Source: Acidobacteriota bacterium (GTDB lineage: Bacteria; Acidobacteriota; Thermoanaerobaculia; UBA5066). From it: DNA of 64,000 nucleotides. This document shows positions 1 through 64,000 of this stretch, piece after piece. The position numbers and the translations under genes are program-made. Numbering within the stretch: position 1 is the first letter of the stretch; every line of letters begins with the position of its first letter. The stretch is taken from NCBI GenBank assembly GCA_036759345.1, contig DAIOUV010000006.1:28438-92437 (forward strand). Reading direction: 5' to 3'. The notes under the pieces were generated by a model. That model made no database searches, was not told where the DNA came from, and saw only the letters and a list, made by a program, of their open reading frames with translations.

Positions 1-652
1 TTACTTCATCGGCGACTCGAAGCTCGAGACGCCCCTCCTCACACGGACGCTCCGGGGGTTGAAAGAAGTCTCTTCACGCGGTCTTTCGCTGCGGTACGTG
101 GAGGGGAACCGCGATTTTTTCGTCGCGGGCTCCCCGTATGCGGAACCTTTTGCATCCTGGGCGCTGGCGGACGGCCTCCGTGTGGGGGCGACGCGATACG
201 CCTTCGTCCATGGAGATCGCGTGAATTCCGCCGACCTGCCGTACCGGTTCTGGCGCCGAATCTCGAAGAACCCGGTCGCGCACGGCGTCCTGAAGCTGAT
301 CCCCGGATCTCTCGCGCGCGCGATCGTGTCGCGCACGGAAGCGCGGCTCTACCGCTCGAACTTCCGGCACAAGAAGAGGCTCCCGGAGGCCGCATTGCTT
401 GCGGAAGGCCGCGTGGCGCGCGGCGCGGGATACGACGCGCTCCTGGTCGGCCACTTCCACGTCGAGAGGACGCTGGCCGACGGCGGCGCCGTCACCCACG
501 TCCTCCCCGCCTGGCTCGAGGAGCGCAAGCACGCCGAGATCGCCCCGGACGGAACGCTTTCGATCGTCCAGGAAGACACGGCCCCGAAGGCGAAGCGCCG
601 GGGTTTTGGAGCGCTCGAGGCGGGCCCCGCGGCCTCCTCCGCGGGCGCGTGA
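1..652 (+). CDS. LpxH-like calcineurin-type metallophosphoesterase (UDP-2,3-diacylglucosamine hydrolase family), 5' end off-window
   Basis: Frame is open to the window edge with no in-frame start before the TTG at 59. Motifs YFIGD, GNRDFF, FVHGD and LLVGHFH match LpxH metal-binding motifs. Stop is TGA at 650-652. Confidence 0.6.
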   Translation, partial: YFIGDSKLETPLLTRTLRGLKEVSSRGLSLRYVEGNRDFFVAGSPYAEPFASWALADGLRVGATRYAFVHGDRVNSADLPYRFWRRISKNPVAHGVLKLIPGSLARAIVSRTEARLYRSNFRHKKRLPEAALLAEGRVARGAGYDALLVGHFHVERTLADGGAVTHVLPAWLEERKHAEIAPDGTLSIVQEDTAPKAKRRGFGALEAGPAASSAGA

Positions 653-656
653 GAGC

Positions 657-1964
657 GTGAGCGCTGCCCGGCCGCTTCGACGCGGCCGTCTCTCTGGAGA
701 CCTGCAGGTCCCCGGCAGCAAGAGCCTTACGAATCGCGCGCTCGTGGCGGCTGCCTGCGCGGACGGGGAAAGCGTGCTGCTCAATCCCCTCGAGTCTTCG
801 GACACCCGTGCGTTGGCATCTGCGCTGAGATTGCTCGGAGGAGAGATCTTCTTAGAAGGTGCTGGTTGGCGGGTGCGTGGACCGCTGCGTCACCGCGGTC
901 ACTCGGACTCGGAGGTCTTCATCGACGTGGGAGACGCGGGAACGCCCGCGCGCTTTCTCGCGGCGCTCTTGCCGGCGATTCCGGGCCGCTACGTGTTGAA
1001 CGGCACGCCTCGCCTGCGCGAACGCCCCATGAACCCCCTTTTCGAAGCAATCCGAGCCCTCGGAGCCGACGTGACCTTTCTCGGGCGCGCCGGCTTTCTG
1101 CCGGTTTCGATTCGCGGCGGATCCCTGCGCGGGGGACGCGTGAGAATTCGCGGGGACGTCTCCTCGCAGTTTCTCTCGGCGCTCATGCTCGTCTCGCCTC
1201 TCGTGCCGGGAGGCATCGAGCTCGACGTCGACGGACCTCTCGCCTCGGCTTCCTACCTCGCCCTGACGCGCCGGGTCCTCGAGGGTTTCGGAGCGTCCGC
1301 CGGCGGCGGCTACCGTCCCGCGCGTTTCCGCGTGCCCGGCGACGACTCGGCGGCGTGCTTTCCCATCGCGGGAGCGCTCGCATCCGGCGGGCACGTGATG
1401 CTACGCGGCCTCGCGCGCGATTCCGAGCAGCCGGACGCGGCCTTCCGCGCCTGGGCGGCGGCCACCGGGGGCACGATTGCCTGGAAGTCCTCGGCGGAAG
1501 GCGAGGACGCGCTCACGGTCTCGGGGCCTCCCGGCGGCGCGAAGGCGCTTCTTCCGGTCGAGGTCGACGTGGACGCGGCTCCCGACGCCGCGCTCCCGCT
1601 CGCCGCGCTCGTCGCCTTCGCGGCCGGGACGTCACGGCTCACGGGCGCCCTACGCCTTCGTGAAAAAGAGTCCGATCGCCTCGCGGCGGCCCTCGATCTC
1701 CTGACTCGAGCCGGGGCCGTGGTGCATGAGGAGCAGGACGCGCGCGGCCCCGTGCTCGTCGTGGACGGCCGGGCAGGCGTGCCGCGCCCCGCCGCGTTCG
1801 CCGCGCACGCGGACCACCGGGTGGCGATGTCGGCGGCCGTTCTCGCGCTCACGCTGCCCGCGGGCTCGACGCTCGATCATCCGGAATCGGTGGCGAAGTC
1901 ATGGCCGGGATTCTGGGAGACGTGGGAGGCGTTGGCTCTCGGCAGTCGTCAAGAAGGTCGATAA
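657..1964 (+). CDS. aroA: 3-phosphoshikimate 1-carboxyvinyltransferase (EPSP synthase)
   Basis: LQVPGSKSLTNRAL signature about 20 aa after a GTG at 657. C-terminal DHRVAM and KSWPGFWE motifs. About 435 aa. Start moved inward from the ORF-track 399, which overlaps the upstream gene. Confidence 0.85.
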   Translation: MSAARPLRRGRLSGDLQVPGSKSLTNRALVAAACADGESVLLNPLESSDTRALASALRLLGGEIFLEGAGWRVRGPLRHRGHSDSEVFIDVGDAGTPARFLAALLPAIPGRYVLNGTPRLRERPMNPLFEAIRALGADVTFLGRAGFLPVSIRGGSLRGGRVRIRGDVSSQFLSALMLVSPLVPGGIELDVDGPLASASYLALTRRVLEGFGASAGGGYRPARFRVPGDDSAACFPIAGALASGGHVMLRGLARDSEQPDAAFRAWAAATGGTIAWKSSAEGEDALTVSGPPGGAKALLPVEVDVDAAPDAALPLAALVAFAAGTSRLTGALRLREKESDRLAAALDLLTRAGAVVHEEQDARGPVLVVDGRAGVPRPAAFAAHADHRVAMSAAVLALTLPAGSTLDHPESVAKSWPGFWETWEALALGSRQEGR

Positions 1965-2037
1965 TGAAGATGGCTTCCTGGTCACGGCCTATCCGACGGA
2001 CGCGATCAAGGAGGGAGAACGGCGATGGACGAAGTGA
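1945..2037 (+). pseudogene. DUF4258-family (toxin-like) C-terminal remnant
   Basis: Only the last ~30 aa (VVKKVDNEDGFLVTAYPTDAIKEGERRWTK) resemble the DUF4258 C-terminus (…VVV..DEEN..LVVITVY…). The frame upstream is Arg-rich nonsense overlapping the aroA 3' end. Stop overlaps the DUF2283 start by 13 nt. Lower-GC islet. Confidence 0.4.
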
Positions 2038-2234
2038 AGGTCTTCTACGACGCTCAGGCCCGAACGCTGACGGTCTGGTTTGGCCGGCCGTCGGATGAGT
2101 ATGTGTGCGAGGAAACGGGCGACGAGGTGATCCTGATGAAGGACCGCCTGGGACATGTCATCGGGTTCGAGAAGCTGAACTACGACGCCGACCCCAAAAA
2201 GCTGCGCCTGAATCTTGCGACGGCCGCTGCCTGA
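2025..2234 (+). CDS. DUF2283 domain protein (antitoxin-like partner of DUF4258)
   Basis: 69 aa, MDEVKVFYDAQARTLTVWFG… matches the YDxEADALYIxF pattern of DUF2283. Local GC ~55% versus ~70% for the window. Confidence 0.7.
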   Translation: MDEVKVFYDAQARTLTVWFGRPSDEYVCEETGDEVILMKDRLGHVIGFEKLNYDADPKKLRLNLATAAA

Positions 2235-2347
2235 ACCGCCAAATAGGCTGCGGAAGTGAAAACGGCAGGAGCCAGGGCTCGACTCGGAAGCTCTGGACTT
2301 CCCAGCCGCTTCCGAGTCATTCGCGCGTCGGAACCGTCGTTGCGCCG

Positions 2348-3193
2348 TCAAATGAGCGCGCCGAAGCTCACGGTCGCGATTCCGCGGGCGGCGAGGGCCG
2401 CCGCGACCGCGCCCGATTCGAGCGCTTCGGCCTCCCCGCGCCAGTCGTAGCCCCAAAGGTAGCGCGCGCGGGTGACGTCGTCCTCGTCCCCCGAGTGGAG
2501 CGCGACCTCGTAGTCGCCCTCGGGCAGATTCGCGACGGCGTTCGCGAAGCGCGCGGCCGTCATGTGTCCCGCCTCGGCCAGCCCGAGAACGCGGGGAGGC
2601 TCGGGAAGTCCGGCCTCGTGGAGGAGCCTTCGGCCGCGACTGCCGAGAAGCGCGAGGAGGCGCGCGCGAAGCCGGGAAGGAGGCGGCGCATCCGGCCGGG
2701 CGGGCGGGTCGTCGGCGCGGGGGGCACGCACGAAGGGCACGCGGAATCGCCGCGCGAGCGCCACGGCGACGGGGAAAAGAAACGGGTGCAGATGCAGGTT
2801 CTGATGCGAGTCGAGGTGCGTGACCCGTAGGCCGGCGCCCTCTGCCCGCGCGATTTGCGCCTCCCATTCGCGCTCCACCTCGGCGCTCCGAATTCGGCCG
2901 GCCGTCAGAGCCAGGAGAACAGCGGGCCAGTGAGTTCGGAAGGAGGCGCCGGAAAGGAGCGACGGGACGTCGAGGGGCGCGGAGACCGGTCGCTCGCCGC
3001 CCGTGATGCAGAGGTGGACGCCCGTCTCGAAAATCCCCGCCTCGCGCAGGCCGACCGCGGCCTCGTCGAAGGAGGTGCCGTTCGCGAGAAGGCTCACGTC
3101 CGTGAGGAGCCCGTTCGCGCGGAGCGCGGCGACACGGCGCGTGTGCGCGGGAGCGAGGCCGAAGTCGTCGGCGTTGAGGATGACGCGCGTCAA
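2348..3193 (-). CDS. YdjC/ChbG-family carbohydrate deacetylase (HpnK/LgmC-like)
   Basis: LTRVILNADDFGL…THLDSHQNLH motifs. TTG start whose TTGA overlaps the TGA stop of the upstream GT2 gene. The ORF-track N-terminal 205 aa are Arg-rich overlap with the GT2 gene and are excluded. Confidence 0.75.
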   Translation of the reverse strand: MTRVILNADDFGLAPAHTRRVAALRANGLLTDVSLLANGTSFDEAAVGLREAGIFETGVHLCITGGERPVSAPLDVPSLLSGASFRTHWPAVLLALTAGRIRSAEVEREWEAQIARAEGAGLRVTHLDSHQNLHLHPFLFPVAVALARRFRVPFVRAPRADDPPARPDAPPPSRLRARLLALLGSRGRRLLHEAGLPEPPRVLGLAEAGHMTAARFANAVANLPEGDYEVALHSGDEDDVTRARYLWGYDWRGEAEALESGAVAAALAARGIATVSFGALI

Positions 3194-3972
3194 GGCGTTC
3201 CGCGCCGGCGCCGCTCGGCGCGGATCTCCGGCGCGAGGCGCGCCATTTCGCGCAGGATCGTGAGGACCGTCTTCGGCGAGGAGAGGGTCGAAAGACCGCG
3301 CGTCCGCGGAAAGTAGTCGACGCCCAGCTGCTGGATCACGGCGCCGCGGGCGGCGCAGCGCGCGAGGAGCTCGGCGTCGAAGAAGGACCCTTCGCTGCGG
3401 AGCGTCATGCCAGTCAGGAGGCTTCGCCGGATGAGCTTGCAGGAGAAATTGACGTCCCGGAGGACGATTCCGAAGAGGACGTGCACGAGCCCGTTGTATG
3501 CGAACGAGTACAGCGAGCGCAGGACGCCTTCTCCGGTCCGGTCCAGCCGGTAGGCCGAGATGAGATCCGCCCCGGTGATTTCGGCGGCCCGGAACAGGCG
3601 ATCCGTCTCGGCGAGGTCCCAGGGCAGATCGCAGTCGCTGTAGAGAATCCACTCGTGTCGGGCGGCGGCGAAGCCCTCGCGCAGAGTGCCTCCGAGGCCA
3701 CGGTTCGCCGGTTGTGCGAGCACGCGCAGACGTGGCTCTTTTTCGGCGCGCAGCCGCGCGAGCGCCAGGGTCGCGTCCGTGGAGGCGTCGTCCACGAGGA
3801 CGATCTCCCATTCGTCGACATGTTCCTCGAGAGCCGGAATCGCGACGTCGAGGAGCCGGCCGACGCTCTTCTCCTCGTTGAACATCGGCACCACGAGGGA
3901 CACGGAGCGCGCGGGCCGAAGGGCGCCTGCCGGGCGCGAAACGGGTTCGTCTTCGGTCACGGCCCGAAGCAT
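3190..3972 (-). CDS. GT2 polyprenyl-phosphate sugar synthase (GtrB/Dpm1/ArnC-like glycosyltransferase)
   Basis: VSLVVPMFNEEKS…VLVDDASTDAT…YSDCDLP…DVNFSCKLIRRSLL are typical of Dpm1/GtrB-family GT2. 10-nt gap to the upstream GT-C gene. Confidence 0.8.
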   Translation of the reverse strand: MLRAVTEDEPVSRPAGALRPARSVSLVVPMFNEEKSVGRLLDVAIPALEEHVDEWEIVLVDDASTDATLALARLRAEKEPRLRVLAQPANRGLGGTLREGFAAARHEWILYSDCDLPWDLAETDRLFRAAEITGADLISAYRLDRTGEGVLRSLYSFAYNGLVHVLFGIVLRDVNFSCKLIRRSLLTGMTLRSEGSFFDAELLARCAARGAVIQQLGVDYFPRTRGLSTLSSPKTVLTILREMARLAPEIRAERRRRGTP

Positions 3973-3982
3973 ACCCGGCCCT

Positions 3983-5140
3983 TCACGAGACGAAGTGCCA
4001 GTTCACGAAGAAGGCGGCGCGCAGGAGGAGCAGCGCCGTCGATAGCGCGAGGGCCGCGGTGCGGAGACCCGGACGGTGCTCGAGCAGTTCGAAGAGAAGG
4101 ATGATCCCCGGAAAAATCGTGAGGGTATAGCGCGGCACGCCGTTCGTCGTCCCCGTGAGAAACGCCAGGCCGAGAACGCCCGCCGTCCACGCCGCGTCGG
4201 AGAAACGGCGTCTCCTCGCCTGCAGGACGGCGAGAACCGCGAAGAGCGTGAAGTGCGCGAGGGGCGCGAGCGCCCCCGGATGCTGGAGGAGCGTGCCGCT
4301 CGAAAAGAGCGTGACCTGCTCGCGCACGAACGCCGCGCCCCCGGCGAGGGGATTTGTCGAGCGGTGAGCCCAGGCGCCCATCGAGCGGAAGAACAGACCC
4401 GGCTCCCCCTTGCACCATCCGATGCCCAGTACATACGTCAGGACGCCCGCGAGCGGCGCGACCGCGAGGGCAAAGGACGCCGGGAGCCGCTTGCGCGGAT
4501 GCTCGCCGAGCCCCTGTTCGCCAAACCGCTCGCCGAGCCCGTACGCGAGGGCCAGCGCGGGACCCACGGCGACGGCCGGGGCGCGCGTCAGACCGAGCAG
4601 AACGCCGACGCAGACCGCCGCGAGCGGGTGGCCCGTCCGGATGAACCGAAAGGCGAGGAGAAGCAGCAGGAAGAAAAGCGATTCGGTATACGCGGCCGCG
4701 AAGAAGAACGCCACGGGATAGAGGAGAAGGAAGGGGAGCGGCCCCCGCGCGCGCTCCGGTCCGAGACGCGCGCGACACTCCTCGCCGAAGAGAGGAAGCG
4801 CGAAGACGAACGCGGCCCACGCGACGGCCGTCAGGGCCCACAGAGGGGCGAGCCCGGTGAGAAGCGAGAGTCCCCGGGCGAGCATCGGGTAAAGCGGGAA
4901 GAACGCGTGCGCGGACTCCTGCCCCGGCGCCGGAGGCGGGCCGTAACCGTCCCGGGCGATGCTGAAGTACCAGCCCGAGTCGTAGCGGGCGAAATAGGGA
5001 TTCGCCCCCGCGCCCCATGGCGAGGGGCGCGCGAGCGGCAGAACGTGGACAGCGAATGCGGCCCAGAGGTGGATCAGGGCGAGCCACGCGATCGCCAGCG
5101 CCGCGAGGCGGCGGTCCTCGGCGGCTCGAAACGGCCACGG
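3983..5140 (-). CDS. PIG-V/Mannosyl_trans2-like GT-C membrane glycosyltransferase with non-canonical start (first ATG at 4885 is internal)
   Basis: Multi-TM protein. In-frame translation upstream of the ATG at 4885 gives ...LAALAIAWLALIHLWAAFAVHVLPLARPSPWGAGANPYFARYDSGWYFSIARDGYGPPPAPGQESAHAFFPLYPM, the conserved D..WY..IA..GY…AFFPLYP N-terminal motif of the PIG-V family. No ATG/GTG/TTG lies between the in-frame TAG at 5180-5182 and 4885. The 5' boundary is therefore approximate. Confidence 0.55.
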   Translation of the reverse strand, partial: PWPFRAAEDRRLAALAIAWLALIHLWAAFAVHVLPLARPSPWGAGANPYFARYDSGWYFSIARDGYGPPPAPGQESAHAFFPLYPMLARGLSLLTGLAPLWALTAVAWAAFVFALPLFGEECRARLGPERARGPLPFLLLYPVAFFFAAAYTESLFFLLLLLAFRFIRTGHPLAAVCVGVLLGLTRAPAVAVGPALALAYGLGERFGEQGLGEHPRKRLPASFALAVAPLAGVLTYVLGIGWCKGEPGLFFRSMGAWAHRSTNPLAGGAAFVREQVTLFSSGTLLQHPGALAPLAHFTLFAVLAVLQARRRRFSDAAWTAGVLGLAFLTGTTNGVPRYTLTIFPGIILLFELLEHRPGLRTAALALSTALLLLRAAFFVNWHFVS

Positions 5141-5191
5141 ATAAGGCGCAGAGGAAGAGACGGAGCTCGTGGCTGTAGTCTACGGGCGCCC

Positions 5192-5890
5192 ATGGAACGG
5201 CACGCCGAACCGGCAGCGGGAGCCTCCCTGACTCTCGGAAGCGGGGAATCGGCCGCGCTCCGCAAGGCCGCCGCGCCGCTCACGTTGCCGGAGCGAGCCC
5301 ACCTCGATCTGCGGCTTCGGAGCGCGCCGTGGAGGCGCGTCGTCGAGGCCTTCGAGCCGGACGGCCGCCTCGTGGACTTCGGCTGCGGGCCGGGCCTCCT
5401 CGCGCACCTGCTGCTCCGCGCGGGATTCGCGGGAACGTACCTCGGTCTCGATCCCGACTCCCGCAAGGTGGACCGCGCGCGCCGCTGGCTTCCGGAGTCG
5501 CCTGCGCGCCTCTTCCGGGTAGGGACGGTCGACGCCGTGACCCCGGGCGCGTTCTCGCAGGCGGCCCTGATCGACGTGCTCTATCTCGTGCCGCCTCCGG
5601 AGAGATCCGATTTCCTCGCGCGGGCCGTACGGGCTCTGACACCAGGCGGACTCTTCGTCGCGCTCACGAGCGGAGGGGGGCCGCGCTGGAAGAGGCGGCT
5701 GGATACGGCGCAGGAACGGCTTGCCGTCGGCCTCGGCATCACCCGGGGCAGGGGCGTGGCCACGTGCGACGGCGCGGAGGTCGCCCGGCTGCTCGCGGCC
5801 GCCGGTCTCACGGGGGCTGCCGTCGTCGACGTGGGCCGCGGCTTTCTCCACGGTTTCGAGCTCGTTTCGGCGCGCCGCCCGCTCACTTGA
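5192..5890 (+). CDS. class I SAM-dependent methyltransferase
   Basis: ATG at 5192 (MERHAEP…). VDFGCGPGLL glycine-rich SAM motif. 232 aa. The ORF-track upstream extension from 4076 is nonsense. Confidence 0.75.
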   Translation: MERHAEPAAGASLTLGSGESAALRKAAAPLTLPERAHLDLRLRSAPWRRVVEAFEPDGRLVDFGCGPGLLAHLLLRAGFAGTYLGLDPDSRKVDRARRWLPESPARLFRVGTVDAVTPGAFSQAALIDVLYLVPPPERSDFLARAVRALTPGGLFVALTSGGGPRWKRRLDTAQERLAVGLGITRGRGVATCDGAEVARLLAAAGLTGAAVVDVGRGFLHGFELVSARRPLT

Positions 5891-5962
5891 CGGCGCGTCC
5901 GTTTTTCGAAATCGTTCGGCCTGCGACACCGGGCAGAGACCCGCTCGGCGGGAGGACGGAAG

Positions 5963-8900
5963 ATGCCTTCAAAGGCGCTCCGGCAATGGACGATTCCGCG
6001 CCGCGATCTCGCGGCCGGCGGGTCGGCGCTCGTGCGGCTTTCCCATCCTCTTCTCCCCGCTTTCATCTCGGCGCGCTCGGGCCCGCAAGGCCTCGTCCTC
6101 GGCCTCGAAGGCGCGCGGCCCGCGCCGCTCGGCCGGCTCGACGCTCGTGCCCGTCGGGCGTACCTCGTGAGGCTTGGCTCGCTCGCGGGATTTCTGTCGT
6201 TCCATGGCCTCGGCGTCGCCGCGGAAGACGTCCGGCTTCTCGGCGCCCGGGACGGTGATGCGGACCGGCCGGCGCTGGGCGCGCCCCCGGCCGCCGCGTG
6301 GCGCGCGGTGCCGCCCGCGCTCGCCGTCGCGGCCGCGGCGTTGCGACTCGCCGGGCGGGACGTGCGGGGCGACGACGCGGAAGCGTTGCGCCGTTCGATC
6401 GAGAGCGCCCTCGATCGCGCCCTGCCGCGCGACGTCACGGAGGACGTTCTCTCCGCGCTTCGCTCGGCGGACACGCGCGCGCGCCCCGAGACTCTCGTCA
6501 GTGAGCTCGCGCGGCGGGGAGACGTGGAGCGCACCGTGTCGCACGATCTGCTCGGTCTCGCGCTTCCGGCCGTATCCGTCGCGCGAGGCGACTCGGCCCG
6601 ACCCGCGGTGGCGGTTGGACCCGCCGCGCTCTGGCTCGCCCGCGGAGCCGCGCGCCGGGACGAGCCGCCCGCGTTCCTGGAGTGCGCATCTCTCTCGGCC
6701 CTCGAGGAGGGGGGCGCGCTTCGTCGGCTCGCCCGTGCTCTCGCCGAGGATCCGCGCGCGGCTTTCGTCGAGGCTCTCGCGGACCGAGCGCGGGCTCCGC
6801 GCTCGGTCGACGGACCTCCCGTCGCGCTCGTCGCGATCTCTCTCGAAAGGTGGGACGGGCGTTCGCGCCGCGCGTTCGAGGAAGAGCTTCCCGCCCTCGG
6901 GTTTCGGCTCTTCGCCACGCGGGCCGCGAGTCTCCGTCCCTGGGAGGAGGCGCCGCTCGTCGCCTTCCGGATGAGCCGCGGCGACGCGGCATCGCTTCTC
7001 TGGCTTCCCTTCGCGTCCGTGCACGACGCCGTGGCCGCGTGGCGCGAGGCGGAAGACGCGGCCGGGGCGACGGATGCGGGCCGCTTCCTCGACGTCGTGC
7101 ACGGACTCGCGGCGCGGTTCGATCCCGCCGAGGGGCGCCTCGGCCCCGCGCGGGCGCGGCCGGCGGTGTCGCGCCATGCGGGTCCCGTGCTCGAGGCGGC
7201 CGCGCTCCTCGCCAGCGGTTTCCGGGCCGCGGAAGCCGCCGGGGCCGCGGGCGTCTCCCTCAGGAACGCGGAAGAGGCTCTTCAGGCGGCCGCGGAAGCG
7301 GGACTCCTCGTGCCCGCCCACGCCGACGAATACTCGTTCCGGGACGACGAAGAGCGCGGGAGGATCGCCGCGCGCGTGCCCGCCTCGGCGCGCCGCGACG
7401 CGGTCGCCCGCCTCGAAGACGCGAATGTTTCGGGCATCACGACATCTCGATTTGCCATCGCGTCACTCGCGCGCGCGAGTGCAGGCGACCTCGCGGCGGC
7501 CCGCCTCGCCCTCGACGCGGCCGTGGCGAACGGAGACTCATCCGCGGCCGCGGAACTCCTCTCGCGCGCCCCTCGGACGGAGCCCGATCTCGGGCGGCCG
7601 CTTCTCGCGGTGCGCGTCCTGCAGGGGGCGGGCCGCCCGGAAGGCGCGCGCGCCGTGGCGGGGCGGATCACCGCCGACATGATCTCCAGCATCCCACTCG
7701 ACGAGCGGCTCGCGACGGCCCGCGCGCTCGTGCGCCTGCGCGAGGAAAGTCGCGCTCTCGCGCTCTGCCCGGGAGGCGCGCCCGAGGAGGACGTCGCGCG
7801 CGCCTGGGTTCTCGTCGAATCCAGACGTGACGCCGAGGCCCGGCGCGTGCTCGAGCGTGCTGCGGCGCGCCTCGCGGGGGCGCCCGTCGCGTTCCGCCTC
7901 CGGGTGAAGCTGCTCGGCGCGGAGCTTCACGAACGCGCGCACGACTACGACGCCGCGGGCGCCGCTCTCGCCGAGGCGGAGGCGCTGCTGCCCGGCGTCG
8001 AGGACGATGGGCTCGCGCGGGAGATGGCGCGCACCGCGGGCTATCTCGCGAACGACCTCGGCCGCACCGACGAGGCGATCGTGCTCTTCCGGCGTGCCGA
8101 GGCGCTCTCCCGCAGCGCGCTGGAGCGCGCGGACTCGACCTACGACGTGGCGTACGCGGCGCTCGACGGCGGCCGGTTCGAGGTCGCGGCCCGGGAGCTC
8201 GAGTCCGCCCTGGCTCTTTATGCCGCGAGCGGGCACGAAGAGCGGTACCTCTCGGCACTCGGGAACCGCATCGACCTCTTCCTTCGGATCGGCGACTTCC
8301 CGGCCGCCCGCAGCGTCCTCGAGCGGGTTCTCGCGCATGAGCGCGCGGGAGGGCGGGACCATCAGGTTCTGTTCGCGATCCCGAGCCTTCAGGAGCTCTC
8401 GCTTCTCGACGGAGACGAGGGCGCGGCGGCGGCGGCGTTCCGCGAGGCCGAGACGCGCGGGGCGTCGAGCCCCCGTCACCCGTCCTGGCGGGAGATTCTG
8501 CTCTTCGAGGCGGAGCGCCTCCTCGCGGCGCCGGACCCGGAGGGGGCTCTCGTCCTTCTCGCCCGGGCTGGGCACCTCCCGGACAACAGCTCCCGCACGG
8601 AGGCGCGCCGGCTGCGGCTCGTGGCCTCTGCCTCGCGCGACGCAGGCCGACCCTCCCGTGAGCGGTCGGGGGCCTTCGCTGCGGACGAGCGTGTTCTTCT
8701 CGACGCCGAGACCGCTCTCGCCTCCGGACGCGCGGTGCCGGATGCCGCGAACGCGGCTCTCGAACGCCTCGCGGCGTCCGGCACGGGCGCCGGAACCGCG
8801 GTCCGGCGCGTTCTCGAGTGGTCCGGCCGCTTTCCGGCATTCTTCGCGACGTCGGTGGCCGGCCCGCTCCTGAGGCTCGCGCGTCGCGTCGCGGCGCGGG

Positions 8901-9910
8901 CGGGCCTTTCGCGCGCCGAGGAGCGCTTCTCGCGGCTGCTCGAGCACGGCGCGCCGCCCGAACCTCCGGGGGTACCGATCGCGGCGCCTCCCACCGTTGT
9001 CGCCGAGGATTTCGCCACGCGCGATCTGTTCGCGAAGGCGGCCCGCGTCGCTCGGTCGACGATCTCGGTACTTCTCCTTGGGGAGAGCGGCACTGGGAAG
9101 GAGATCGTGGCGCGTGAGCTCCACCGCCTCTCGGGCCGGCGGGGACCCTTCCTGGCCGTGAACGTCGCGGCGCTTCCGGGCACGCTCGCGGAGGCGGAGC
9201 TGTTCGGCCACGCGCGCGGCGCCTTCACGGGCGCCGACCGGGACCGGCGGGGTCTCGTCGAGGAGTCGTCCGGTGGAACGCTTTTCCTCGACGAGATCGG
9301 CGACCTGCCGCTCGCCCTCCAGGGCAAGTTCCTGCGCGTCCTCCAGGAAGGCGAGGTCAGGCGGCTGGGTGAGACCGCCGTCCGGCGCGTCGACCTCCGC
9401 GTACTGGCAGCGACTCACCGCCCCCTCAAGGAGATGGCCGAGGCGGGTTCGTTCCGGATCGATTTGTACTTCCGCCTGGCCGGGCTCGAGCTCGAGCTGG
9501 CTCCTCTCCGGAAGCGTCCAAGGGATCTCGCGCGGCTCATCGAGGTGGCTCTCACAGGACGCGCGACGCTGGCGCGTGAGGCGGCGGCCGCCCTCAGGGC
9601 ATGGCCGTGGCCGGGAAACGTGCGCGAGCTCCTCGCCGCTCTCGAGGCCGCCGTGGCGCTCGCGGCGCCCGGACACGTCATCGGCCTCGAGCAGCTTCCA
9701 CGCGCCCTGCGCGAGAGGAGCACGGCGCCGGCCGGCGCGGGGTCCTATCAGGACGCGCTCCGGGCGGCGCGTCTCACGGCCATCGACGGGGCGCTCCAGG
9801 CGGCCGGGGGAAACCGGACTCGCGCGGCCCGCGCGCTCGGAATCTCGCGCCAGTCGCTGCTGTACGAAATGAAGAAGCTGGAGATCGATGCGCCGCGCGG
9901 TGGACGCTAG
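5963..9910 (+). CDS. sigma-54-dependent transcriptional activator (bacterial enhancer-binding protein) with ~1000-aa Ala/Leu-rich helical (TPR-like) N-terminal region
   Basis: C-terminal AAA+ sigma-54 interaction module ([23 protein letters not shown]) and Fis-type HTH ([22 protein letters not shown]). GGGAGGA SD 8 nt before the ATG. No receiver domain seen. N-terminal extent is less certain. Confidence 0.65.
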
Positions 9911-9919
9911 ACTCCGCGC

Positions 9920-11965
9920 GTGTCTTCGCGCCGCCGGCTTGGTCTCGCGCTCCTCGCGCTGCTCCCGTTCCTGAACGGGCTTCCATACGATTTCACATAC
10001 GACGACAAGCTGATCATCCGCGACAACGAGCGCATCGCAGCGCCGGCGAAGGTGGAGGAAATCTTCACGACGCAGTACTTCGGCGGGGCGCTCACCTCGG
10101 CGCAGAATTACCGGCCGATCCTCCTCCTGACCTATGCCGTGCAGCACTGGATCCACGGAAACCGGCCGTGGCTTTTCCGGGCGGTGAACCTCGCACTGCA
10201 CGCGGCGGTGACCGTGTCGCTCGGCGAGTGGCTCTTCGCGCTCGGCTTCGCCGCCGGTCCCGCCTCGGCGGTGGCCGCGCTGTTCGCGGTCGCGACTATC
10301 CACGTCGAGGCCGTGACGTCCCTCGTCGGCCGCGCCGAGCTCCTCGCCTCCTTGCTCGTCTTCGTCGTGGCGCGCCTCTGGCTGCGCGCGACGCGCGAAG
10401 GCCGCATCGCGCCAAGGCCCTATGGGGCCGCGCTCGGCCTCTTCCTTCTCGCGGTGTTCGTCAAGGAGAACGCGATCGTGGCGCCGGGCGTCGTCGTCCT
10501 CGGCGAGCTGTTCCGCGGCGGACGCGGCCGATCGCCGCGGGCGGCGTGGAGCGGCCTTTCCAAAGCGGCGCGCTGGGCTCTCGCGGGATTCGCCTTTCCG
10601 ATCGCTGTCCTCTTCGCCGTGCGTCTCATCGTCATCAAGGGGTTCCTCATTTCGAAGGAAGCGGGAGTCTTCGAGCTCGAGAACCCTCTCGTCGTGCTTG
10701 CGTTTCCCCTGCGGGCCGCGAATGCCCTCGGCCTCGGCCTGCGCTATGTCTCGAAGACGTTCCTGCCGATTCACCTCTCGGCCGACCACTCTGCCTACGC
10801 CTTGCCGCTCGCACGCTCTCTGCGCGACCCCGTCGCCTGGTGGGGAGTGGCCGGGGCGATGGCAGGCGTCATCCTCACCCTCGCGCTCTGGCGGAGACGA
10901 CCCCTCGCCGCCCTGGGCCTCTGCCTCTTCGCCGGCGCGCTCTTTCCCGCCTCGAATGTCCCGTTCATCATCGGCACGATCTTCGCCGAGCGTCTCGCCT
11001 ACCTGCCGTCCGCCGGGCTTTTTTGTCTCGCGGTGGGTCTCCTCGCCCCTCCGTCCCGGGAGGTCCCGAGGCCCGCACGGCCCTGGCGCGAATGGCTCCT
11101 CCTCGCCGTCGTCGCCCTGTACGGCGCGGCGACGATCGCGCGCAACCGGGTCTGGAAGGACGACCGGACGCTCTATGCCGACATGGTCGCGAAGGTCCCG
11201 AACTCGGCGAAGGCCCACTACAACGTGGCCTGGGACGCGCAGCGCGAGGGCCGTGGCGCCGAGGCCGCCCCGCATTTGCGCGCGGCCGTCGCGATCTTCC
11301 CGGGCTACTACGACGGCTGGGCGCTCCTCGGAAAGCTGCTCTGGGACGAGAAGAAATGGGACGAGGCGATCGCGTGCTACCGAAAGTCGGTCGAGATCTT
11401 TCCGTCGTACGAGAACGGACGATGGGGTCTCGCTAAGACGCTGGAAGAGTCGGGAAGGATCGAGGAGGCCCGAAAGGCCTTTGAAGACGGTGCGGATCAA
11501 TTACCCGATTCGTATCCGATCGCGTATCACCGGGCCGCGTTCCTCGAGGTTCACGGCACGCTGGAGCAGGCCGAGGATGCCTGGAGCGATGCCGTCGAGA
11601 ACGGCGACGGAGCCGGCTCCGCGCGCCTCGCGCACGCCCGCGTTCTGAGAAAGCTCGAGCGGGAGGAGGAAGCGTGGGACGAGGCGCGGTTCGCCCTCGT
11701 GAACGATCCCGCGAACGGCGCGGCGCGCCGCTTTCTCGCGGAGGGATACGAGCGCGCCGGCCGGACGCTCGCCGGAGGCGCGGAGTGGACGCGCGCCGTG
11801 CGCGGAAATCCGGACGACGAGACGCTCGCCTCCGAGCTTCTCGAGTACGCGGTGCGACACCCCGAGACGCGCTTTCGGGCGCGGCTCCTCGTGCCGGGAA
11901 TCCGCCGGAGCTTTTCAAAGCCCGGCGATCGCCTCGCGAAGGCGCTCGCGGCGCTCGGCGCCTAG
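9920..11965 (+). CDS. TMTC/PMT-like GT-C membrane protein with C-terminal TPR repeats (putative protein O-glycosyl/mannosyltransferase, DUF1736-like)
   Basis: ~420-aa polytopic N-terminal domain followed by TPR-like repeats (AHYNVAW…, GWALLGKLLWDEKKWDEAIACYRKSVEIFPSY…). Starts 10 nt after the EBP stop. Confidence 0.75.
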   Translation: MSSRRRLGLALLALLPFLNGLPYDFTYDDKLIIRDNERIAAPAKVEEIFTTQYFGGALTSAQNYRPILLLTYAVQHWIHGNRPWLFRAVNLALHAAVTVSLGEWLFALGFAAGPASAVAALFAVATIHVEAVTSLVGRAELLASLLVFVVARLWLRATREGRIAPRPYGAALGLFLLAVFVKENAIVAPGVVVLGELFRGGRGRSPRAAWSGLSKAARWALAGFAFPIAVLFAVRLIVIKGFLISKEAGVFELENPLVVLAFPLRAANALGLGLRYVSKTFLPIHLSADHSAYALPLARSLRDPVAWWGVAGAMAGVILTLALWRRRPLAALGLCLFAGALFPASNVPFIIGTIFAERLAYLPSAGLFCLAVGLLAPPSREVPRPARPWREWLLLAVVALYGAATIARNRVWKDDRTLYADMVAKVPNSAKAHYNVAWDAQREGRGAEAAPHLRAAVAIFPGYYDGWALLGKLLWDEKKWDEAIACYRKSVEIFPSYENGRWGLAKTLEESGRIEEARKAFEDGADQLPDSYPIAYHRAAFLEVHGTLEQAEDAWSDAVENGDGAGSARLAHARVLRKLEREEEAWDEARFALVNDPANGAARRFLAEGYERAGRTLAGGAEWTRAVRGNPDDETLASELLEYAVRHPETRFRARLLVPGIRRSFSKPGDRLAKALAALGA

Positions 11966-12492
11966 TCGACGGGCGGGGGGCTCTGCTCGGCGCGCGCAGC
12001 CTCTTCCCGCTCGCCTTCCGTCACGAGGGCGGCCGCGAGCTTCGCGCGGTGGCGCCGGATGAGGTTCACGAGGACCACGTACGTGAGCGCGCCGACGATC
12101 ACGGAGAGGAAGAACATCCCGACCGCCATCTGGACGCCGATGGCCTTCATCGTGGGGCCGGCGGCCGTCCAGAACGACCGCCGGAACATCTCGTGCCACG
12201 GCAGGTGGGCGACGGCCTCGCGCCGCGCACGCAGGAGGAGGCGCCCGATCGGGATCGCGAGGGCCGCGACCGGAGGCAGCGTGATCGGATTCACCACGAG
12301 CGTCCCGAGGAGGACGTCCACCTTGTTGAGCTTCAGGATGACGGCGAGAAGAAGCGCGATGATCCAGTGAAGGCCGAGGAGAGGCGTGAAGGAGATCGCG
12401 ACGCCGATCGCGAAGGACGCCGCGACGGTCTCGGGGGGCGAGTCGCTCCCGAGCATGTGAAGAAACCGGTGCTTGAAGCCTTCAGGGCTCAA
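11962..12492 (-). CDS. DUF2062 membrane protein
   Basis: FAIGVAISFTPLLGLHWIIALLLAVILKLNK…NPIT matches the DUF2062 signature. Overlaps the thiL stop by 11 nt. Confidence 0.7.
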   Translation of the reverse strand: MSPEGFKHRFLHMLGSDSPPETVAASFAIGVAISFTPLLGLHWIIALLLAVILKLNKVDVLLGTLVVNPITLPPVAALAIPIGRLLLRARREAVAHLPWHEMFRRSFWTAAGPTMKAIGVQMAVGMFFLSVIVGALTYVVLVNLIRRHRAKLAAALVTEGEREEAARAEQSPPPVD

Positions 12493-13509
12493 AGTGGTCG
12501 AAGCCCGCGTCCGGGAGGGGCGCGCGCTTTCCGCCGCGCACGAGGCGGACGCCCGCGCCGTCGTCGATGGTGCCGATCCGCCGGAGGGCGAACCGGCCGG
12601 TTAGAGCCTCGATCGCGGCGAGCTTGCGCTTTGGCACGGTGAAAAGCAGTCCGAAGTCCTCGCCGCCGTAGAGAGCCGTGGCAAGCGGATCGAGATCGAG
12701 GACGCCGGCGAGATCGTAGAGCGCGGAATCGGCGGGCAGGAGGCTCGCGTCCACGGTCGCTCCCACGTCCGATGCCCGGCAGAGTCGGTAGAGATCGCGC
12801 GCGAGCCCGTCGGACACGTCGAGGGCGGCCGAAGCGAGGCCGCCGGACGCCAGCGCGATTCCGAGCTCGAGCTGGGGCCGCGGGTCGATTTGGTGGCGGA
12901 TGAGCCGCGCCTTCTCGGGCGCGCGCGGCGCCGGGACGCGCCGCCCCTTCGGGTCGAGAACGTCCTTCTCCGCGGAAAGACGGTAGCCGGCCTCGAGCAA
13001 TCGGAGACCGGCGGCCGCAGCGCCGAGCGTCCCGGAGACGTAGAGCGCGTCTCCCGGCTCGGCGCCGGAGCGAAGAAGCGGCTTCTGCGGCGCCTGCCCC
13101 ATGGCCGTCACGGAGACGAAGATCTTCTCGGACGCGGAAAGGTCTCCGCCCACGATGGCCACGCCATGCTCGGCGGCGGCTTCGCGCACGCCCATCGCGA
13201 GGGCGTCGAGCCATTCGGGGCATGTCTTCTTCGGGAGGCCGAGGGCGAGGACGGCCCACAGGGGCGTCGCCCCCATCGCGGCGAGGTCGGAGAGGTTCAC
13301 GTTGAGAGCCTTGCGGCCGAGCCGGCGGGGATCCGAATCGCGCCGGAAGTCGTGATCCTCGAGGAGGACGTCGGTGGTCACCGCGAGGCGCGCCGGCGCG
13401 GCCAGGACCGCGGCGTCGTCGCCGATGCCGGTCTTCACGTCGCGCCGGCGCGTCGCGAAGGCGGCGGCGAGACGCTGGACGATCACATCCTCCGGCGGCA
13501 GACCCGCTT

Positions 13510-13513
<4 letters not shown>
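12482..13513 (-). CDS. thiL: thiamine-monophosphate kinase
   Basis: MKAGLPPEDV…GDDAAVL…AIVGGD…GEDFGLLFTV motifs. 343 aa. ATGA overlap with the lon stop. Confidence 0.85.
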
Positions 13514-15869
<2,356 letters not shown>

Positions 15870-15873
<4 letters not shown>

Positions 15874-16274
15874 GCGCCCTTCTTCCCTTTGACGACGGGA
15901 ATCGAACGGCCGCGAGAAACCGCCTTCTTCGGCACCTCGAGGACGAGGAGGCCGTCGGTGTAGGTCGCGCGCGTGCGCTCCGGGTCGGGGTCCTCCGGCA
16001 GTTCGAGGGCGCGCTCGAAGGCGCCCGCCGCGCGCTCGACTCTCAGGAAAAGACCGTCCGCGCGGTCCGTCGCGCGGCGGACGCCCTTGAGCGTGAGGAT
16101 GCGGCCCTGGATGTTCACCGCGATCTGGTCGGGCTCGGCGCCGGGAATCTCGAACACGAGCCGCCAGCCCTGCGCGTCCTCGACGACGTCGACCGGCGGT
16201 ATGAGGGCCGGGCGGACCGGCGGCAGAATCTCTTCGCCGAACAGGAAGGCGACGGGCCGTTCGTGCTTCTTCAC
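15870..16274 (-). CDS. Hsp20/alpha-crystallin family small heat-shock protein
   Basis: 134 aa with an alpha-crystallin domain (…GWRLVFEIPGAEPDQIAVNIQGRILTLKG…). 4-nt overlap with the lon start. Confidence 0.85.
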
Positions 16275-16750
16275 TTCGTTCTCCCCGCCCCGGGCACGCG
16301 TCCGAGGAGCGCCTTGAGCTCGTCCACGAAATCTCCGAGGTCTTCGAACCGGCGGTACACGGACGCGAAGCGCACGTAGGCCACCTGGTCGAGCTCCTTG
16401 AGCTTCTCCATGACCTGCGCGCCGAGCTCGGCGGTTGTCATCTCGCGGGGCTCGCGCGCCGAGAGCGCCGCCTCGATCTCGTCACAGACGGCTTCCAGCG
16501 TCGTCGTCTCGACGGGCCGCTTCTCGCAGGCCTTCATGAGGCCCCGGAGGAGCTTGTTGCGGTCGAACGGCTCGCGTCGGCCGTCCTTCTTCACGACGAG
16601 GAGCGGGATCTCCTCGACGGTCTCGTACGACGTGAAGCGGCGCTGGCAGGCATTGCATTCCCGCCGCCGGCGGATGACCGCTCCTTCGCGGCTTTCGCGC
16701 GAGTCGACGACCCGGTCATCGCCCACGCCGCAATACGGGCAGCGCATCAA
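16271..16750 (-). CDS. nrdR: transcriptional repressor NrdR
   Basis: MRCPYCG…CNACQRRFTSYE zinc ribbon plus ATP-cone. ATGA overlap with the upstream fusion gene stop. Confidence 0.9.
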   Translation of the reverse strand: MMRCPYCGVGDDRVVDSRESREGAVIRRRRECNACQRRFTSYETVEEIPLLVVKKDGRREPFDRNKLLRGLMKACEKRPVETTTLEAVCDEIEAALSAREPREMTTAELGAQVMEKLKELDQVAYVRFASVYRRFEDLGDFVDELKALLGRVPGAGRTK

Positions 16751-19700
16751 GCCCCGCGACTTCCGCGCAGCTTCTCGAGCGTGATCATCTGCTCGATCGT
16801 GCGCAGCGTCAGCTCCGCCTCGCCGAGCTCGCGGAGCCCCGACCAGTCGCGCCGCAGCTCACGCGAAAGCGAATCGGGCAGCGTTCGGAGCCAGCCCTCG
16901 ATCCTGAGGTCGACGAACTCGCGTTTCTCCTCGATCGTCAGCTCGCGCGCGAGCAGCAGGCGGCCGGCCTCCTCCGCGTCGATGACCGTCTGGAGCACGT
17001 TCCACCGGCTGCCGGGACGCTCCGCGCACAGAGCGGCGAACGCACCGCTGCTCGTCTCGCGGATCAGCTCCTCCTCGCGCGTGGTCATGCTCTCGTGCTC
17101 CTTCGGCTCGTCCCAGCTGTCGGAATCTTCCGCGATGTACCGCAGGTACAGCATGGCGAACAGGCACGTCGGTTGGACGAGTTCCTCGCGCACGCGGGCG
17201 TCGGCCCAGAGCGCCGCCGCGGCGCGCAGGCACCGTTTCGCCGTCGTCTCGGCCAGGCGCTTGCCGAAGACCAGCGCCACCGACTCGCTCACGAAAAAGC
17301 TCAGCTCGCTCGCGATGATCTCCCGGTATCCCGGCACGTGCCGCTCCAGGAGGGTCGCGGCGCGCCGGTCGATTGCCGCGAGGTCGCTCGTGACGGCGGG
17401 GAGCCCGAGCGTCGTGCAGCCGAGGTTGTAGTTGATCGCCCGCGGCAGCGTCACGCCCTCGGGCCATGCGTCGCGCAGATCGCGGTTGCCCGGCAGCTCC
17501 CGGCCCCCGCCCCACTCCTCGGGATATTCCGGGATCGAGCGGCCGTAGTTGACGGAGCCGGTCGCGCGGATCCGCACGCGGGTTTGCGGGACGAGCCCGC
17601 TGAACGGCGCGAGGAGCGGGGCGATCCGGAGCAGCGTCTCGGTGTGCGCCTTGACGCCCGCCTCGAGGAGCTTGAGCAGGGACTCCCGGTCCGCGGCCCC
17701 GAGGGTCGGCGCCGCGCGTTTCATGGCGACCGCGGCGCGGAACTTCGACGCGAGTCGCTCGGCCTCGGCCGGTGCGTCGGCCCTGATCCCCTGCATCGTC
17801 ACGCCGTCCGCGCGCGCGAACTGGGCGATCACACCCTCGTGATCAGGGTCGAACCCGCCGCGGAATCCGGCCCGGCCCGCGCCGACGAGGAACGTCACCG
17901 AGGGTGCGGGCTGCTTGATGCGCCGGGCGCGCGCGGCGAGGCGGTGCTCGGCTTCGCGCCTCCCCGCGACCGTGAGTGTGTAGGCCGCGTCGGTCGCGAT
18001 CTTGCCGCTCTGCTCGGCCGTGTCGGACATCGCGACGAACACCCTCACGGTCGCCCCGGTCCCGTCGTAGCGCGTCCTAAAGCCGCCCGGTCCCGGAAGG
18101 TCCGCGGCACCGCGGCCCCTTTCGAGCGCCTGGTAGTAGCCCTCGAGGAGGTCGGGCATGTGCGCGAGAGCGCCGACGTTCTCGACGAGCGGCACGAGGC
18201 GGACGCGCGACACCCGCGAAGACAGCTCCGCGCGACGCGCCTCGGGGATGCGTTCTGAGAGGAACGCATCGATCCGCTCCGGCAGGCCGCGGAAAAGGCC
18301 TTCGACCGCTTGGAGGTAGAGCGTGCCGATCTTGACGACCGCACCGAGCTCCGTGAGCGAGTTGACCTGCGGCACGGTCAGCTCGTAGATCGCGTTCTGG
18401 ACGGGCTCGATCCCCAGCCGTTCGCAGGCGAGAAGGAACAGGAAGTTGGCCCGCGCGACGGCCGCGAGGATCTTGGAGATCTTCTCCTCGTCCTGTTCGA
18501 GCCAGGGATTCGGCACGCGGAAGAGGAGGTGGCGGTCCTGGCCGGGGACGATGCCGTGCCGGAGCAGCGTGAGAACGACTTTCTCGGGGACCTCCAGCCA
18601 GTCGGGGCTGATCTGCCGGCCCTCGTAGTCCAGGAGGACCTCCGTGCACGGCCCGAGAAGGTCGGCAATCGTCTCCTCGAACTCCTGGCGCGCCTCGACG
18701 AGCGGGTTCCACTCGAGGTGCGTCAGCGCGCGTTCCGCACGGTCCGCTGTCCCTTCCGGCGCGGAGCGCAAGGCGCGCGCGAGCTGTTCGGCGCGGTGCT
18801 CCGTGGAGTCCGGGTGCTTTGTCCCGGTCAGGCGCAGCGTCTCGAGGCGCGGATGCTCGAGGAAGCGGCGCCGCGCCGCGGCGAAGGCCGGAACGTCGAG
18901 GGCGTCGAGCGCGGCGTACCCGGATTCCGTGCACACGCTGAACCAGACGGCCTCCTCGATCGATCGCTTTCCCTCATGCGGCAAGGGCGCGCTCGAGCCC
19001 GCATGACCCCGACTCTCGATTCGGGCACGCACGCGGTCCATGAAGACCGCGAGCTCGCTCACGTCCTTCGAGCCATAGGACAGGCGCTGCCAGGTCCCAT
19101 AGCGGGCCGGGTCGCTGCCGGCGAAGGCCGCGAACGGGATGCCTCCGACGCCGCCCGTGAGGAGGAAATCGAAAGCGTCCACGGAGGTCTTCACCACCGC
19201 CCGCTCGCGGACGCCATTCCGGAGCCGTTCGAACGACTCGCCGACGAGCCCGGGAAACGCGAGCGGCGAGTAGAACGTGCCGCCGAAGTCGGTGCGCGTC
19301 ACGCCGAGATGGGCGAGCGCGTCCGCCGCCTGAATCATGAAGTCGCGCCGCTCGCGCATGTACGGGGAGGGGCGCCGGAGCGTCGCGAGCGGGCTCTGCA
19401 GCGCGGCGAGGGCCCAGTCCTGCGCGAGCGTCGAGGGCGTCGCGACGAGCCACGCCGAGAGGTTTGCGACGATCTCCCGCGCGCGCACGCCGCCGGTCTT
19501 GATCTGGTCGGACAGCACCATCCAGCACGCGCGCGTGCCGGTCGACGCCCCGAACATGTCCATCTTCGACAGGCCGGACAGCGTGACCACCCAATCGCGC
19601 CACTCGGGGTCGGCGAACGCCGGGTTGACGAACGAGCCGACATAGTCGAGGCGCTGGTAGACCGAGTCGTAAAGCACATACACGCGGTGCTTCGCCGCCA

Positions 19701-20289
19701 CGCGTATGAGCTCCTCGACGAGTGCACGAGGGTAAACGCGTCCGGTCGGATTGTGCGGGTTGTTGACGATGACCGAGGAAATCCCACCGCCCTCGAGCAG
19801 GCGCTCGAGCTCCGCAGGATCGGGCAGGAAATCAGGCGGCGTGGTCGGCAGCTCGACGACGTGCTTGCCGGCGCGCTCGATGAACCAGTCGTATTCCCAG
19901 CTCGGACGCGGTACGACGACGCCGGAGCCGTCGGCGCCGAGCACCTCGAGCACCATCGCGAGGCCCGAGCGCGTGCCGGGCGTGAAAATGACCTCGTCGG
20001 GCAGGAAGCGGACGTCCGAGGCGGGATAGTCGAGAAGGCCATCGCGGTTGAAGAACTCGGCGATCTCGCTGCGCACGTCCATCCGGCCCACGGCGGGCCC
20101 GTAGCTGTGGACGGTATTGCGCGTAATGCGCTGCGCCGCCCGGACGACCTCGGGGTGCGGCGCGAAGTCCGCGTTCTTGTAGTCGCCCTGCGTGAGGTCG
20201 AGCGCGCCCTCCTGCTGCACGCGACGCGCGAAGGCGCGCACCAGCGGCTCGGGGGTCGAGAGCGCGCGCGTGGAAAGGCTCTGGGACAT
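16747..20289 (-). CDS. fusion protein: N-terminal class I/II PLP-dependent aminotransferase + C-terminal archaeal-type phosphoenolpyruvate carboxylase (PepcA-like)
   Basis: One uninterrupted 1180-aa ORF. Residues ~1-430 carry the aminotransferase signatures NNPHNPTG, LYDSVYQRL and SGLSKMDMFGASTGTR (PLP lysine). Residues ~480-1180 carry atPEPC-like motifs TGTKHPDS (MSTQHPD-like), DYEGRQI, FRVPNPW, VRLVPLVENVGA and the Gly loop GAGRAGFRGGFDP. Confidence 0.7.
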   Translation of the reverse strand: MSQSLSTRALSTPEPLVRAFARRVQQEGALDLTQGDYKNADFAPHPEVVRAAQRITRNTVHSYGPAVGRMDVRSEIAEFFNRDGLLDYPASDVRFLPDEVIFTPGTRSGLAMVLEVLGADGSGVVVPRPSWEYDWFIERAGKHVVELPTTPPDFLPDPAELERLLEGGGISSVIVNNPHNPTGRVYPRALVEELIRVAAKHRVYVLYDSVYQRLDYVGSFVNPAFADPEWRDWVVTLSGLSKMDMFGASTGTRACWMVLSDQIKTGGVRAREIVANLSAWLVATPSTLAQDWALAALQSPLATLRRPSPYMRERRDFMIQAADALAHLGVTRTDFGGTFYSPLAFPGLVGESFERLRNGVRERAVVKTSVDAFDFLLTGGVGGIPFAAFAGSDPARYGTWQRLSYGSKDVSELAVFMDRVRARIESRGHAGSSAPLPHEGKRSIEEAVWFSVCTESGYAALDALDVPAFAAARRRFLEHPRLETLRLTGTKHPDSTEHRAEQLARALRSAPEGTADRAERALTHLEWNPLVEARQEFEETIADLLGPCTEVLLDYEGRQISPDWLEVPEKVVLTLLRHGIVPGQDRHLLFRVPNPWLEQDEEKISKILAAVARANFLFLLACERLGIEPVQNAIYELTVPQVNSLTELGAVVKIGTLYLQAVEGLFRGLPERIDAFLSERIPEARRAELSSRVSRVRLVPLVENVGALAHMPDLLEGYYQALERGRGAADLPGPGGFRTRYDGTGATVRVFVAMSDTAEQSGKIATDAAYTLTVAGRREAEHRLAARARRIKQPAPSVTFLVGAGRAGFRGGFDPDHEGVIAQFARADGVTMQGIRADAPAEAERLASKFRAAVAMKRAAPTLGAADRESLLKLLEAGVKAHTETLLRIAPLLAPFSGLVPQTRVRIRATGSVNYGRSIPEYPEEWGGGRELPGNRDLRDAWPEGVTLPRAINYNLGCTTLGLPAVTSDLAAIDRRAATLLERHVPGYREIIASELSFFVSESVALVFGKRLAETTAKRCLRAAAALWADARVREELVQPTCLFAMLYLRYIAEDSDSWDEPKEHESMTTREEELIRETSSGAFAALCAERPGSRWNVLQTVIDAEEAGRLLLARELTIEEKREFVDLRIEGWLRTLPDSLSRELRRDWSGLRELGEAELTLRTIEQMITLEKLRGSRGA

Positions 20290-20305
20290 GGGCCGTGTTC
20301 CGGGG

Positions 20306-20911
20306 TCAGGTGCGGCCGAACGGGAACGGAATCACGTCGCCGTCGCCGGGCGCCTGGGGCTGCTCCACGGCGGCGGGACGGTCCGCGCGCGCGCCGCGCC
20401 GCACCTCGAGAATCAGGTCGCACAACTCGCGCACCGCTCCGGCGCCTCCGGGCTTCGTCAACTGAAGAGTCGCGGCCTCCCGCACGATCTGGACCGCGTC
20501 GGATGGAGCCGCGCCGACGCCCGCGCGCCGCAATATCCCGAGGTCCGGCAGATCGTCTCCGACCGCCACGATCTCGAACGCGTCGAGCGACCAGCGCTTC
20601 GCGAGGAGGTCGAACGCGGCCACCTTGTCGCGTTCGCCCTGCAGGACGTTCTCCTCGGGGATCTTCAGCTCGGCGCACCGGTGCGCGACGACCTTCGACG
20701 AGCGGCTCGAGATGATGCCCAGCCTGTAGCCGAGGTCGCGCAGCAGGACGAGGCCGAGGCCGTCCTTCACGTCGAACGTCTTCCACTCGCGCCCGTTTTC
20801 GTCGAACGTCATCGAACCGTCGGTCAGGACGCCGTCCACGTCGAGGACGATCCCGCGGATGCGCGAGAGGCGGGTCCGGAGGTCGTCGGGAACGATCGGA
20901 TTCGCGGGCAT
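20306..20911 (-). CDS. kdsC: 3-deoxy-D-manno-octulosonate 8-phosphate phosphatase (HAD family)
   Basis: IRGIVLDVDGVLTDG…FDVKDG…AVGDDLPDL matches the KdsC HAD signature. Confidence 0.8.
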   Translation of the reverse strand: MPANPIVPDDLRTRLSRIRGIVLDVDGVLTDGSMTFDENGREWKTFDVKDGLGLVLLRDLGYRLGIISSRSSKVVAHRCAELKIPEENVLQGERDKVAAFDLLAKRWSLDAFEIVAVGDDLPDLGILRRAGVGAAPSDAVQIVREAATLQLTKPGGAGAVRELCDLILEVRRGARADRPAAVEQPQAPGDGDVIPFPFGRT

Positions 20912-20940
20912 GTGTTCGGGAGATTATGCCCCGCCAACCG

Positions 20941-21918
20941 CTAAATCGACTCGATTCCCCACAGGTCGTGCAGGTGCAGGATCCCGGACGGTTTCCGATC
21001 GGCGTCGAGCACGAACAGCGACGTGATCTTCCGCTCCTCCATGAGCCGAAGCGCCTCGGCCGCGAAAGCGGTGGCGACGATCGACTTCGGTGTGCGGCCC
21101 ATCGCGTCGGCGGCCGTGTCGCTCATGATCTTCGGCCCGTCCCTCTCGAGGAGGCGGCGAACGTCGCCGTCCGACACGACCCCCACGAGCTGTCCGGCCG
21201 CGTTCGTGACGCCCGTGATGCCGAGGCGCTTTCGCGACATCTCGTAAACGACGTCCTTCATGGCCGCGGACTCCGGCACGAGGGGGATGGCCTCTCCCGT
21301 GTGCATGAGGTCGGCCACTTTCAGGAAGCGCTTGCCCAGCTTTCCGCCGGGGTGCAGCGCCGCGAAGTCCTCGGGCTGGAAGCCCTTCTCGACCGAGAGC
21401 GCCATCGCGAGCGCGTCGCCCATGACGAGCTGGGCCGTCGTGGAAGCCGTGGGCGCGAGGTTGAGCGGGCAGGCCTCCTCGCGGATGACGACCGGGACGA
21501 CGACGTCCGCGCCTTTGCCCAGCGTCGAATCCTTCCGGCCGGTCATCGCGACGAGCGTCGCCCCGCGGCGCTTCACGTGGGGGATCAGCGCGACCACCTC
21601 CTCCGTCTCGCCCGAGTGCGAGAGCGCGAGCACGACGTCGCCCTTGAGGATCATCCCGAGGTCGCCGTGGATCGCCTCCGACGGGTGGAGGAAGAACGCG
21701 GCCGTGCCCGTCGAGGCGAGCGTCGCGGCAATCTTCTGGCCCACGATGCCGCTCTTGCCGATGCCCGTCACGACGACGCGGCATGAGCTGGCGGACGTCG
21801 CCTTCATGGCCTCGACCGCGCGGTCGAAGCCTTCGTCGAGGCCGTCGGCGAGGCCGCGCACGGCCTCGGCCTCGGTCTCGATCACGCGGCGGGCTTCCCG
21901 CCGGGCGGACGTGGTCAC
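20941..21918 (-). CDS. kdsD: arabinose-5-phosphate isomerase (SIS + CBS domains)
   Basis: VVTGIGKSG…SHSGET SIS motifs plus a C-terminal CBS pair. Confidence 0.85.
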   Translation of the reverse strand: MTTSARREARRVIETEAEAVRGLADGLDEGFDRAVEAMKATSASSCRVVVTGIGKSGIVGQKIAATLASTGTAAFFLHPSEAIHGDLGMILKGDVVLALSHSGETEEVVALIPHVKRRGATLVAMTGRKDSTLGKGADVVVPVVIREEACPLNLAPTASTTAQLVMGDALAMALSVEKGFQPEDFAALHPGGKLGKRFLKVADLMHTGEAIPLVPESAAMKDVVYEMSRKRLGITGVTNAAGQLVGVVSDGDVRRLLERDGPKIMSDTAADAMGRTPKSIVATAFAAEALRLMEERKITSLFVLDADRKPSGILHLHDLWGIESI

Positions 21919-21930
21919 TGGAGGACGATC

Positions 21931-23874
21931 TTACTTGCTCCGGCCGAGAAGCACCGTCTGTGCACCCGTCGCGGGGTCGAGGCGGACGAGACGCCCGTTG
22001 GCGTCGAGGAAGAGCGTCGAGGCAGCGGAGCCCGCTTCAGCGGGCGGTAGAGGTGCGCTCCACCACGAGAAGCGGTCCGCCGGAACCAGACCCTCGAGGG
22101 AGGAAATGACCATTTCCGCGCTCATGTCGACGACGGCCAGCTTCCATGCCTTTCGTGCCCTTTCGTCATTGCCTCGAAATGGATTGAGGGCCACGGCGAC
22201 GCGCCCGGGTGCGATTTCGCCTCCGAGGACGACGCTTGCAGCGGGGCCAAGCTCGATCGCGCGGGCGGGCGCCTTTTCACCTTCGAAGAAGAGCAGCCTC
22301 GCCGACGCTCCGGCAATTCCGGCGACGACCATGCGGCCCCCCGAAAGGAAGCGCATCTTCGGCGCCTCGAGATCCTTGGAGAGCGTTGCGAGGAGCGCGC
22401 CCGTCCGGCCATCGTGGAGCGTGAGGAGTATGTCCAGCGTGCCGACGAGGTATCGCCCGTCCGCGCTCATGCGCAAATAGGGAAGCTTCTCGCGTTCGAA
22501 GCGGCCGGAAACGGAGGATTTCTTCGAGGGCAGGGAGAACTCCTCGATTTCGAGCCCCGGCGCCGCGATGTCCTTCCGGTTTGCCGAGTTGAAGACGTGG
22601 GGAAAGAGCCGAACCCTGTCTTCGCCGACGAAGGCGAAGGACCTCGAATCGCTCTCGACGCGAATCGCCGCGAGCTGTTTCGGGTTCGAGGGGTCCGAGA
22701 TGTCGTAGGCAGCGAGCGAGTTGTCGTCGAGGATCGCGAGTTCCCTGCCGGAAGGCGAAAGCGCGACGCGGCACCACACGCTGCACGTGAGGCCCGTTTC
22801 GACGGCTTTCGCCGAGGCGAGATTTGCCACGAAGAGGTCCGACTTCCTTTCCCTTTCGAAGAATCCGAATCTCTCCTCCGTCCACGCTGCCCGCGCGCCG
22901 TCCGCGGAGAAGACGGCATCACCCGACCGGATCCGCTGGGAGCGATTGCCCGTGGTGTCGACGAGGAAGAACCCGGCGCCTCGGCCCGCGCGGAGCGGGC
23001 CGCCGAGCGCCACCCAAGGGCCCCGGGGCGCCGTCATCACGCCTCCCCCGACGGTCTCCAGATCCGTCGCCTGTGCGGACGCAACCCACGACGCATATCC
23101 TCCGAGCGCCGCCGTCGCGGTTCCGAGGATCCCCCACAGGACGACGGAGAACGCGCCATGCGCGCGGCGCGAGTCCGTCCGGCCTGCGGCCACCTGCGCG
23201 TAACTGCCCGCGGCGAGGGCGGCAAGGAGGACGAAGGCCGCCAGGCCGACGAGGCGCGGAATCAGGTCGAACGTCGTCGAGAAGAAGAGGGAAGGGATGA
23301 GGCCGTCCCTCACGAGGGAGCGCAAGAAAGCCGCGGAGAGGAGGACGAGGGCCGGCGCGAGGAGGAGGTCGAGCGCGACCCACGGCGAGCGCAACCGGGC
23401 GATCGTGACGACCGCGTGCGCGCCGAGGATGAGGAAGAGCGTGACGAGGAAGAGGCCGAGAACGCCCCACGGAGCGCCTCCTAGCTGAAGGACGTTCTGG
23501 TTTGCCCTGGTCGAGCTGGTGGCGAACGCGGGCACGAGCGCAAGAGCCGCTGGAACGAAGGTGAGGAAGAGGACCGCGAGAAGCTTGCCGCCCCAGATCG
23601 CGCCGGCCGGGAGGGGGCGTGAGAAGAAGAAGGAGATCCGCTTCTCGGACGTTTCGCCCGCGATGACGGAGCCTCCAAAGAGGAGCGCGAATGCGAAAGA
23701 GAAGGCGGCGGCCGCGACGAGGGCCGCGAGGACTCGAAACTCAGCCGCGCCGGGCTTCGACCAGCCGTTCGCAAGGGACACGACGATCGGCATGAATCCC
23801 GCGGCAAGGGCGACGGGGAAGACGAGGCGGCGGGCGAAGATCTCGCGCGCGAAGACGGCGGCGAGGGCTCTCAT
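21931..23874 (-). CDS. ABC-2-type transporter permease fused to a large C-terminal periplasmic beta-propeller-like domain
   Basis: ATG at 23874 (MRALAAVFAREIF…) overlaps the upstream ATPase stop as ATGA. 6 TM helices, then ~400 aa of soluble beta-rich sequence. The ORF-track N-terminal 245 aa are nonsense. Confidence 0.6.
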   Translation of the reverse strand: MRALAAVFAREIFARRLVFPVALAAGFMPIVVSLANGWSKPGAAEFRVLAALVAAAAFSFAFALLFGGSVIAGETSEKRISFFFSRPLPAGAIWGGKLLAVLFLTFVPAALALVPAFATSSTRANQNVLQLGGAPWGVLGLFLVTLFLILGAHAVVTIARLRSPWVALDLLLAPALVLLSAAFLRSLVRDGLIPSLFFSTTFDLIPRLVGLAAFVLLAALAAGSYAQVAAGRTDSRRAHGAFSVVLWGILGTATAALGGYASWVASAQATDLETVGGGVMTAPRGPWVALGGPLRAGRGAGFFLVDTTGNRSQRIRSGDAVFSADGARAAWTEERFGFFERERKSDLFVANLASAKAVETGLTCSVWCRVALSPSGRELAILDDNSLAAYDISDPSNPKQLAAIRVESDSRSFAFVGEDRVRLFPHVFNSANRKDIAAPGLEIEEFSLPSKKSSVSGRFEREKLPYLRMSADGRYLVGTLDILLTLHDGRTGALLATLSKDLEAPKMRFLSGGRMVVAGIAGASARLLFFEGEKAPARAIELGPAASVVLGGEIAPGRVAVALNPFRGNDERARKAWKLAVVDMSAEMVISSLEGLVPADRFSWWSAPLPPAEAGSAASTLFLDANGRLVRLDPATGAQTVLLGRSK

Positions 23875-24836
23875 GCGTTCCTCCCGGGAGACGCTTCGCC
23901 CGCGATGGCGACGAAAATCTCCTCGAGCGACAGGGCCGAGGCCTCGGCGTCCACGACGCCCTCGAGGGCGGCGAATTTCGCGAAGGTCTCGTCGCCGTAG
24001 TTCGAGACGACGGCCTCGACGCCCCAGCCCCGCACCTTCACCTTCACGGCGTCGAAGTCCGAAAGCTCCTGGCCGTACCTCGTGGGATTCTCCGTCGCCT
24101 CGTTCGCGTAGCGCAGGCGTCGGAAGCGCGACTTCAGCGCCTCGAGGTCCTCGTCGAGGATCAGCCGCCCGCCCTTGAGCATCCCGACATGCGTCGCCAT
24201 GCTCTCGACGCCGGTGAGGTCGTGCGACGTGAGGAGCACGGTCGTCCCGCGGTCGGCCAGCTCGCCGACGAGCTCCTCGAAGAACGCGCGCCGCGCGACC
24301 ACGTCGAGGCCAAGCGTCGGGTCGTCGAGGACGAGGAGCTCGGGGGAGGACGCGAGCGCGAGCGCGAGGGCGACGAGCGCCCGCTGGCCCTTCGAGAGGT
24401 TGCCGTAGGGCGTCCCGGCCGGCACGCCGAAGCGCGCGAGGCGGGCCTCGACGGCCGGCGCGTCCCATGTGGGATAGATCCTTGCGCAGAATGCCGAGAG
24501 CTGGCGGGCGGTCATGGACGGGGGCGCGTCCGGATCCTCGGGGACGACCCCGACCTTCGCCATCAGGCGCGCACGGCGCTTCCACACGTCCTCGCCGAAG
24601 AGGAAGCACCGGCCGGCCGTGGGCTTCTGCTGGCCGAGGAGGCAGCGCACGAGCGAGGACTTGCCGGCGCCGTTGCGGCCCAGGAGCGCATACACCGAGC
24701 CTTTTGGAACAGAGAAGGAGATTTCTTCGAGTGTGGGTTTCGCGTCACGGCCGTAGCGAACGACGAGACTCCCGACCGACACCACCGCCGTGGACGCGCC
24801 GGCCGCGGTTTTGGCGGGCGAGGGATTCGCGCTCAT
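23871..24836 (-). CDS. ABC transporter ATP-binding protein
   Basis: Walker A GRNGAGKSS, ABC signature LSKGQRA, Walker B LLVLDDPT. Confidence 0.85.
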   Translation of the reverse strand: MSANPSPAKTAAGASTAVVSVGSLVVRYGRDAKPTLEEISFSVPKGSVYALLGRNGAGKSSLVRCLLGQQKPTAGRCFLFGEDVWKRRARLMAKVGVVPEDPDAPPSMTARQLSAFCARIYPTWDAPAVEARLARFGVPAGTPYGNLSKGQRALVALALALASSPELLVLDDPTLGLDVVARRAFFEELVGELADRGTTVLLTSHDLTGVESMATHVGMLKGGRLILDEDLEALKSRFRRLRYANEATENPTRYGQELSDFDAVKVKVRGWGVEAVVSNYGDETFAKFAALEGVVDAEASALSLEEIFVAIAGEASPGRNA

Positions 24837-24860
24837 CGCGTGCCTCCGCTCTTCTTCCCT

Positions 24861-25268
24861 CTAGGAATCTTCATCTTTCTTCTTCTTTCCAAGATCCTTC
24901 AAGGCGCCCCTCACTTGCTCCACCGCCTCCTCGTTCGCCGCGCCGAGAGTCACGGCGAGCGATGCGTAGCGCATCGCGCCGCCTTCGAGCTCCTTCTCGC
25001 GCTCGCCGCGCGGGAGGGACGGCGGCTTCTGGGCCACGAACGTCCCCTCGCCGCGCCTCACGACGAGGATTCCAGCGTCGACGAGGCGCTGGTAGCCCTT
25101 CGTGACCGTCGCGGGATTGATCGAGAGGTCGCGCGCGAGGTCGCGCACGGAGGGCATCACAGAGGCGGGCTTCAGCGCGCCCGAGGCCACGAGCCGTCGC
25201 ACGTTCTCCTCGATCTGCTTCCAGAGAGGGACGGCGTCGGAGGGGTCGACGGAGAGGCCGCGGCTCAT
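24861..25268 (-). CDS. GntR-family transcriptional regulator, short YtrA-like subtype
   Basis: 135 aa. wHTH LPSVRDLARDLSINPATVTKGYQRL with a minimal C-terminal tail. ATGA overlap with the upstream permease stop. Confidence 0.8.
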   Translation of the reverse strand: MSRGLSVDPSDAVPLWKQIEENVRRLVASGALKPASVMPSVRDLARDLSINPATVTKGYQRLVDAGILVVRRGEGTFVAQKPPSLPRGEREKELEGGAMRYASLAVTLGAANEEAVEQVRGALKDLGKKKKDEDS

Positions 25269-25978
25269 ACGCGCACCTCCGCGTACGTAACCTCCCGCCG
25301 CTCGAGCACCCAGACCGCGAGAGCGAGCGCAACTGCGGTGATGCCGACGGCGGCGAGGAGCTCGGGAAGGCTTACCGACGGAGAGGTGCCCGAGGCCATG
25401 CCCCACCCGGGAGCGAGCAGGAACTGAAGGCTCTCGCCCAGACGGGTCCAGAAATCGTCGCGATTGACGAAGCCGATGGTGCGAAAGGTCTGTGCCGCGA
25501 CCGAGGCGAGACCCCACACGGCGAGGTCCGAGAGTCCGCTCCCGAGCGCGGAAAGGAGCAGCAGCACCGCGCACGTTCCGGCTGCTGCGAGGACTCGTTC
25601 GACGAGTTGGGGTCCAAGGGCTTCCGGGTCGAAGGAGCCGTGACGAAGCCGGAGAATCAGGAGAACGGCGACGAGTTGAAAGATGGAGAGGATCACGGCG
25701 GTCGCCGTCACGGCCAACCATTTGCTCAGGGCATAGGCCCGGCGCGAGATCGGTCGCGTGAACACGAGAGCGAGAACTCCGCTCGAGAACTCGAGCCCGA
25801 GAATCCCGCTCGCGAGCGTCACGGCGAGCAGCGGGTGGAAGAAAGAGGCGCTCGAATTCGGCCGTGGATCCACGAGGGCGATGGGGATCGGGAAGAGTGC
25901 GAAGCCGAGCAGGGTCGCGAGGCGGATCGGGTTCGAGAAGCGCTCACGCAGGGTCGCGGTGCAGACGTCGAAGTTCAT
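25265..25978 (-). CDS. ABC-2-type transporter permease
   Basis: 237-aa polytopic membrane protein starting MNFDVCT…. ATGA overlap with the upstream ATPase stop. Confidence 0.65.
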   Translation of the reverse strand: MNFDVCTATLRERFSNPIRLATLLGFALFPIPIALVDPRPNSSASFFHPLLAVTLASGILGLEFSSGVLALVFTRPISRRAYALSKWLAVTATAVILSIFQLVAVLLILRLRHGSFDPEALGPQLVERVLAAAGTCAVLLLLSALGSGLSDLAVWGLASVAAQTFRTIGFVNRDDFWTRLGESLQFLLAPGWGMASGTSPSVSLPELLAAVGITAVALALAVWVLERREVTYAEVRV

Positions 25979-26940
25979 GCCGCCCCCTCCACGGTGGATG
26001 CGTCGTTCACGCGGAACAGGGACTCGAGCCGGGCCTCGACGGGAGCGGCCTCGACGAGCTGGACGCCACCCGCGACGAGCGCGGAGACGAGCCGGGCCGC
26101 CGCGTCGTCGGATGCAACCCTGACGCGCGCCGTCGTCGCGCTCTCTTCGAGGATTTCGGCACCGCAGGAGGCCGCCGCTTCGGCGAGTTGGCGCGTGAGG
26201 GGCGCCTCGCCGTCCGCAAGCCACCTCAGGGCGAGCGTTCGGGGAGAGTCCGCGCCCGACACCGGAACGTCCTCGAGGCAACCTTCGCGCAGGAAGAGGA
26301 CGCGATCCGATACGCGCTCGACCTGGTCGAGTTGGTGCGAGTTGAAAAGAACCGTGACCCCGTCTGCTTTCAGGTCGGCGAGCAGGCGGCGAACGAGGAG
26401 CACGCCATTCGGATCGACCCCGGACGTGGGCTCGTCGAGGAATAGAAGTCGCGGCTTCCCGACGAGCGCCTGCGAGAGCGCGAGGCGCTGGAGCATTCCC
26501 CGGGAGTAGGTCGCGACGCGCCGACGACGCGCCGAGGGCTCGAGCTCCACGCGATCGAACGTCTCGGCGACATCGGACCGCCGCGTCGCGGGGGGGCGGC
26601 CGGCGAGGGCGTGGTGGTAGGCCACGAAGGCCTGGCCGGTCATCCAGCGGTCGAAGGAAAGGCGCTCGGGGACGTATCCGATGAGACGATTCACACCGGG
26701 CGTTCCGGGCGCGCCGCCGAGGATCCGGATCCGGCCCGCGTCCGGGAAAAGGAGCCCGAGCAGGCAGCCGAGAAGCGTGGTTTTCCCGGCTCCGTTCGGG
26801 CCTACGAGGCCGAGGACGATGCCGGGCTCCACCTCGAAGGACACGTCCCGTAGAGCCGGAACGGGTTTGTCTCTATAGCGCTTCGTGAGCCCGGAAACGA
26901 CGATTGCGGGAGCGCTTACCGAATCGGTGTATCGCAACAC
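25975..26940 (-). CDS. ABC transporter ATP-binding protein
   Basis: GPNGAGKTT, YSRGMLQRL, LLFLDEPTSG motifs. Confidence 0.85.
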   Translation of the reverse strand: MLRYTDSVSAPAIVVSGLTKRYRDKPVPALRDVSFEVEPGIVLGLVGPNGAGKTTLLGCLLGLLFPDAGRIRILGGAPGTPGVNRLIGYVPERLSFDRWMTGQAFVAYHHALAGRPPATRRSDVAETFDRVELEPSARRRRVATYSRGMLQRLALSQALVGKPRLLFLDEPTSGVDPNGVLLVRRLLADLKADGVTVLFNSHQLDQVERVSDRVLFLREGCLEDVPVSGADSPRTLALRWLADGEAPLTRQLAEAAASCGAEILEESATTARVRVASDDAAARLVSALVAGGVQLVEAAPVEARLESLFRVNDASTVEGAA

Positions 26941-26999
26941 TAATACAGTACGGACGCCGGCACCCGTTTGTCAAGGCGCCGGAGAGAAACTCCGAACGC

Positions 27000-28250
27000 C
27001 TAGCCCGGAGCCCGCCCGCCCGCGAGCCGCGACGCGAGGTCGTCCGGGTGCGATGCGCGCAGGCGGGCCTCGGCCTCGGAGATCGTCCCCGCCTGGACCA
27101 GCGAAGCCAGCGAGTCCTCCATCGTCACCATCCCGAACCGCTTTCCCAGCGTCAGCTCCGTGTGGATCTGGTGGAAGGAGCCCCGGCGGATATGGGCCCG
27201 GATGGAATCGGTCGCGACGAGGACCTCCACCGCCACCACGCGCCCCGATCCATCCTTCTTCGGGACGAGCTGCTGGCAGACGATGGCCGACAGGGCAAGC
27301 GAGAGCTGGTGTTTCACCTGCACCTGCTGCTCGGCCGGGAAGATGTCGAGAATCCGGTTCATCGTCTGCGGCACGTCGTTCGTGTGGAGCGTCGTGAGGA
27401 CGAGGTGGCCGGTCTCGGCGGCCGTCACCGCGGCGCGCGTCGTCTCGAGGTCGCGCATCTCGCCCACGAGGATCACGTCCGGGTCCTGGCGGAGCGCCGC
27501 GACGAGGGCCGCCGCGAAGCCGGGCACGTCGACTCCCACCTCGACCTGCTCGACGAGCGACCGCGCGTGGGTGTGCTCGTATTCGACCGGGTCCTCGATC
27601 GTCACGATATGCCGCTTCTCCGTGCGATTCATGCGATCCACCAGCGCTGCCAGCGTCGTCGTCTTGCCGGAGCCGGTCGCGCCCGTGACGAGGATGAGGC
27701 CGCGGGCGGCTTTCGTCAGGTCGTAGAGCATCTCGGGGAGACCCAGCTCGGAGAGCGAAGGAACGCGCTCCGGCAGGACGCGCAGGGCCGCCGCCACGCC
27801 CCGCCGCGTGCGGTGGAGGTTCACGCGGAAGCGGCCCAGGCCCGCGAGCCTGAGCGAGAGGTCCACGACGCCCGTCTCGTGATAGCGGCGTCGCCGGTCG
27901 CCCGAGAGCAACGGCGACAAGAGGTCGAACGCCGTCTGTGCCGAGACTGCGTCGCCTCCACCCGCCTTCTCGAGCGAACCGTTCACCCGCACGACCGGCG
28001 AGGCGCCGGGCACGAGGAGGAGATCCGTCGCGCCGCGGCGCACCGTCTCGGAGAGAAGAGCGACGAGGCGGGGAGGCATCTCGTCTTCGCCGGCCGGCGG
28101 CAGTTTTGGGGTCAATTCGAGGTCGGGAGACGGCTCCTCCGGACGCACGAGCTCCAGCTCGGGCGCGGCAGTCTCACGCCGGTCGGACGCGGCGCCCTGG
28201 GCGCCCTGGTTGAGCGAGCGGATCAGCTGGTTCAGCTCGTCGGTTTCCAC
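27000..28250 (-). CDS. pilT: PilT/PilU-family type IV pilus retraction ATPase (twitching motility) with N-terminal extension
   Basis: GATGSGKTTT Walker A, VGEMRD, LVLTTLHTN motifs. ~60-aa acidic N-terminal extension. No pilB/pilC/pilM-Q genes in the window. Confidence 0.8.
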   Translation of the reverse strand: METDELNQLIRSLNQGAQGAASDRRETAAPELELVRPEEPSPDLELTPKLPPAGEDEMPPRLVALLSETVRRGATDLLLVPGASPVVRVNGSLEKAGGGDAVSAQTAFDLLSPLLSGDRRRRYHETGVVDLSLRLAGLGRFRVNLHRTRRGVAAALRVLPERVPSLSELGLPEMLYDLTKAARGLILVTGATGSGKTTTLAALVDRMNRTEKRHIVTIEDPVEYEHTHARSLVEQVEVGVDVPGFAAALVAALRQDPDVILVGEMRDLETTRAAVTAAETGHLVLTTLHTNDVPQTMNRILDIFPAEQQVQVKHQLSLALSAIVCQQLVPKKDGSGRVVAVEVLVATDSIRAHIRRGSFHQIHTELTLGKRFGMVTMEDSLASLVQAGTISEAEARLRASHPDDLASRLAGGRAPG

Positions 28251-28287
28251 GGAGGGATTTTACGGAACTCGCGTGGCGGCCGTCTCG

Positions 28288-29127
28288 TCAGGATCCGGTC
28301 TTCCGCCTCAGCGCGTCGAAGGCGAGGAGATCCGAAAGGAACTTCGGCAGCATCGCGAGCGGGAGCTGCGTGGCCCTGTCGGACTTCGCGTGCGCGGGGT
28401 CGTCGTGGACTTCGAAGAAGTAACCGTCGACGCCGACCGACGCCGCCGCCCGCGCGAGCGCCGGCGCGTATTCGCGCGAGCCGCCCGTCTCGGTCCCGAG
28501 GCCCCCCGGGAGCTGGAGGGAGTGCGTTGCGTCGTAGATCACCGGGACGCCGAGAGACCGCATCATGGGCAGGCCGCGGAAGTCCACGACGAGGTTGTGG
28601 TACCCGAAGCTCGTCCCGCGCTCGCAGAGCATGACGTTCGAGTTTCCCGCCGCGTGGCACTTGTCGATGATCTGTTTGCAGTCGTCGGGCGCAAGAAACT
28701 GGCCCTTCTTGACGTTCACGGCCTTCTTCGTCGCCGCGGCGGCGAGGATGAGGTCGGTCTGACGGCAGAGGAACGCGGGGATTTGTAGGACGTCGGCCAC
28801 CTCGGCCACGATGGCGCAGTGCTCGGGCTCGTGGACGTCGGTCAGGATCGGGAGGTCGGTCTTCTCCTTCACTTCCGACAGGATCGAGAGCCCCTTCTCG
28901 AGGCCCGGCCCGCGAAAGGAGGCCCCGGCGCTCCGGTTCGCCTTGTCGAACGAGGACTTGTAGACGAGCCGGTCGGCGACTCCGGCGTCCGTGAAGATCT
29001 TTTTCAGCACTTTCGCCATTTTCAGGGCGTGCGCCCGCGACTCGATGACGCACGGGCCCGCAAAAAAGACGGGACGGCAGCGGTCCCCGACGGAAAGGTG
29101 CGGCGTGATGGAGGCGAAGACCTTCAC
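28288..29127 (-). CDS. kdsA: 2-dehydro-3-deoxyphosphooctonate aldolase (KDO-8-phosphate synthase)
   Basis: GTG start (VKVFAS…) aligns with the E. coli KdsA N-terminus. KSSFDKANRS, LTDVHEP, GLGTETGGSRE motifs. 279 aa. Confidence 0.9.
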   Translation of the reverse strand: MKVFASITPHLSVGDRCRPVFFAGPCVIESRAHALKMAKVLKKIFTDAGVADRLVYKSSFDKANRSAGASFRGPGLEKGLSILSEVKEKTDLPILTDVHEPEHCAIVAEVADVLQIPAFLCRQTDLILAAAATKKAVNVKKGQFLAPDDCKQIIDKCHAAGNSNVMLCERGTSFGYHNLVVDFRGLPMMRSLGVPVIYDATHSLQLPGGLGTETGGSREYAPALARAAASVGVDGYFFEVHDDPAHAKSDRATQLPLAMLPKFLSDLLAFDALRRKTGS

Positions 29128-29172
29128 GCCGCCGATGTTACAGAATGAGGGAGAAGGGGAGGTCCGAAACGA

Positions 29173-29709
29173 ATGGCAATCCGCATCCTCGTGACCGGCG
29201 GCACGTTCGACAAGGAATACGACGAGCTGACGGGCCGCCTCTACTTCAAGGACACGCACATTCAGGACATGCTGCGGCTCGGCCGCTGCCGGGCGCGGGT
29301 GGCCGTCGAGACGGTGATGATGATCGACAGCCTCGAGATGACCCCCCGGGACCGCGAGACGATCGCGAGCCGGTGCCGGGAGGCCTCCGAAAAACGGATC
29401 GTCGTCACACACGGCACCGACACGATGGTGGAGACGGCCGCGATCCTCGCCGCGGCCGCGACGGAGAAGTCGATCGTCCTGACGGGCGCCATGGTGCCGT
29501 GGGCGTTCGGCAGCTCCGACGGTCTCTTCAACCTCGGGAGCGCGCTGTCGTTCGTCCAGGTGCTTCCGCCCGGCGTCTACATCGCCATGAACGGCCGCTG
29601 CTTCTCGTGGGACGAAGTCCGGAAGGACCGGGCGCATGGCATTTTCGAGAAGATCGAGCGGAAGGGCATTCCGCCAAAGGGGGCGTTCGGCCCCAGAATG
29701 GGGCCATGA
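29173..29709 (+). CDS. asparaginase N-terminal-domain-like protein (short)
   Basis: MAIRILVTGGTFD…VVTHGTDTM resembles the asparaginase/glutaminase N-domain (ILxTGGTIA, HGTDTM) but the protein is only 178 aa. ATGA overlap with the downstream helicase. Confidence 0.55.
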   Translation: MAIRILVTGGTFDKEYDELTGRLYFKDTHIQDMLRLGRCRARVAVETVMMIDSLEMTPRDRETIASRCREASEKRIVVTHGTDTMVETAAILAAAATEKSIVLTGAMVPWAFGSSDGLFNLGSALSFVQVLPPGVYIAMNGRCFSWDEVRKDRAHGIFEKIERKGIPPKGAFGPRMGP

Positions 29710-31373
29710 GCAAGCCCGTCGCTTCTCCATTCACGAGCCTCGGCCTCGACGCGCGGCTCGTGAGCGCGCTCGTGGCGCTCGGCTACGAAGAGCCCACCCC
29801 CATCCAGAGCGCGGCGATCCCGCCGCTCATCGAAGGCCGCGACGTTTTCGGGCAGGCGGCGACGGGGACGGGGAAGACCGCCGCGTTCGCGCTTCCGATT
29901 CTCAACGCAATGGCGGCGGCTTCCGCGAGGGGAGTCGCCCCTTCGGCCCTCATCCTCGTGCCGACCCGGGAGCTCGCGATGCAGCTTGCGGAGGCCGTGC
30001 ACAAGTACGGCCGGGAGATGAACGTCCGGGTGCTTCCGGTTTACGGGGGAGCCTCCATGGAGACGCAGCTCCGGGCGCTCAAGCGCGGAGTCGACGTCGT
30101 CGTCGCGACCCCGGGGCGCGCGCTCGATCACGTCAACCGGAAGTCGCTCGCCCTCGGAAGCCTCCGCACGCTCGTCCTCGACGAGGCCGACGAGATGCTC
30201 GACATGGGCTTCGCGGAAGATCTCGACGCGATTCTCGCGGCGACTCCGAAGACGCGCCAGACGGCGCTCTTCTCGGCGACGCTTCCACCGCGCATCGCCA
30301 CGCTCGCGGCCCGCCACCTTCGCGAGCCGATCCGGATCGCCATCGAGAAGGAAAAGACCGCTCCGGGGAAGATGCCGAAGGTCCGGCAGACGGCGTACGT
30401 CGTCGCGCGCGGCCACAAGCGCGCGGCGCTCGGCCGCATCCTCGACCTCGAGAGCCCGGCCGGGGCCCTCGTGTTCTGCCGCACGCGCATCGAGGTCGAC
30501 GACCTGGCCGAGAGCCTCAAGGGGCGCGGGATGCGGGTCGAGGCGATGCACGGGGGGATGTCGCAGGAGCAACGCGACCGCGTGATGAAGAAGTTTCGCG
30601 CCGGGACGCTCGAGCTGCTCATCGCGACGGACGTGGCCGCGCGGGGTCTCGACATCGGGCATCTCTCGCACGTCGTGAACTACGACGTGCCCTCCTCGCC
30701 GGAGCTCTACGTCCACCGCATCGGCCGGACCGGGCGCGCCGGGCGCGAGGGCGTCGCCATCACGCTCTCCGAGCCCCGCGAGCACTGGCAGCTCCGAAAC
30801 ATCGAGCGCCTGACGAAGCAGAAGATCGAGATCGCGAGCGTCCCGACCGTGGCCGACCTGCGCGCGAAGCGCCTGGAGCTGACGCGGGCGTCGCTCCGCG
30901 AGTCGATTCTCGCGGGCGGTCTCGACGACTATCGTGTCGTCGTCGAGTCGCTCGCGGAAGAGTTCGATCCGATGGACGTGGCCGCGGCGGCCGTGAAACT
31001 GGCCGATCCGTCGGCAGAGGGCTCGGGTTCGGTCGGGGAGGAGCATGAGATTCCGGCGATCGCCGCGGCCCCGCCGCCCCGCGCGAAATCCGGTCCGAAG
31101 TACCAGTCGGGCGGGCGCGAGGCCGGCAGCTCCGCGCGGATCTTCATCGGCGCCGGGCGCGCGGCGGGCGTCCGCCCGGGAGACCTCGTGGGCGCCATCT
31201 GCAACGAGGCCAAGGTCAGCCCGAAGGACGTCGGCTCGATCCAGATCGCCGAGCGCTTTTCGCTCGTGGAGATCTCCGAGGCCCTCGCCGAGCCGGTCAT
31301 GAAGGCGCTGCGGGGCACGATGATCCGCGGGCAGAAGGTGGTCGTGAAGCGCGACCGCGTCGGCGGGAGCTGA
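29706..31373 (+). CDS. DEAD-box ATP-dependent RNA helicase (DeaD/CsdA/DbpA-like with C-terminal RNA-binding domain)
   Basis: Q-motif, AATGTGKT, PTRELA, DEAD, SAT and HRIGRTGRAG motifs. C-terminal DbpA-like domain. Confidence 0.9.
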   Translation: MSKPVASPFTSLGLDARLVSALVALGYEEPTPIQSAAIPPLIEGRDVFGQAATGTGKTAAFALPILNAMAAASARGVAPSALILVPTRELAMQLAEAVHKYGREMNVRVLPVYGGASMETQLRALKRGVDVVVATPGRALDHVNRKSLALGSLRTLVLDEADEMLDMGFAEDLDAILAATPKTRQTALFSATLPPRIATLAARHLREPIRIAIEKEKTAPGKMPKVRQTAYVVARGHKRAALGRILDLESPAGALVFCRTRIEVDDLAESLKGRGMRVEAMHGGMSQEQRDRVMKKFRAGTLELLIATDVAARGLDIGHLSHVVNYDVPSSPELYVHRIGRTGRAGREGVAITLSEPREHWQLRNIERLTKQKIEIASVPTVADLRAKRLELTRASLRESILAGGLDDYRVVVESLAEEFDPMDVAAAAVKLADPSAEGSGSVGEEHEIPAIAAAPPPRAKSGPKYQSGGREAGSSARIFIGAGRAAGVRPGDLVGAICNEAKVSPKDVGSIQIAERFSLVEISEALAEPVMKALRGTMIRGQKVVVKRDRVGGS

Positions 31374-31421
31374 GCCCATGGCCGCACCATGTCTTTCCAA
31401 AGGGTGCAGTTAGCCGGATCT

Positions 31422-31450
31422 TTGACGAGTCTGATTCATTTGCGGTATAC
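31422..31450 (+). promoter_or_regulatory. candidate sigma-70-type promoter upstream of the oxidoreductase operon
   Basis: TTGACG-N17-TATACC in a lower-GC 123-nt intergenic region. GGAGG SD 9 nt before the ATG at 31497. Confidence 0.3.
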
Positions 31451-31496
31451 CGCCGGACCTTCCGTGCGGGTACCTTGACTGTGGAGGTTTCCCGGC

Positions 31497-32894
31497 ATGC
31501 CAACCCCTCTCAGGGAACGCCCCAAACCCGTCCTCCTGCCCGAATACTGCAAGGGCTGTGGACGCTGCATCGACTCGTGCGCGAAGCACTGCATCGAGCC
31601 CGGCTCCGAGATCGACCCCCTGACGGGCCTCGTGCCGGTGACCCTCAACCTCGACGCGTGTAACGCGTGCGGGCTCTGCATGGAGGCCTGCCCCGAGCCA
31701 TACGGGCTCCGGCCGCAGGTGGAGGGCGCCGGCTTCGAGCTCCAGGACCCGGAGAAACTCTTCGGCGGCCGGCCAGCGATCCGTCCCCGGCCCGCGGCGA
31801 TTCCGCCGGAAGAGATCCCGCTCCCGCCCGTCTCGCCGCTCGTGCTGAAGGGAAACTATGCGTCGGCGATCGGGGCCCTTCTCGCCGGATGCCGGCACGT
31901 GTTCGGCTATCCGATCACGCCCTCCACCGAGGGCGCCGAGCTGATGGCGAAGCTCCAGCCGAAGCTCGACGGCATCTTCTTTCAGGCGGTGAGCGAGGTC
32001 GCGACCGTGAACATGATGTACGGCTGCGGGGGCGCGGGCCTGCCGTGCATGACGTTCACGTCGTCGCCCGGCTTCAGTCTCATGCTCGAGGGGATCTCCT
32101 ACATGATCGGCGCCGAGGTGCCCGGCGTCTTCGTGAACGTGATGCGCGGCGGCCCCGGCCTCGGCAACATCGCGCCCGAGCAGGCCGACGTGAAGCTCGT
32201 GTGCCGCGGCCTCGGCCACGGCAACACGCACGCGATCGTGCTCGCTCCTTCGACCCCGCAGGAGATGCTCGACCTGACACGGCTCGCCTTCGAGCTGGCG
32301 TTTCGCTACCGGAATCCGGTCGTCGTCGTCGCGGACGGTTACCTCGGGCAGATGACCGGCAAGGTCGTCCTTCCGTCCACGATGGTCCGGCCCGGCCTCC
32401 CCGACTGGGCGGTCTTCGGCGACGGCGCCCACCGCGGCAACCTCATGTCCTCGATCTTTCTCGACGAAAAGGATCTCGAGGCCCATAACGTGCGCCTGAA
32501 CGAGAAGTACCTAGCGATGGAGTCAGAGCAGAGGGCCGATCTCTTCGCCTGCGGCGACGCGTCCACGCTCGTCATTGCGTTCGGCACGCCCGCGCGGATG
32601 GCGAAGGGGGCGGTGGAGGCGCTGCGCGGCGAGGGCCTTCCTGTCGGGCTCTTCCGTCCGCTCACGCTCTGGCCCTTCCCGATCGCCGCGCTCAAGGCGT
32701 TCCTGCCGAACGTGAAGAAGATCCTCGTCGTCGAGGCCAGCAACGGGCAGCTCGAGGACGAGCTTCGCCTCGCCCTCTCGAAGGCCGGGTTGGCGGCGCC
32801 GCCGATCGAATCCGTGCGTCACTTCGGAGGCGTCCTTCCCCAGTCGGCCGAGATCGCCGCGGCGGTCCGGAATCATGCGGAGGTGGCGGCATGA
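31497..32894 (+). CDS. 2-oxoacid:ferredoxin oxidoreductase alpha subunit with fused N-terminal 2x[4Fe-4S] ferredoxin (delta) domain
   Basis: N-terminal CKGCGRCIDSC…CNACGLCMEAC ferredoxin motifs, then a KorA/PorA-type alpha domain (…GYPITPSTE…). Confidence 0.85.
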   Translation: MPTPLRERPKPVLLPEYCKGCGRCIDSCAKHCIEPGSEIDPLTGLVPVTLNLDACNACGLCMEACPEPYGLRPQVEGAGFELQDPEKLFGGRPAIRPRPAAIPPEEIPLPPVSPLVLKGNYASAIGALLAGCRHVFGYPITPSTEGAELMAKLQPKLDGIFFQAVSEVATVNMMYGCGGAGLPCMTFTSSPGFSLMLEGISYMIGAEVPGVFVNVMRGGPGLGNIAPEQADVKLVCRGLGHGNTHAIVLAPSTPQEMLDLTRLAFELAFRYRNPVVVVADGYLGQMTGKVVLPSTMVRPGLPDWAVFGDGAHRGNLMSSIFLDEKDLEAHNVRLNEKYLAMESEQRADLFACGDASTLVIAFGTPARMAKGAVEALRGEGLPVGLFRPLTLWPFPIAALKAFLPNVKKILVVEASNGQLEDELRLALSKAGLAAPPIESVRHFGGVLPQSAEIAAAVRNHAEVAA

Positions 32895-34312
32895 GCGTCT
32901 TCTACGAAAAGTTCGAGCGCCACGCGGGCGGCGCCGGGTTGAAGGGCCATGCCACGCATTACTGCCCCGGCTGCGGCCACGGGCTCGTGCACAAGTACCT
33001 CGCCGAGGCCATCGAGGAGCTCGGGATCCAGGACCGCACGGTCGCGATCTCGCCGGTGGGCTGCTCGGTTTTCCTCTATTACTACTTCGACGTCGGCAAT
33101 TCGCAGGCGGCACATGGACGCGCGCCCGCGGTGGCGCTCGGCCACAAGTACGCGAACCCGGATTCGGTCGTCGTCAGCTATCAGGGCGACGGCGACCTGG
33201 CCTCCATCGGGCTCGCGGAAATCGTCTCGGCCGCGCAGCTCGGCACGCCGATCACCGTGATCTTCGTGAACAACGCGATCTACGGCATGACGGGCGGCCA
33301 GATGGCTCCCACGACGCTCATCGGCCAGAAGAGCGCCACGAGCCCGGAGGGCCGCACCGCGATGATGGGGCAGCCGATCAAGATGGCCGAGCTCATCGCG
33401 GGCCTCGACGGGCCGGTGTATGTCGAGCGCGTCGCGCTCTTCGACGCGAAGCAGCGCATGAGGGCGAAGAAGGCCATTCTCAAGGCCGTCAGGATCCAGG
33501 CGGAGAACCGCGGCCTCGCGTTCGTCGAGGTGCTCGCCGAGTGCCCCACGCATCTCGGCATGACTCCCGAGGAGACCGAGGCCTGGGTGAAGGAGAAGAT
33601 GGTTCCGGTCTTCCCGCTCGGCGTGAAGAAGGACGCCGTTCCGGAACCGTGGTTCCACCTCGAGAAGCCCCGCTTCGACGCCGACAGCCTCCTCGCGGCC
33701 GTGGGGGCCTCCGCCGAGCGCCCGCCCCGGTTCGCGACGGGATTCCCGACGCACCTCGGCGGCACCGACATCGCGCTGAAGCTCGCGGGCGCGGGGGGCG
33801 ACGGCGCGCAGACGGCGGCCATGCTCCTGACGCGCGCCGCCATCCAAGAAGGCTATGACGCGACGCACATCCCCAGCTACGGGCCCGAGTCGCGCGGCGG
33901 CACGTCCTACGCCGACGTGCACGTGAGCGCGGACGAGGTGCTCTCGCCGGCCTCGCCGCATCCGCGGATCCTCGTGGCATTCAATGCCCCGAGCCTCGCG
34001 AAGTTCGCGCCGGACGTGGCGCCCGGCGGCACGATTCTCTACGACAGCTCCGTGGTGAAGGACCCTCCGGCTTTTCCGGACGGCGTCCACGCCTTCGGTG
34101 TGCCGTTCACGGAGATCGCCGTCGACCTCGGCAAAGTAATGGTGAAGAACATCGTTGCGCTCGGCGCGCTGCAGGCCGCGACGAAGCTCTTCCCCGAGGA
34201 GACGTTTCGCACGGCGATCCGCCTCGCCCTGAAGGACAAGTGCGCGCTGGTCCCTCTGAACGAAGAGGCCTTTTCGTGGGGCATGCGCGCCGTCCAGCCG
34301 CCTGCGAACTGA
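32891..34312 (+). CDS. 2-oxoacid:ferredoxin oxidoreductase beta (TPP-binding) subunit fused to gamma domain
   Basis: YCPGCGHG, GDGD TPP-binding motif, then a C-terminal POR-gamma-like domain. 4-nt overlap with the alpha subunit gene. Confidence 0.85.
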   Translation: MSVFYEKFERHAGGAGLKGHATHYCPGCGHGLVHKYLAEAIEELGIQDRTVAISPVGCSVFLYYYFDVGNSQAAHGRAPAVALGHKYANPDSVVVSYQGDGDLASIGLAEIVSAAQLGTPITVIFVNNAIYGMTGGQMAPTTLIGQKSATSPEGRTAMMGQPIKMAELIAGLDGPVYVERVALFDAKQRMRAKKAILKAVRIQAENRGLAFVEVLAECPTHLGMTPEETEAWVKEKMVPVFPLGVKKDAVPEPWFHLEKPRFDADSLLAAVGASAERPPRFATGFPTHLGGTDIALKLAGAGGDGAQTAAMLLTRAAIQEGYDATHIPSYGPESRGGTSYADVHVSADEVLSPASPHPRILVAFNAPSLAKFAPDVAPGGTILYDSSVVKDPPAFPDGVHAFGVPFTEIAVDLGKVMVKNIVALGALQAATKLFPEETFRTAIRLALKDKCALVPLNEEAFSWGMRAVQPPAN

Positions 34313-34328
34313 ACCAAGGAGACGCACC

Positions 34329-34604
34329 ATGAATCAGGACCTGATCCCCGTTTCGCTGACTCCCGCCGAGTACCGCCTGCTCATGGGCCTGCGCGATGTG
34401 CCGGAATCCTCGCTGAAGACGCGCGTGAAGGCGCTCATCGAAGCACTTTTCCTCATGGCCAAAGAGCCGCGCTGCCCCGAGCACCAGCCGGACGGCGTGC
34501 CGTGCGCCAGCGTGCACGCGAACTGCGACCAGTGCGTCGAGGTCACGCGCATGCTCGACGGCCTCGAGGCGATGGAACTGCAGATCCGCGGCTTCCCGGG
34601 ATGA
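34329..34604 (+). CDS. small 4-Cys hypothetical protein (C-x9-C-x6-C-x2-C)
   Basis: 91 aa. AAGGAG SD 8 nt upstream. ATGA overlap with the downstream acyl-CoA synthetase. No family recognised. Confidence 0.55.
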   Translation: MNQDLIPVSLTPAEYRLLMGLRDVPESSLKTRVKALIEALFLMAKEPRCPEHQPDGVPCASVHANCDQCVEVTRMLDGLEAMELQIRGFPG

Positions 34605-36877
34605 GCGGAACCGGCCCGGCTGCGCTCGGGGCCGCCGGGCCGGCGCCGATCTTCGAGGCAGCGCGCGCCGGCGGCCGGACGTCCCTTCTCGAGCACGAGG
34701 TGTACGCGCTACTCGCATGCGCGGGGTTCGACGTGCCCCGGCACGTGCTTTGGCCCGGCGCGCCCGGCGACCGCGTGCCCGCCGACGTCCGGAGCTTCCT
34801 GGAGGCCGCGCCGGGCGACGATGTCGTCCTCAAGATCGTCGCGCCCGGCCTCCTCCACAAGTCGGACGTGGGCGGCGTGGCCTTCGCGCGCCGCGAGCCG
34901 TCCGCTGTTCTGGACGGGGCGCAACGCATGTTCGCGGAAACGGGCCGGAAGGCACCCGGCGCCTCGCGCCTCGGCCTCCTCCTGCTCGAACGCCTCAAGG
35001 CGGTGAGCTCTCCTGCGGCGGAGGTGCTCGTTTCGTTCAAGCAGGACGTCGCCTTCGGGCCCGTGCTCCTCCTCGGGCTCGGCGGAGTCCTGACCGAGTG
35101 GTACGGCCGTCTCTCGGGAGGCTCTTCGACCATCATCCTTCAGCCTGGGCGCGTCGCCGAGGATCTTTCGAAGGCGCTCGGAACGAGTCCCGCGCTCCGG
35201 CTTCTCTTCGAAGGGGGACGGCTCCACGCCACGGCTCCGCTCTCTCTGTTCGCAGTCGCGGAGCGGCTCGAAGAGCTCGCGCGCGTCCTCGCCCCCTTCT
35301 CCCCCGAAAATGGAGAGGGTCTTCCGACGGTCGAGGAGGTCGAGATCAATCCCGTCGTCCTGACCGGCGACGGGCGCTGGGTGGCGGCGGACGGGAAGGC
35401 GAGCCTCTCGGAGCGCCGCGTCGTTCGGACGCGCCGCCCTCTCGAGAAGATCGAGAAGCTCCTCGCCCCCAAAAGCGCCGTCGTCTTCGGGGCCTCCGCC
35501 CACGACACGAACCCGGGGCGCATCATCCTGCGCAACCTGAGGGCGTCCGAAACGATCGCTTACGGCCGCCTGCGCGCCGTGCATCCGCGCGCCCTGACGA
35601 TCGACGGCGTGCCGTGCCTCCGGAAGGCATCGGAGCTCGAGGCCCCCGTGGACCTCGCGGTCGTCGCGATTCCGGCCGCCGGCGCGCGCGACGCCATCCG
35701 GGACCTCTGTGCGGGGAACCTCGCACGCGCGATCATCCTGATCCCGGGCGGCTTCTCGGAGACGGGGAACCGCGTCCTCGAGGACGAGATCAAAGCGGCC
35801 CTCGCGGAATCGCGGAAGCTGCCTTCGGGAGGCCCGGTCCTCGTAGGCGGAAACTGCCTCGGCGTCGTCTCGAAGCACGCCTACAACACGTTCTTTCTCC
35901 CGCAATACAAACTCCCGTTCCACGATGCGCCGGGGGACCGTCTCGTCGCGGTGAGCCAGAGCGGCGCGTACCTCGTGTCTCTCACGAGCAATCTCGACGG
36001 GATCGTGTTCCCGCGCGCGTCGATTTCCTACGGCAACCAGATCGACCTCACCGCGGCGGACTTTCTCGAGTACTTCGAGATGGACCCGTCCGTCCGGGTC
36101 CTCGCGTTCTACGTCGAAGGCTTCCTCCCGCTCGACGGCGCGCGCTTCGCGGCGATCGCGCGGCGGCTCACGGCCGCGGGCCGGCGCGTGCTCGTTTACA
36201 AGGCTGGCCGCACGCCTCTCGGCGCGCGGGCGGCCGAGAGCCACACGGCGTCCCTCGCCGGCGACTGGGAGGTCTCGCGCGCTCTCCTCGAAGGCGCGGG
36301 CGCCGTCGTGGCGGTCACGCTCGACATGTTCGAGGACCACACGAAGATCTTCACGATGCTCGCGGACCGTCTGCCGTCGGGACGGCGGCTCGCGGTCCTC
36401 TCGAACGCCGGCTTCGAGTGCGGGGCCGTGCTCGACCGCCTGTACGAGCTGACGCTTGCGGCGCTCTCTCCCGAGACGAAAGCGCGCCTCGCGGCCTGCC
36501 TCCCCGCGATCGCGCACGCGGACAACCCCGTCGACGCGACGCCGATGGCCGACACCGCCACGTTCGTCTCCGCGGCCGAGGCCCTGCTGCGCGACTCCGG
36601 AGTGGACGCACTGATCGTCTCGCCGATTCCGGTCACTCCGGCGCTCGACGACCTCGCGCCCGATCTCTCGGGCTCCCACACCGAGAACATCTACTCCCCG
36701 GGCTCGCTCGCGCAGGAGCTCCTGCGCGTCTTCCGTGAGACCGCCAAGCCGCTCGTCGTGAACGTCGATTCCGGGCGCCTCTACGACGACTTCGTCGGTG
36801 TCCTGCAACGCGGCGGGATCCCCGTCTACCGGAAGATCGACCGTGCCTCGCGCGCTCTCTCGGCGCTCTGCGCCTGA
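34601..36877 (+). CDS. ADP-forming acetyl/acyl-CoA synthetase (NDP-forming, fused ATP-grasp beta + CoA-binding alpha domains)
   Basis: ATP-grasp N-terminal part, then a CoA-binding/ligase-CoA part (…AVVFGASAHDTNPG…, …VSQSGAY…). 758 aa. The ORF-track N-terminal 33 aa overlapping the upstream gene are excluded. Confidence 0.85.
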   Translation: MSGTGPAALGAAGPAPIFEAARAGGRTSLLEHEVYALLACAGFDVPRHVLWPGAPGDRVPADVRSFLEAAPGDDVVLKIVAPGLLHKSDVGGVAFARREPSAVLDGAQRMFAETGRKAPGASRLGLLLLERLKAVSSPAAEVLVSFKQDVAFGPVLLLGLGGVLTEWYGRLSGGSSTIILQPGRVAEDLSKALGTSPALRLLFEGGRLHATAPLSLFAVAERLEELARVLAPFSPENGEGLPTVEEVEINPVVLTGDGRWVAADGKASLSERRVVRTRRPLEKIEKLLAPKSAVVFGASAHDTNPGRIILRNLRASETIAYGRLRAVHPRALTIDGVPCLRKASELEAPVDLAVVAIPAAGARDAIRDLCAGNLARAIILIPGGFSETGNRVLEDEIKAALAESRKLPSGGPVLVGGNCLGVVSKHAYNTFFLPQYKLPFHDAPGDRLVAVSQSGAYLVSLTSNLDGIVFPRASISYGNQIDLTAADFLEYFEMDPSVRVLAFYVEGFLPLDGARFAAIARRLTAAGRRVLVYKAGRTPLGARAAESHTASLAGDWEVSRALLEGAGAVVAVTLDMFEDHTKIFTMLADRLPSGRRLAVLSNAGFECGAVLDRLYELTLAALSPETKARLAACLPAIAHADNPVDATPMADTATFVSAAEALLRDSGVDALIVSPIPVTPALDDLAPDLSGSHTENIYSPGSLAQELLRVFRETAKPLVVNVDSGRLYDDFVGVLQRGGIPVYRKIDRASRALSALCA

Positions 36878-36886
36878 GGGCGCGCC

Positions 36887-39592
<2,706 letters not shown>

Positions 39593-39725
39593 CCGCGCCC
39601 GTGGGCGCGTCAACGACCGCCGGGCTGCGCCTCGAGACTCCCGAAAGAGTCGTCGTCACCGGCCCCCTCTGGCGGGTCGATGACGACTTGAAGAGGATGG
39701 AGAAGGAGGGATTCGGGGGAGCCCG

Positions 39726-40160
39726 CTATCCGGCCGCGATGTGGGCGCGGCCTTTCGTGTCTTCGCTGGATTCTTCTTCGTCCACGAGGTCATGGAGGGG
39801 GAGCGCGGCCGTTTCGAGCACGCCCTCCAGCTCGCGGATGCCCTCGCGGGCCGCGACGGAATAGGAGTTCGACTCGTCGTACCCGGATGCGGCGACGACC
39901 TTCTCGTATGTGAGGAGGGCCTTCGTCGGTTCCTGGAGAGCGTAGTGATAGGTGTGGGCCACCGTCATGCGCGCCTGCAGGTCGTAGGGGTTGAGGCGCA
40001 GGATCTTCGCCAGGAACACGAGCGCGTCGTTGTAGCGCTCCTCTTCGAGCGCGACTTCAGCGCGGTGGCGATAGAGCGCGACCTCTTCCTCGAGAGTGAA
40101 GTCCTCGCGCGACGTGGCGCTGAAGGGCGACCGGAAGGACTGGAACAGCTTTTCGATCAT
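39726..40160 (-). CDS. small TPR-like hypothetical protein
   Basis: 144 aa. GGAG SD 6 nt before the ATG at 40160. Acidic C-terminus. Upstream region is AT-rich. Confidence 0.5.
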   Translation of the reverse strand: MIEKLFQSFRSPFSATSREDFTLEEEVALYRHRAEVALEEERYNDALVFLAKILRLNPYDLQARMTVAHTYHYALQEPTKALLTYEKVVAASGYDESNSYSVAAREGIRELEGVLETAALPLHDLVDEEESSEDTKGRAHIAAG

Positions 40161-40261
40161 TCGCTCTCCTGACCGTTCCCGGAAGTTGTGGGGGCCGATT
40201 CGTGACCCACGATATGTTGGGGAGAGCTTAGAACCGCCAGGTGCTGAAATCAAGAGAGATT

Positions 40262-40300
40262 CCAGAAAAAAGAAGGCGAGGAGGCATATTTGCCTTACGT
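40262..40300 (-). terminator. candidate rho-independent terminator downstream of the ispB-like gene
   Basis: On the minus strand: AAGGC-aaatatgcctcctc-GCCTT followed by CTTTTTTCTGG, with a nested GGCA-AATA-TGCC hairpin. Lies ~100 nt after the TAA stop in an AT-rich intergenic region. Confidence 0.35.
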
Positions 40301-40404
40301 CCTTCGGCCAGCAGCCGCTCAATTCTGACTGACACTAGAAAGATTAGGCACAGCCCTCCCCGGACCTTATTTCATTCTAAGACATATATATTATTGATTT
40401 TAAA

Positions 40405-41478
40405 TTACTTACGCCGATTAGCAGCGTATTCCGCAGCCAGGAGGAACCCGTCGCGGGACGCGGTATCCGGGAAGCGCGAGGCGATTTCGCGCGCCCGCTC
40501 GGCATGGATCTCGACCATTTCGTGGGCGCGCTCGAGGGTGGAGAGGCGGTGGACGATCTCGAGGATCTGCTCGGGCCTCACCGAGTCGAATCCCTGCTCG
40601 GCGACGACCGTCTCCACGAGCCTGCGCTCGGCGCGCGTGGCGTGAGGCAGGCAGAGGATGAGAGGCAGTGTGAGCTTGCCCTCCTTGAGGTCGGAAAGGA
40701 CCGGCTTGCCGAGGTCGACCTCATTCGCCGTGTAGTCGAGGAGGTCGTCCTGGAGCTGGAAGGCGATCCCGAGCGACATTCCATACTCCCAGAGCCTTTC
40801 GCCCCAGACCTCGCGCGTCTCGCCGAACGCCTCCGTCACGAGGAACGACGGGATCTTGCACGCGCCCGCGAACAGCAGGGCCGTCTTGCGGCGCACGATG
40901 TCAAGATAACCATCGAGCGTGAGGTCGAGCAGTCCGCGCCGCTCGGCGCCGATGATTTCGCCTTCGGTCATGCGCAGTGTCACGTCCGACAGGAGGCGCA
41001 GGACGCGCAGATCGCCCTCTTCCAGGGCGATCTCCATGGATTTCATGTAGAGGAAATCGCCGAAGAGGACGGTCAGCTCGTTGCCCCAGCGGTGATTCAC
41101 GCTTGGCCGGCCGCGGCGCAGCTCGGCGTCGTCGATGATGTCGTCGTGGACGAGCGTCGCCGTGTGGATGAACTCGATCATCGCTGCGTAGCTCACGTCG
41201 CGCTCGCCCTCGTAGCCGAGGAGATGCGACCCGAGGAGGAGGAGCGCGGGCCGGATTCTCTTGCCGCCGCCCTCGACGAGATAGTCGCCGATGAGCGAGA
41301 TGGTCGGAATTCCCGAACGCGTGCGCTCCTGGAGGCGCGTCTCGACGAGCTTCAGCTTGCCTTCGATCGGCGCGAGGGCCGAAAGAAGGCGCCGCCCGTT
41401 TTCCCGCTCTTCGGCGGGAAGGGTGGCGACGAGCAAGCGGTCTTTCAGTGAGGTCTGGCTCATCGGCGTGGGGCGCAT
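40405..41478 (-). CDS. ispB: polyprenyl diphosphate synthase (octaprenyl/heptaprenyl-type, IspB-like)
   Basis: LVHDDIIDDAELRRG (first DDxxD) and FQLQDDLLD (second) motifs. The true start may be the Met at 41463. Confidence 0.85.
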   Translation of the reverse strand: MRPTPMSQTSLKDRLLVATLPAEERENGRRLLSALAPIEGKLKLVETRLQERTRSGIPTISLIGDYLVEGGGKRIRPALLLLGSHLLGYEGERDVSYAAMIEFIHTATLVHDDIIDDAELRRGRPSVNHRWGNELTVLFGDFLYMKSMEIALEEGDLRVLRLLSDVTLRMTEGEIIGAERRGLLDLTLDGYLDIVRRKTALLFAGACKIPSFLVTEAFGETREVWGERLWEYGMSLGIAFQLQDDLLDYTANEVDLGKPVLSDLKEGKLTLPLILCLPHATRAERRLVETVVAEQGFDSVRPEQILEIVHRLSTLERAHEMVEIHAERAREIASRFPDTASRDGFLLAAEYAANRRK

Positions 41479-41528
41479 CTTACCGCCCCTCTGCCCCTGT
41501 TTTCGCCCGGCCGCGTAGGCAGGATGCT

Positions 41529-42020
41529 CTAGCCCCGGAAGTTCGTGAACTGGAGAGGGATGCCGAAGTCGGCGCCGCGCAGGAGCGCGATGGCGGCCTG
41601 CAGATCGTCTTTCTTCTTGCCCGAGACGCGCAGCTGCTCGCCCTGGATCGCGACCTGCACTTTCAGCTTGCTGTCCTTGATCGCCTTGACGATCTCCTTC
41701 GCCTTCTCGGACGCGATGCCCTCGCGGATCGTGACGACCTGACGCACTGTGCCCTTCGTCGCGGGCTCGATCGTGCCGTAGTCGAGGGACTTCAGTGACA
41801 CGCCGCGCTTCACGAGCTTGGTCTGGAGGATGTCCGTCACGGCCTTCAGGCCGAACTCGTCGTTGGCCGTGAGCGTGAGCTCCTTGTCTTGCTGCACGAT
41901 TCCGGCGGCGCTGCCCTTCAGGTCGTAGCGCTGCGCGGTTTCCTTCTGGGCCTGCGCGACCGCGTTCGCGACCTCGGGGAGGTTGACTTCGGAGACGACG
42001 TCGAATGTGGAGTCGGCCAT
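41529..42020 (-). CDS. yajQ: YajQ-family (UPF0234) nucleotide-binding protein
   Basis: MADSTFDVVSEVNLPEVANAV… is a typical YajQ N-terminus. 163 aa. Confidence 0.8.
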   Translation of the reverse strand: MADSTFDVVSEVNLPEVANAVAQAQKETAQRYDLKGSAAGIVQQDKELTLTANDEFGLKAVTDILQTKLVKRGVSLKSLDYGTIEPATKGTVRQVVTIREGIASEKAKEIVKAIKDSKLKVQVAIQGEQLRVSGKKKDDLQAAIALLRGADFGIPLQFTNFRG

Positions 42021-42024
42021 GGCT

Positions 42025-42657
42025 TCACTCCGAAAGAATCTTCGTGCCCGCGGGGGGCGCGAGGGCAAAGTCCGAGTCCGGACGCTTCGGCCCGGACATC
42101 TTCTGCGTGAACGTGAACGCCGTGCGGTTGCCCGCGGCGTCCACGAGGATGAGCCTCTTCACGTCGCCCGTCGCGGCCGCGAGGATCGTGAGCGACTTCG
42201 GGTCGGCGCCAGCGCGCGGTGTGAGCGTGAGCTCGACGAGACCGGTGTCCGTCGGGGCGGCGCGCGCGGCGTAGCGTGCAAGGAGCGCCTCGGGCGACTC
42301 GAGGAAAACGAGAGGCAGGCGCGCGCGCTCCTCCGGCCTCAGGGTCCTCACGACGAGCTGCCGGTCGGCCGCCACGTACTGGCGGCCGGCCTTCCCGTCG
42401 AACGTGAAGACCTTCCCTTCCGGCCCGTCGTAGTCGAACCGCACGCGGTCGGGCGCCTGCAGGATGAGCCGCCCGGTCTCCGGCGCGGTCTCGGCGAACC
42501 CCGCGGGCGCATACGTCTGGACGAACGTGCAGGAGACCGAGCCCGGCGTCGCGTACGCCGCGCGGATCTTCGAGAGGATCTCGACCGGCTGCGCCGGCCG
42601 TGCTTCGAAGGCGAAGAGAAAGGAGAGGGAGGAGACGAAGACTGCGGCGCGTTTCAA
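42025..42657 (-). CDS. LolA-like outer-membrane lipoprotein carrier protein
   Basis: TTG start, signal peptide (KRAAVFVSSLSFLFAFEA), then a LolA-like beta-rich domain. The ORF-track N-terminal extension is nonsense overlapping purH. Confidence 0.6.
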   Translation of the reverse strand: MKRAAVFVSSLSFLFAFEARPAQPVEILSKIRAAYATPGSVSCTFVQTYAPAGFAETAPETGRLILQAPDRVRFDYDGPEGKVFTFDGKAGRQYVAADRQLVVRTLRPEERARLPLVFLESPEALLARYAARAAPTDTGLVELTLTPRAGADPKSLTILAAATGDVKRLILVDAAGNRTAFTFTQKMSGPKRPDSDFALAPPAGTKILSE

Positions 42658-44198
42658 TGTCTGAAGTGCCTTTTTTCCGTGAACATCATGGCGATTCCGG
42701 CGGCGTCGGCCGCGGCGACGACGACACTGTCCTTCACGGAGCCTCCGGGCTGGACGACCGCCATGACACCCGCCCTTGCGAGCACCTCGAGGCCGTCCGG
42801 GAACGGGAAGAACGCGTCCGATGCGGCGACGGCCCCCTTCGCGCGCTCGCCGGCCTTGCCGACCGCGTCGCGGCAGGCATCCACGCGGCTCGTGCGCCCG
42901 CCGCCGATGCCGTACGTGGCGTTCTCGCCGGCCACCACGATGCCGTTCGAGACGACCCCCCTGAGGACGCGGTTCGCGAAGCGCATCGCGCGCGTCTCGG
43001 CGTCGCTCGGGGCGCGCTTCGTCACGACTTTCCACGCCGTCGCGTCGTCCGGAACGAGGTCGCCCTCCTGCACGAGGAGACCCCCGTCGATGCCGCGCGC
43101 CTCGAGGCGCGGGCGCGGCGCGGTCTCCTTCTCGACCGTCAGGACGCGGAGGTTCGGCTTCTTCGCGAGAACCGTCTTCGCGTCGTCCGTGACGTCGTGG
43201 ACGACGATCACCTCGAGGAAGCGTGACGTGAGAGCGCCGGCGGCCGCGGCGTCGAGCGTTCCGGTGTAGGCGACGACGCCGCCGAATCCCGCGACGGGGT
43301 CGGAGGCCCACGCGGCCTCGAAGGCGTCCGCCATCGCGGGCGCCGTCGCGGCTCCCGCGGGGATGCGGTGCTTCACGATCGTGAGGGCGTTCGCCCCCAC
43401 GACGCGCGACGTGTAGAGGGCGGCGTCGGCGTCGAGGAAGTTGTTGTACGAGAGCTCCTTCCCCTGCACGAACCGGTAGCGCGAGAGGGCGGGCGCTGCC
43501 GCGGCAGCATCGACGTAAAGGGCTGCCTTCTGGTGCGGGTTCTCTCCGTAGCGGAGACCAGTCCCGAGCGAGAAGGTGAGCGACAGCCGTTCGGGAAACG
43601 TCTCGCCCGTCTTGGCCGAAAACCAGCGGGCGATCGCGGCGTCGTACGCCGCCGTGCGCCGGAACACCTTCGCGGCGAGGCGTCGCCTGGTCCCGTCGCC
43701 CAGAATGCCTTCGTTCGCCTTCAGCTCGGCCGCCACGGCCGCGTAGTCGGCGGGGTCGCAGAGGACGCCGACGTGTGCGTGGTTTTTCGCCGCCGCGCGC
43801 AGCAAGGCCGGACCGCCGACGTCGATCTTCTCGAGGGCCTCGTGAAACGGAACGTCCGGCTTCGCGACCGTGTCCTCGAAGGGATAGAGATTCACGACGA
43901 CGAGGTCGATGGGTGAGACCCCGTTCGCGGCGGCTTCGCTGAGGTCGCGGTCCACGGAGCGGTCAAACAGGATGCCGCCGAAGAGCTTCGGATGCAGCGT
44001 CTTCACGCGGCCGCCGAAGACCTCCGGGAAACCCGTGACGTCTGCGACGCTCGTGACCGGGAGACCGGCCGCCGCGAGATGCGCGGCCGTCCCGCCCGTC
44101 GAGAGGAGGCCGAAGCCGAGCCCGGTGAGGGCGCGGGCGAAATCGACGAGGCCGGTGCGATCGGAGACGGAGAGAAGCGCGAGACGGGTGTTACTCAC
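42654..44198 (-). CDS. purH: bifunctional AICAR transformylase / IMP cyclohydrolase
   Basis: GTG start (VSNTRLALLSVSDRTGLVDFA…) with an MGS-like domain, then an AICARFT domain. 515 aa. Confidence 0.9.
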   Translation of the reverse strand: MSNTRLALLSVSDRTGLVDFARALTGLGFGLLSTGGTAAHLAAAGLPVTSVADVTGFPEVFGGRVKTLHPKLFGGILFDRSVDRDLSEAAANGVSPIDLVVVNLYPFEDTVAKPDVPFHEALEKIDVGGPALLRAAAKNHAHVGVLCDPADYAAVAAELKANEGILGDGTRRRLAAKVFRRTAAYDAAIARWFSAKTGETFPERLSLTFSLGTGLRYGENPHQKAALYVDAAAAAPALSRYRFVQGKELSYNNFLDADAALYTSRVVGANALTIVKHRIPAGAATAPAMADAFEAAWASDPVAGFGGVVAYTGTLDAAAAGALTSRFLEVIVVHDVTDDAKTVLAKKPNLRVLTVEKETAPRPRLEARGIDGGLLVQEGDLVPDDATAWKVVTKRAPSDAETRAMRFANRVLRGVVSNGIVVAGENATYGIGGGRTSRVDACRDAVGKAGERAKGAVAASDAFFPFPDGLEVLARAGVMAVVQPGGSVKDSVVVAAADAAGIAMMFTEKRHFRH

Positions 44199-44787
44199 GG
44201 ACGGCGTACGGTCCTTTCGAGGCGGGATATTGCGTGACGGACGAGACGTCGCCTCCGGCAGCCTTCCAGATCCAGGCGAGGAGGCGGGTCGAGAGGGTGA
44301 CGGCCGCGTCGTAGCGCTCGCGCGCGGTGGTCGCGGGAAGCGGCGCCGCGGCCAGTATTTCGGGCGCCACGAACGGTTCCGCGGGGTACCCGAGGAATCG
44401 GGCGGTCTTGGGGACGTCCCCGGCCGCGCCGGCCGGCGGCGGCAGCGCGAGGGCAAACTCGTGGACGATTCCGCCCGTCTGATAGACGACTTCCTCGAAG
44501 GCCGTGTGCTTGCGGATGGCCTCGGCGAGAGAGCGCGCGCCGCGGGCCGCGGCTGCGCGATGGGCGGCCGCGTCGTGCGTGCCGGTTTCGGCGGCCACCG
44601 CGTCGCTCACACCCTGCATGAGCCGGCGACTGTGTCGCGCGAGCTGACGCTTGAAGTCCGGCGGCGCCCAGGAGGCCGCCTCGGCCGCCATCCGGGCCTC
44701 GTCGGGGACGCTCCAGCGCACGGGCTCCGCGCCCCGCGCGGCGGGCGCGATGAGAGCAAGTGCAAGGGCGGTGGCGAGGCGTCTCAT
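44191..44787 (-). CDS. secreted hypothetical protein (signal peptide)
   Basis: MRRLATALALALIAPAARGAEP signal peptide. 8-nt overlap with the purH start. No family recognised. Confidence 0.4.
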   Translation of the reverse strand: MRRLATALALALIAPAARGAEPVRWSVPDEARMAAEAASWAPPDFKRQLARHSRRLMQGVSDAVAAETGTHDAAAHRAAAARGARSLAEAIRKHTAFEEVVYQTGGIVHEFALALPPPAGAAGDVPKTARFLGYPAEPFVAPEILAAAPLPATTARERYDAAVTLSTRLLAWIWKAAGGDVSSVTQYPASKGPYAVRE

Positions 44788-44826
44788 GGCGGGCGGATTG
44801 TACGGGCGGCGGGCGCGGCCGGCGGC

Positions 44827-47808
44827 TCAGAAGATCTTCAGGATGGTCAGGCCCAGAACGAAGCCCTTCATCCCGCGATTGCGCCCGGAGACGGGCGTCC
44901 CGGCGTCGAGGCGCACGAGCGTCGCCCACGGCCCCGCGAACTCGCCCGAGATTCCCGCGCCGCTGAAGTAGGCCCAGTCGAGCCCCGCGGCCCGGTCCTT
45001 GACGCGCGCGTCGTCGTAGATCGCCTCGAGGCGGAATGCGCTCCCGATGACGTAGCCGTACGCGAACCTCGACGTGACCGCTTCCTCGGCTCGCAGGGCA
45101 CCGGAGCGGTATCCAATGAGCGACGTACCGCCGAAGAAGCCGAACGTGTAGTTCGAGAAGCGGTCCGTGTTGTGAGAGCCGAGGTACCCGACCGACGCGC
45201 GCACGCGCTGGAAGCGCGGCAGGTGAAAGTCTTTCTGCAGCTCGACGCCCCAGGTCGTATACGCGTCCTTGCCCGGGTCGTAGTCGGGGTTCCCCGCGAA
45301 GCCCCACGGGTCCCACTGCGACCTCTTGTTCCACGCCCAGCGGCCCGTGAGCGCCCACCCGCGCCAGTCCCACGCGAGCTGGCCCTCGAGCCGCGTGAGC
45401 CAGTGATTCGACGGGATCACGAACGCCGGCGAAGTCTCGGCGTTGTCGGCCGCGAAATCCCGGTGAGACTCGGTGACCGTGCCCGTCAGCTTCAGGTGCC
45501 GCGCGATCGGGACGCCGGCCTTGAACGCGGCCGCGAAGGACCGGCTTTTCACGCGCTGTGTCTTGTCCTCCTCGCCCCCGGCGTAGAGCGCGTCCGTGCC
45601 CTGGATTGCGATGCCGAAGACGTCGATGCCGACGTCGACCGGCGAGCCCCCGAGCCGGGGCTGACCCCACGACGCCGCGAGGAGGACGCCGCCGAAGAGG
45701 ATCTGGAACTGGTCGTGCCGCTTGCTCGCGTCGAGGTCGATCCAGTAGACGCCGAGGAGAGGGAGCGGGTAGTCGTAGGACCCGTCATAGAAGAGGCCGC
45801 CGAGGCCGAAGAGCCTGCCGTGTTTCGCGTCCTCCGTGACGCGACGCCCCCCGTCCTTCGTCTTCTCGAGGTAGCGCACCCCCTTCTCGGTGTCACGCAC
45901 CATCGTGTCCCTCGAGGCGAACGTCTCCTCGCGGTCCGCGAGGAAGGAGGGAGCGTCGAGCCGGATGTCCGTGAGCACGCTCTCGCGCTCGATCACGGTC
46001 GTGCGCGAGAAGGTCTTGAGGATCCACTGGCCGGTCGTGCGCGTCGGGAGGCGCAGCGGCGGCCCGCCGTCGGGAGCGGGAACGTCCGTGAAGTCGGCCG
46101 TCTCGTCCACGGCCTGAATCTCGGCCGTGAGGTTCAGCTGCCGCGTGCGCACGCGGACGGCCGCGAACCCGTCGCGCGCGATCCACACGCGTCCGGCGTA
46201 AACGGGCTTGTCCGTCACGGCGACGCGCGGCTCGAAGTCGAGAGCCCAGCATGGGACCCCGTTCACGGTGTCCTCGCCGGCGAGAGCGTAGCGGTACGTG
46301 TCGTCGAGCGTGAGGGCGAGCGGCATGTCCGAGACCTTCTCGGGCTGCAGGAGCGGGAGCTCGGGCAGCTTCTTCGCCTTCCAGCGCACGCCGTTGAAGT
46401 AGGCGTCGTGCCACGCCCAGTCGAACCCGGCGCCCTTCTCGTAGAAGAACGGACCGGCGAGCGTGAGGTCGAGCGTGTTGCCGAGGTTCGCGAAGCGGAA
46501 GCGCATCGAGAGCGAGTTCGTCGCCGAGAGCGTCTTCCAGCGCGCGTCGCGGGCCGCCCGCCAAGCCTGGTGCTGCGCGAGGATCTCCTCGGCCGTGATC
46601 CCGCGCGCCGCCGCGACGCCGACCGCGGCCTTCGGCGCCTCTGCGGGGGCCTTCTCGCGAGCCGCGAGGCGCACGGCGAGCGGGCCCTTCGCGAGCGAGA
46701 GCGTGAGGCGTGCCGGGACCGCGCCGGCGGGAATCTCGAGCTTCTTCGAGGCCCCGGTCGCGAGCTCGAGGATCTCGGCCGAGGCGTAGGGCGTCGCGTC
46801 GAGCGTGAGCACGACCGCTCCGGCGGGCGCGGACGCGCCGTCCCGCGTGCCGGGCACGAGGACGACGCCTCCGGAGTCGACGCCCGACACGACACGGAAC
46901 GCGTCGCGCGGGCTCCCGTCGGGGGCCGCGGCCGACGCCGCGCGCGCGTCGGGCCCGAAGTCGCCGGCGACGACGCCGGCGAAGCCCTCGAGCGCGGCGT
47001 CATCGCCGGGCGGCCACGCGGGCGACGCGACGACGAACGGGACGTTCTCCGGCGCGAGGCGCGCGGCTGCGGCCAGGAGAGCACCGGGGGAGGGGACGGA
47101 GAAATGCTCGAGATCGACGAAGGCGGGTTTCCCGAAGGCGACATCGTCGATGGCAACCCGGACCTCGCCGGGCCTTGGCGGCGCAACAGGGGTCACGCCG
47201 AGAAAATCGACGTACGCGGTATTTTCTTCTGAAAGGAGACTGCGGACGTCGCGCGGCAAAAGCTCGCCGTGAGCGAGGGGACCGGCCGCGAAAACGAGGC
47301 GCGCTTGCGGCGCTGCTGCGCGCGCGCCTGCAAACACTTTTCTGAGCAAATACGCCCGTGCCTTCGGGTCGCCGCCCTCGGGCGCGGCGAAGGCGATCGT
47401 GACGAGATCCGCGCTCTTCGCTTCTCTCAGGATCTCTCCCGGCCCCGGCCACAAGTCTTCCACTGTCGCCGTTTCCGCGGCGCGCACGTCCGCGGGCACG
47501 GCGGCATCGGGCAGCGCGAGCGAGAGCCCCCAGCGCCAGCCGGCGCCGTGCGCGTGCTCGGCGAGGGAGCGCGCCGCGGCGAGCGACGCCCCACGCCCGC
47601 CCGCCCACGAGGCTGCGTCGATCTTCAGGAGCAGCCCGGGCGCGTTCGGCGAAAGAGGAGCCGGCGGCCTCGAGGCGAGGCGCGCGATCCGGGAGTCCGC
47701 CGGGACGACCGCGAGCCAGGGCGCGACGTACGGGCGCGGCGTCGCCGCGCGCGCCGTCGGCGAGAGGAAGAGGCCGAGAAGGGCCGTGAGGATTCGGCGC
47801 AGCGACAT
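44827..47808 (-). CDS. large outer-membrane protein (signal peptide, periplasmic domain, C-terminal beta-barrel ending in Phe)
   Basis: Start placed at MSLRRILTALLGLFLSPTARA (signal peptide). W/Y/G-rich C-terminal ~300 aa with terminal …LGLTILKIF typical of OMP barrels. 993 aa. Confidence 0.55.
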   Translation of the reverse strand: MSLRRILTALLGLFLSPTARAATPRPYVAPWLAVVPADSRIARLASRPPAPLSPNAPGLLLKIDAASWAGGRGASLAAARSLAEHAHGAGWRWGLSLALPDAAVPADVRAAETATVEDLWPGPGEILREAKSADLVTIAFAAPEGGDPKARAYLLRKVFAGARAAAPQARLVFAAGPLAHGELLPRDVRSLLSEENTAYVDFLGVTPVAPPRPGEVRVAIDDVAFGKPAFVDLEHFSVPSPGALLAAAARLAPENVPFVVASPAWPPGDDAALEGFAGVVAGDFGPDARAASAAAPDGSPRDAFRVVSGVDSGGVVLVPGTRDGASAPAGAVVLTLDATPYASAEILELATGASKKLEIPAGAVPARLTLSLAKGPLAVRLAAREKAPAEAPKAAVGVAAARGITAEEILAQHQAWRAARDARWKTLSATNSLSMRFRFANLGNTLDLTLAGPFFYEKGAGFDWAWHDAYFNGVRWKAKKLPELPLLQPEKVSDMPLALTLDDTYRYALAGEDTVNGVPCWALDFEPRVAVTDKPVYAGRVWIARDGFAAVRVRTRQLNLTAEIQAVDETADFTDVPAPDGGPPLRLPTRTTGQWILKTFSRTTVIERESVLTDIRLDAPSFLADREETFASRDTMVRDTEKGVRYLEKTKDGGRRVTEDAKHGRLFGLGGLFYDGSYDYPLPLLGVYWIDLDASKRHDQFQILFGGVLLAASWGQPRLGGSPVDVGIDVFGIAIQGTDALYAGGEEDKTQRVKSRSFAAAFKAGVPIARHLKLTGTVTESHRDFAADNAETSPAFVIPSNHWLTRLEGQLAWDWRGWALTGRWAWNKRSQWDPWGFAGNPDYDPGKDAYTTWGVELQKDFHLPRFQRVRASVGYLGSHNTDRFSNYTFGFFGGTSLIGYRSGALRAEEAVTSRFAYGYVIGSAFRLEAIYDDARVKDRAAGLDWAYFSGAGISGEFAGPWATLVRLDAGTPVSGRNRGMKGFVLGLTILKIF

Positions 47809-47849
47809 CCGGGGATTGTACGGGTGGCCGGCGTCGGTCGTTTGCGGGC

Positions 47850-48305
47850 TCAGGGAATATGGAGAGGGGCGTCTTCGGGCGGCGTGCAGAGGATGACGCT
47901 CGCGATCCAGGCGGCGAAGAGGCACGCGGCCGCTCCGAGCAGGATTTCCCCCGCGGCGACGAGAGGCTCGGCCGGATCGAGATTCGCCTGGTGCCGGAGG
48001 AATCCCGCGCTGACGAGGGCCGTGCCGGACAGATAGAAGCCGAATTGCCAGATCTGGAACGCCTTCGAGGGGCGCCGCTGGTACTTGCTCTCGGCGACGC
48101 GGGCAAACGAGAGGAACAGGAGCGGCAGCGCCGCGGCGATCGCCAGGACCCGGAGGGTCGACACGCCCCCTTCCCGATGGCCCGCGGACGGGAAGGCGGC
48201 CCCGAGCGCGACGAGGGCCGTCTCGACGAGGGCGGTGGTCGCGATCGCGAGCATCCAGAAATGGAAGGCCTCGGTCCGGGTGCGCGGAAGGCGAGTTTCG
48301 GCCAT
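47850..48305 (-). CDS. small hypothetical membrane protein (4 predicted TM)
   Basis: 151 aa, hydrophobic segments. Lies between recA and the OM protein gene on the same strand. Confidence 0.4.
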   Translation of the reverse strand: MAETRLPRTRTEAFHFWMLAIATTALVETALVALGAAFPSAGHREGGVSTLRVLAIAAALPLLFLSFARVAESKYQRRPSKAFQIWQFGFYLSGTALVSAGFLRHQANLDPAEPLVAAGEILLGAAACLFAAWIASVILCTPPEDAPLHIP

Positions 48306-48361
48306 GGCTTACCTTTGAGACGATGGCGGGGGCCCTTGGTTTACGCCGCGGGCCCCCGAAA

Positions 48362-49483
48362 TCACTTTTTTTTCTCGGGAGTGGCGCTCTTTGCCGCGGC
48401 CTTGGGCTCGGGCGCCTTGGGTTCCGCTTTCGGCTCGGGGGGCAGGGTCCCGGGAGAGGCGACGGGGGCTCCGAGCACGTCGCCCGTCGGAAGACCCAGG
48501 TTCGCCCGGATCTTCCTTTCGATCTCGGCGGCGATGTCGGGGTTGTCGCGGAAGAACTGCTTGGAATTCTCGCGGCCCTGCCCGATGCGCAGGTCGCCGT
48601 AGCTGAACCATGCGCCGGACTTCTCGACGATCTTCATCTCGATGCCGAGGTCGATGAGCTCGCCCGTCTTCGAGATGCCCTCGCCGTACGCGATGTCGAA
48701 CTCGGCGAACCGGAAGGGGGGAGCGACCTTGTTCTTGACGATCTTGACCTTCGTGCGGCTTCCGATGACGACCTCGCCATCCTTGATGGCGTTGAGGCGC
48801 CGGATGTCGATGCGGACCGACGAATAGAATTTCAGGGCGCGGCCGCCCGACGTCGTCTCGGGGTTCCCGAACATGACGCCGATCTTTTCGCGGATCTGGT
48901 TGATGAAGATGAGCGTCGTGTTCGATTTCGAGACGACCGCCGTGAGCTTGCGCATCGCCTGCGACATGAGGCGCGCCTGCAGGCCGACCACGGCGTCGCC
49001 CATCTCGCCCTCGAGCTCGGCCTTCGGAACGAGCGCGGCGACGGAGTCGATGACGATGACGTCGATGGCGGCCGACCGCACGAGCGCCTCGGCGATCTCG
49101 AGCGCCTGTTCGCCCGAGTCGGGCTGGGAGACCATGAGGTTGTCCACGTCGACGCCGAGCTTCCGGGCGTAGTCGGGGTCCATCGCGTGCTCGGCGTCGA
49201 TGAAGGCCGCGAGCCCGCCGCGCTTCTGCGCCTCGGCGATGACGTGAAGGGTCAGGGTCGTCTTGCCCGAGGACTCCGGTCCGAAGACTTCGATCACGCG
49301 GCCGCGGGGGATGCCGCCGATTCCCAGCGCGGCGTCCACGCCGATGGAACCCGTCGAGATGCACTGGATGACCGCGTGCGGCTTGTCGCCGAGACGGACG
49401 AGGGCGCCCTTGCCGAACTGCCGTTCGATCTGCTGGAGCGCCTGCTCGAGTGCTTTCTGCTTTTCCTTGTTCACTTCGACCAT
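48362..49483 (-). CDS. recA: recombinase A
   Basis: GPESSGKTT Walker A and the full RecA core. Lys/Pro/Ala-rich C-terminal tail. Confidence 0.95.
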
Positions 49484-49504
49484 TTGGTCTCCTTAGAGAA
49501 GAGA

Positions 49505-49545
49505 GGCGGATTATAGGGACCAAGGAGCGGACGGGGCGACACACG
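49505..49545 (-). promoter_or_regulatory. candidate recA promoter (-10 TATAAT)
   Basis: Minus strand: …CCCTATAATCCGCCTCTCTTCTCTAAGGAGAC-ATG. Perfect -10 hexamer ~27 nt upstream of the ATG. AAGGAG SD. The -35 element is weak. Confidence 0.4.
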
Positions 49546-49623
49546 CCACACCGGCGCCACTCAGCCTTCTAAGAAAAACACTTGGAAACGGCCTACGATC
49601 AGTTGGCCGCGCGGAAGGAACGC

Positions 49624-50178
49624 ATGGAAAGTAGTCCCCGGTCGCCCGAAAATCAAGAGGTCAACGGCGGTCTTCGCCCCTGGCCCGAGGTTTTCGCGGC
49701 CTCGCGCGTGACGACCCTCGTCGCGACGTGGTTCGGGGCCGGGCTGCTTCCGGTAGCTCCGGGCACGTGGGGGAGCCTCGCCGCGATCCCTTTCGCCCAT
49801 CTCGTCGTGGCGATTTGGGGGGTCTGGGGTCTCGTCGGCTTCGCGCTCGCGGTCACGCTCGTCGGCGTGCACGCGGCGGGCGAGACGGCGCGCCTGCGCG
49901 GCATCGGCGATCCGCCGGAAGTGGTCGTGGACGAGGTCGCGGGGCAGTCCATCGCGCTCCTGCCGGTCTATGCGCTCGTGCCGCCCGAGGCCACGCTCAT
50001 CCGGATCGGCGCCGTGTTCGGGGTGTTCGCCCTTTTTCGTGTTCTCGACGTTTGGAAGCCCGGCCCGATCGGCGCGCTCGAGCGGCTGCCGGGGGGATGG
50101 GGCGTGATGATGGACGACGTCCTCGGCGGCGCCGTCGCGGGAGCGCTCGCCGGCGCCGTGCTCCTCCTGGTGCGATGA
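49624..50178 (+). CDS. pgpA: phosphatidylglycerophosphatase A
   Basis: TWFGAGLLPVAPGTWGSLAAIP matches the PgpA signature. Start taken at MESSPRS (49624); the ORF track gives 49582. Confidence 0.75.
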   Translation: MESSPRSPENQEVNGGLRPWPEVFAASRVTTLVATWFGAGLLPVAPGTWGSLAAIPFAHLVVAIWGVWGLVGFALAVTLVGVHAAGETARLRGIGDPPEVVVDEVAGQSIALLPVYALVPPEATLIRIGAVFGVFALFRVLDVWKPGPIGALERLPGGWGVMMDDVLGGAVAGALAGAVLLLVR

Positions 50179-51062
50179 TCGAAAGCGCCCTCTCCGGCAT
50201 GCGCGCGGTCGTGCGCGAGAACGTCCCGCTTTCCGGCCGGACGACGCTCCGGATCGGCGGGCCGGCCCGGTATTTCGTGGAAGCCCACGACGCGGAGGCG
50301 CTCGCGGCGCTCCTCCGCGCGGGTCGCGCCGCGGGACTGCCCGTTCTCGCTCTCGGGAAGGGGTCGAACCTCCTCGTTCCCGACGCGGGATTCCCCGGAG
50401 TCGTGTTCACGCTCGCGGGCGACTTCCTCGCGACGCGAATCGAGCCGCCGGAGGTCGTGGCGGGCGGCGGGGTGTCGCTCATGTCGCTCGCCGCCAGAAC
50501 GCAGAGGGCGGGCCTCTCCGGCCTCGAGAACCTGTCCGGCATTCCGTCGTCGCTCGGCGGGGCCGTGCGCATCAACGCCGGGTCCTACGGCTCGGAGCTG
50601 TTCGACGTCCTCGTGGCGGCCGATCTCGTCTCGGGCGATGGGGAAGCGCGCACGGCGCCGGCGTCCGAGATCGCACACGGCTACCGGCGGACGGCGCTCT
50701 CTGACACCGACGACATCGTGACCGGGGCTCGCCTCCGCCTCGCGCCGAAACCACCCGCCGAGATCGCGTCGCGAATGGCGGAGGTGACCGCGAAGAGAAA
50801 GAACGCCCTGCCGACGCAGCCAAATGCCGGTTCGATTTTCAAGAACCCGCCGGGTTTCTTCGCGGGGAAACTGCTCGAGGAATGCGGGTTGAAGGGCCGC
50901 CGCATCGGAGGCGCCGAGATCTCGCCCGTTCACGCGAACGTGATCGTCAACGTCGGCGGAGCGACTGCGGCGGACGTCACGTCGCTGATGGAAGAGATGA
51001 AGAAGGCCGTGAAAAACAGGTTCGGCATCGAATTGGCAGCCGAGATTCGACTTCTCGGATAA
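50175..51062 (+). CDS. murB: UDP-N-acetylenolpyruvoylglucosamine reductase
   Basis: FAD-binding domain (LRIGGPARYFVE…, LGKGSNLLV) plus MurB C-terminal domain. ATGA overlap with pgpA. Confidence 0.9.
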   Translation: MIESALSGMRAVVRENVPLSGRTTLRIGGPARYFVEAHDAEALAALLRAGRAAGLPVLALGKGSNLLVPDAGFPGVVFTLAGDFLATRIEPPEVVAGGGVSLMSLAARTQRAGLSGLENLSGIPSSLGGAVRINAGSYGSELFDVLVAADLVSGDGEARTAPASEIAHGYRRTALSDTDDIVTGARLRLAPKPPAEIASRMAEVTAKRKNALPTQPNAGSIFKNPPGFFAGKLLEECGLKGRRIGGAEISPVHANVIVNVGGATAADVTSLMEEMKKAVKNRFGIELAAEIRLLG

Positions 51063-51093
51063 CGTATCGCTCGTCCCTCGGGAGGACCGACCG

Positions 51094-52242
51094 ATGAGAA
51101 GACATTTCGCTTTCCTTTTTCTCCTGCTCTCGGGCGTGGCGCTCTTCGGGGCCTGCGGAACGAAGGAGCTTCCCGACCTCGCGATCGGAGTGATCGCCGA
51201 GCTCAGCGGCGACATTCCCGCCATCGGCGCCTCGTGCAAGAACGCGGCCGAGATGGCCGTCGCCGAGATCAACGAAGCCGGCGGCGTGAAGGTCGCCGGG
51301 AAGGCGCATCGGCTCCGGCTCGTCATGGAAGACAGCAAGGGAACCGCAGCGGAGGCCGGCGAGGCTCTGAAGCGCCTCGCCTCGGAAGACAACGTGTTCG
51401 CGATCGTGGGTCCGAACGCGAGCGTGGGCGCGATCCCCGCCGCGCAAGTGGCGGAGGAGGGGAAGATCCCCATGATCTCTCCCTGGTCCACGAACCCGCT
51501 GACGACGGCGGGGAAGAAGTGGGTCTTTCGAGCCTGCTTCACCGACGCCTTCGAGGGGCACGTCCTCGCGCGGTTCGCGACGGGATACCTTCACGCGGCG
51601 AAGGCGGCCGTTCTCTACGACCCGGGCTCTGAGGCGCCGAAGAGCCAGGCCGAGCTTTTCCGGAAGGACTTCGAGGAGGCGGGAGGCAAGGTCGTAGCGT
51701 TCGAGACGTACAAGACCGGCGACAAGGATTTCGCCGCCCCTCTCTCACGCATCGCGGCCGCCGCTCCCGACATCATTTTCCTGCCGAGTTACTACAACGA
51801 AGTCCCTCTGCAGCTCCGCGAGGCGCGCAAGCTCGGAATCAAGGTGCCCTTCCTCGGCAGCGACAACTGGAGCAGCCCGGAGCTGGTCAAGTTGGCAGGC
51901 GGGGATGCCGAGGGGGCGACGTTCTGCAACCACTACGCGCCAGAAGTGCGCGTGGACGCGGTCGCGCACTTCGTCACGCCCTACAGGAACAAGTACGGGC
52001 AGACGCCCGACGACGTCGCCGCCCTGACGTACGACTCCTTCAAGCTTCTCGCGAAGGCCGTCGCGGGGGCTTCGCGGCTGGATCGCGAGGCGATCCGGGA
52101 GGCTTTGTCGAAGATCCGCGAGTTCGAAGGCGTGACCGGGAAAATGACGTTCAAGGAAGGCTCGGGCGACCCGGTAAAGAGCGCCGTGATGATGAGGGTC
52201 GAAGACGGCAAGCCGGTCTTCGTGACCACGGTCGATCCCTGA
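51094..52242 (+). CDS. ABC transporter substrate-binding lipoprotein, branched-chain amino acid (LivJ/K) family
   Basis: Lipobox LFGAC. Periplasmic-binding-protein type I fold motifs. No cognate permease or ATPase genes adjacent. Confidence 0.8.
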   Translation: MRRHFAFLFLLLSGVALFGACGTKELPDLAIGVIAELSGDIPAIGASCKNAAEMAVAEINEAGGVKVAGKAHRLRLVMEDSKGTAAEAGEALKRLASEDNVFAIVGPNASVGAIPAAQVAEEGKIPMISPWSTNPLTTAGKKWVFRACFTDAFEGHVLARFATGYLHAAKAAVLYDPGSEAPKSQAELFRKDFEEAGGKVVAFETYKTGDKDFAAPLSRIAAAAPDIIFLPSYYNEVPLQLREARKLGIKVPFLGSDNWSSPELVKLAGGDAEGATFCNHYAPEVRVDAVAHFVTPYRNKYGQTPDDVAALTYDSFKLLAKAVAGASRLDREAIREALSKIREFEGVTGKMTFKEGSGDPVKSAVMMRVEDGKPVFVTTVDP

Positions 52243-52301
52243 CTTTCGGCAAGCGCCCGCCTCGCAGTCGCGGGGGCCTCCGGGCCCGTACAATCTCAGG
52301 A

Positions 52302-53351
52302 ATGTCGAGCACCGCCGGACTCCGCGCGCTCATCCTCGCCGGCGGGAGTGGCACGCGGCTGTGGCCGCGCTCGACCGACGGCAGGCCGAAGCCCTTTCTC
52401 GCGCTGACGGGAGGAGAGTCGCTGCTTCGGGAGGCCTGGCGGCGCGCCGCCGACCTCGCCGGAAAAGACAACGTCTTCGTCTCGGGCCGCGCGTCGCACG
52501 AGCCGCTTCTCGTCGCCGAACTTCCGGAAGTTCCGCGCGCGCGCCTCGTCCTCGAGCCCGTGCGCCGCAACACCGCGCCCGCGATCGCCCTTTCGGCGTT
52601 GGCAGCCTCGGAGGAGGCGCCCGACGCCGTTCTCGCCGTGCTGCCGTCCGACCAGGCGGTGCGCGACGAGCCGGCGTTCCTCGCCGCTCTTCACGCGGCG
52701 GCCGCGGCGGCGCGGACGCACGAGGCGTTCGTCACGCTCGGGATCCCTCCGACGCGGGCCGAGACGGGGTTCGGGTACATGGAGGTTGAAGAGGGTGCCG
52801 CGCCCCTCCGCGTCATGCGATTCGTGGAAAAGCCGACGCTTTCGAAGGCCGAAGAGTTCGTCGCGTCCGACCGCTTCCTTTGGAACGCCGGCATCTTCGT
52901 GTTTCGGACCTCGCTCCTCTTCGAAGAACTCTCCCGAACTGCTCCCAAAATCCTCGACGTCGCTCGCCGCGCGCATGCGGCCCGTAAAGCCGGTGATTCT
53001 TCTTCCTTCAAAGAAATCTTCTCTTCTTCCCCGTCCATCTCCATCGACGTCGCCGTGATGGAGAAGGCCAGAAACGTGCTCGCCATCCCGTGCGCCTGCG
53101 GCTGGAGCGACCTCGGCTCGTGGGAGGCCGTCTTCGAGTTCCGGGGTGGAACCTCCGCGGGGAACATCCTCGAAGGTCCGGCCGAAGCGGTGGACGGCTC
53201 CGGCAACCTCGTGCTGGCGCAGGCGCGGCCGGTGCGCGTCGTCGGCCTCTCGGACGTCGTGGTCGTGGAATCGGAGGGCGGCCTCCTCGTCATGCGCCGG
53301 GGCGCGTCCGACGCCCTCCGGCGGAGCGTGGAAGAGGGGCTCGAGAGATGA
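52302..53351 (+). CDS. mannose-1-phosphate guanylyltransferase-like nucleotidyltransferase
   Basis: LILAGGSGTRLWP…KPF N-terminal nucleotidyl-transferase signature. 349 aa. Confidence 0.8.
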   Translation: MSSTAGLRALILAGGSGTRLWPRSTDGRPKPFLALTGGESLLREAWRRAADLAGKDNVFVSGRASHEPLLVAELPEVPRARLVLEPVRRNTAPAIALSALAASEEAPDAVLAVLPSDQAVRDEPAFLAALHAAAAAARTHEAFVTLGIPPTRAETGFGYMEVEEGAAPLRVMRFVEKPTLSKAEEFVASDRFLWNAGIFVFRTSLLFEELSRTAPKILDVARRAHAARKAGDSSSFKEIFSSSPSISIDVAVMEKARNVLAIPCACGWSDLGSWEAVFEFRGGTSAGNILEGPAEAVDGSGNLVLAQARPVRVVGLSDVVVVESEGGLLVMRRGASDALRRSVEEGLER

Positions 53352-54304
53352 TCGTGGCCGCCCCCATTCTCGCGTCCCTCTCACGGCTCGTGGCGACCGT
53401 GCGGACCGCTTACCGCGGGCCCGCGGCCGCCGTCGAGGACGCGGTCGTGTGCCTCCTCGCGCGCGGCCACCTCCTCATCGAGGACGTGCCGGGAGTAGGC
53501 AAGACGACGCTCGCCTCCGCGCTCGGAAAGGCGCTCGGCGTCGGCGTGCACCGCATCCAGTTCACGCCGGACACGCTTCCGTCCGACATCCTCGGCCTCA
53601 CGGTCTTCAACGTGCGGACGCAGGAGTTCGAGTTTCACCCGGGCCCCGTGTTCACACCCGTGCTCCTCGCCGACGAGATCAACCGGGCGACCCCGAAGAC
53701 GCAGGCGGCGCTCCTGCAGGCGATGAACGAGCGCGCCGTCTCCTCCGACGGCGTCACGCGGCCGCTGCCCGAGCCGTTCCTCGTCCTCGCGACGCAGAAC
53801 CCGGTGGAGTACCTCGGCACCTACCCGCTCCCCGAGTCGCAGCTCGACCGCTTCCTCATGCGCATCTCACTGGGGTATCCCTCGATGGAGGAGGAGCGGC
53901 GGCTTCTCGTGTCGGGCGGTGCGGACCGCATCCTCGCGACGCTCGCGCCCGCGCTCTCGCTCGAGGAGCTGGGGGCGGCCCAGGCCGCTACCGAGCGCGT
54001 CACCGTGGCCGACAAGCTCATGGACTACGTGCTCGCGATCGTGGGGCGTACGCGGAGCGGCAAGGACCTCCTCCTCGGCGTCTCGCCGCGGGGCGCGCAG
54101 GGGTTTTTCCGCGCGGTGCAGGCGCGCGCTCTCATCTCGGGCCGGCCCTATGCGACTCCCGACGACGTCAAGCGCGTCGCCGTCGCGACGCTCGCCCACC
54201 GCGTCCTCGCCTCGCAGCCGGGCGCCTGGGACGGCGGGGGAAGCGGCCGGCGCGAGCGCGACGCGGTCCAGCGCATTCTCGACGAGACGCCCGTTCCCCT
54301 CTGA
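53348..54304 (+). CDS. MoxR-family AAA+ ATPase
   Basis: GHLLIEDVPGVGKTTLA Walker A. LADEINRATPKTQAALLQAM. ATGA overlap with the upstream gene. Confidence 0.9.
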   Translation: MIVAAPILASLSRLVATVRTAYRGPAAAVEDAVVCLLARGHLLIEDVPGVGKTTLASALGKALGVGVHRIQFTPDTLPSDILGLTVFNVRTQEFEFHPGPVFTPVLLADEINRATPKTQAALLQAMNERAVSSDGVTRPLPEPFLVLATQNPVEYLGTYPLPESQLDRFLMRISLGYPSMEEERRLLVSGGADRILATLAPALSLEELGAAQAATERVTVADKLMDYVLAIVGRTRSGKDLLLGVSPRGAQGFFRAVQARALISGRPYATPDDVKRVAVATLAHRVLASQPGAWDGGGSGRRERDAVQRILDETPVPL

Positions 54305-54308
54305 ACCC

Positions 54309-55331
54309 GTGGCTTTCCGCGCGCGTTTCCAGAAGCTCCTCCATCCCGGAATCCTGGTCCGGGTCACGAATGTCGGGCTCGGCTTCATCCTGATGACGCT
54401 CGTCGTCGCCGTCGCCGCGACGAACACGGGAAACAACGGCCTCTACATCCTCGTGTCGCTCTTCCTCGGCGCGCTCGTCGTCTCGGGAGTCGTCTCGCGT
54501 CGGAACGTGGAGAACGTCGCGGTCGAGCTGGACGGTCCCGCGGAAATCTTCGCCGGCGTGCCGGTGCGGTTCACGCTCCGGCTCACGAATCGGGGTCGGC
54601 TGCCGCGCCGCGCCCTTCTCGTGAAGATCTCGAGCGCGGCCGCCCCGATTCTCTTCGGCCGCCTCGATCCGGGACGGCCCGCCGAACGCGGCGTCGACCT
54701 CGTCTTCCCGAGACGCGGTCGGAGATCCATCGAGTCGCTCCTTCTCTACAGCGGTTATCCGATCGGCCTCTTTCGGAAGGGACGGGTGCATCCGCTCGAA
54801 GACGAGCGCCTCGTCTACCCGTCCCCGGCGAACGTGCCGTACGTCCCCCCCGACCCCCGGGAAGCCGAGGGCGGCGATCCGCGCGACCGGCGACGGGGGC
54901 GCGGCGCCGAGATCCGCAACCTGCGCGAGGCGGGCTTCGGCGACGATCCGCGAGACGTCCACTGGCCCCAGACGGCGCGCCAGGGCAAGTTCATCGTGAA
55001 GGAGCGCGCCTCCGAGGAAGGCCGCGACGCGCTCGTGGCGCTCGACACGCATCGCCCGGCGGGCGCCGGCACGGCCTGGGACGATGCCTTCGAGAAATCG
55101 GTGTCCGAGGCTGCGGGTCTCGCACTGCGGCTCCTCACCCGCGGAAGCCGGGTGGGGCTGCTGCTCGGAGGCTCCCTCATGCCGCCGGGCTCCGGCCCGG
55201 CGCATCGCCGCGGCCTTCTGCGCGCGCTCGCGCTCGTCGAGCCGGCAAAGGAGCCCGGGCGGGCGCCCCCCTTCGTCCCGGGATCGGTCGCCGTTTACCG
55301 GGCGGGCCACGGGCCGGAGCGCGCCGCATGA
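54309..55331 (+). CDS. DUF58 (MoxR-associated, vWA-like) protein
   Basis: GTG start. ATNTGNNGLYIL motif. DVHWPQTARQGKFIVKE. Confidence 0.8.
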   Translation: MAFRARFQKLLHPGILVRVTNVGLGFILMTLVVAVAATNTGNNGLYILVSLFLGALVVSGVVSRRNVENVAVELDGPAEIFAGVPVRFTLRLTNRGRLPRRALLVKISSAAAPILFGRLDPGRPAERGVDLVFPRRGRRSIESLLLYSGYPIGLFRKGRVHPLEDERLVYPSPANVPYVPPDPREAEGGDPRDRRRGRGAEIRNLREAGFGDDPRDVHWPQTARQGKFIVKERASEEGRDALVALDTHRPAGAGTAWDDAFEKSVSEAAGLALRLLTRGSRVGLLLGGSLMPPGSGPAHRRGLLRALALVEPAKEPGRAPPFVPGSVAVYRAGHGPERAA

Positions 55332-57451
55332 ACGCGGGCCCCGCGACTGCCACCGCCGAAATCCCGTTCCTCAAGGAGCGCCTCCTCGCGCTCGGAAGCC
55401 TCGCGTTTCTCGCCCCGATGCCGCTCTTCTTCAGCAATGCCCTCGAGCTCGCCGTTCTGCTCGTCTACCTCGGCGTGCTCGCGCTGTTTCTGGCGCGCGT
55501 GCGCCGGGGGAGCGTGCCGCGCCTCGGGAATCGCGCGCTGAATCTCGCCGGGCTTCTCTACGTTCCGATCATCGTCCTCGACGTGCGTTTCGGGAGCCAG
55601 ACGCTCCTGAAGACGATGCTCCATCTCCTCCTCTTCACGACGCTCTTCAAGCTCGCCGCGATTCGCAAGGAGCGCGACCTCTCGCTCGCGCTGGCCTTGT
55701 CGGGCCTGCTGTTCGTCGCGTCCGTCTCGACGTCGTTTCATTACGCGATCCTTCTCTACGTGCTGCTCGTGGCCTTCGTCGGCTGGAGCGTGCTCGTGAA
55801 GTGGGCCCTCTGGCGCGACCTCTCCGGGGCTCCCGAGGAATGGAGCCGCGACCGCACGGCGCGCTCTCTTCCGGGTCGCGGTCCGCTCGTCAGCTCGGTG
55901 CTGTCCACGGTCCTCGTCGCCATCCCGCTCTTCCTGTTCCTCCCGCGCCTCAAGGCGCCCTACGTGAGGGGCGCCGAAGCGGGGCACGAGATCACGACGG
56001 GTTTCTCGGAGAACGTGGATCCGGACCTGTTCGGCGCGCTCAAGCAGAGCGACCGCGTCTTCCTCCGGATCACGAGCGAGGAGGCGCTCGGCGAGGGCGG
56101 GGCGGCGGTCCTGAGGCTTCGGACGCTCGCCCTCTCGCGGTGGGAGAACGGGGTGTGGAAGAAGCCTTCGGAGCGTTCCGCCGCCGGCGCCCGTTCCGGC
56201 TTCTCGACGCTCGTCCCCCTCGTGCCGCGCGGCCGTGGCGCGGGAGGAGGCACGGCGATGACGATCGACCTCACCCCGATCCAGACGCGCTACCTGCCCT
56301 ATCCGCTTCTCGGCAACGCGCTGCGTCTCTCCGAGGCCTCGTTTCGTAACCCCGGGCTCGCATACGTCGAGCGCGATGCGGCCCGCAACCTCCGCCTGCC
56401 GTTCGAACCGGACCGGACGATCCAGTACACGGTGACTTACGGGACGCGCCCGATCGCGGACCTCGAGCCCGGCGACGTGGCCGAAGCCCGAAAGCCAGCC
56501 GGGTTGCTCGCGCTGCGCTCCTTCGCCCTCGGCCAGCTCGACGGAATCGATCCAGCGGCGGACCCCGAGAGGGCCGCGCACGCGATCGAGTCCGTGCTCC
56601 GGGGCTGGACATACGAGCTGGATCTCCAGCCGCGCGGCCCGAATGCCGTCGAGGACTTCGTCGTGAACCGGCGGAAGGGGCACTGCCAGACATTCGCCAC
56701 GGCGATGGCGCTGCTCCTGCGGGAAGTGGGCGTCCCGACGCGCTTCGTGACCGGCTTCCTCGGCGGCGAGATCGGTGCGTTCGGGCGATACGTCCTCGTC
56801 CGCGGGCAGAACGTCCACGCCTGGGTCGAAGTGTGGTGCGGTGAGACCCGGGGTTGGGTCACCTTCGACCCGACGCCTCAGGTCGGGCAGCCGGGACTCG
56901 AAAGAGTCCCGCTCGCGCAACGCTTCCGCCAGGTGACCGACGGGCTCGAGTTTTTCTACGACCGCTTTGTTCTCTCGTTCAGTCAGGGAGATCAGGCCGA
57001 GCTTCTCCGAAAGCTGCGGGAGGCGGCGGGCGGCGCCCTTTCCGCGCTGCGCCGCGTAGGCGGAAGCGTGAGTCCTTTACTGCGCCGCCTGCCGGCGGCC
57101 GCACTGGTGGCGGCCGCACTCCTCTTGGCCTTCCTGGTGCTTCTCGGGCGCCGCCTGCTCGGCGTTTCGTGGAAAACGCGAGGCCTCGCACCCGCGTCGG
57201 CGGCCTACCGCCGCCTCCAGAAGGCGCTCCACCGGCTCGGCGCGCCGCTCACGCCCGCGTCCGTTCCCGCCGAGACCCTCGCCGCCGCCGCCGCGCTCGG
57301 TCCGGCCGCGGCGCGGCCCGCCGAAGCCATCGTGCGCGCTTACGTCCGTGAGTCCTTCGGAGGTCTCGCCCCTGCGCCTGGAGAGGAAGGCCGGTTGCGG
57401 GCGCTGCTCGACGAGTTTCGCGATGCGGCCGGCCGGCTGCCGACGCAATGA
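55328..57451 (+). CDS. transglutaminase-like membrane protein (TgpA-like: DUF3488 N-terminal TM domain + transglutaminase core)
   Basis: N-terminal 6-7 TM region. Core GHCQTFATAMALLLRE…HAWVEVW (Cys-His catalytic pair). Completes the MoxR-DUF58-TgpA triad. Confidence 0.8.
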   Translation: MNAGPATATAEIPFLKERLLALGSLAFLAPMPLFFSNALELAVLLVYLGVLALFLARVRRGSVPRLGNRALNLAGLLYVPIIVLDVRFGSQTLLKTMLHLLLFTTLFKLAAIRKERDLSLALALSGLLFVASVSTSFHYAILLYVLLVAFVGWSVLVKWALWRDLSGAPEEWSRDRTARSLPGRGPLVSSVLSTVLVAIPLFLFLPRLKAPYVRGAEAGHEITTGFSENVDPDLFGALKQSDRVFLRITSEEALGEGGAAVLRLRTLALSRWENGVWKKPSERSAAGARSGFSTLVPLVPRGRGAGGGTAMTIDLTPIQTRYLPYPLLGNALRLSEASFRNPGLAYVERDAARNLRLPFEPDRTIQYTVTYGTRPIADLEPGDVAEARKPAGLLALRSFALGQLDGIDPAADPERAAHAIESVLRGWTYELDLQPRGPNAVEDFVVNRRKGHCQTFATAMALLLREVGVPTRFVTGFLGGEIGAFGRYVLVRGQNVHAWVEVWCGETRGWVTFDPTPQVGQPGLERVPLAQRFRQVTDGLEFFYDRFVLSFSQGDQAELLRKLREAAGGALSALRRVGGSVSPLLRRLPAAALVAAALLLAFLVLLGRRLLGVSWKTRGLAPASAAYRRLQKALHRLGAPLTPASVPAETLAAAAALGPAAARPAEAIVRAYVRESFGGLAPAPGEEGRLRALLDEFRDAAGRLPTQ

Positions 57452-57514
57452 TTCATGTTGGGGATATCCTTTCGCGGGTGCTCAAGCTCTGCTTGGCGCA
57501 CCTGGAGGTAAGGA

Positions 57515-57862
57515 ATGAAGAAGACGACAATAGCAGTTTCTGTTCTCGTTGCGGTCTGTGCCGGCACGACGTTGCTCGCCAATCTCGACAACCAGAAGGC
57601 GTTCGTGGCGAAGTATCCTGACGCCAAGGCCTCTCTGGGCAAGTGCTCGACGTGTCACATGAAGCCTCTTCCGAAGAAGGAAGACCACGAGATGAACCCG
57701 TACGGGAAGGACGTCCAGACGAAGGCCGTCGTCGACCCGAAGGCCGAGAAGAAGACCTACAAGTTCGAGAAAATCGAGAGTCTCGACAGCGATGGCGACG
57801 GCGTGAAGAACATCGACGAGATCAAGGCCGGCACGAACCCCGGCGACCCGAAGTCCAAGTAA
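57515..57862 (+). CDS. small secreted monoheme cytochrome c
   Basis: Signal peptide and a single CSTCH heme-binding motif. Lower-GC region. GGAGG SD. Confidence 0.6.
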   Translation: MKKTTIAVSVLVAVCAGTTLLANLDNQKAFVAKYPDAKASLGKCSTCHMKPLPKKEDHEMNPYGKDVQTKAVVDPKAEKKTYKFEKIESLDSDGDGVKNIDEIKAGTNPGDPKSK

Positions 57863-57865
57863 GCC

Positions 57866-58330
57866 TTGGAACGCGAAGGCCCGGCGCCAATCACGCGGCG
57901 ACGGTGGATCGACATCCTCCTCGGCACCAGCTTCACGGCCTGGGCAGCGGCCGTGGTCTATCCGGTCCTCCGGTACCTCACCCCGGCCCGGGACGGTGGC
58001 GGCTCGAACAAGGCCACGCTCACCGACGCGCAGAAGCAGGAGCTCGCGAGCAACGGGTTCCTGATCGCCCGCGTCGGCACAGACCGCGTCCTGCTTCTGA
58101 AAGACAAGGAGCAGAAGCTGAAAGCGCTTTCGGCCAAGTGCACGCATGAGGGCTGCACCGTGCAGTTCGTCCCGGCCGACGGGATCATCTGGTGCGCCTG
58201 CCACAACGGGAAGTTCTCGCTCGACGGCCGCGTGATCTCGGGCCCGCCGCCCCGGCCCCTCATGGCGTTCACGGTGGAGGGAGACCTCAAGGGAGTCGTG
58301 AACGTGATCAAGCCGGGAGGCATGGCATGA
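57866..58330 (+). CDS. Rieske [2Fe-2S] iron-sulfur protein (TAT signal)
   Basis: RRRWIDILLG twin-arginine motif. CTHEGC…CACHNGKF Rieske boxes. Confidence 0.85.
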   Translation: MEREGPAPITRRRWIDILLGTSFTAWAAAVVYPVLRYLTPARDGGGSNKATLTDAQKQELASNGFLIARVGTDRVLLLKDKEQKLKALSAKCTHEGCTVQFVPADGIIWCACHNGKFSLDGRVISGPPPRPLMAFTVEGDLKGVVNVIKPGGMA

Positions 58331-61300
58331 GCGACGCGCGCGATTCGGCGCCGGTCCCGTCCGGTGTCGGGGCCAGGATTTTTCGGATGCTCGACGAGAG
58401 GTTCCAGATTTCGGGCCTCGTCACGTTCCTGGGACACAAGGAAGTGCCTGTCGGCGCCCATTCGCCGATCTGGTACTACCTTGGCGGCGTCTCGCTTTTC
58501 TTCTTCGTCGTTCAGATCGGGACCGGAATTCTCCTCCTGATGAACTACCAGGTCGGCGAGAACACGTCGTACGAGAGCATGAAGCATCTCGTGGGTCGCG
58601 TCCCGTTCGGCTGGCTCATCCGATCGATTCACTGCTGGTCCGCTCATCTCATGAGCCTCTCGGTGATGGCCCATCTTTTCAGCGTCCTGTTCCTGAAGGC
58701 CTACCGCAAGCCACGCGAGCTGACCTGGTATTCAGGCTTCGCGATGCTCGGTCTCGTCCTCGGCTTTGGATTCTCCGGCTACCTCCTCCCGTGGAACGAG
58801 CTGAGCTATTTCGCGACGGCCGTCGGGACCGACTCCGTGAAGTCCGTCCCCATCGTGGGTCCATGGATGCTGCGCGTGCTCCGGGGCGGTGAAGAGGTAT
58901 CGGTCCAGACGCTGTACCGGTTTTTCGCGCTCCACGTCTGCATCCTTCCGTTGATCATGGCGGGCCTCATCGGGGCACACCTGCTCTTCATTCAGCGGCA
59001 GGGGATGGCCGAGCCCCTCGAACACAGGCCATCGCCCGAGCCGAAGACGCGGCACCGCGGCATGCCCTTCTTCCCTAACTTCGCGATGCGGGACCTGCTC
59101 TTCTGGGTGATCTGCCTGAACATCCTCGCGCTCCTCGCGGTCGCGCTTCCATTCGGTCCCGGGATCCCGGGCATGGAATGGGAGCTCGGGGCGAAGGCGG
59201 ACCCGCTCAAGCCCGCATATCCGGGCATCAAGCCCGAGTGGTACTTCCTCTCGGTGTACCAGATGCTTCGGGAGTTCCCGGCGCACCTCTTCGGCATGGA
59301 GGGGCCGCAGGCTTGCCTGCTTCTCGCGAGCATCCTGGGCGCGATCGCGTTCGCGATCCCCCTTCTCGACCGGAACGCCGCAAAAGGCAAGCCGAGCCCG
59401 CTCTTCACGGACCTTGGCGTCGCCGGGCTTCTTTTCCTCGGGCTTCTGACCCTCAAGGCGTGGGACGTCGGGGTCCATGCGCCGCCCGGGCAGGATCCGG
59501 CGGGCAACCCCGCGATGGCCGCGACGATCGCGCGGACCGCGGCTCTGTGGATTCTCGGGATCGGGCTCGCCGTGACGGCGCTCCGGCGCCTTCGGTGGGG
59601 GCACTCGGCCTTCTCTTTCACCGCGGCCGTCCTCCTGCAAGCGGCGTTGAACGGATTCGCGCATCTGAGCTGGCTCGCGAGCGGCGGAGTCGCCCTTGCC
59701 GTTCTCGCCGTCCTGCTTCTCGCCGGGCGGGTTCGCGGCGGCGCGTCCGCCGCGGGTCTCATGCTTCCCCTCCTTCTCGCGCTCGCCGCGCCCTCCCCGG
59801 CGCGCGCGCAAGAGAAGGCGGAAGAGAAGGGGGAAGCGAAGGAGGCCGCGCCCGCACCGGCAACCGCGTCCGTGCCGGGGCAGGTCGTCGAGGAAGCCTG
59901 GCCTGCGGATTTTCAGAAGCTCTTCACGGAAGTGGACAAGAAGACGGGCCCCGTCCTGAACGAGAAGGCGAAGGCCCGGTTCCGGAGTCTGCCCAGCCAC
60001 GCGCAGAATCTGTTCTTCGTGGCGGCGAAGGCGGGCACGCTCTCTTCCTCGGCGCACCTCGCGACGCTTCTCGCGCTGGACATCGACGACCGCAAGGTCG
60101 AGCTGATCCTCGGGGACAACTGCGTCCTCTGCCACTCGAACCCGGATATGCCGGACGAGATTCTCTTCAAGCCTCGGGGGAAAGGCGACCCGAACGCGCA
60201 CCTGGACCTCAACGAGATCGTCAGCGACGTCCACTTCCGCGGTGGGCTGATGTGCTCCGGCTGCCATGGCGGCAAACCGACCGACGCCGAAATGTCGGCG
60301 GATATCGCGAAGCGCTGGCCCGAGAGCGAGAAGCGCAAGAAAGATCGCTCGTGGATTCCGGAGTTCTGCGCTCGCTGCCACTCCTCGAGCGAATTCATGC
60401 GGGGGTATAACCCGTCGCTGCCCGTGGACCAGCTGCTCAAGTACCGGACGAGCAAGCACGGGCAGCTTCTCCTGGAAAAGAAGGACTCGAAGGCCGCGCA
60501 GTGCGTCAGCTGCCACGGCGTGCATGGGATCCGCCCGCCCGACAGCACGAACTCCCTCGTCTACCGCGAGAACATTCCCGCGACGTGCGGCAAGTGTCAC
60601 GCGGACGCGGCCTATATGAAGGGCTACACGCTCGACGACGGCGTAACGCCGATCCCGACGAACCAGCTCGAGCAGTACAAGAAGAGCGTGCACGGCCTCG
60701 CGCTCCTCGGGAAGCACGACTCCGGCGCTCCGGCCTGCAACGGCTGCCATGGCAACCACGCGGCCCTCCCGCCTCAGGTGTCGTTCGTCTCGCAGGTGTG
60801 CCGGAACTGCCACGCGGCGAACGGCAGCCTCTTCGATGGCAGCCCGCACAAGAAGGCGTTCGAGTCGCACGGCTGGCCCGAATGCGAGACGTGCCACGGC
60901 AAGCACGACATCGTGCGTCCCACGGACGAGATGCTGAAGGACGACCCGAAGGCGCTCTGCCACGCCTGCCACGCGAAGTACGGTCAGCCGAAATGCGACG
61001 AGGCCGCGCGCTACTTCCACAGGACGATTACGACCCTCCGCGAGTCGCACGAAGCCCTGACCAAGGACGTCGACCGGCTCGCTGAGCGCGGCTTCGACGT
61101 CGACGAGCTGCGTTTCCAGGCGAGCGCGGTGTCCGACGACCTGCGCAAGACGCGTCTCGGGATACACACCTTCGACTGGAGCGACTTCACGCGCAACTCG
61201 GAGGAGACGTCGAAGGCGCTCGCGGGCCTCCAGGAAGGCTCCAAGGCCGTCTGGGCCGAGTACCGCTTCCGGCGGAACGGCCTCATCCTGGCGAGCGGAC

Positions 61301-61368
61301 TCATCTCGCTGTTCGCGGTCCTGCTCTACCTGAAGATCAAGCAGATCGATCGCGAGCCGCGAAAATAG
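58327..61368 (+). CDS. cytochrome b (bc-complex type) fused to C-terminal nine-heme cytochrome c domain
   Basis: N-terminal cytochrome b with heme-ligating His and PEWYFL motif (~420 aa). Extra TM helices, then nine CxxCH motifs (CVLCH, CSGCH, CARCH, CVSCH, CGKCH, CNGCH, CRNCH, CETCH, CHACH) and a C-terminal TM anchor. ATGA overlap with the Rieske gene. Confidence 0.85.
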   Translation: MSDARDSAPVPSGVGARIFRMLDERFQISGLVTFLGHKEVPVGAHSPIWYYLGGVSLFFFVVQIGTGILLLMNYQVGENTSYESMKHLVGRVPFGWLIRSIHCWSAHLMSLSVMAHLFSVLFLKAYRKPRELTWYSGFAMLGLVLGFGFSGYLLPWNELSYFATAVGTDSVKSVPIVGPWMLRVLRGGEEVSVQTLYRFFALHVCILPLIMAGLIGAHLLFIQRQGMAEPLEHRPSPEPKTRHRGMPFFPNFAMRDLLFWVICLNILALLAVALPFGPGIPGMEWELGAKADPLKPAYPGIKPEWYFLSVYQMLREFPAHLFGMEGPQACLLLASILGAIAFAIPLLDRNAAKGKPSPLFTDLGVAGLLFLGLLTLKAWDVGVHAPPGQDPAGNPAMAATIARTAALWILGIGLAVTALRRLRWGHSAFSFTAAVLLQAALNGFAHLSWLASGGVALAVLAVLLLAGRVRGGASAAGLMLPLLLALAAPSPARAQEKAEEKGEAKEAAPAPATASVPGQVVEEAWPADFQKLFTEVDKKTGPVLNEKAKARFRSLPSHAQNLFFVAAKAGTLSSSAHLATLLALDIDDRKVELILGDNCVLCHSNPDMPDEILFKPRGKGDPNAHLDLNEIVSDVHFRGGLMCSGCHGGKPTDAEMSADIAKRWPESEKRKKDRSWIPEFCARCHSSSEFMRGYNPSLPVDQLLKYRTSKHGQLLLEKKDSKAAQCVSCHGVHGIRPPDSTNSLVYRENIPATCGKCHADAAYMKGYTLDDGVTPIPTNQLEQYKKSVHGLALLGKHDSGAPACNGCHGNHAALPPQVSFVSQVCRNCHAANGSLFDGSPHKKAFESHGWPECETCHGKHDIVRPTDEMLKDDPKALCHACHAKYGQPKCDEAARYFHRTITTLRESHEALTKDVDRLAERGFDVDELRFQASAVSDDLRKTRLGIHTFDWSDFTRNSEETSKALAGLQEGSKAVWAEYRFRRNGLILASGLISLFAVLLYLKIKQIDREPRK

Positions 61369-61419
61369 GGCGTCTGAATCATTGGCAGACGGCCGCCATG
61401 GGCCCATCGTTTCCCGATC

Positions 61420-61890
61420 ATGAATCGGTTCCTGAAGGACAAGGAGCATCTGTTCCGCATGGCGGCGCTCTTCGCGGCGGGCGTCGTCCTCTTCTTGATC
61501 GTGCGGGCCGTGCTTGTTCCGAAGGGGTTCGGCGTGTACGGGCACTACCGCGCCGGCGCCCTCGAGGACAACCGCGTGCGCGCACCGCGCTTCGCGGGCC
61601 GGCCCGCCTGCATCGAGTGCCACACGGACGAAGGCGACCGCCTGAAGGGCGGCAAGCACGCCGGAGTCGGCTGCGAGGCCTGCCACGGCGCGCTCGCGAA
61701 GCACGCGGCGGACCCGTCGTCCCTCAAGCCGACGAAGCCAGACTCGAAGACGCTCTGCCAGACGTGCCACCTGATGAACGTCGCCAAGCCGGCGAAGTTC
61801 CCCCAGATCGACCCGAAGAGCCACATGGACGGTGGGCCCTGCCTGACGTGTCACGACCAGCACGCCCCCGACAAGGAGCCGAAGAAATGA
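61420..61890 (+). CDS. membrane-anchored tetraheme cytochrome c (NapC/NrfH-like size class)
   Basis: N-terminal TM helix. Four CxxCH motifs (CIECH, CEACH, CQTCH, CLTCH). Confidence 0.8.
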   Translation: MNRFLKDKEHLFRMAALFAAGVVLFLIVRAVLVPKGFGVYGHYRAGALEDNRVRAPRFAGRPACIECHTDEGDRLKGGKHAGVGCEACHGALAKHAADPSSLKPTKPDSKTLCQTCHLMNVAKPAKFPQIDPKSHMDGGPCLTCHDQHAPDKEPKK

Positions 61891-62645
61891 ATTCCGACCG
61901 CCGCGACTTCGTGCTCACGGCCGGAAAGCTCCTCGTGCTGACCGCGCCGGCGGCCGCCTACCTCGAGGCCATGGAGACCGGTAAGGCGGAAGAGCCCGCC
62001 TACAAGACCTTCGAGCACTACTGGGGAATGATCGTCGACATCGAGAAGTGCATCGGGTGTGGCAATTGCGTGAGGGCCTGCAAGGTCGAGAACGACGTGC
62101 CCCTCGAGCCGTACTTCTTCCGCACATGGGTGGAGCGCTACCACGTCGAAGGCGCCGGGGAGCATCCCGACGTCGACTCGCCCGACGGCGGCTACAATGG
62201 TTTTCCCGAGAAGTACGCGGCCGGCGACGGCGCCAAGAGCTTCTTCGTTCCGAAGCTCTGCAATCAGTGCGCGCACTCACCTTGCACACAAGTGTGCCCC
62301 GTGGGCGCCACATTCGAGAGCCCCGACGGCGCCGTCCTCGTCGACAAGACTTACTGCCTCGGCTGCCGATACTGCGTGCAGGCCTGCCCGTACGGGTGCC
62401 GGTTCATCGACCCGCGCACGAACACGGTCGACAAGTGCAACCTCTGCTACCACCGGATCACGAAGGGCCTCACGACGGCGTGCTGCGAGAGCTGCCCGAC
62501 GGGCGCGCGCCAGCTCGTCGATCTCAAGGACGCGAGGGATCCGGTCCACGAGTTCCTCCGAACGCACAAGGTGCATGTCCTCAAGCCTCAGATGGCCACG
62601 GGCTCGAAGGTCTTCTACAACGCCCTCGACGGGTCCGTGAGGTAG
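61887..62645 (+). CDS. TAT-exported 4Fe-4S ferredoxin-type subunit (NrfC/PsrB/ActB-C-domain-like)
   Basis: RRDFVLTAG TAT motif. Four Cys clusters (CIGCGNCVRAC, CNQCAHSPCTQVCP, CLGCRYCVQACP, CNLC…C). ATGA overlap with the upstream gene. Confidence 0.85.
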   Translation: MNSDRRDFVLTAGKLLVLTAPAAAYLEAMETGKAEEPAYKTFEHYWGMIVDIEKCIGCGNCVRACKVENDVPLEPYFFRTWVERYHVEGAGEHPDVDSPDGGYNGFPEKYAAGDGAKSFFVPKLCNQCAHSPCTQVCPVGATFESPDGAVLVDKTYCLGCRYCVQACPYGCRFIDPRTNTVDKCNLCYHRITKGLTTACCESCPTGARQLVDLKDARDPVHEFLRTHKVHVLKPQMATGSKVFYNALDGSVR

Positions 62646-62649
62646 GGAA

Positions 62650-63828
62650 ATGGAAGAAGGCATTCTCCACGCCATCCAGGGGTACATGTACCCCAACGAG
62701 GTCGAGCTCCAGTGGAGCATCCTCATCGTCCTGTACCCGTTCACGACCGGCCTCGTCGCCGGCGCCTTCATCCTCGCGTCGCTCGAGCGCGTCTTCAACG
62801 TGGCGGCGGTCAAGCCGACGTACCGGCTCGCGCTGCTCTCCGCGCTCGCGTTTCTCCTCGTCTCTCCCTTGCCGCTGCAGCTCCACCTCGGCCACCCGGA
62901 GCGCTCCATCGAGATGTACCTCACGCCGCATACGAGCTCGGCGATGGCGATGTTCGGCTTCATCTATCTCTGGTACCTGATGGCCGTCCTCGTTCTCGAG
63001 ATCTGGCTCGACTACCGCAAGGACATGGTCCTCATGGCCCGGTCCGAGACGGGCTGGAAGAAGACGCTCTACCGGATCCTCACCCTCGGCGTCGACAACA
63101 TCAGCGAGGAGTCGCTCCGCATCGACGACAAGCTGGGGCGCTTCATCACGATCGTGGGTATTCCGTCGGCCCTCCTTCTGCACGGCTACGTTGGATTCAT
63201 CTTCGGCTCGGTGAAGGCGAACCCGTGGTGGTCCACGCCCGTCATGCCGATCGTGTTCCTCTTCTCGGCCATCGTGTCGGGCATCGCCCTCGTGCTCCTC
63301 ATGTACATGCTCGTCTGCTTCCTGAAGGGCATTCCCATCGACATGCCATGCGTGGACACGATCGCCCGCTACCTGATGTACGCGTTTCTGGTCGATTTCT
63401 CTCTCGAGATGCTCGACCTGATCCACCGCATCTACGAGGCGGACGAGTCCTTCAAGAGCCTCGACTTCATGGTCCATACGCGGCTCTACACGTCCCAGAT
63501 TCTCGTCCAGATCGTCTTCGGCACGATCATCCCGATCGCCATGCTCGCCTTCATCCAGCTCGTGAAGCTGAGCGAAGCGGCCCGGAAGGGTATCTATGCC
63601 CTCGCCGGCCTCCTCACGCTGATGGGCATCTTCGCGATGCGGTGGAACGTCGTCATCGGCGGGCAGCTCTTCTCGAAGAGCTTCCTCGGGTACACGACGT
63701 ACAAGATGGCATTCGCGACGAAGGAGGGGCTGCTCCCCGCGATTCTCCTGATGATCCTTCCGTTCGGAATCCTCTGGGGTCTCGTGAAGCTGCTGCCACC
63801 CTTCGACGAGGAGAAGGCGGCGGTCTGA
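62650..63828 (+). CDS. NrfD/PsrC-family integral membrane quinone-interacting subunit
   Basis: 392 aa with 8-10 TM helices and the typical NrfD-family layout. Confidence 0.85.
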   Translation: MEEGILHAIQGYMYPNEVELQWSILIVLYPFTTGLVAGAFILASLERVFNVAAVKPTYRLALLSALAFLLVSPLPLQLHLGHPERSIEMYLTPHTSSAMAMFGFIYLWYLMAVLVLEIWLDYRKDMVLMARSETGWKKTLYRILTLGVDNISEESLRIDDKLGRFITIVGIPSALLLHGYVGFIFGSVKANPWWSTPVMPIVFLFSAIVSGIALVLLMYMLVCFLKGIPIDMPCVDTIARYLMYAFLVDFSLEMLDLIHRIYEADESFKSLDFMVHTRLYTSQILVQIVFGTIIPIAMLAFIQLVKLSEAARKGIYALAGLLTLMGIFAMRWNVVIGGQLFSKSFLGYTTYKMAFATKEGLLPAILLMILPFGILWGLVKLLPPFDEEKAAV

Positions 63829-63879
63829 GCTTCCGCCCACAGGGGTGCCTTTGAGCGCCGCATCAGGGGTTTGACCGCC

Positions 63880-64000
63880 ATGGACGACTCGGGCTCGAAG
63901 CTCGCGAAGCAGGTCGCCGCGCTGGCTGAGTCGCTCCGGTCGGTGGAAGCGCGTTTGGCCGCGCTCGAGGGAGCGGCCGCGCCGAAGAGCGCGAGGCCCA
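63880..64000 (+). CDS. hypothetical protein, 3' end off-window
   Basis: ATG then MDDSGSKLAKQVAALAESLRSVEARLAALEG… (coiled-coil-like). Only 40 codons visible. Confidence 0.3.
   Translation, partial: MDDSGSKLAKQVAALAESLRSVEARLAALEGAAAPKSARP

Follow-up and report, generated by a model that had tools for sequence, protein, structure and literature searches.

In the genome of an uncultured soil Acidobacterium, we found a four-gene cassette that encodes a methyltransferase (MT), a small glycosyltransferase with a predicted GT-C fold (GT-C1), a GT2 glycosyltransferase and a YdjC-family de-N-acetylase, and that on balance appears to assemble an amino sugar on a lipid carrier in the membrane, for attachment to the cell envelope (probability about 0.55). 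The cassette lies in a 64,000-nt stretch of DNA, the whole of which is referred to here as the window (Table 1). It resembles the Arn, Lgm and NaxD systems, from which it differs in the PIG-V-family final GT-C and the added MT. The established part of this account is which genes are present, their family affinities and folds, and their conserved linkage; the chemical steps, the sugar and the acceptor are proposals. A sigma-54 enhancer-binding protein (the activator) and a TMTC-like glycosyltransferase (GT-C2) next to the cassette form a separate neighbouring unit.

Table 1. Features of the cassette and its neighbouring unit, in window coordinates.
Feature	Coordinates	Strand	Remarks
YdjC-family de-N-acetylase	2348–3193	-	TTG start, 281 aa
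GT2 glycosyltransferase, ArnC/Dpm1 type	3190–3972	-	260 aa
GT-C1, divergent PIG-V/Mannosyl_trans2 branch	3983–5179	-	Coordinates of the open frame, ~390 aa
Nucleotide-conserved motif CCGTAGACTACAGCCACG	5168–5185	-	Putative GT-C1 operon promoter
MT, class I SAM-dependent methyltransferase	5192–5890	+	232 aa, soluble, divergent from GT-C1
Sigma-54 enhancer-binding protein (activator)	5963–9910	+	1315 aa
GT-C2, TMTC/PMT-like GT-C	9920–11965	+	681 aa

All six genes described in an earlier note on this DNA are present, and YdjC, GT2, the activator and MT match their families clearly. The same DNA was found in four independent assemblies, with 0–1 differences across 13,972 bases; the related genomes among the loci retrieved are all metagenome-assembled. 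The start of YdjC overlaps the stop of GT2 by 4 nt (TTGA), GT2 and GT-C1 are 10 nt apart (3973–3982), and GT-C2 starts 9 nt past the activator stop.

The GT2 matches PF00535 in Pfam (E = 1.3e-23), and its best NCBIfam matches are ArnC (1.8e-15), PgfS and Dol-P-hexose transferase. Among solved structures in the PDB, three of ArnC come out best (E = 1.7e-13), together with the archaeal Dol-P-Man synthase 5mlz, which aligns full length, over residues 22–246. These ArnC and Dol-P-Man synthase matches bear out the Dpm1/GtrB/ArnC likeness proposed in the earlier note; by sequence the enzyme is closest to polyprenyl-phosphate sugar synthases, and it would be a polyprenyl-phosphate HexNAc synthase. 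The YdjC protein matches PF04794 over profile positions 1–265 of 266 (E = 1.3e-48), contains NADDFG and HLDSH motifs, and has the PDB relatives 2i5i, 7vi8 and 8jqe; its best NCBIfam match, HpnK (4e-36), falls under the cut-off of that model. The protein is complete, and its translation is coupled to that of GT2, as expected of the deacetylase with a TTGA overlap that the note had described. Both proteins score far under the curated cut-offs (57 of 529 bits for GT2 against ArnC, 125 of 233 bits for YdjC against HpnK), and neither is therefore orthologous to the characterised enzyme. No transmembrane helix or signal sequence was found in GT2, YdjC or MT, which places YdjC in the cytoplasm.

The MT matches Methyltransf_23, 25 and 11 in Pfam, and no specific solved or characterised relative of it was found. 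It is 35% identical to the MT of a paralogous cassette on the same contig. Previously assigned to the regulatory side of the locus, it directly adjoins the PIG-V-like GT-C in cassettes of types A, A′, B and C (see below) and is rather a core member of the module.

The GT-C1 of the window falls under the PF04188 cut-off in Pfam (E = 0.019; 14.8 against 22.4 bits), but its homologues do match this family. Confident structure models were obtained for both GT-C1 and GT-C2, and their best PDB matches are all GT-C. Judging by its homologues and modelled fold, GT-C1 belongs to a divergent branch within the PIG-V family of Pfam, so that the earlier PIG-V-type assignment stands on these grounds though not on the protein's own sequence. 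No sequence relation of GT-C1 to the ArnT/PMT clan was detected. Its invariant catalytic-loop residues are intact. Characterised PIG-V relatives move mannose and not amino sugars, which counts against the amino-sugar reading of GT-C1.

Across 80 Acidobacteriota loci surveyed, we observed a conserved module of MT, PIG-V-like GT-C, ArnC/Dpm1-like GT2 and YdjC, whose genes come in two different orders and whose genomic surroundings are unrelated. The MT is divergent from GT-C, GT2 and YdjC in 23 loci; another eight are rearranged (type A′), with GT2, YdjC and MT convergent on a GT-C of ~40% identity and with LigD and Usp as flanks. Adjacency of YdjC and GT2 is kept in 31 loci, and the expected conservation of GT-C1, GT2 and YdjC in related genomes extends to a rearranged order in another context. 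Sister clades of the GT-C family have cassettes (types B and C) with MT, an ArnC/AglJ-like GT2 and, in place of YdjC, an ArnB-like DegT 4-aminotransferase (2e-61); one such DegT-type cassette is located on the contig to which the window belongs. The GT-C clade matches the cassette type in a tree built from 81 homologues. The replacement of YdjC by DegT indicates a constant logic, in which an enzyme that generates an amine is combined with a lipid-phosphate GT2, an MT and a GT-C. The cassette is missing at about 22 of the 80 GT-C loci, and the GT-C family therefore also works with donors made elsewhere.

In the pathway that we propose, the soluble GT2 would transfer HexNAc from a nucleotide sugar to polyprenyl phosphate at the cytoplasmic face; the acceptor is suggested by family resemblance and the sugar by the pairing with YdjC. 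The cytoplasmic YdjC would then de-N-acetylate the sugar in the manner of NaxD and LgmC, a step for which precedent and the translational coupling to GT2 argue. The MT may next modify the lipid-linked sugar, with the freed amine as the most attractive site; we infer this more weakly, and its substrate could be unrelated. A flippase, for which the cassette holds no gene, would flip the lipid-linked sugar, and GT-C1 would transfer it to an acceptor at the periplasmic face. GT-C1 has neither a large periplasmic domain nor a carbohydrate-binding domain, and the former absence suggests that the acceptor is a glycolipid in the membrane, lipid A/LPS for example, rather than a protein or long polymer. 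KdsC and KdsD are encoded 8 kb away, and a Kdo/LPS envelope is accordingly plausible.

Francisella FlmF2/NaxD/FlmK and Bordetella LgmA/LgmC/LgmB modify lipid A with GalN or GlcN (PMC11279074; PMC4993483). The cassette would share their scheme, in which a GT2 makes polyprenyl-phosphate HexNAc, a YdjC-family enzyme in the cytoplasm de-N-acetylates the lipid-linked sugar and a GT-C passes on the amino sugar at the periplasmic face. Their GT-C is ArnT-like (PMT_2/GT83), whereas that of the cassette is small and PIG-V/Mannosyl_trans2-like, the cassette GT2 has no transmembrane helices, and the MT is a constant extra member. The ArnB/ArnC/ArnD/ArnT pathway, which places aminoarabinose on lipid A, likewise has a GT2 that makes a lipid-linked N-blocked amino sugar, de-blocking on the carrier and transfer by a GT-C, and its ArnB has a counterpart in the DegT enzyme of the type B and C cassettes. 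Unlike YdjC, however, ArnD is a member of the polysaccharide-deacetylase family; ArnC carries a pair of transmembrane helices, ArnT is of another GT-C family, and ArnA-like and ArnE/F-like genes are absent here. Three-component systems of extracytoplasmic glycosylation (GtrA/B/X; GT136 pentofuranose; Kelly et al. 2024, PMC11127046) follow the same general plan, in which a synthase puts a sugar on a lipid phosphate, a flippase turns it over and a GT-C decorates an exported envelope glycan, but the cassette lacks a linked flippase, adds a deacetylase and an MT, and has a GT-C1 with no carbohydrate-binding or other periplasmic domain.

Alternatively, GT2 could put GlcNAc straight on the final membrane lipid, with YdjC as its de-N-acetylase (compare PIG-L and HpnK) and GT-C1 extending the GlcN-lipid with a donor from elsewhere, which we consider unlikely. 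The eukaryotic GPI pathway (PIG-L, DPM1, PIG-V/PIG-M) offers PIG-V, the only family affinity of GT-C1, and the genes next to GT-C1 encode a Dpm1-like GT2 and a HexNAc de-N-acetylase; HpnI/HpnK, which form the hopanoid glucosamine head group, are a GT2 and YdjC enzyme pair with a GlcN-lipid product. However, PIG-L is of the LmbE family and not YdjC, a PIG-A-like GT4 is absent here, no hpnJ or further hopanoid genes lie nearby, and the Hpn pathway has no GT-C. The GPI deacetylase acts on the acceptor while DPM1 makes Dol-P-Man; the cassette comparisons favour amine chemistry on the donor side. GT2 resembles ArnC, DPMS and AglJ and gave no match to the HpnI model, and in the sister cassettes the same GT-C family is paired with a nucleotide-sugar aminotransferase and an ArnC-like GT2, which fits donor synthesis and not acceptor priming. 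We know of no report of hopanoid synthesis in these acidobacterial classes.

The activator matches Sigma54_activat (2e-59) and HTH_8, and no receiver domain was matched in the Pfam search, as previously stated. Its N-terminal ~1000 aa are lineage-restricted, the first 960 aa having matches in no more than 48 cluster representatives out of 1.84 billion proteins, and are followed by the AAA+ domain (GAFTGA at 1086) and HTH_8. GT-C2, which is probably co-transcribed with the activator, has a ~420-aa membrane domain with an invariant DD in the first loop and a C-terminal TPR domain, an arrangement like that of the TMTC1–4/PMT protein O-mannosyltransferases (PMC7801869), although it is bacterial. 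Its TPR repeats, its homologues bearing the TMTC loop domain PF08409 and its predicted GT-C structure favour the TMTC/PMT-like label of the earlier note, but its own membrane domain has no Pfam match, including to PF08409 and PMT_2.

That note had tentatively joined all six genes in one system, in which the cassette is switched on by the sigma-54 activator and the lipid-linked sugar serves both GT-C enzymes. GT-C2 does require a polyprenyl-linked donor, 15 genomes keep all six genes in the same order (GT-C1 identity 72–88%), and an activator homologue lies ≤12 kb from the PIG-V-like GT-C even at 31–57% identity (L069, L077, L078, L079 and L083). We nevertheless think a single system quite improbable. 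Housekeeping aroA is just as conserved in the neighbourhood, so that the synteny is accounted for by common descent; type A′ cassettes lack the activator and GT-C2, which are nevertheless retained in genomes with no cassette; and in L086, a 55%-identity relative, aroA, a phosphoesterase and ABC permeases intervene between these two genes and the cassette. GT-C2-like paralogues of ~70% identity occur elsewhere in these genomes. The -24/-12 elements anticipated upstream of the locus genes did not appear before any gene start, the best match in the 64-kb window reaching 10/12 within the GT-C2 coding sequence. The activator is probably not dedicated to the cassette, and its link and that of GT-C2 are positional only, probably those of mere neighbours. 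Of the glycosylation system in the earlier note, the families, folds and conserved GT-C1/GT2/YdjC linkage hold, but the inclusion of these two members is not supported.

A different promoter is suggested by the motif CCGTAGACTACAGCCACG, which occurs once in the window and holds a -10-like TAGACT (5182–5177), pointing to a sigma-70-type promoter for the cassette, with a conserved ACG six bases on (5170–5168). Its DNA is conserved in 14 related genomes while the codons either side vary, and in relatives of 52–56% identity an equivalent, CCGTAGAGT/TAGGTT, precedes a canonical ATG by ~38 nt. A sigma-70 consensus scan gave no match. We propose this motif as the GT-C1 operon promoter; a leaderless mRNA may also have its 5′ end there.

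The start of GT-C1 had been put at ~5140, where the GTG (5138) is out of frame, and the lack of a canonical start codon had been overlooked. In the conserved frame, no ATG, GTG or TTG lies between the TAG at 5182–5180 and the ATG at 4885, and in none of 14 related genomes does one stand ahead of the first helix and the catalytic loop. Between genomes, synonymous and non-synonymous differences in the 98 upstream codons number 29 and 10, 19 and 9, and 14 and 9 (in the last comparison, both genomes are without a start), a pattern of purifying selection. That GT-C1 is not made full-length here and in close relatives, as a start-less pseudogene or a truncation from ATG 4885 with the cassette defunct or feeding GT-C2, is very unlikely: although in-frame starts are absent from 5179 to 4885, gene callers give only 300 aa from that ATG and near-cognate starts are poorly translated on leaderless mRNAs (PMC8459731), synonymous differences equal or exceed non-synonymous ones, the catalytic-loop residues are kept, and the start-less form recurs in 14 species, an ill fit with decay.

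The window carries a small set of genes whose core recurs, in several arrangements, around relatives of GT-C1, a PIG-V-like membrane glycosyltransferase. All six genes that the earlier note had tentatively joined into one glycosylation system under a dedicated sigma-54 activator are real, as judged by gene-finding and family matches. They encode YdjC, a GT2 glycosyltransferase, GT-C1, a methyltransferase (MT), the activator, and GT-C2, a second, TMTC/PMT-like membrane glycosyltransferase with TPR repeats. Housekeeping genes flank them, with aroA on one side and thiL, a DUF2062 gene and lon on the other, and the G+C content of the window is ~70%. Four independent assemblies (JGI, ENA, Logan) contain the sequence, differing at 0-1 positions in 13,972 bases. 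The closest genomes are metagenome-assembled members of the Thermoanaerobaculia and Holophagales (Acidobacteriota).

Coordinates of the features discussed (window positions unless a numbered locus, L, is given)
Feature	Position	Strand	Remark
YdjC	2348-3193	-	4-nt overlap with GT2
GT2	3190-3972	-	10-nt gap to GT-C1
GT-C1	3983-5179	-	open frame, not a fixed start
Start-less GT-C1 codons	4885-5185 region	-	98 codons
Nucleotide-conserved motif	5185-5168	-	contains -10-like TAGACT
Conserved ACG	5170-5168	-	ATC in one genome
MT	5192-5890	+	class I methyltransferase
Sigma-54 activator	5963-9910	+	1315 aa
Activator N-terminal region	5963-8842	+	~960 aa
GT-C2	9920-11965	+	TPR membrane protein, 681 aa
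DUF2062 membrane protein	11962-12492	-	convergent; 4-nt overlap with GT-C2 stop codon
Aminotransferase-PEP carboxylase-like fusion	16747-20289	-	1180 aa
KdsC and KdsD/KpsF	20306-21918	-	
Paralogous type C cassette	L001 17175-20783		window's own contig, ~4 kb beyond aroA and the window's left end
Group II PLP-dependent amino-acid decarboxylase, type A'	L054 11152-12501	-	directly after MT
ABC-2 type exporter	L086 12784-14755		ATPase and permease, directly after YdjC

The window's proteins were mapped onto 80 loci encoding GT-C1 relatives, all from Acidobacteriota, and representative loci were annotated. Four cassette types could be distinguished. Type A, the window's own, has MT divergent from GT-C, GT2 and YdjC (23 complete loci). 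Type A' (8 complete loci, with LigD/Usp flanks) has GT-C convergent with GT2, YdjC, MT and a PLP decarboxylase, and its GT-C is only ~40% identical to GT-C1. In type B, GT-C, MT, a DegT 4-aminotransferase, an ArnC/AglJ-like GT2 and a small cupin lie on one strand (10 complete loci and 4 more cut by contig ends), and in type C, where MT and GT-C diverge, DegT and GT2 are convergent (6 complete loci, 4 partial). Some 22 loci have no cassette. A GT-C homologue with 44% identity (P0108) sits among housekeeping genes without one. A neighbour-joining tree built from 81 GT-C sequences groups them by cassette type, with one clade for each. Since types A, A', B and C share them, the constant set consists of a PIG-V-like GT-C with a class I MT right next to it, an ArnC/Dpm1-like GT2, and an enzyme yielding a free sugar amine, either YdjC or DegT.

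The GT-A domain of GT2 matches PF00535 (E = 1.3e-23), with VDDAS and DCDL aligned to the ArnC motifs. Its best NCBIfam matches are ArnC, PgfS and a haloarchaeal Dol-P-hexose transferase. Among PDB structures, three of ArnC rank first (E = 1.7e-13), and the Dol-P-Man synthase 5mlz covers residues 22-246, nearly its full length. The nearest characterised relatives of GT2 are, by sequence comparison, lipid-phosphate sugar synthases, with scores far under every equivalog cut-off (56.8 vs 529 bits for ArnC, 16.8 vs 370 bits for PpgS). No hydrophobic segment was found in GT2, so it lacks the C-terminal transmembrane helices of ArnC/GtrB. Human DPM1 and mycobacterial PpgS likewise lack these helices, and their absence therefore does not exclude GT2 from the polyprenyl-phosphate class. 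YdjC matches PF04794 over its full length (E = 1.3e-48, profile positions 1-265 of 266) and carries the Asp and His metal/catalytic motifs NADDFG and HLDSH; its best curated model is HpnK, under whose cut-off it falls. The linkage of YdjC to the GT2 lipid-phosphate synthase and GT-C is kept in 31 loci with two gene orders. The YdjC homologue search returned orthologues of at least 54% identity from the same lineage only, and is uninformative on distribution in other phyla.

GT-C1 itself falls short of the Pfam gathering score for PF04188 (14.8 vs 22.4 bits, E = 0.019). This family is matched by 24 of 42 GT-C1 homologues at E <= 0.01 (best E 6.5e-8), PMT_2 by only one of the 42, and the cassette relatives in loci L054 and L047 reach the PF04188 cut-off. 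A profile of GT-C1 gave no match among PDB sequences. Fold searches were required for both GT-C1 and GT-C2, and by fold GT-C1 is a GT-C enzyme with a conserved acidic residue in its first extracytoplasmic loop. This terminal transferase is not of the ArnT family (PMT_2/GT83), and no profile-profile similarity was detected between the GT-C1 and GT-C2 families. Judging by the neighbouring genes, the probable donor substrate of GT-C1 is an amino sugar on a carrier, rather than Dol-P-Man for mannosyl transfer to a GPI intermediate. A literature search found no described bacterial PIG-V-type system, and we know of no bacterial PIG-V/Mannosyl_trans2 GT-C member with an assigned function.

The enzymatic half of the earlier note, in which GT2, YdjC and GT-C follow an amino-sugar logic, is supported and extended. 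Its other half, which placed the locus under dedicated sigma-54 control and counted GT-C2 as part of the glycosylation system, is not supported: no -24/-12 promoter lies at any gene start, the linkage of the activator to the cassette is inconstant, and GT-C2 is absent from type A' and retained without cassette A. The activator carries a PF00158 sigma-54 AAA+ domain (E = 2e-59) with Walker A and B motifs, GAFTGA at residue 1086 and an HTH_8 domain, and has no receiver domain. Among 1.84 billion proteins, its N-terminal region matched no more than 48 cluster representatives, of which almost all share its ~1300-aa architecture. With no recognisable domain beyond a weak TPR match, this region looks like a lineage-restricted sensor module. 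In GT-C2, TPR repeats come after a GT-C membrane domain. Pfam gave no match to this membrane domain, PF08409 and PMT_2 being absent even at E <= 10; homologues at 47-55% identity carry PF08409, the TMTC loop domain (PMC7801869). The predicted model of GT-C2 (pLDDT 90.5) matches Pmt4, ALG12, STT3B and ArnT over 320-390 residues, as well as TPR proteins, and its profile found TPR matches only among PDB sequences.

Activator and GT-C2 accompany type A in the close clade only. In a relative with 55% identity, aroA, a phosphoesterase and ABC permeases separate them from the cassette; type A' cassettes have neither gene, and three genomes without cassette A (L077, L078, L083) retain both. Their adjacency is explicable by shared ancestry, because aroA is kept in the neighbourhood just as well. 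Two scoring schemes found no -24/-12 site with at least 11/12 consensus in the 64-kb window, where the single 10/12 site lies inside the GT-C2 coding sequence. No -24/-12 element was found upstream of the starts at 3972, 5179, 5192, 5963 and 9920, and a candidate at 5097 (-) was rejected as its GG is lost in relatives.

The beginning of GT-C1 is unusual. In the window, as in 13 related genomes (L005-L010, L012, L014-L017, L026, L030), its frame opens directly after a stop codon, and in this set there is no conserved ATG, GTG or TTG ahead of the first transmembrane helix. Four genomes, the window included, have none of these codons at all before the catalytic YDSGWY loop. The start-less codons are under purifying selection, with ratios of synonymous to non-synonymous differences of 29:10, 19:9 and 25:15, and of 14:9 for a pair of genomes neither of which has a start. 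Assembly error is excluded as the cause of the missing start, the four independent assemblies being identical. Other starts were rejected as well. Translation through the TAG at 5182 would have to begin at a GTG further upstream, which is not conserved. An ATG lies in a CCATGG palindrome that also takes in the MT start, but it is out of frame, and relatives have ATC or ACC in its place. Out of frame, too, is the GTG at 5138, whose NTG owes its first base to the synonymous third position of a Pro codon ahead of a conserved Trp; all four synonymous forms of this codon occur.

What is conserved at the nucleotide level is the motif CCGTAGACTACAG(C/G)(C/T)ACG. In type A relatives at 52-56% identity, the equivalent CCGTAGAGT precedes a normal Shine-Dalgarno sequence with its ATG by ~38 nt. 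We infer that the motif would be a sigma-70-type promoter of the cassette; a consensus scan of positions 2200-6100, which requires a -35 box as well, gave 0 sites. No near-cognate codon except its ACG is conserved. For GT-C1, the simplest reading would be a leaderless mRNA that starts at a non-canonical codon, because this ACG sits exactly six bases past the -10-like hexamer, where the transcript would start, and there is no canonical start. Leaderless mRNAs are known to favour AUG strongly (PMC8459731), which keeps that reading tentative. Since the lack of a canonical start is itself conserved, the gene offers a ready-made case in which to study unusual initiation of translation.

Among experimentally established systems, NaxD/LgmC come closest in logic to the window's cassette: a GT2 produces Und-P-HexNAc, which is deacetylated by a YdjC enzyme, and the resulting amino sugar is passed on to lipid A by a GT-C (PMC11279074; PMC4993483). 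The Arn pathway is built along the same lines. The cassette differs from these systems in having a PIG-V-family GT-C instead of ArnT, and in the addition of MT. Here, GT2 would make polyprenyl-P-HexNAc, YdjC would deacetylate it and GT-C1 would transfer the amino sugar, all of them chemical steps that we infer. Methylation of the sugar, with the free amine as an attractive target, would be the most economical role for MT, because YdjC-type and DegT-type cassettes both place MT next to GT-C. PDB and NCBIfam searches with three MTs gave generic class I matches only, some of them sugar O-/N-methyltransferases, and sequence comparison did not tell N- from O-methylation. GT-Cs that act on membrane lipids, among them PimE and enzymes of the ALG and PIG series, typically have no soluble periplasmic domain. 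Because GT-C1 has no such domain either, a membrane glycolipid, for example lipid A/LPS, is a plausible acceptor. Both KdsC (Kdo-8-P phosphatase) and KdsD/KpsF (arabinose-5-P isomerase) are encoded in the window and score above curated subfamily cut-offs; therefore the organism makes Kdo and probably has LPS, and the two genes fit an LPS-type envelope.

In the boldest reading, the cassette would found a bacterial role, so far uncharacterised, for PIG-V GT-Cs: a strongly cationic hexosamine, first de-N-acetylated and then N-methylated on polyprenyl phosphate, would be moved by GT-C1 onto lipid A or some other glycolipid of the envelope. A DegT aminotransferase would lead the sister cassettes to a like product, and GT-C1 in this clade would be translated from a leaderless mRNA beginning at ACG (AUC in one genome). 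We give this whole a chance of roughly one in five. The occurrence of a PIG-V-like GT-C in four cassette types, together with a lipid-phosphate GT2, MT and an amine-making enzyme, provides a testable hypothesis for an envelope-modifying family in the Thermoanaerobaculia and Holophagales, which are abundant, uncultured Acidobacteriota of soils and sediments. The strategy of Arn/Lgm/NaxD, the known lipid A amino-sugar modification systems, would then also have been realised with another GT-C family, unrelated to the first. If the product is an LPS-borne amino sugar that is cationic and perhaps N-methylated, it would affect surface charge, antimicrobial-peptide resistance and metal binding in these bacteria.

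Several further genes were observed in and around these loci. The window's contig holds a second, paralogous cassette of type C. There, MT and a PIG-V-like GT-C point away from each other, and the GT-C, which shares 31% identity with GT-C1, is followed by genes for a 264-aa protein and DegT; a perfect TATAAT lies 10 nt ahead of the GTG start of this GT-C. The decarboxylase of type A' occupies the same place after MT in L058, L061-L063 and L067 as in L054, and hints at a further amine-related step, absent from the window's cassette; a search for a clue to its substrate returned a generic group II enzyme and gave none. No flippase for the lipid-linked sugar was identified. The exporter at L086, in a relative with 55% identity, is a possible export or flipping component, absent from the window. 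The DUF2062 protein is the neighbourhood's most conserved protein in the close clade (86-93% identity), and its gene belongs with thiL by orientation. Finally, the window encodes an unusual fusion of a class I/II aminotransferase (~aa 20-370) with a PEP carboxylase-like region of archaeal type (TIGR02751, 1e-33, aa 529-1010).

Follow-up and report, generated by a model that had tools for sequence, protein, structure and literature searches.

Clade-wide absence of a canonical start codon in a putative GT-C glycosyltransferase gene of Thermoanaerobaculia, and a possible leaderless start at ACG

This study concerns a gene for a putative GT-C glycosyltransferase that has no canonical start codon in the 98 codons before its first ATG. 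It lies in the window, a stretch of 64,000 nucleotides from an Acidobacteriota bacterium of the Thermoanaerobaculia. A start codon is missing throughout the clade and not in the window alone, and the gene is intact, neither an error nor dead. Comparison of the loci suggests, with about an even chance of being right, that the mRNA of this gene is leaderless and begins at a near-cognate ACG codon just downstream of a predicted -10 hexamer. ACG lies outside the accepted set of bacterial start codons, and leaderless mRNAs are thought to be the strictest in their use of AUG and GUG. If the proposal is true, this would be a natural and evolutionarily stable bacterial leaderless mRNA that starts outside the table-11 set.

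Canonical start codons are absent across the clade

The open reading frame is bounded upstream by an in-frame TAG at 5182-5180 (minus strand) and ends at TGA 3985-3983. None of the 98 codons from 5179 to 4886 is ATG, GTG or TTG; the first canonical start is ATG 4885-4883, immediately 3' of AFFPLYP, and public gene calls start there (P0009, 300 aa). The translation upstream of this ATG, TTATSSVSSSAPYPWPFRAAEDRRLAALAIAWLALIHLWAAFAVHVLPLARPSPWGAGANPYFARYDSGWYFSIARDGYGPPPAPGQESAHAFFPLYP, is protein-like and includes DSGWY..IARDGY. The first-pass annotation of this DNA had described the gap between TAG and ATG, the position of the ATG at a family motif and a protein-like upstream translation with a D..WY..IA..GY motif, and reading the minus strand bears all of this out, as it does the divergent methyltransferase ATG at 5192 (Pfam Methyltransf_23/25/11) and the positions of three CTG codons (5098-5096, 5077-5075 and 5041-5039) and one ATC (5092-5090). 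The motif quoted there as RFPWPYP actually reads APYPWPFR. The interpretation given in that annotation was partly supported: the missing start stands, whereas initiation at the CTG or ATC codons, a sequencing error and an inactivated N-terminus do not survive the comparisons below. The features of the locus, with codons numbered from ACT 5179, are as follows.

3983..5170, minus strand: proposed full GT-C glycosyltransferase coding sequence, 395 codons plus TGA
4883..4885, minus strand: first canonical ATG, internal Met codon 99, conserved in homologues
4886..5044, minus strand: first extracytoplasmic loop, with an invariant Asp (GAC 4981-4979, DSGWY) and HAFFPLYP
5045..5122, minus strand: first transmembrane helix (TM1), residues 17-42 of the ACG-started protein, AlphaFold2 helix H17-42
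5102..5143, minus strand: conserved cytoplasmic N-terminal motif YPWPFRAAEDRRLA, codons 13-26
5144..5167, minus strand: Ser/Pro/Ala/Glu-rich linker, codons 5-12, frame kept and sequence free
5168..5170, minus strand: ACG, proposed non-canonical initiation codon, from conservation and its slot
5177..5182, minus strand: TAGACT, predicted -10 hexamer of the GT-C gene, from clade invariance and spacing
5176..5181, plus strand: TAGTCT, predicted -10 hexamer of the methyltransferase, 10 nt before ATG 5192
5192..5890, plus strand: divergent SAM-dependent methyltransferase, Pfam Methyltransf_23 (3.6e-11) and others

About 5-6 near-identical independent assemblies of the locus are available. Protein look-up gave an NCBI MAG (GCA_036770195.1), ENA ERZ27294346, JGI 3300025548 and Logan SRR35200083, and a metagenome scan gave a further JGI contig, L031 (L030, from the same scan, is the same JGI contig as L066). 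All of them are equally start-less. Contigs that carry the locus, among them DAIPJQ010000001.1 and Ga0208716_1001789, came from peat, permafrost and soil. The same arrangement is found in 38 close-clade Thermoanaerobaculia loci besides the window, and 33 of these 38 have no ATG, GTG or TTG before FPWPF.

Public protein clusters reflect this. Those of the close clade are called from scattered internal codons (26-107) in 50 of 54 cases. For 55 of 65 distant-clade clusters the called start corresponds to codons 3-10, and this stretch offers a GAGG Shine-Dalgarno sequence with an ATG, GTG or TTG. In five close-clade lineages (L033, L071, L024, L068 and L069/70) codon 7 or 11 of the linker is GTG; in L033 and L071 it is codon 7, which is GTC (5161-5159) in the window and CCC, GAC, TCC or GAG in other subclades. 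ACG is kept in the lineages with a linker GTG, so a role as start codon may not be the sole reason for its conservation.

Selection on the upstream part and the predicted protein

Purifying selection acts on the 95 codons upstream of ATG 4885 just as it does on the remainder of the gene, with dN/dS of 0.23 for codons 13-98 and 0.22 for codons 99-398. The ratio stays low between the window and L012, both of which lack a canonical start (dN 0.185, dS 0.886). The most constrained segment is codons 13-26 (pN/pS 0.22). Here Pro14 and Pro16 are each encoded by every one of the four Pro codons among the relatives and Arg18 by five different Arg codons, yet the amino acid never changes at any of the three; the motif is conserved in the distant clade too, as FPWPWRGPENRR. 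The linker at codons 5-12 is free in sequence (pN/pS 0.91, dN/dS 0.89), and its only length change is a 3-nt deletion in L012. Because dN/dS upstream matches that of the rest of the gene, even between genomes without a start, these comparisons indicate that the upstream part is translated.

The same conclusion comes from the homologues. The upstream part holds 12 of the 48 family-invariant residues (P58, A61, D64, W67, Y68, Y76, H88, F90, F91, P92, Y94 and P95 in an alignment of 57 homologues, A2). In a second alignment (A1) Met99 is nearly invariant, being present in more than 90% of homologues, including ones that start about 90 residues further upstream. ATG 4885 is an internal Met codon and not the start.

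The gene product is best explained as a 395-residue membrane glycosyltransferase, for which the AlphaFold2 model (mean pLDDT 89.7, pTM 0.91) predicts a multi-pass GT-C fold. An acidic residue is found in the first extracytoplasmic loop after TM1, as D64, which is invariant in the 57 homologues and is the putative catalytic Asp. Family searches point to a distant relationship. The PF04188 (PIG-V, Mannosyl_trans2) profile matches residues 62-178 of the window protein with 14.8 bits and E = 0.018, which is below the gathering threshold of 22.4 bits and gives no match at E <= 0.01 in the Pfam search; among the 57 homologues, 37 match at E <= 0.1, the best at 1.3e-5. These scores indicate that the protein is a remote relative of PIG-V/PF04188 and not a filed member. 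NCBIfam gave a single non-significant match of 12 bits, and no sequence match to a solved structure was found, including those of the GT-C enzymes ALG12, Pmt4, AglB/STT3, GPI mannosyltransferase I, ArnT, AftA/AftB and PimE. The truncation introduced by gene callers in 50 of the 54 public clusters strips off TM1 and the putative catalytic-loop Asp, and such truncated calls can mislead both family annotation and structure prediction.

A conserved hexamer and an ACG in the start-codon slot

The block TAG ACT AC. G.. ACG is invariant in all 30 distinct close-clade sequences, and its flanks vary. The hexamer TAGACT, which opens with the in-frame TAG, is also invariant in four later-added loci, and in the distant clade the same position holds TAGAGT, TAGGGT, TAGGTT or TAGGCT, all of the form TANNNT. 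According to published work, leaderless genes are marked by a TANNNT some 12 bp ahead of the start (PMC3160421). In the window, TANNNT peaks 6-9 nt before the first start codon of open reading frames, at about ten other genes, examples being ccgTACAATccccgg-ATG, ccgTAAAATccctcc-GTG and gcTAGACTccgcgc-GTG, and the counterpart in the GT-C gene is ccgTAGACTacagcc-ACG. Written with their spacing, ccgTACAAT-6-ATG, ccgTAAAAT-6-GTG and gcTAGACT-6-GTG stand beside ccgTAGACT-acagcc-ACG. The gap from hexamer to ACG is exactly 6 nt and invariant, and it is the commonest gap at canonical leaderless-type starts in the window. A consensus sigma-70 scan found no -35/-10 pair at the GT-C promoter, and a -35 is also absent at most other leaderless-type starts in the window. 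No GGAGG-like Shine-Dalgarno sequence was found upstream of the ACG. GAGGAC at codons 21-22 was considered as a Shine-Dalgarno sequence and rejected, since most relatives have GAGAAC there. Over its first 60 nt the predicted mRNA shows no more structure than shuffled sequences do (z = +1.0), and a search of 4700-5500 for structured RNA or known RNA families returned only a sub-threshold chance match to CRISPR-DR20. The GT-C gene has TANNNT in the leaderless range without a Shine-Dalgarno sequence, but in place of a 5'-terminal AUG or GUG it has ACG, or ATC in L012.

The ACG at 5170-5168 is common to all 30 distinct close-clade sequences and to L068-L071, and the two bases directly 5' of it vary. 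Among the 37 close-clade relatives examined the sole exception is L012, whose ATC is also one mismatch from ATG and takes two base changes to reach from ACG. ACG is the only near-cognate upstream of the conserved motif that is common to all relatives. It occupies the slot, 6 nt past the hexamer, that ATG or GTG fills elsewhere in the window; its A, A5170, is the 7th nt after the hexamer and the predicted transcription start. At the proposed start position the orthologues keep a near-cognate, with conserved coding sequence behind it and no canonical codon to take its place. The invariance of ACG is only moderately improbable (~4%), because ACG is the preferred Thr codon of the gene (65% of Thr codons); of its 45 invariant four-fold-degenerate codons, only 2 are without synonymous variation. 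Neither the window nor some 300 kb of related loci yielded a second leaderless start at ACG or another near-cognate, so a start of this kind would not be a general property of the organism.

A predicted bidirectional promoter

TAGACTA is a 7-bp palindrome, and the hexamers of the two strands overlap in it (read as TAGACTA on the minus and TAGTCTA on the plus strand, 5176-5182), with positions 2 and 6 pairing in the pattern TA-NNN-TA. The methyltransferase is divergent in all close-clade loci. In the distant clade TACTCT or TACCCT is found 7 nt before the methyltransferase GTG or ATG, and the palindrome site has TAGAGTA and similar counterparts. Symmetric bidirectional promoters with overlapping -10 elements in an 18-bp configuration have been described (Warman et al., bioRxiv 10.1101/2020.01.31.928960), and TAGACTA fits such a promoter, judged by its sequence, for the GT-C gene and the methyltransferase. 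This also speaks against the ACG start, as the conservation of the block might be owed in part to the opposite strand, where it could belong to the methyltransferase promoter.

The mechanism proposed here is as follows. Many promoters of this genome are of the leaderless type: TANNNT stands 6-9 nt ahead of the start codon, and there is no Shine-Dalgarno sequence. The TAG of the GT-C frame would be the first half of one of these hexamers and no gene boundary. RNA polymerase would start at A5170 (minus strand), and the ribosome would initiate at or beside the 5' end of the mRNA on ACG 5170-5168, presumably with the initiator tRNA and at low efficiency, while TAGTCT of the same palindrome would drive the methyltransferase, the predicted starts being 5170 (minus) and 5188 (plus). 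We infer the transcription start, the initiation at ACG and a low expression of the GT-C gene from the conservation and geometry described above. The wider claim, that a whole clade of Thermoanaerobaculia translates the GT-C gene from a leaderless mRNA with ACG at its 5' terminus and has kept this state through about 30% protein divergence, is given slightly less than an even chance. The ACG state perhaps keeps GT-C expression far below that of the partner gene on the other arm of the bidirectional promoter.

Alternative explanations

The strongest alternative, though an unlikely one, is that translation starts upstream of FPWPF at a non-canonical linker triplet (codons 5-12) or at the 5' end irrespective of codon, and that ACG is kept as part of the promoter or transcription start. 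Translation is required from codon 13 onward, ACG persists in the lineages with GTG at linker codon 7 or 11, and the A of ACG is both the predicted +1 and position -18 of the opposite promoter, where T is favoured on that strand (bioRxiv 10.1101/2020.01.31.928960). However, known promoter rules explain the A and not the invariant C and G, codons 5-12 have no other clade-shared near-cognate, and the lone exception to ACG is ATC, a one-mismatch relative of ATG that is two base changes away from ACG.

Less probable still is a leadered mRNA from a promoter further upstream, inside and antisense to the methyltransferase gene, with a Shine-Dalgarno-independent start at ACG or another codon, helped for instance by the pyrimidine-rich downstream linker, so that the hexamer serves only the methyltransferase, as TAGTCT. 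The invariant 6-nt gap to ACG, which matches the commonest leaderless-type gap of the window, argues against this, as do the absence of a Shine-Dalgarno-like sequence 5' of ACG and the fact that the forward TANNNT of the distant clade precedes a normal leader with Shine-Dalgarno sequence and ATG. On the other hand, no -35 was found for the minus-strand hexamer, and in both clades the hexamer read in reverse sits at a suitable distance from the methyltransferase start.

The remaining explanations are improbable. A start at CTG 5098-5096, ATC 5092-5090, CTG 5077-5075 or CTG 5041-5039, as the first-pass annotation had suggested, would give a protein that lacks the N-terminal motif and some or all of TM1. 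In some relatives an ATG or GTG occurs among codons 26-28, so a protein starting there could keep about 20 TM1 residues. The CTG and ATC codons are nevertheless not conserved (codon 28 is CTG in 13, CTC in 12 and CTT in 2 sequences; codon 30 is ATC, GTC, CTC, GCC or ATT), no Shine-Dalgarno sequence precedes them, and they lie 3' of the highly constrained codons 13-26. It is just as improbable that the product starts at ATG 4885 and that the upstream part is an inactivated remnant, even though this is the sole canonical start and was chosen by all gene callers: the upstream part is selected like the rest of the gene and holds TM1, the invariant Asp loop and the beginning of the PF04188 match, no Shine-Dalgarno sequence or -10 precedes the ATG, and full-length homologues, which begin about 90 residues upstream, carry Met99 as a conserved internal residue.

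Recoding is more doubtful again. ACG starts that are edited to AUG occur in plastids and plant mitochondria, but we know of no C-to-U editing of start codons in bacterial mRNA, and the ATC of L012 could not become AUG in this way. Read-through of TAG 5182-5180 could begin at GTG 5203-5201, which lies 7 codons before the TAG in the window and in many relatives, but this GTG is the antisense of a methyltransferase His codon, it is absent in L004, L008, L010, L011 and L012, the ten codons before the TAG hold no GTG in L007, L024, L040 and L053, and the frame of the upstream GTG varies. An out-of-frame GTG in CCG-TGG followed by a frameshift was also rejected: Phe/Tyr13 and Pro14, which precede this GTG, are conserved as amino acids while their codons vary synonymously, and the sequence in L012 is CCC-TGG. 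Finally, an error of sequencing or assembly that removed a start, for example by changing GTG to GTC at 5161-5159, where L033 and L071 have GTG, is hardly credible. GTC is also read in five independent assemblies of this population, which are only 3-4 substitutions away from the window over 348 nt, and no start codon arises from any of these changes; other subclades have CCC, GAC, TCC or GAG at this position.

Comparison with known systems

Initiation at ACG has some precedent, as this codon gives measurable initiation with N-terminal Met in E. coli (bioRxiv 10.1101/063800). Measured leaderless mRNAs are more selective for AUG and GUG than leadered ones (PMC4007540, PMC8459731): the 916 mapped in Deinococcus deserti start with 740 ATG and 176 GTG only (PMC4007540), and near-cognates drop expression drastically in a Caulobacter leaderless reporter (PMC8459731). 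The leaderless ACG start, if true, would run against the need for AUG or GUG that these reporters and maps suggest, and the locus would offer a simple test system in which a single promoter drives an ATG gene in one direction and an ACG gene in the other, both of them (near-)leaderless.

Conserved non-canonical start codons are known in bacteria, such as the AUU of infC. Rare CTG and ATC starts in D. deserti have been confirmed by proteomics (PMC4007540). As in these cases, a near-cognate is kept at the proposed start of the GT-C gene across related genomes, and it would probably set a low or regulated rate of translation. In the infC and D. deserti cases, however, the mRNAs are leadered with a Shine-Dalgarno sequence and AUU, AUC and CUG belong to the table-11 set, whereas ACG is outside this set and no Shine-Dalgarno sequence is present here.

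Mammalian mitochondrial mRNAs show the combination proposed here, a leaderless mRNA with a near-cognate start, though their codons are AUA, AUU, AUC and GUG and are used with a specially modified tRNA-Met and a different genetic code (PMC11775629, PMC8459731). No tRNA gene that might point to a special tRNA was found in the window. We know of nothing comparable to the modified tRNA-Met system in Acidobacteriota.

The predicted promoter shares with those of Warman et al. the pairing of hexamer bases 2 and 6, starts predicted to be 18 bp apart and two arms that both lead into mRNAs. It differs in that the predicted mRNAs of both arms would be (near-)leaderless, which leaves just 21 bp between the two coding sequences. 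A further likeness is to the leaderless genes of high-GC bacteria (Deinococcus, Actinobacteria and Caulobacter), in which the mRNA begins at the start codon itself and a -10 TANNNT lies only a few nt ahead of it. The GT-C gene shares with these genes a TANNNT 6 nt before the proposed start and the lack of a Shine-Dalgarno sequence, but in contrast to their near-exclusive use of AUG and GUG the codon in this slot is ACG, kept across the whole clade.

A conserved reading frame without a canonical start

The PIG-V-like membrane glycosyltransferase (GT-C) gene was read as a minus-strand ORF from an in-frame TAG (5182-5180) to a TGA (3985-3983), with codons numbered from ACT 5179 directly after the TAG. 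None of the 98 codons from 5179 to 4886 is ATG, GTG or TTG, and a canonical start first appears at ATG 4885-4883 (Met99), immediately preceded by AFFPLYP. The first-pass annotation had reported that no canonical start lies between the TAG and ATG 4885, which the sequence bears out, and all its coordinates are right; its motif order RFPWPYP was wrong and should read APYPWPFR. The neighboring genes are:

ATG at 5192, plus strand: SAM-dependent methyltransferase, divergent to the GT-C ORF
3190-3972, minus strand: GT2 glycosyltransferase, downstream of the GT-C ORF
About 2348-3193, minus strand: YdjC-family gene, after the GT2 glycosyltransferase

The GT-C, GT2 and YdjC-family genes are codirectional (2348-5170, minus strand), keep the same order in relatives, and look like a small module of lipid-linked sugar donor, GT-C transferase and deacetylase. 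A weak Rfam match to CRISPR-DR20 inside the GT-C CDS (5092-5125, plus strand; 19.8 bits vs a gathering score of 42, E = 0.26) was judged a chance hit.

P0009, the 300-residue public protein called from ATG 4885, is present on eight contigs. Four were fetched (NCBI, ENA, JGI and Logan assemblies); across 348 nt (5230 to 4883) each shows just 3-4 substitutions relative to the window, and no start arises from any of them. Sequencing error, an option raised in the annotation, is contradicted by these equally start-less replicates and is given almost no weight.

Homologous loci (n=63) were collected from scans of one genome per species and JGI metagenomes. A close clade of Thermoanaerobaculia/Acidobacteriota MAGs makes up 34 of the 63 including the window (31 distinct; 65-99% protein identity), and the locus arrangement is identical in all 34. 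Only two of them have a canonical start ahead of the conserved [FY]PWPF motif, a GTG at linker codon 7 (L033) or codon 11 (L024); a GTG at one or other of these codons is likewise used by four additional loci, picked because gene calls had placed their protein starts upstream. Sister-clade proteins (about 50-56% identity) mostly begin at positions equivalent to codons 3-10 (55 of 65), and their DNA has a normal GAGG Shine-Dalgarno (SD) 8-9 nt ahead of ATG, GTG or TTG. These comparisons indicate that the missing start is a conserved clade-wide feature and not an artefact. Because gene callers accept only ATG, GTG or TTG, 50 of the 54 public close-clade clusters (P0003-P0050 and others) have called starts dispersed over internal codons 26-107 (sixteen at Met99) and so are truncated by 25-106 N-terminal residues, which is the behavior expected where the true start is non-canonical. 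One locus (L022; CAVVDA010000001.1, 3001-4178) aligns in three reading frames that change near residues 215-228 and 367, and either is a pseudogene or carries indel errors in assembly.

Selection upstream of Met99

Among 27 distinct full-length close-clade genes, pairwise Nei-Gojobori dN/dS was 0.23 for codons 13-98 vs 0.22 for codons 99-398. Between the window and L012, a relative likewise without a canonical start, dN was 0.185 and dS 0.886. Codons 13-26 (YPWPFRAAEDRRLA) are the most strongly constrained segment (pN/pS 0.22): Pro14 and Pro16 are each encoded by four synonymous codons and Arg18 by five, with zero amino-acid replacements. Given this constraint with synonymous-only change, initiation must be upstream of codon 13. 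Twelve of 48 invariant residues (57 homologues aligned) precede Met99, including D64 of DSGWY; TM1 spans residues 17-42 in an AlphaFold2 model (pLDDT 89.7, pTM 0.91); and a sub-threshold Pfam match to PF04188 (PIG-V; 14.8 bits vs 22.4) begins at residue 62. The pattern of substitution indicates that the part upstream of Met99 is translated. Purifying selection there equals that on the rest of the gene, contrary to the suggestion of an N-terminally inactivated gene. A truncated product beginning at ATG 4885 would be without TM1 and the conserved acidic-residue (Asp) loop; selection on the upstream codons contradicts it, and it is very improbable.

The TAG as a predicted -10 element

In the close clade the TAG sits inside an invariant block, cc(c/t)g-TAGACT-AC(A/C)-G-N-N-ACG, in 30 of 30 distinct sequences (L012 set aside), and the bases preceding and following ACG vary freely. 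At the equivalent place sister-clade sequences read TAGAGT, TAGGGT, TAGGTT or TAGGCT; the shared core is therefore TANNNT, the core of the -10 promoter hexamer. Many window genes have TANNNT, often after CCG, 4-9 nt ahead of ATG/GTG with no SD, and within the window TANNNT peaks 6-9 nt ahead of first-in-ORF start codons. TANNNT ahead of a start is a published signature of leaderless genes (PMC3160421).

Leaderless-type starts preceded by TANNNT in the window
47808, minus strand: ccgTACAATccccgg-ATG
28250, minus strand: ccgTAAAATccctcc-GTG
9920, plus strand: gcTAGACTccgcgc-GTG
52302, plus strand: ccgTACAATctcagga-ATG
5170, minus strand: ccgTAGACTacagcc-ACG, predicted start slot of the GT-C gene
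Plus-strand set: 9908-9922, 52302
Minus-strand set, with several beyond the first four rows: 28250, 33843, 47808, 44787, 21918, 20911, 26940, 29127, 39577

Most of these starts lack both an SD and a clear -35, a clear TTGAC(A/G) occurring only at 26940 and 39577 among those listed. The GT-C gene shares this context and, at 6 nt, the spacing seen most often, with ACG in the ATG/GTG slot. The 6-nt gap forces the hexamer's TAG in frame, which explains its resemblance to a delimiting stop; it is likewise in frame at 9920, 28250 and 33843. These data suggest that the organism makes wide use of leaderless mRNAs, and that the "stop" at 5182-5180 is a promoter element, a predicted -10. At 9908-9913 (plus strand) the TAG stop of a sigma-54-type activator gene (5963-9910) doubles as the opening three bases of a TAGACT that lies 6 nt ahead of the following gene's GTG (9920), so an internal leaderless-type promoter appears to overlap the stop codon.

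ACG as the candidate start codon

The most likely reading is that ACG (5170-5168, codon 4) serves as a non-canonical start, and that the mRNA is leaderless and transcribed from a symmetric bidirectional promoter. Transcription would begin at A5170, the ribosome would initiate on the near-cognate ACG at the 5' end, and the product would be a 395-residue GT-C enzyme; the evidence for where transcription begins and for the codon used is comparative. Codon 4 is ACG across the close clade with the sole exception of L012 (ATC); each is one position away from ATG, and exchanging them requires two substitutions. A merely invariant Thr would be expected to show some synonymous variation, which only 2 of 45 invariant four-fold-degenerate columns lack, though this argument is only moderate because ACG is the preferred Thr codon of the gene. 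The A, the predicted +1, is also -18 of the opposite promoter, where T on the opposite strand is favourable (bioRxiv 10.1101/2020.01.31.928960); promoter rules give no account of the invariant C and G. The eight codons after ACG are neutral at the protein level (dN/dS about 0.9) with frame kept, the one length change seen being 3 nt, and no canonical-codon enrichment was seen in this freely evolving linker in the close clade. A search of the window and of about 300 kb of related loci turned up no other ACG-type start, which makes the feature specific to the GT-C gene.

Initiation could instead fall on a different non-canonical triplet close to the 5' end, which is unlikely though worth keeping in view; ACG is the only near-cognate upstream of codon 13 common to the close clade. 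A leadered transcript from a promoter further upstream seems rather improbable. The internal CTG/ATC codons proposed in the first-pass annotation are not conserved across the close clade and are poor candidates. Recoding is scarcely credible: read-through of TAG lacks a conserved upstream start, and RNA editing of ACG is at odds with ATC in L012. We know of no bacterial precedent for editing of ACG starts.

The predicted bidirectional promoter and known systems

Because TAGACTA is palindromic over its 7 bp, TAGTCT appears on the plus strand (5176-5181), 10 nt ahead of the methyltransferase ATG; the sister clade has TACTCT or TACCCT 7 nt ahead of the methyltransferase GTG/ATG. Two independent metagenome contigs of one lineage (L043, Ga0208080_1000463; L046, Ga0066793_10014151) have AGG at the position orthologous to 5192-5194; every other close-clade locus has ATG or GTG there. 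Neither has an in-frame canonical start upstream of AGG, and the next is a TTG at codon 40. By position, AGG appears to be a second near-cognate, again mismatched to ATG at its middle base, in a start slot served by this predicted bidirectional promoter.

The two opposing hexamers pair at their bases 2 and 6, as in the configuration reported to be the commonest among bacterial bidirectional promoters, in which divergent starts lie 18 bp from each other (bioRxiv 10.1101/2020.01.31.928960); the starts here are predicted, at 5170 and 5188. Published findings call for caution here: leaderless initiation is stricter in its demand for AUG/GUG than initiation led by an SD. In D. deserti every one of the 916 mapped leaderless mRNAs has ATG or GTG (PMC4007540), whereas the GT-C gene has ACG in the start slot, and a Caulobacter leaderless reporter dropped drastically with near-cognates (PMC8459731). 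In E. coli, ACG initiates at only about 0.1-1% of the AUG level even with a strong SD, and the product bears an N-terminal Met (bioRxiv 10.1101/063800). For a membrane glycosyltransferase, very infrequent initiation may suffice or may even be what selection favors. The proposed GT-C start can be tested directly and is of moderate to high interest to research on how translation begins; it would bring together leaderless genes, non-canonical starts and bidirectional promoters, each already known, in a new combination.

Follow-up and report, generated by a model that had tools for sequence, protein, structure and literature searches.

A single gene joins an aspartate aminotransferase-like enzyme to an archaeal-type PEP carboxylase

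In the window, i.e. the whole 64,000-nucleotide stretch of Acidobacteriota DNA that was analysed, positions 16747-20289 are a real and strongly conserved gene in which an aspartate aminotransferase (AspAT)-like enzyme is joined to an archaeal-type phosphoenolpyruvate carboxylase (PEPC). We suggest, with a probability of roughly 60%, that the product is one bifunctional polypeptide that would convert PEP and HCO3- to oxaloacetate and oxaloacetate to aspartate, and we infer both enzymatic activities from the sequence.

16747..20289, minus strand: fusion gene, 1,180 codons plus TGA stop (ORF and translation, both Pfam domains, GC3)

The ORF extends from the ATG at 20289 to the TGA at 16749-16747 and comprises 1,180 codons with no interruption. 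GC3 is 0.90 across the entire ORF, and neighbour genes have similar values. The plus-strand translation of 16747-20289 has many stops; the first-pass annotation had given no strand. The first-pass annotation had described a single 1180-aa ORF that encodes two enzymes with no stop between them, and this ORF is indeed unbroken in independent assemblies, with neither a frameshift nor a stop separating the two halves. All motifs on which that description was based are present in the translation: NNPHNPTG (residues 176-183), DSVYQRL (208-214), and SGLSK (238-242) in the aminotransferase half, and TGTKHPDS (488-495), DYEGRQI (554-560), FRVPNPW (590-596), VPLVENV (699-705), and GAGRAGFRGGFDP (803-815) in the PEPC half. 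Moreover, PF00155 and PF14010, the Pfam domains that it had proposed to look for, were both found above their cutoffs, the latter (PEPcase_2) in the C-terminal half. Thus, domain scans, the nearest structures (Thermus thermophilus (Tth) AspAT and 3ODM), and the conserved architecture agree with an aminotransferase followed by an archaeal-type PEPC.

We also considered that two separate genes might have been joined by an assembly, frameshift, or gene-calling artefact. We found nothing in favour of this explanation, yet long spurious ORFs are common in DNA of 69% GC, as exemplified by an 801-aa ORF on the opposite strand of the fusion region. However, independent assemblies (JGI, NCBI, and Logan) contain the exact fusion protein sequence on 20 contigs, and >120 clusters of full-length proteins at 77-96% identity have both domains; therefore, chance, frameshift, and chimeric assembly are ruled out. 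The uniform GC3 and purifying selection on the junction region also argue against an artefact, the probability of which is negligible. The 20 identical contigs together with at least 132 genomes with the same unbroken architecture refute it.

The closest solved relatives of the aminotransferase half are subgroup-Ib AspATs

The features of the N-terminal half are as follows.

19015..20253, minus strand: aminotransferase domain, aa 13-425, class I fold, subgroup-Ib AspAT-like (PF00155, Tth AspAT match)
19564..19566, minus strand: K242 codon, lysine predicted to form the PLP Schiff base (SGLSK); aligned to the catalytic Lys in Tth AspAT (AAKAF); invariant
19969..19971, minus strand: R107 codon (TPGTRSG); aligned to K101 of Tth AspAT (chain numbering); invariant
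19084..19086, minus strand: R402 codon (WQRLSYG), predicted alpha-carboxylate-binding Arg; by-eye match to 'vRLSfa'; invariant

PF00155 matched aa 30-326 with 115.6 bits (cutoff 19.7), and the match stops at profile position 287 of 361. By sequence comparison, the closest solved relatives of this half are subgroup-Ib AspATs and prephenate/aspartate aminotransferases: the top PDB match is Tth AspAT 1BJW (E 2.6e-28), and further solved relatives are P. furiosus 1XI9, Arabidopsis PAT, T. maritima AspAT, Phormidium AspAT, and Asp/prephenate aminotransferases. Although subgroup-Ib AspATs (COG0436 family, which includes bifunctional Asp/prephenate enzymes) are the best match in sequence and fold, the aminotransferase half is about 25% identical to them, has a divergent small domain as well as insertions of 3-7 residues, and is covalently attached to a PEPC. 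The structure model of this half is low in confidence.

The aminotransferase half has kept the N, D, Y, K, and R that bind PLP in subgroup-Ib AspATs, their stacking Trp, and their Arg for the alpha-carboxylate. In the alignment with Tth AspAT, the residues that bind PLP correspond to N180, D208, Y211, K242, and R253; the half also contains W131 and R402, and all seven residues are invariant in 15-61 fusion-family members. Because the HMMER alignments end before R402, its predicted role is assigned at the level of the motif, i.e. by eye to 'vRLSfa', which class I aminotransferases conserve close to their C-terminus. R107 aligns with Tth AspAT K101 (K109 in the literature numbering), the residue for recognition of the acidic side chain in subgroup Ib; a role of K109 in this recognition was reportedly described in 1998 and 1999. 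In the PDB mutant chains 1b5o, 5bj3, and 1gc3, the R107-equivalent position is S. At the predicted recognition position, subgroup-Ib AspATs have Lys and the fusion has Arg, and an Arg for Lys at this distal-carboxylate site would be chemically compatible with recognition of Asp and Glu. Altogether, the aminotransferase half looks catalytically competent.

No NCBIfam equivalog cutoff, those for AspATs included, was reached by the aminotransferase half (asp_aminotase_Arch, 84.6 vs 550; PRK06107, 67.1 vs 617). The best matches overall were GntC (111.6 vs 415) and AlaAT (105.2 vs 534), and because the top matches differ in specificity (GntC, AlaAT, Tyr aminotransferase, AspAT), a specificity for aspartate and oxaloacetate is suggested rather than established. 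Both halves could be active in an uncoupled manner, with an aminotransferase of another specificity (prephenate/aromatic, alanine, or broad glutamate-linked) and a fusion that serves co-expression or co-regulation. The close structural relatives of this half, among which are prephenate, aromatic, and alanine aminotransferases, are in line with this scenario, as is the multi-specificity of many subgroup-Ib AspATs. We nevertheless consider it unlikely: a true AspAT is the closest in sequence among the solved relatives, the Arg at the position for acidic-substrate recognition is invariant, the only product of PEPC, oxaloacetate, is itself a 2-oxo acid, and the fusion is intact in >130 species of several phyla, for which consecutive reactions are the simplest explanation.

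A long, divergent subtype of archaeal-type PEPC forms the C-terminal half

The features of the C-terminal half are as follows.

16750..18963, minus strand: PEPcase_2 (archaeal-type PEPC-like) domain, long subtype, aa 443-1180 (PF14010, AF2/Foldseek)
18808..18822, minus strand: T-K-H-P-D box, aa 490-494, counterpart of the canonical TQHPD (family alignment)
18181..18183, minus strand: E703 codon (VPLVENV), counterpart of E. coli PEPC E506, a metal ligand (hhalign); invariant
18022..18024, minus strand: D756 codon (AMSDTAE), counterpart of E. coli PEPC D543, a metal ligand (hhalign); invariant
17845..17883, minus strand: Gly-rich loop GAGRAGFRGGFDP, aa 803-815, with R810 as the counterpart of E. 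coli R587 (hhalign)
17440..17442, minus strand: R950 codon (LPRAINY), conserved PRAI motif; R950 and I952 invariant
16750..17169, minus strand: C-terminal helical region, aa 1041-1180 (alignment, pLDDT, dN/dS)

PF14010 matched aa 530-1013 with 119.7 bits (cutoff 25; profile positions 23-440 of 493), and in the AF2 model of aa 441-1180 pLDDT is mostly 80-96. The best Foldseek match of the model is PepcA of C. perfringens (3ODM; E 7e-19, target-normalised TM 0.77); the PEPC half has the fold of archaeal-type PEPCs (PepcA/atPEPC), to which the Sulfolobus and Methanothermobacter enzymes also belong. All columns that are invariant in 11 canonical atPEPCs are retained and invariant in the fusion family, including the motifs TxHPD, DYEG, RxPN, PLVE, SDTA, GxGxxxFRG, RxR, PRAI, and the RGSxG end. 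T490, H492, P493, and D494 do not vary between the fusions, the long forms, and canonical atPEPCs; H492 is presumably the catalytic His, equivalent at the motif level to E. coli H138 (TAHPT). In the Gly-rich loop, G803, G805, F809, R810, and G811 are invariant. The mapping to E. coli residues was done by hhalign of the PEPcase_2 alignment versus E. coli Ppc, and we take R950 to be equivalent to E. coli R713. Based on these residues, the PEPC half looks catalytically competent.

With 116.9 bits, the PEPC half does not reach the TIGR02751 equivalog cutoff of 146.05 bits. It has large insertions, is only 24-33% identical to canonical atPEPCs, which score 380-480 bits with PF14010 as opposed to 120 for the fusion, and represents a divergent long subtype. 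Described atPEPCs are single-domain subunits of 55-60 kDa (PMC8100219). The fusion departs from these: within a protein of 1,180 aa, its PEPC domain comprises about 740 aa, compared to 500-545 aa in canonical atPEPC, contains four or five insertions, and is extended in the C-terminal region. This C-terminal region (aa 1041-1180) contains an insertion of roughly 75-100 residues that is absent from canonical atPEPC, ends in the RGSxG(A) tail conserved in the family, and has a pLDDT of about 90, except for residues 1062-1079, and a dN/dS of 0.08-0.12. Unfused long-form PEPcase_2 proteins also exist, i.e. P0163 (905 aa), P0166 (930 aa), and P0239 (1037 aa; Candidatus Micrarchaeota, MBI4399801.1). 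They share with the fusion a G/A-T-K/P-HP box, an insertion of roughly 45 residues after the box, and an IPQxN motif, and have similarly low Pfam scores (85-120 bits). In contrast to the fusion, they lack an aminotransferase and have short N-terminal extensions unrelated to that of the fusion; their identity to the fusion is 20-25% over the alignment and 26-29% over matched stretches.

Because of the low scores, the low identity to canonical atPEPCs, and the several large insertions, which are clade-specific and shared with the unfused 905-1037-aa long forms, the PEPC half could have diverged to another PEP-dependent or related reaction, in which case the aminotransferase would aminate that product in a specialised enzyme. 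Retention of all canonical atPEPC invariant residues (metal ligands, the Arg of the Gly-rich loop, and the C-terminal tail), the match in fold to 3ODM, and the lack of conserved neighbours of a biosynthetic-cluster-like kind make this improbable, and we favour an ordinary PEPC reaction.

Both halves are under purifying selection

The two domains are connected by a short segment.

18964..19014, minus strand: variable linker, aa 426-442 (SRGHAGSSAPLPHEGKR), 17 residues (low conservation, dN/dS, pLDDT)

Conservation falls to 0.43 at aa 421-450, and pLDDT is low at aa 431-440. Both halves are under purifying selection with dN/dS values of 0.04-0.14 for the aminotransferase half and 0.13-0.22 for the PEPC half, compared to 0.2-1.0 for the linker. 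Of all parts of the protein, the aminotransferase half is conserved best, with a mean pairwise identity among 77 fusions of 84% vs 73% for the PEPC half.

These values bear on the idea that an ordinary PEPC carries the aminotransferase-like half as a regulatory or scaffolding domain without catalytic activity, e.g. for sensing of aspartate or glutamate. Pseudo-enzyme domains usually lose the residues for catalysis and for cofactor and substrate binding. In the fusion, neither the PLP lysine nor any residue that binds cofactor or substrate varies, and the half that would be regulatory has the lowest dN/dS. In favour of this idea, large malic enzymes, which belong to the PEP-pyruvate-oxaloacetate node, provide a precedent with their fused PTA-like domain, and atPEPC is known to be inhibited by aspartate (PMC8100219). 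Like the fusion, large malic enzymes combine an enzyme of this node with a second enzyme-derived domain; however, their PTA-like domain is inactive and regulatory while the aminotransferase domain of the fusion retains every catalytic residue. We consider a purely regulatory role very unlikely.

A proposed route from PEP to aspartate in one polypeptide

In our preferred reading of a bifunctional enzyme, the C-terminal PEPC-like domain (aa 443-1180) would convert PEP and bicarbonate to oxaloacetate and phosphate, and the N-terminal AspAT-like domain (aa 13-425) would convert oxaloacetate and glutamate to L-aspartate and 2-oxoglutarate. Oxaloacetate is unstable and normally low in concentration. 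Because the fusion, with its flexible 17-residue linker, would place the two active sites close to each other in a fixed 1:1 stoichiometry, oxaloacetate may be captured as aspartate rather than decarboxylate or feed other pathways, and the irreversible PEPC step would drive the reversible transamination forward. The retained catalytic residues fit this chemistry, as does the Arg at the acidic-substrate position of subgroup-Ib AspATs. These two reactions also follow one another, in this order, in aspartate-forming subtypes of C4 photosynthesis and in bacterial anaplerosis; there, however, they are carried out by separate proteins with a bacterial/plant-type PEPC (PF00311), whereas the fusion would use one polypeptide with an archaeal-type PEPC.

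Distribution and gene neighbourhood

Hundreds of proteins conserve the architecture, which occurs in many uncultured bacteria of soil and sediment. As the first-pass annotation had proposed to look for the fusion in related genomes, we note that the same full-length protein is present in at least 132 species-representative genomes of several phyla with 69-96% identity and always as one ORF. The 80 fusion genomes listed are all MAGs, with labels that include Acidobacteriota, Gammaproteobacteria, Myxococcota, Chloroflexota, and others. The suggestion that this architecture was undescribed holds for the literature, in which our search for an aminotransferase-PEPC fusion found no description and no experimental study, but not for public databases, which already contain it under the automatic names 'aspartate/methionine/tyrosine aminotransferase/phosphoenolpyruvate carboxylase' (JGI) and 'phosphoenolpyruvate carboxylase' (NCBI).

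Beside the fusion in relatives, we found no conserved partner gene, and the occurrence in at least 132 genomes without such a partner fits a self-contained central-metabolic function. By Pfam, the gene order in the window is KdsD (SIS+CBS), a KdsC-like HAD protein, the fusion, NrdR, Hsp20, Lon, and ThiL, all on the minus strand, as had been proposed for the position between kdsC and nrdR-hsp20-lon-thiL. Two further kds genes lie elsewhere in the window.

about 28288-29100: kdsA
38804-39613: kdsB

The surroundings of kds, nrdR, hsp20, and lon are kept only in relatives that are ≥93% identical and are gone in all relatives below about 93%; we therefore read no functional message from this context. 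The 4-nt overlaps noted previously exist for nrdR/hsp20/lon, but kdsC and the fusion are separated by a 16-nt gap, and the fusion-nrdR junction is TGATG, provided that nrdR starts at its own ATG. In the source genome, the fusion may be co-transcribed with the KDO and heat-shock genes.

A single uninterrupted ORF encodes the fusion

The fusion ORF runs for 1,180 codons without interruption on the minus strand, from an ATG at 20289 to a TGA at 16749-16747. The first-pass annotation had placed a single ORF at 16747-20289, as is the case, but had left its strand unstated; translation of 16747-20289 on the plus strand gave stops throughout. All of the motifs from which it had read an aminotransferase joined to an archaeal-type PEP carboxylase (atPEPC) are found at defined positions in the translated fusion:

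aa 176-183, minus strand, aminotransferase motif NNPHNPTG
aa 208-214, minus strand, aminotransferase motif DSVYQRL
aa 238-242, minus strand, aminotransferase motif SGLSK
aa 488-495, minus strand, PEPC motif TGTKHPDS
aa 554-560, minus strand, PEPC motif DYEGRQI
aa 590-596, minus strand, PEPC motif FRVPNPW
aa 699-705, minus strand, PEPC motif VPLVENV
aa 803-815, minus strand, Gly-rich PEPC motif GAGRAGFRGGFDP

Because spurious long ORFs are frequent in DNA of 69% GC (the complementary strand here carries one of 801 aa), the length of the fusion ORF is by itself no proof. GC3 is 0.90 along the ORF, like that of the adjoining genes, and Pfam detects Aminotran_1_2 (PF00155) at aa 30-326 with 115.6 bits (cutoff 19.7) and, in the C-terminal half as had been proposed, PEPcase_2 (PF14010) at aa 530-1013 with 119.7 bits (cutoff 25). 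The exact 1,180-residue sequence is present on 20 contigs from independent assemblies, including JGI 3300001394 and 3300001402, NCBI GCA_900291685.1 and Logan SRR3985396, with unchanged neighbours in the four places listed among these contigs; these assemblies give one uninterrupted ORF with neither stop nor frameshift between the halves. A homologue search returned 416 matches, and 119 of the best 120 are two-domain proteins of 1,122-1,242 aa with 77-96% identity. The exception, P0074 (984 aa, 96% identical, PF14010 only), lacks approximately 200 N-terminal aminotransferase residues in its annotation, which could reflect a short gene call or a sequencing error instead of a naturally unfused protein. 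Finally, a species-level scan, with a single genome for each GTDB species, identified at least 132 genomes encoding a relative. We consider the probability that the fusion is an artefact to be negligible.

The fusion consists of two constrained halves and a relaxed linker

Three parts of the fusion emerge consistently from conservation, selection and the AF2 model:

aa 13-425 (approximate), minus strand, aminotransferase half
aa 426-442, minus strand, linker of 17 residues, SRGHAGSSAPLPHEGKR
aa 443-1180, minus strand, PEPC-like half

In pairwise comparisons of 77 full-length fusions, identity averages 84% over the aminotransferase half and 48% at aa 431-485; the averages for the PEPC core and for the C-terminal 140 residues are 73% and 74%, respectively. 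Both halves are under purifying selection and the linker is relaxed, with dN/dS against close relatives of 0.04-0.14 for the aminotransferase half, 0.13-0.22 for the PEPC half, 0.08-0.12 for the C-terminal region and 0.2-1.0 for the linker. AF2 modelled the full-length protein confidently from about residue 441 onwards (pLDDT mostly 80-96). The aminotransferase half was modelled poorly (pLDDT 30-70) because the admissible alignment rows there were all 74-97% identical, and a run on this half alone brought no improvement (mean pLDDT 62.8); Foldseek TM values of about 0.4 for these low-confidence models are weakly informative.

The aminotransferase half resembles subgroup Ib AspAT

The best solved relative of the aminotransferase half is the subgroup Ib AspAT of Thermus thermophilus (E 2.6e-28), followed by P. 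furiosus 1XI9, S. mutans 4MY5, the Arabidopsis Asp/prephenate aminotransferase and the AspATs of T. maritima and Phormidium; the low-quality AF2 models gave the same ranking by structure. In HMMER alignments to the T. thermophilus enzyme, N180 (NPxNPTG), D208 and Y211 (YDSVYQ) and W131 match their counterparts, K242 occupies the position of the Schiff-base lysine and R253 that of the phosphate-binding residue. Because these alignments end at residue 342, R402 (WQRLSYG) is assigned at motif level, as a fit to the alpha-carboxylate arginine of the conserved 'RLSfa'. All seven residues are invariant in family alignments of 15 and 61 sequences. That this half might be a regulatory pseudo-aminotransferase is very improbable, given that the PLP lysine is invariant and that dN/dS is the lowest in the protein.

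As for substrate specificity, the counterpart of R107 (TPGTRSG) in the T. thermophilus enzyme is the GGKQ lysine, K101 in chain numbering and K109 in that of the literature. In subgroup Ib, K109 is said (by Nobe in 1998 and Nakai in 1999) to recognise the distal carboxylate of Asp/Glu, and the 'mutant' T. thermophilus AspAT chains in the PDB carry Ser at the exact position aligned with R107. An Arg at this site appears compatible with dicarboxylic substrates. Because the aminotransferase half lies below every NCBIfam equivalog cutoff and its top NCBIfam matches are of mixed specificity, we regard specificity for Asp/OAA as likely rather than established. A genuine aminotransferase of another specificity, fused for co-regulation, would suit these mixed matches and is a possible, if unlikely, alternative.

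The PEPC half is a divergent relative of atPEPC with intact conserved columns

The sole solved sequence relative of the PEPC half is C. perfringens PepcA (3ODM, E 1.7e-9), which is also clearly the best structural match of the AF2 model (E 7e-19, TM 0.77), ahead of maize, Arabidopsis and E. coli PEPC. When 1.84 billion 50%-identity representatives were searched exhaustively, only 131 matched, among them a single full-length protein of the fusion family (P0121, 65% identity) together with many family fragments, three unfused PEPcase_2 proteins of 905-1037 aa (long forms; 26-29% identity) and canonical atPEPCs of 500-545 aa (24-33% identity). With PF14010, canonical proteins score 380-480 bits, compared with 85-120 bits for long forms and fusion alike; the fusion is also under the TIGR02751 equivalog cutoff (116.9 vs 146.05 bits). 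The columns that never vary among the fusions, the long forms and 11 canonical atPEPCs are all intact in the fusion:

T490/H492/P493/D494, E536, E550, D554/E556/G557, R591, P640
P700/L701/E703, R749, S755/D756, G762, G803/G805/F809/R810/G811, Q833
R904/R906, R917, R950/I952, P964, C-terminal G1179

By profile-profile alignment, E703, D756 and R810 correspond to E506, D543 and R587 of E. coli Ppc, which are the two metal ligands and the arginine of the Gly-rich loop, respectively; outside the region covered by hhalign, equivalences to E. coli residues are putative. With these columns intact, a diverged reaction of the PEPC-like half, for which the low family scores might speak, is improbable.

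The extra length of the PEPC half consists of insertions: approximately 45 residues after the HPD box, others at about 661-690 and 721-745, and, just before the conserved C-terminal tail, a helical stretch of roughly 75-100 residues. The long forms resemble the fusion in the post-HPD insertion, an IPQxN motif and their low Pfam scores, and may be the sister group of its PEPC half. They are P0163 (905 aa), P0166 (930 aa) and P0239 (1037 aa; MBI4399801.1 from Candidatus Micrarchaeota).

The fusion is widespread and its genomic context is not conserved

On the minus strand the gene order is KdsC-like HAD, fusion, nrdR, hsp20, lon and thiL. The first-pass gene map was right except for a 4-nt overlap between kdsC and the fusion, where there is a 16-nt gap. 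The stop of the fusion and the likely start of nrdR overlap as TGATG, so that NrdR would begin MRCPYCG; the '4-nt overlap' comes from the TTG start of nrdR in the mechanical ORF list, which is probably incorrect.

20306-20911, minus strand, KdsC-like HAD phosphatase adjoining the fusion
16740-16750, minus strand, TGATG overlap of fusion stop and likely nrdR start
20941-21918, kdsD
28288-29100 (approximate), kdsA
38804-39613, kdsB

From the species scan, 80 loci with full-length or contig-truncated copies (69-96% identity) were kept; all 80 listed genomes are uncultured MAGs. Their labels include Acidobacteriota (Thermoanaerobaculia, Holophagales, Vicinamibacteria), Myxococcota, Chloroflexota, Eisenbacteria, Gammaproteobacteria (Steroidobacteraceae, Nevskiaceae, Lysobacterales), Methylomirabilota and Actinomycetes, at least six phyla overall. 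By tblastn, the window's neighbour genes are present only beside fusions of at least 93% identity (L005, L006, L027, L063 and L074), with none within 6 kb in the other 75 loci, and all-against-all clustering of flanking ORFs gave no family common to more than 8 of the 80 loci. Therefore, the context is uninformative on function, and we rejected an operon-based link to KDO or heat-shock genes; the fusion gene behaves as a self-contained unit.

In a neighbour-joining protein tree, sequences group largely by taxonomic label, the window's fusion lying in a Thermoanaerobaculia-labelled clade adjoining L074, L005 and L006, and the GC content of the fusion tracks that of its flanks across loci (r = 0.85). 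Both observations argue against recent horizontal transfer or mis-binning as the source of the cross-phylum identity, and we conclude that the multi-phylum spread looks real and old. Older transfers with strong constraint fit better, and the unusually strong conservation across phyla (69-96% identity) reflects such constraint.

One Holophagales-labelled clade (L018, L020, L023, L030, L037, L039, L051, L052, L059, L069, L081) has an amino-acid-metabolism neighbourhood that is specific to this lineage: a class-V aminotransferase approximately 275 bp upstream of the fusion on the same strand (8 loci), an EamA transporter upstream (7 loci) and a PLP-dependent group-II decarboxylase downstream (5 loci).

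A proposed route from PEP to aspartate

We propose, with a probability of roughly 0.6, that the fusion has a coupled PEP-to-aspartate function, as had been raised in the first-pass annotation. The PEPC half would turn PEP and bicarbonate irreversibly into oxaloacetate, and the AspAT-like half would convert oxaloacetate and glutamate to aspartate and 2-oxoglutarate. This two-step scheme is the most economical reading; we infer the activity of each half, its substrates and any channelling. Because class I aminotransferases function only as dimers and atPEPCs assemble into tetramers as dimers of dimers (PMC4927141, PMC8100219), a tetramer bearing two aminotransferase dimers is geometrically plausible as a predicted arrangement. 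In C. perfringens atPEPC, aspartate competes with PEP as an inhibitor (PMC8100219); similar inhibition of the PEPC half would provide built-in product feedback.

We also considered that the fusion is a channelled 'aspartate synthase' or else that its divergent PEPC-like half performs non-classical chemistry. As an 'aspartate synthase', the fusion would have its aminotransferase dimers docked on the PEPC tetramer and receiving oxaloacetate without release, and several uncultured phyla would depend on it, mainly or exclusively, to obtain oxaloacetate-derived carbon and aspartate from PEP. Either would account for the 69-96% identity across phyla; even taken jointly, we hold the two to be unlikely.

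If the coupled activity is real, a single natural polypeptide would make aspartate from PEP, bicarbonate and an amino donor, and would link irreversible, anaplerotic CO2 fixation to the point where the aspartate family of amino acids begins. The fusion would then represent a new subtype at the PEP-pyruvate-oxaloacetate node, a naturally occurring system in which to examine proximity or channelling of labile oxaloacetate and a ready-made module for engineers of aspartate-derived products.

Relation to known systems

Both halves score above their Pfam cutoffs; compared with characterised proteins, however, the PEPC half lies outside the strict equivalog and size limits of atPEPCs and the aminotransferase half reaches no equivalog level. 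Therefore, the fusion would work like a PEPC and an AspAT while being a standard member of neither characterised family. A 2020 review of the PEP-pyruvate-oxaloacetate node describes atPEPCs as single-domain subunits of 55-60 kDa (PMC8100219), and a study of horizontal transfer in PEPC gene families makes no mention of the fusion. The first-pass annotation was not aware of a description of the architecture. We found no published description in the full-text literature searched, which covers few subscription journals, and such absence is no proof; the architecture itself is no new sighting, because public pipelines already label the protein. JGI names the protein 'aspartate/methionine/tyrosine aminotransferase/phosphoenolpyruvate carboxylase' and NCBI 'phosphoenolpyruvate carboxylase' only (e.g. 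HEX7614123.1). Because of the latter name, reconstructions may miss an aspartate aminotransferase or misjudge anaplerosis in abundant uncultured soil and sediment Thermoanaerobaculia, Holophagales, Vicinamibacteria, Steroidobacteraceae and others. The fusion joins two familiar reactions and introduces no new principle; it is a clean, testable and potentially useful case.

Other features of the window

No tRNA genes and no Rfam families at gathering threshold were found in the 64-kb window (1-64000), and a promoter and terminator scan gave nothing above chance. Three further features were observed:

21931-24609, minus strand, ORF without Pfam match directly upstream of kdsD
5963-9910, plus strand, sigma-54-dependent activator of 1,315 aa
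31497-36877, plus strand, two-subunit 2-oxoacid:ferredoxin oxidoreductase, then ADP-forming acyl-CoA synthetase

The ORF upstream of kdsD is 892 aa long at its maximum and 647 aa as called by JGI, and the true gene is probably at about 21931-23870; because it is 45-63% identical in relatives whose other neighbours are 84-97% identical, it is fast-evolving. In the sigma-54-dependent activator, Pfam matches (Sigma54_activat, AAA lid, HTH_8) are confined to the last 300 residues, with none in the approximately 1,000 N-terminal residues. The oxidoreductase subunits carry Fer4 with POR_N/PFOR_II and then TPP_enzyme_C with POR, and the synthetase carries ATP-grasp_5, CoA_binding_2 and Succ_CoA_lig, a module typical of anaerobic 2-oxoacid fermentation.

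Follow-up and report, generated by a model that had tools for sequence, protein, structure and literature searches.

Complexes that pair a Rieske protein and cytochrome b with a multiheme acceptor are regarded as the anaerobic, menaquinone-based form of complex III, and we know of none that has been studied outside the anammox bacteria. A long-standing question is when an anaerobe reaches periplasmic or extracellular acceptors by an energy-conserving Q-cycle and when by a non-pumping NrfD route, a choice that in Geobacter is met by different enzymes. [quoted passage not shown] CbcSTU (Cbc4) and SirCD are annotated as menaquinol:ferricytochrome c oxidoreductases; SirCD can replace CymA, and Geobacter Cbc4 and Shewanella SirCD serve as precedents for quinol:cytochrome modules (PMC11434368). 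HmcABCDEF, NhcABCD and DsrMKJOP combine a multiheme cytochrome c with NrfC-like FeS and NrfD-like subunits, to which Hmc and Dsr add a second quinone-interacting cytochrome b (PMC8076601). Here we describe a locus from an uncultured soil or sediment bacterium of the class Thermoanaerobaculia (Acidobacteriota), in which known kinds of enzyme appear in what would be a new variant pairing, a cytochrome b-nonaheme fusion beside a Cbc4/SirCD-like module. Natural variants of this locus with both modules, or with either one, offer a ready-made comparison bearing on the question above.

Gene content and the Rieske/cytochrome b module

The window (the whole 64-kb stretch of DNA that was analysed; parent contig L001) carries six tightly packed genes on the + strand at 57515-63828, each where the initial annotation had placed it (Table 1). 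ORF analysis and Pfam domain scans confirmed a monoheme cytochrome c (c1), a Rieske protein, a cytochrome b-nonaheme fusion (cytbMH), a tetraheme cytochrome c (c4), a ferredoxin (the FeS protein) and an NrfD protein. Likewise, the CxxCH count of 1 (c1), 9 (cytbMH) and 4 (c4) agrees with the 14 c-type hemes first reported, and the Tat signals of the Rieske protein (TRRRW) and the FeS protein (DRRDF) were both recovered. As described there, two quinone-interacting modules lie side by side; we refer to the Rieske protein and cytbMH as module A, and to c4, the FeS protein and NrfD as module B. Two details required revision. The genes had been said to be joined mostly by 4-nt overlaps, but only 2 of the 5 junctions overlap (Rieske/cytbMH and c4/FeS), the other three being gaps of 3, 4 and 51 nt. 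The array had also been ended at 63828, but a seventh co-directional gene begins at 63880 and continues past the end of the window.

Table 1. Features of the locus, in window coordinates
Feature	Position	Strand	Remarks
10-nt motif CAATGATTCA, candidate shared regulatory site	57446..57455	+	~60 nt upstream of c1 start
c1, secreted monoheme cytochrome c, 115 aa	57515..57862	+	signal peptide, one CxxCH (CSTCH)
Rieske [2Fe-2S] protein, 154 aa	57866..58330	+	TTG start, TRRRW Tat motif, TM anchor
cytbMH: cytochrome b6-like four-helix domain, residues 1-231	58327..59019	+	Cytochrome_B 4e-46
cytbMH: subunit-IV-like domain, three TM helices	59059..59475	+	Cytochrom_B_C 7e-08, PEWY motif
cytbMH: linker, ~four extra TM helices	59512..59802	+	hydropathy, positive-inside pattern
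cytbMH: periplasmic nonaheme cytochrome c domain	59809..61266	+	nine CxxCH
cytbMH: C-terminal TM anchor	61273..61341	+	hydropathy peak residues 983-1005, then KQIDREPRK
18-nt intergenic element GGGCGTCTGAATCATTGG	61368..61385	+	35 nt upstream of c4, includes inverted CAATGATTCA
c4, membrane-anchored tetraheme cytochrome c, 156 aa	61420..61890	+	N-terminal TM helix, four CxxCH
FeS protein, Tat-exported four-cluster [4Fe-4S] ferredoxin, NrfC/PsrB/TtrB/DsrO type, 252 aa	61887..62645	+	DRRDF, four Cys clusters
NrfD/PsrC-family integral membrane quinone-site subunit, 392 aa	62650..63828	+	PF03916 E = 1.4e-35, residues 19-341
DUF2339-like polytopic membrane protein, gene start	63880..64000	+	co-directional, cut by window end

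The Rieske protein possesses the ligand motifs, disulfide cysteines, export signal and membrane anchor of bc1/b6f Rieske proteins. It carries the motifs CTHEGC and CACHNG (family signature CACHNG-x-F), matches the Pfam Rieske family (E = 9e-13), and has its best solved relatives among b6f Rieske subunits (1.5e-15). Box II reads CACHNGKF, whereas that of b6f reads CPCHGSQY: Ser is replaced by Gly in 81 of 81 family members examined, and Tyr is replaced here by Phe. Published mutagenesis indicates that the box II Ser and Tyr raise the midpoint potential of the Rieske cluster. Since box II has neither residue, the cluster is predicted to be of the low-potential type, which would fit a menaquinol enzyme.

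The cytbMH frame is open from 58192, with its true start at ATG 58327 (within ATGA, overlapping the Rieske gene by 4 nt) and its end at 61368; the + strand product of 1013 aa has nine CxxCH motifs and, besides the cytochrome b families of Table 1, matches Cytochrome_C7 and Paired_CXXCH. The best PDB matches of its b6-like domain are cytochrome b6 chains (1e-45). Motif invariance was scored over 17 fusion orthologues of 54-88% identity. The b-heme ligands H102/H116 and H203/H218 (13/14 spacing), the PEWY quinol-oxidation motif (P303-Y306) and, in the nonaheme domain, the nine heme motifs together with 8 further His and 3 Met were invariant in all 17; for the nine CxxCH, the four b-heme His and PEWY, this is far beyond chance. 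The heme-cn motif CxGG was not found in the b6-like domain, which reads WYYLGG with Tyr for Cys, and the linker has no invariant His or Cys among the 17 aligned orthologues. The last linker helix is signal-peptide-like (...PSPARA/QE) and is predicted to place the heme domain on the periplasmic side. In Thermoanaerobaculia these helices join the heme protein to the cytochrome b/subunit-IV polypeptide; in 58 loci from further phyla, cytochrome b and the multiheme protein are separate genes divided at this linker.

A check for mis-assembly bore out the fusion reported at first. The identical 1013-aa gene is present in four independent assemblies (JGI 3300025484, ENA ERZ27294354, ENA ERZ27294365 and Logan ERR1960505), and the fused orthologue is a single ORF in 18 GTDB species genomes; together with the invariant motifs, these findings show that the fusion is not an assembly artefact. 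More than 100 protein clusters of ~1000 aa span its full length. No cytochrome c1 or cytochrome f domain was found in module A by Pfam, NCBIfam or PDB sequence comparison. Because a nonaheme c3/c7-type domain replaces c1/f, module A is, judged from its sequence, a true Rieske/cytochrome b complex, a variant rather than a canonical bc1 or b6f. At least 594 confirmed cytochrome b relatives occur among 185,579 species genomes, and the Rieske gene adjoins cytochrome b-multiheme genes, in ~10 phyla, in nearly every examined locus with enough upstream sequence; module A itself is a widespread unit.

The nonaheme domain resembles DmsE-type decaheme cytochromes (5e-10, residues 795-888), and at E<=1e-30 its family falls into 363 clusters (50% identity), mostly stand-alone proteins of ~420-530 aa. 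We asked whether this domain, rather than acting as a wire, might be a terminal reductase, one of its hemes having open coordination and serving catalysis, as in the octaheme NrfA/MccA/HAO-type enzymes. The number of invariant non-motif His (8 for 9 hemes) would agree with such a role, and the top Foldseek match is Kuenenia hydroxylamine oxidoreductase, at a non-significant E of about 1. Nevertheless, we regard it as extremely unlikely: all nine motifs are canonical CxxCH, none being CxxCK or extended, the ninth axial ligand could come from the three invariant Met, and neither fold nor sequence comparison gave a significant match to a catalytic multiheme enzyme.

The NrfD module

In module B, c4 has Pfam matches of the c3/c7/c554 type and bears a weak resemblance (E = 6e-5) to the part of the nonaheme domain that carries hemes 6-9. 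The FeS protein matches Fer4_11 (E = 9e-24); its best NCBIfam matches, all under the respective cut-offs, are TtrB (1.4e-56), DsrO (3e-48) and NrfC (5e-40), and among solved chains PsrB (2vpw_B, 4e-37) and ArrB (4e-34). NrfD reached no NCBIfam equivalog, and neither sequence nor profile comparison matched it to a PDB entry; it is strongly conserved, its best 120 clusters all being >=78% identical, with one from Vicinamibacteria. The c4-FeS-NrfD order is kept in all module B loci examined, and the 4-nt overlap would couple c4 and the FeS gene translationally.

Module B thus has the make-up of NrfCD/PsrBC-type modules: an NrfD subunit, a Tat-exported four-cluster ferredoxin and a c-type cytochrome instead of a catalytic subunit. 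Consistent with the earlier remark that a molybdopterin subunit is missing, no catalytic molybdopterin subunit (PsrA/TtrA/ArrA) or NrfA lies within 10 kb on either side in L001/L002, and neither was found in L087, L089, L093 or L095. The absence of these subunits within 10 kb speaks against a Psr/Ttr/Arr/Nrf holoenzyme.

Joint and separate occurrence of the modules

Of 80 GTDB loci, 11 have modules A and B side by side, in three different arrangements, and L087 and L089 show the same pairing; this adjacency recurs in Acidobacteriota, NC10 and Ignavibacteria. An NC10 MAG keeps all parts (NrfD 57%, FeS 52%, cytochrome b 48% and nonaheme 36% identity), and in L095 module B lies near a different type of Rieske/cytochrome b cluster. 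The recurrence in the GTDB loci, L087, L089 and NC10, the pairing in L095 and a 4-nt cytbMH/c4 overlap in L089 show that adjacency does not reflect chance. Two functionally unrelated respiratory operons that merely abut in a gene-dense genome are very unlikely, even though each module occurs alone in many genomes and a 51-nt gap with a conserved element precedes c4. Adjacency is kept at 36-57% protein identity across phyla in three orientations, in an NJ tree the linked loci are spread throughout the acidobacterial clade, both modules share c1 and the DUF2339-like gene as partners, and the same 10-nt motif precedes each of them.

Close relatives nevertheless carry reduced versions of the locus. 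At the same syntenic position (TgpA ... NfnAB-like), L010 and L026 possess c1-Rieske-cytbMH-DUF2339 without c4, FeS and NrfD (A-only), while L102, L103, L104, L107, L118 and L171 possess c1-c4-FeS-NrfD-DUF2339 without Rieske and cytochrome b (B-only); these terms denote the state of the locus on the contig, not of the whole genome. The c1 and DUF2339-like genes are constant across all three configurations in this lineage. That A+B, A-only and B-only versions of one locus exist indicates that either module can stand alone. Module B is found alone in Vicinamibacteria (L093), and most module A loci in other phyla are without module B. In L087 the two modules are convergent, hence transcribed separately; together with the Vicinamibacteria locus, this arrangement marks module B as an independent unit. 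The NfnAB-like protein (989 aa), encoded two genes downstream, scores 1581 bits against PRK12775, under the cut-off of 1895; its gene position is kept in the closest relatives only, and it is absent from L087, L089 and L090. In L089 the cytbMH gene overlaps c4 by 4 nt; this overlap and the recurrent cross-phylum adjacency are also compatible with physical or serial cooperation.

The initial annotation proposed a hybrid supercomplex, to be checked by synteny across relatives. Its premise of linked modules held, adjacency being recurrent and extending to NC10, while a single obligate complex does not agree with the A-only and B-only loci, with module B alone in Vicinamibacteria, with convergence in L087 or with the 18-nt element kept before c4, which suggests a control site of module B's own. 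We consider it unlikely that A docks B, perhaps via the DUF2339-like protein or with c4 and the nonaheme domain meeting heme to heme, to give one physical supercomplex that has two quinone sites and 13-14 hemes. Such an assembly would be comparable in spirit to Hmc or DsrMKJOP, with their NrfD-like and cytochrome b membrane subunits. It would account for the recurrent adjacency across phyla, the cytbMH/c4 overlap in L089, the linkage of the DUF2339-like gene to both modules, the second Rieske/cytochrome b type in L095 and the resemblance of c4 to part of the nonaheme domain, but not readily for separate transcription in L087, module B alone in L093, the A-only and B-only versions in close relatives, or module A loci of other phyla, mostly without module B.

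The c1 protein is confined to the closest relatives, yet is present in the A+B, A-only and B-only configurations. Its C-terminus contains a thrombospondin-type-3-like Ca-binding repeat (TSP3_bac, weak, E = 3e-4, under the Pfam cut-off), and it partially matches NF041762, 'GEGP diheme protein'. Upstream of c1, CAATGATTCA overlaps the TgpA stop codon. The window holds two exact copies, the second inverted before c4, although this count alone is not significant (>=2 matches in 18% of shuffles). The motif is kept upstream of c1 in 10 relatives spanning the three configurations, and L010 and L026 carry ACTGATTCA; position and conservation, not copy number, make it a candidate regulatory site. The longer element GGGCGTCTGAATCATTGG, unique in the window, is identical in 19 loci (6 copies of this contig and 13 relatives), which comprise arrangements with c4 after cytbMH and with c4 directly after c1. 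Because it is exactly kept with and without module A, GGGCGTCTGAATCATTGG suggests itself as a candidate control site of module B's own.

The seventh gene, complete in L001 at 11231-12793, encodes 520 aa. The protein itself had no Pfam match at E<=0.1 and no NCBIfam match; PF10101 is carried by homologues at 34-46% identity and by the L095 orthologue. The gene adjoins module A and/or B in 19 loci and in ~50 of 80 metagenome loci, and lies near one module or the other across several phyla. The AF2 model is all-helical (pLDDT 83), a fold search returned generic helical repeats only, and the family has no invariant His or Cys. It is doubtful, if conceivable, that this protein is a common subunit docking module A, B or both, as a scaffold or as an ion-translocating partner, the latter being an option that its conserved intramembrane residues (including R81, E141, D234, R446 and K483) would fit, and that it defines a new modular class of quinol:multiheme-cytochrome oxidoreductases. 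If so, loci with A and B would encode one complex with two mechanistically different quinone sites. Independently of that role, the genomic linkage gives a putative branch of the uncharacterised DUF2339 family its first functional context, that of respiratory quinone modules.

Proposed electron routes and comparison with known systems

What is observed directly, namely the genes present, their cofactor motifs and topology signals, and the way in which the modules come and go among relatives, leads us to give an even chance to the reading that A and B are two menaquinol:multiheme-cytochrome oxidoreductases working in parallel, the first by a Q-cycle and the second of the Cbc4/SirCD kind, which share c1 and the DUF2339-like protein in this lineage. 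Parallel, interchangeable modules would predict A+B, A-only and B-only versions with a constant c1 and DUF2339-like gene. The Tat motifs of the Rieske and FeS proteins, the signal-like helix before the heme domain and the TM anchors point to a periplasmic orientation, and both modules would pass electrons from the menaquinone pool to periplasmic c-type hemes. Oxidation of menaquinol in module A would take place at the PEWY site, with one electron entering the low-potential-type Rieske cluster and the nine-heme wire and the second crossing the membrane via the two b hemes in an energy-conserving Q-cycle. In module B, electrons would flow from the NrfD quinone site through the FeS clusters to four hemes, as in a quinol dehydrogenase without catalytic subunit. 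Sequence cannot show direction for NrfD modules, and Qrc runs the opposite way; quinol oxidation is suggested by the closest FeS/NrfD relatives (TtrB, NrfC, PsrB and ArrB), which are quinol-oxidising. The two modules would most likely be parallel, alternative entries to a common pool of periplasmic or extracytoplasmic multiheme acceptors. No terminal electron acceptor genes lie nearby in the window; the contexts of L088 (cbb3 oxidase and MtrC-like cytochromes) and L091 (porin-cytochrome-like genes) point to multiheme or terminal-oxidase acceptors.

Alternatively, the modules might act in series, module B being a Qrc-like electrogenic cytochrome c:menaquinone reductase fed by low-potential periplasmic donors and module A re-oxidising menaquinol toward a higher-potential cytochrome pool, so that energy is conserved between two periplasmic heme pools. 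NrfD-type modules such as Qrc can reduce quinone (PMC6303296, PMC8076601), both modules face the periplasm, and they are co-located with conserved motifs upstream of each. We find such a loop improbable, given that the locus exists with A alone and with B alone, that the FeS protein favours quinol-oxidising TtrB (192 bits) and NrfC (137 bits) over QrcC (100 bits), that module B is without a QrcB-like subunit, and that no periplasmic hydrogenase or formate dehydrogenase lies near the locus.

Compared with b6f/bc1, module A retains the Rieske cluster, the PEWY motif of the Qo site and a pair of b hemes whose His ligands are spaced as in b6, but lacks cytochrome f/c1 and heme cn, and adds ~four TM helices, the fused nonaheme domain and the C-terminal anchor. 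It shares with the anammox complexes a b6-like cytochrome b, a Rieske protein and a multiheme c replacing f/c1. In contrast to them, a single polypeptide bearing nine hemes combines cytochrome b, subunit IV and the heme protein, YLGG has replaced the CxGG of heme cn, Rieske box II predicts a low potential rather than one above +300 mV, and an NAD(P) oxidoreductase seems not to be kept within the operon, the downstream NfnAB-like gene being syntenic in the closest relatives only.

Module B resembles ACIII (ActABCDEF) and QrcABCD in combining a multiheme c, an FeS protein and an NrfD-type subunit, periplasm-facing and without molybdenum. However, the match of the FeS protein (252 aa) to ActB is confined to the FeS portion of the latter (1.6e-20, chain residues 678-825), there is no ActB1/QrcB molybdopterin-like domain, a single NrfD-like subunit stands against ActC and ActF, and c4 has four hemes rather than five or six (ActA is pentaheme). 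The likeness to alternative complex III noted at first does not extend to membership: without an ActB1 domain, with one NrfD gene and a tetraheme c, module B is not an alternative complex III. The locus differs from Hmc, Nhc and Dsr in that the b-type partner belongs to the Rieske/b6 type, with a predicted Q-cycle, instead of being a NarI-type cytochrome b, that a cytoplasmic HdrD-like subunit is missing, and that the two parts are separable. By architecture, module B is most like Cbc4 (CbcSTU), SirCD and NrfBCD-type modules, in which a c-type cytochrome joins a periplasmic FeS protein and an NrfD-like subunit without a catalytic subunit; it differs from Cbc4/SirCD in reaching no NCBIfam equivalog cut-off and in having a fourth gene, that of the DUF2339-like membrane protein.

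Organization of the respiratory gene array

The initial annotation described six co-directional respiratory genes, and all six were found on the + strand where it had placed them. Pfam and NCBIfam scans likewise backed each of the six gene assignments. We refer to the Rieske gene and the cytochrome b-nonaheme fusion gene (cytbMH) as module A, and to the c4-FeS-NrfD genes as module B, with the small monoheme cytochrome c1 at the head of the array. Overlaps of 4 nt are present at the Rieske/cytbMH and c4/FeS junctions, the remaining gaps being 3, 4 and 51 nt. G+C content of the window is ~69%. Homologues come from MAGs named Thermoanaerobaculia or Acidobacteriota. The parent contig is publicly available, and 14 contigs, of up to 187 kb, carry the exact NrfD protein. 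An Rfam search of the window gave no match; the sigma-70 scan (0 promoters) and the terminator scan (terminator-like sites near background, none within intergenic gaps) were uninformative.

Upstream, an overlapping co-directional array of NTP-transferase, MoxR-type AAA ATPase, DUF58 and transglutaminase-like TgpA genes (52302-57451) ends only 63 nt before c1, and the position of TgpA is kept in most close relatives.

Features of the respiratory gene array (window numbering; L001 is the parent contig of the window)
Feature	Position	Strand	Description
AT-rich motif CAATGATTCA, first copy	57446-57455	+	~60 nt upstream of c1
c1	57515-57862	+	115 aa; secreted monoheme cytochrome, one CxxCH
Rieske	57866-58330	+	154 aa; TRRRW Tat motif, CTHEGC/CACHNG
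cytbMH	58327-61368	+	1013 aa; nine CxxCH
18-nt element GGGCGTCTGAATCATTGG	61368-61385		upstream of c4, begins inside the cytbMH stop codon
AT-rich motif CAATGATTCA, second copy	61375-61384	-	upstream of c4
c4	61420-61890	+	156 aa; membrane tetraheme cytochrome c, one TM helix, four CxxCH
FeS	61887-62645	+	252 aa; DRRDF Tat motif, four cluster motifs
NrfD	62650-63828	+	392 aa; membrane protein of the NrfD family
DUF2339-like	63880-64000, cut by window end; full gene L001 11231-12793	+	520-aa polytopic protein

The cytochrome b-nonaheme fusion and its Rieske partner

The fusion of cytochrome b to a nonaheme domain is genuine. Mis-assembly was ruled out, since four independent assemblies yield the identical 1013-aa product, over 100 clusters (90% identity) of ~1000-aa proteins span its full length at 50-98% identity, and a single uninterrupted ORF is present in 18 GTDB species genomes. 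In 2 long-read MAGs (L015 and L025) the gene lies in frame-shifted pieces, probably due to sequencing errors, and split versus fused gene calls in such MAGs need care.

In an alignment of 17 orthologues, all nine CxxCH motifs, the b-heme ligands (H102/H116 and H203/H218, with b6-type 13/14 spacing) and the PEWY quinol-oxidation motif were invariant, as were 8 His and 3 Met residues outside these motifs. The cytochrome b part carries YLGG in place of the b6f heme-cn motif CxGG, and heme cn is therefore not expected. Its hydropathy layout begins with cytochrome b helices A-D and three subunit-IV-like helices, continues with about four extra helices, the last of them signal-peptide-like (…PSPARA|QE), and ends with a periplasmic heme domain of ~490 residues followed by a C-terminal anchor; the positive-inside pattern agrees with this layout as a whole. 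A Foldseek comparison of the AF2 model of this domain (pLDDT 73) with the PDB gave no match below E ~1.

The cytochrome b and multiheme parts are adjacent separate genes in 58 loci of other lineages (Myxococcota, Krumholzibacteriota, Gemmatimonadota, Zixibacteria, Ignavibacteria/Bacteroidota, Marinimicrobia, Calditrichota and Sumerlaeota). Searched exhaustively with HMMER, the heme domain gave 363 clusters (50% identity) at E<=1e-30, in which stand-alone proteins of ~420-530 aa predominate. The fusion is therefore a variant, found chiefly in Acidobacteriota, of a Rieske-cytochrome b-multiheme operon that is itself widespread; Haliangiales also carry fused forms.

The nearest solved relatives of the Rieske protein are b6f Rieske subunits. 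Its box II reads CACHNGKF, compared to CPCHGSQY in b6f. Hydrogen bonds donated by the Ser and Tyr of box II raise the potential of the Rieske cluster, according to published mutagenesis. The Ser is replaced by Gly (Ala in two) in 81 of the 81 family members examined, and the Tyr by Phe in roughly half, the protein in the window among them. Since both potential-raising residues are replaced, we infer that this Rieske protein is of the low-potential, menaquinol type.

Facultative linkage of modules A and B

The FeS protein of module B is closest to PsrB (4e-37) and ArrB; among NCBIfam models TtrB, DsrO and NrfC rank above QrcC, and none reaches its cut-off. NrfD reaches no NCBIfam equivalog, and neither its single sequence nor a profile of 10 sequences retrieved a sequence relative from the PDB. 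NrfD is much better conserved than the cytochrome b fusion, its best 120 clusters all being at least 78% identical and extending into Vicinamibacteria. Absence of a molybdopterin subunit, as claimed by the initial annotation, was borne out, neither a molybdopterin nor an NrfA gene lying within 10 kb. A Psr/Ttr/Arr/Nrf holoenzyme was thus ruled out for want of the catalytic subunit, and membership of alternative complex III (ACIII) by gene content and by a match to ActB confined to its FeS portion.

The DUF2339-like protein has an N-terminal coiled coil and no invariant His or Cys. It has no match of its own in Pfam or NCBIfam; homologues at 34-46% identity carry PF10101 (DUF2339). A local jackhmmer search placed this gene beside Rieske/cytochrome b-multiheme genes in 19 further loci, among them Myxococcota, Krumholzibacteriota and Haliangiales loci without module B. 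In three retrieved loci (L087, L089 and L095) module B includes it as fourth gene, and in a further locus, L093, it lies convergent beside module B, which stands there by itself. A metagenome-contig scan seeded with the 520-aa protein yielded 80 loci, in which its neighbours were both modules (~11), module B only (~28), cytochrome b/multiheme only (~10) or neither (~30, for the most part on short contigs or with homologues at no more than 31% identity). The gene is a conserved neighbour of either or both modules in Acidobacteriota, Myxococcota, Krumholzibacteriota and NC10.

The initial annotation had proposed a hybrid supercomplex of A and B. Their adjacency does recur, in 11 of 80 GTDB loci, with module B downstream of A, upstream (L022, L069) or convergent (L087), and in L089 cytbMH and c4 overlap by 4 nt. 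An NC10 MAG (L090) keeps the whole set, with identities of 40% for Rieske, 48% for cytochrome b, 36% for the nine-heme protein, 52% for FeS, 57% for NrfD and 34% for the DUF2339-like protein. A different Rieske/b6/subunit-IV cluster lies near module B in L095, and in a neighbor-joining tree of the fusion protein loci with and without the linkage intermingle across the entire clade. A single supercomplex and a serial, Qrc-like loop of A and B are less likely readings, both weakened by loci bearing one module only. Two relatives (L010 and L026) have c1-Rieske-cytbMH-DUF2339 at the same syntenic locus, defined by TgpA upstream and an NfnAB-like gene downstream, with module B cleanly missing. In six metagenome contigs of relatives just as close (NrfD 94-95%, Nfn 94-95%), the order is c1-c4-FeS-NrfD-DUF2339 without Rieske or cytochrome b, and ~77-87 nt separate c1 from c4. 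Because A-only and B-only versions occur at the same syntenic locus, it behaves as a cassette site, in which c1 and the DUF2339-like gene are constant and A, B or both lie between.

The module B cytochrome of the NC10 MAG (L090 2939-3685) is an octaheme in which two c4-like halves (36% and 31% identical to c4) lie in tandem. The unusual L095 cluster (12638-19194) begins ~650 nt downstream of c4-FeS-NrfD-DUF2339, with one opposite-strand gene between, and encodes a Fer4 protein, a HEAT-repeat protein, a weak Rieske match, a short cytochrome b6, a 361-aa subunit-IV-like protein and a 1008-aa cytochrome with at least 7 CxxCH and FixO-like matches, whose gene runs off the locus.

The product of the downstream NfnAB-like gene (L001 12885-15854) joins NfnA-like, NfnB/GltD-like and rubrerythrin/ferritin-like domains in 989 aa (PRK12775, 1581 bits), is 90-95% identical among relatives and recalls the NAD(P) oxidoreductases of anammox Rieske/cytochrome b operons. 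It was considered as a candidate subunit by this analogy; its synteny is restricted to the closest relatives, in which it flanks all three configurations, the gene not being conserved beside the cluster in more distant ones.

The element GGGCGTCTGAATCATTGG is identical in 13 related loci, where c4 is preceded by cytbMH or by c1. An RNA hairpin in the 51-nt gap was rejected, because relatives do not conserve its 3' arm; the conserved feature of the gap is therefore sequence, not structure. The inverted core of the element, CAATGATTCA, has only two copies in the 64-kb window, mutually inverted, and the copy upstream of c1 is conserved across all three configurations. The motif may serve both sites as a common operator or promoter element. 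Occurrence of the same core upstream of c1 and c4 suggests a common regulator with separate candidate sites for the array head and module B.

Predicted function and relation to known systems

Taken together, the initial observation is confirmed and its interpretation supported in part. The findings best fit a prediction of modules A and B as two parallel menaquinol:multiheme-cytochrome oxidoreductases, both predicted to face the periplasm and contact the quinone pool. Module A would act as a Q-cycle enzyme requiring a larger driving force, and module B as a Cbc4/SirCD-like dehydrogenase without that requirement, both feeding a common periplasmic heme network.

No acceptor gene is encoded in the window. 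In a Haliangiales MAG (L088) the fused complex lies between cbb3-oxidase genes and MtrC/MtrF-like multiheme cytochromes. The NC10 MAG encodes a 15-heme NapC-like protein, and in another MAG (L091) a cytochrome b-decaheme-DUF2339 set lies beside outer-membrane beta-barrel and decaheme genes (porin-cytochrome-like). These three contexts point to acceptors of the periplasmic-network type, those of L088 and L091 hinting at oxygen and extracellular acceptors.

A literature search found no paper on a Rieske-nonaheme complex or tying DUF2339 to respiration, no functional context for DUF2339, and no description of a 12-helix cytochrome b-nonaheme fusion, of a pairing with a Cbc4-like module that recurs without being obligatory or of a DUF2339-like partner of respiratory modules. 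The 2017 sequel to Dibrova et al. 2013 mentions long cytochromes b, grouped as clade G', whose large, conserved operons have no assigned function; this clade may be the module A family. That Rieske proteins of anaerobic bc complexes have multiheme acceptors is an earlier proposal (Dibrova 2013, cited in PMC5317091), and such acceptors are known from anammox complexes (PMC12954380). Module B shares its cytochrome c, FeS and NrfD-like architecture with Geobacter Cbc4 (CbcSTU). Modules of this kind are known as Cbc4, SirCD, Nhc, Hmc and Dsr parts (PMC11434368, PMC8076601), and, as in Shewanella SirCD, act as quinol dehydrogenases (PMC11434368).
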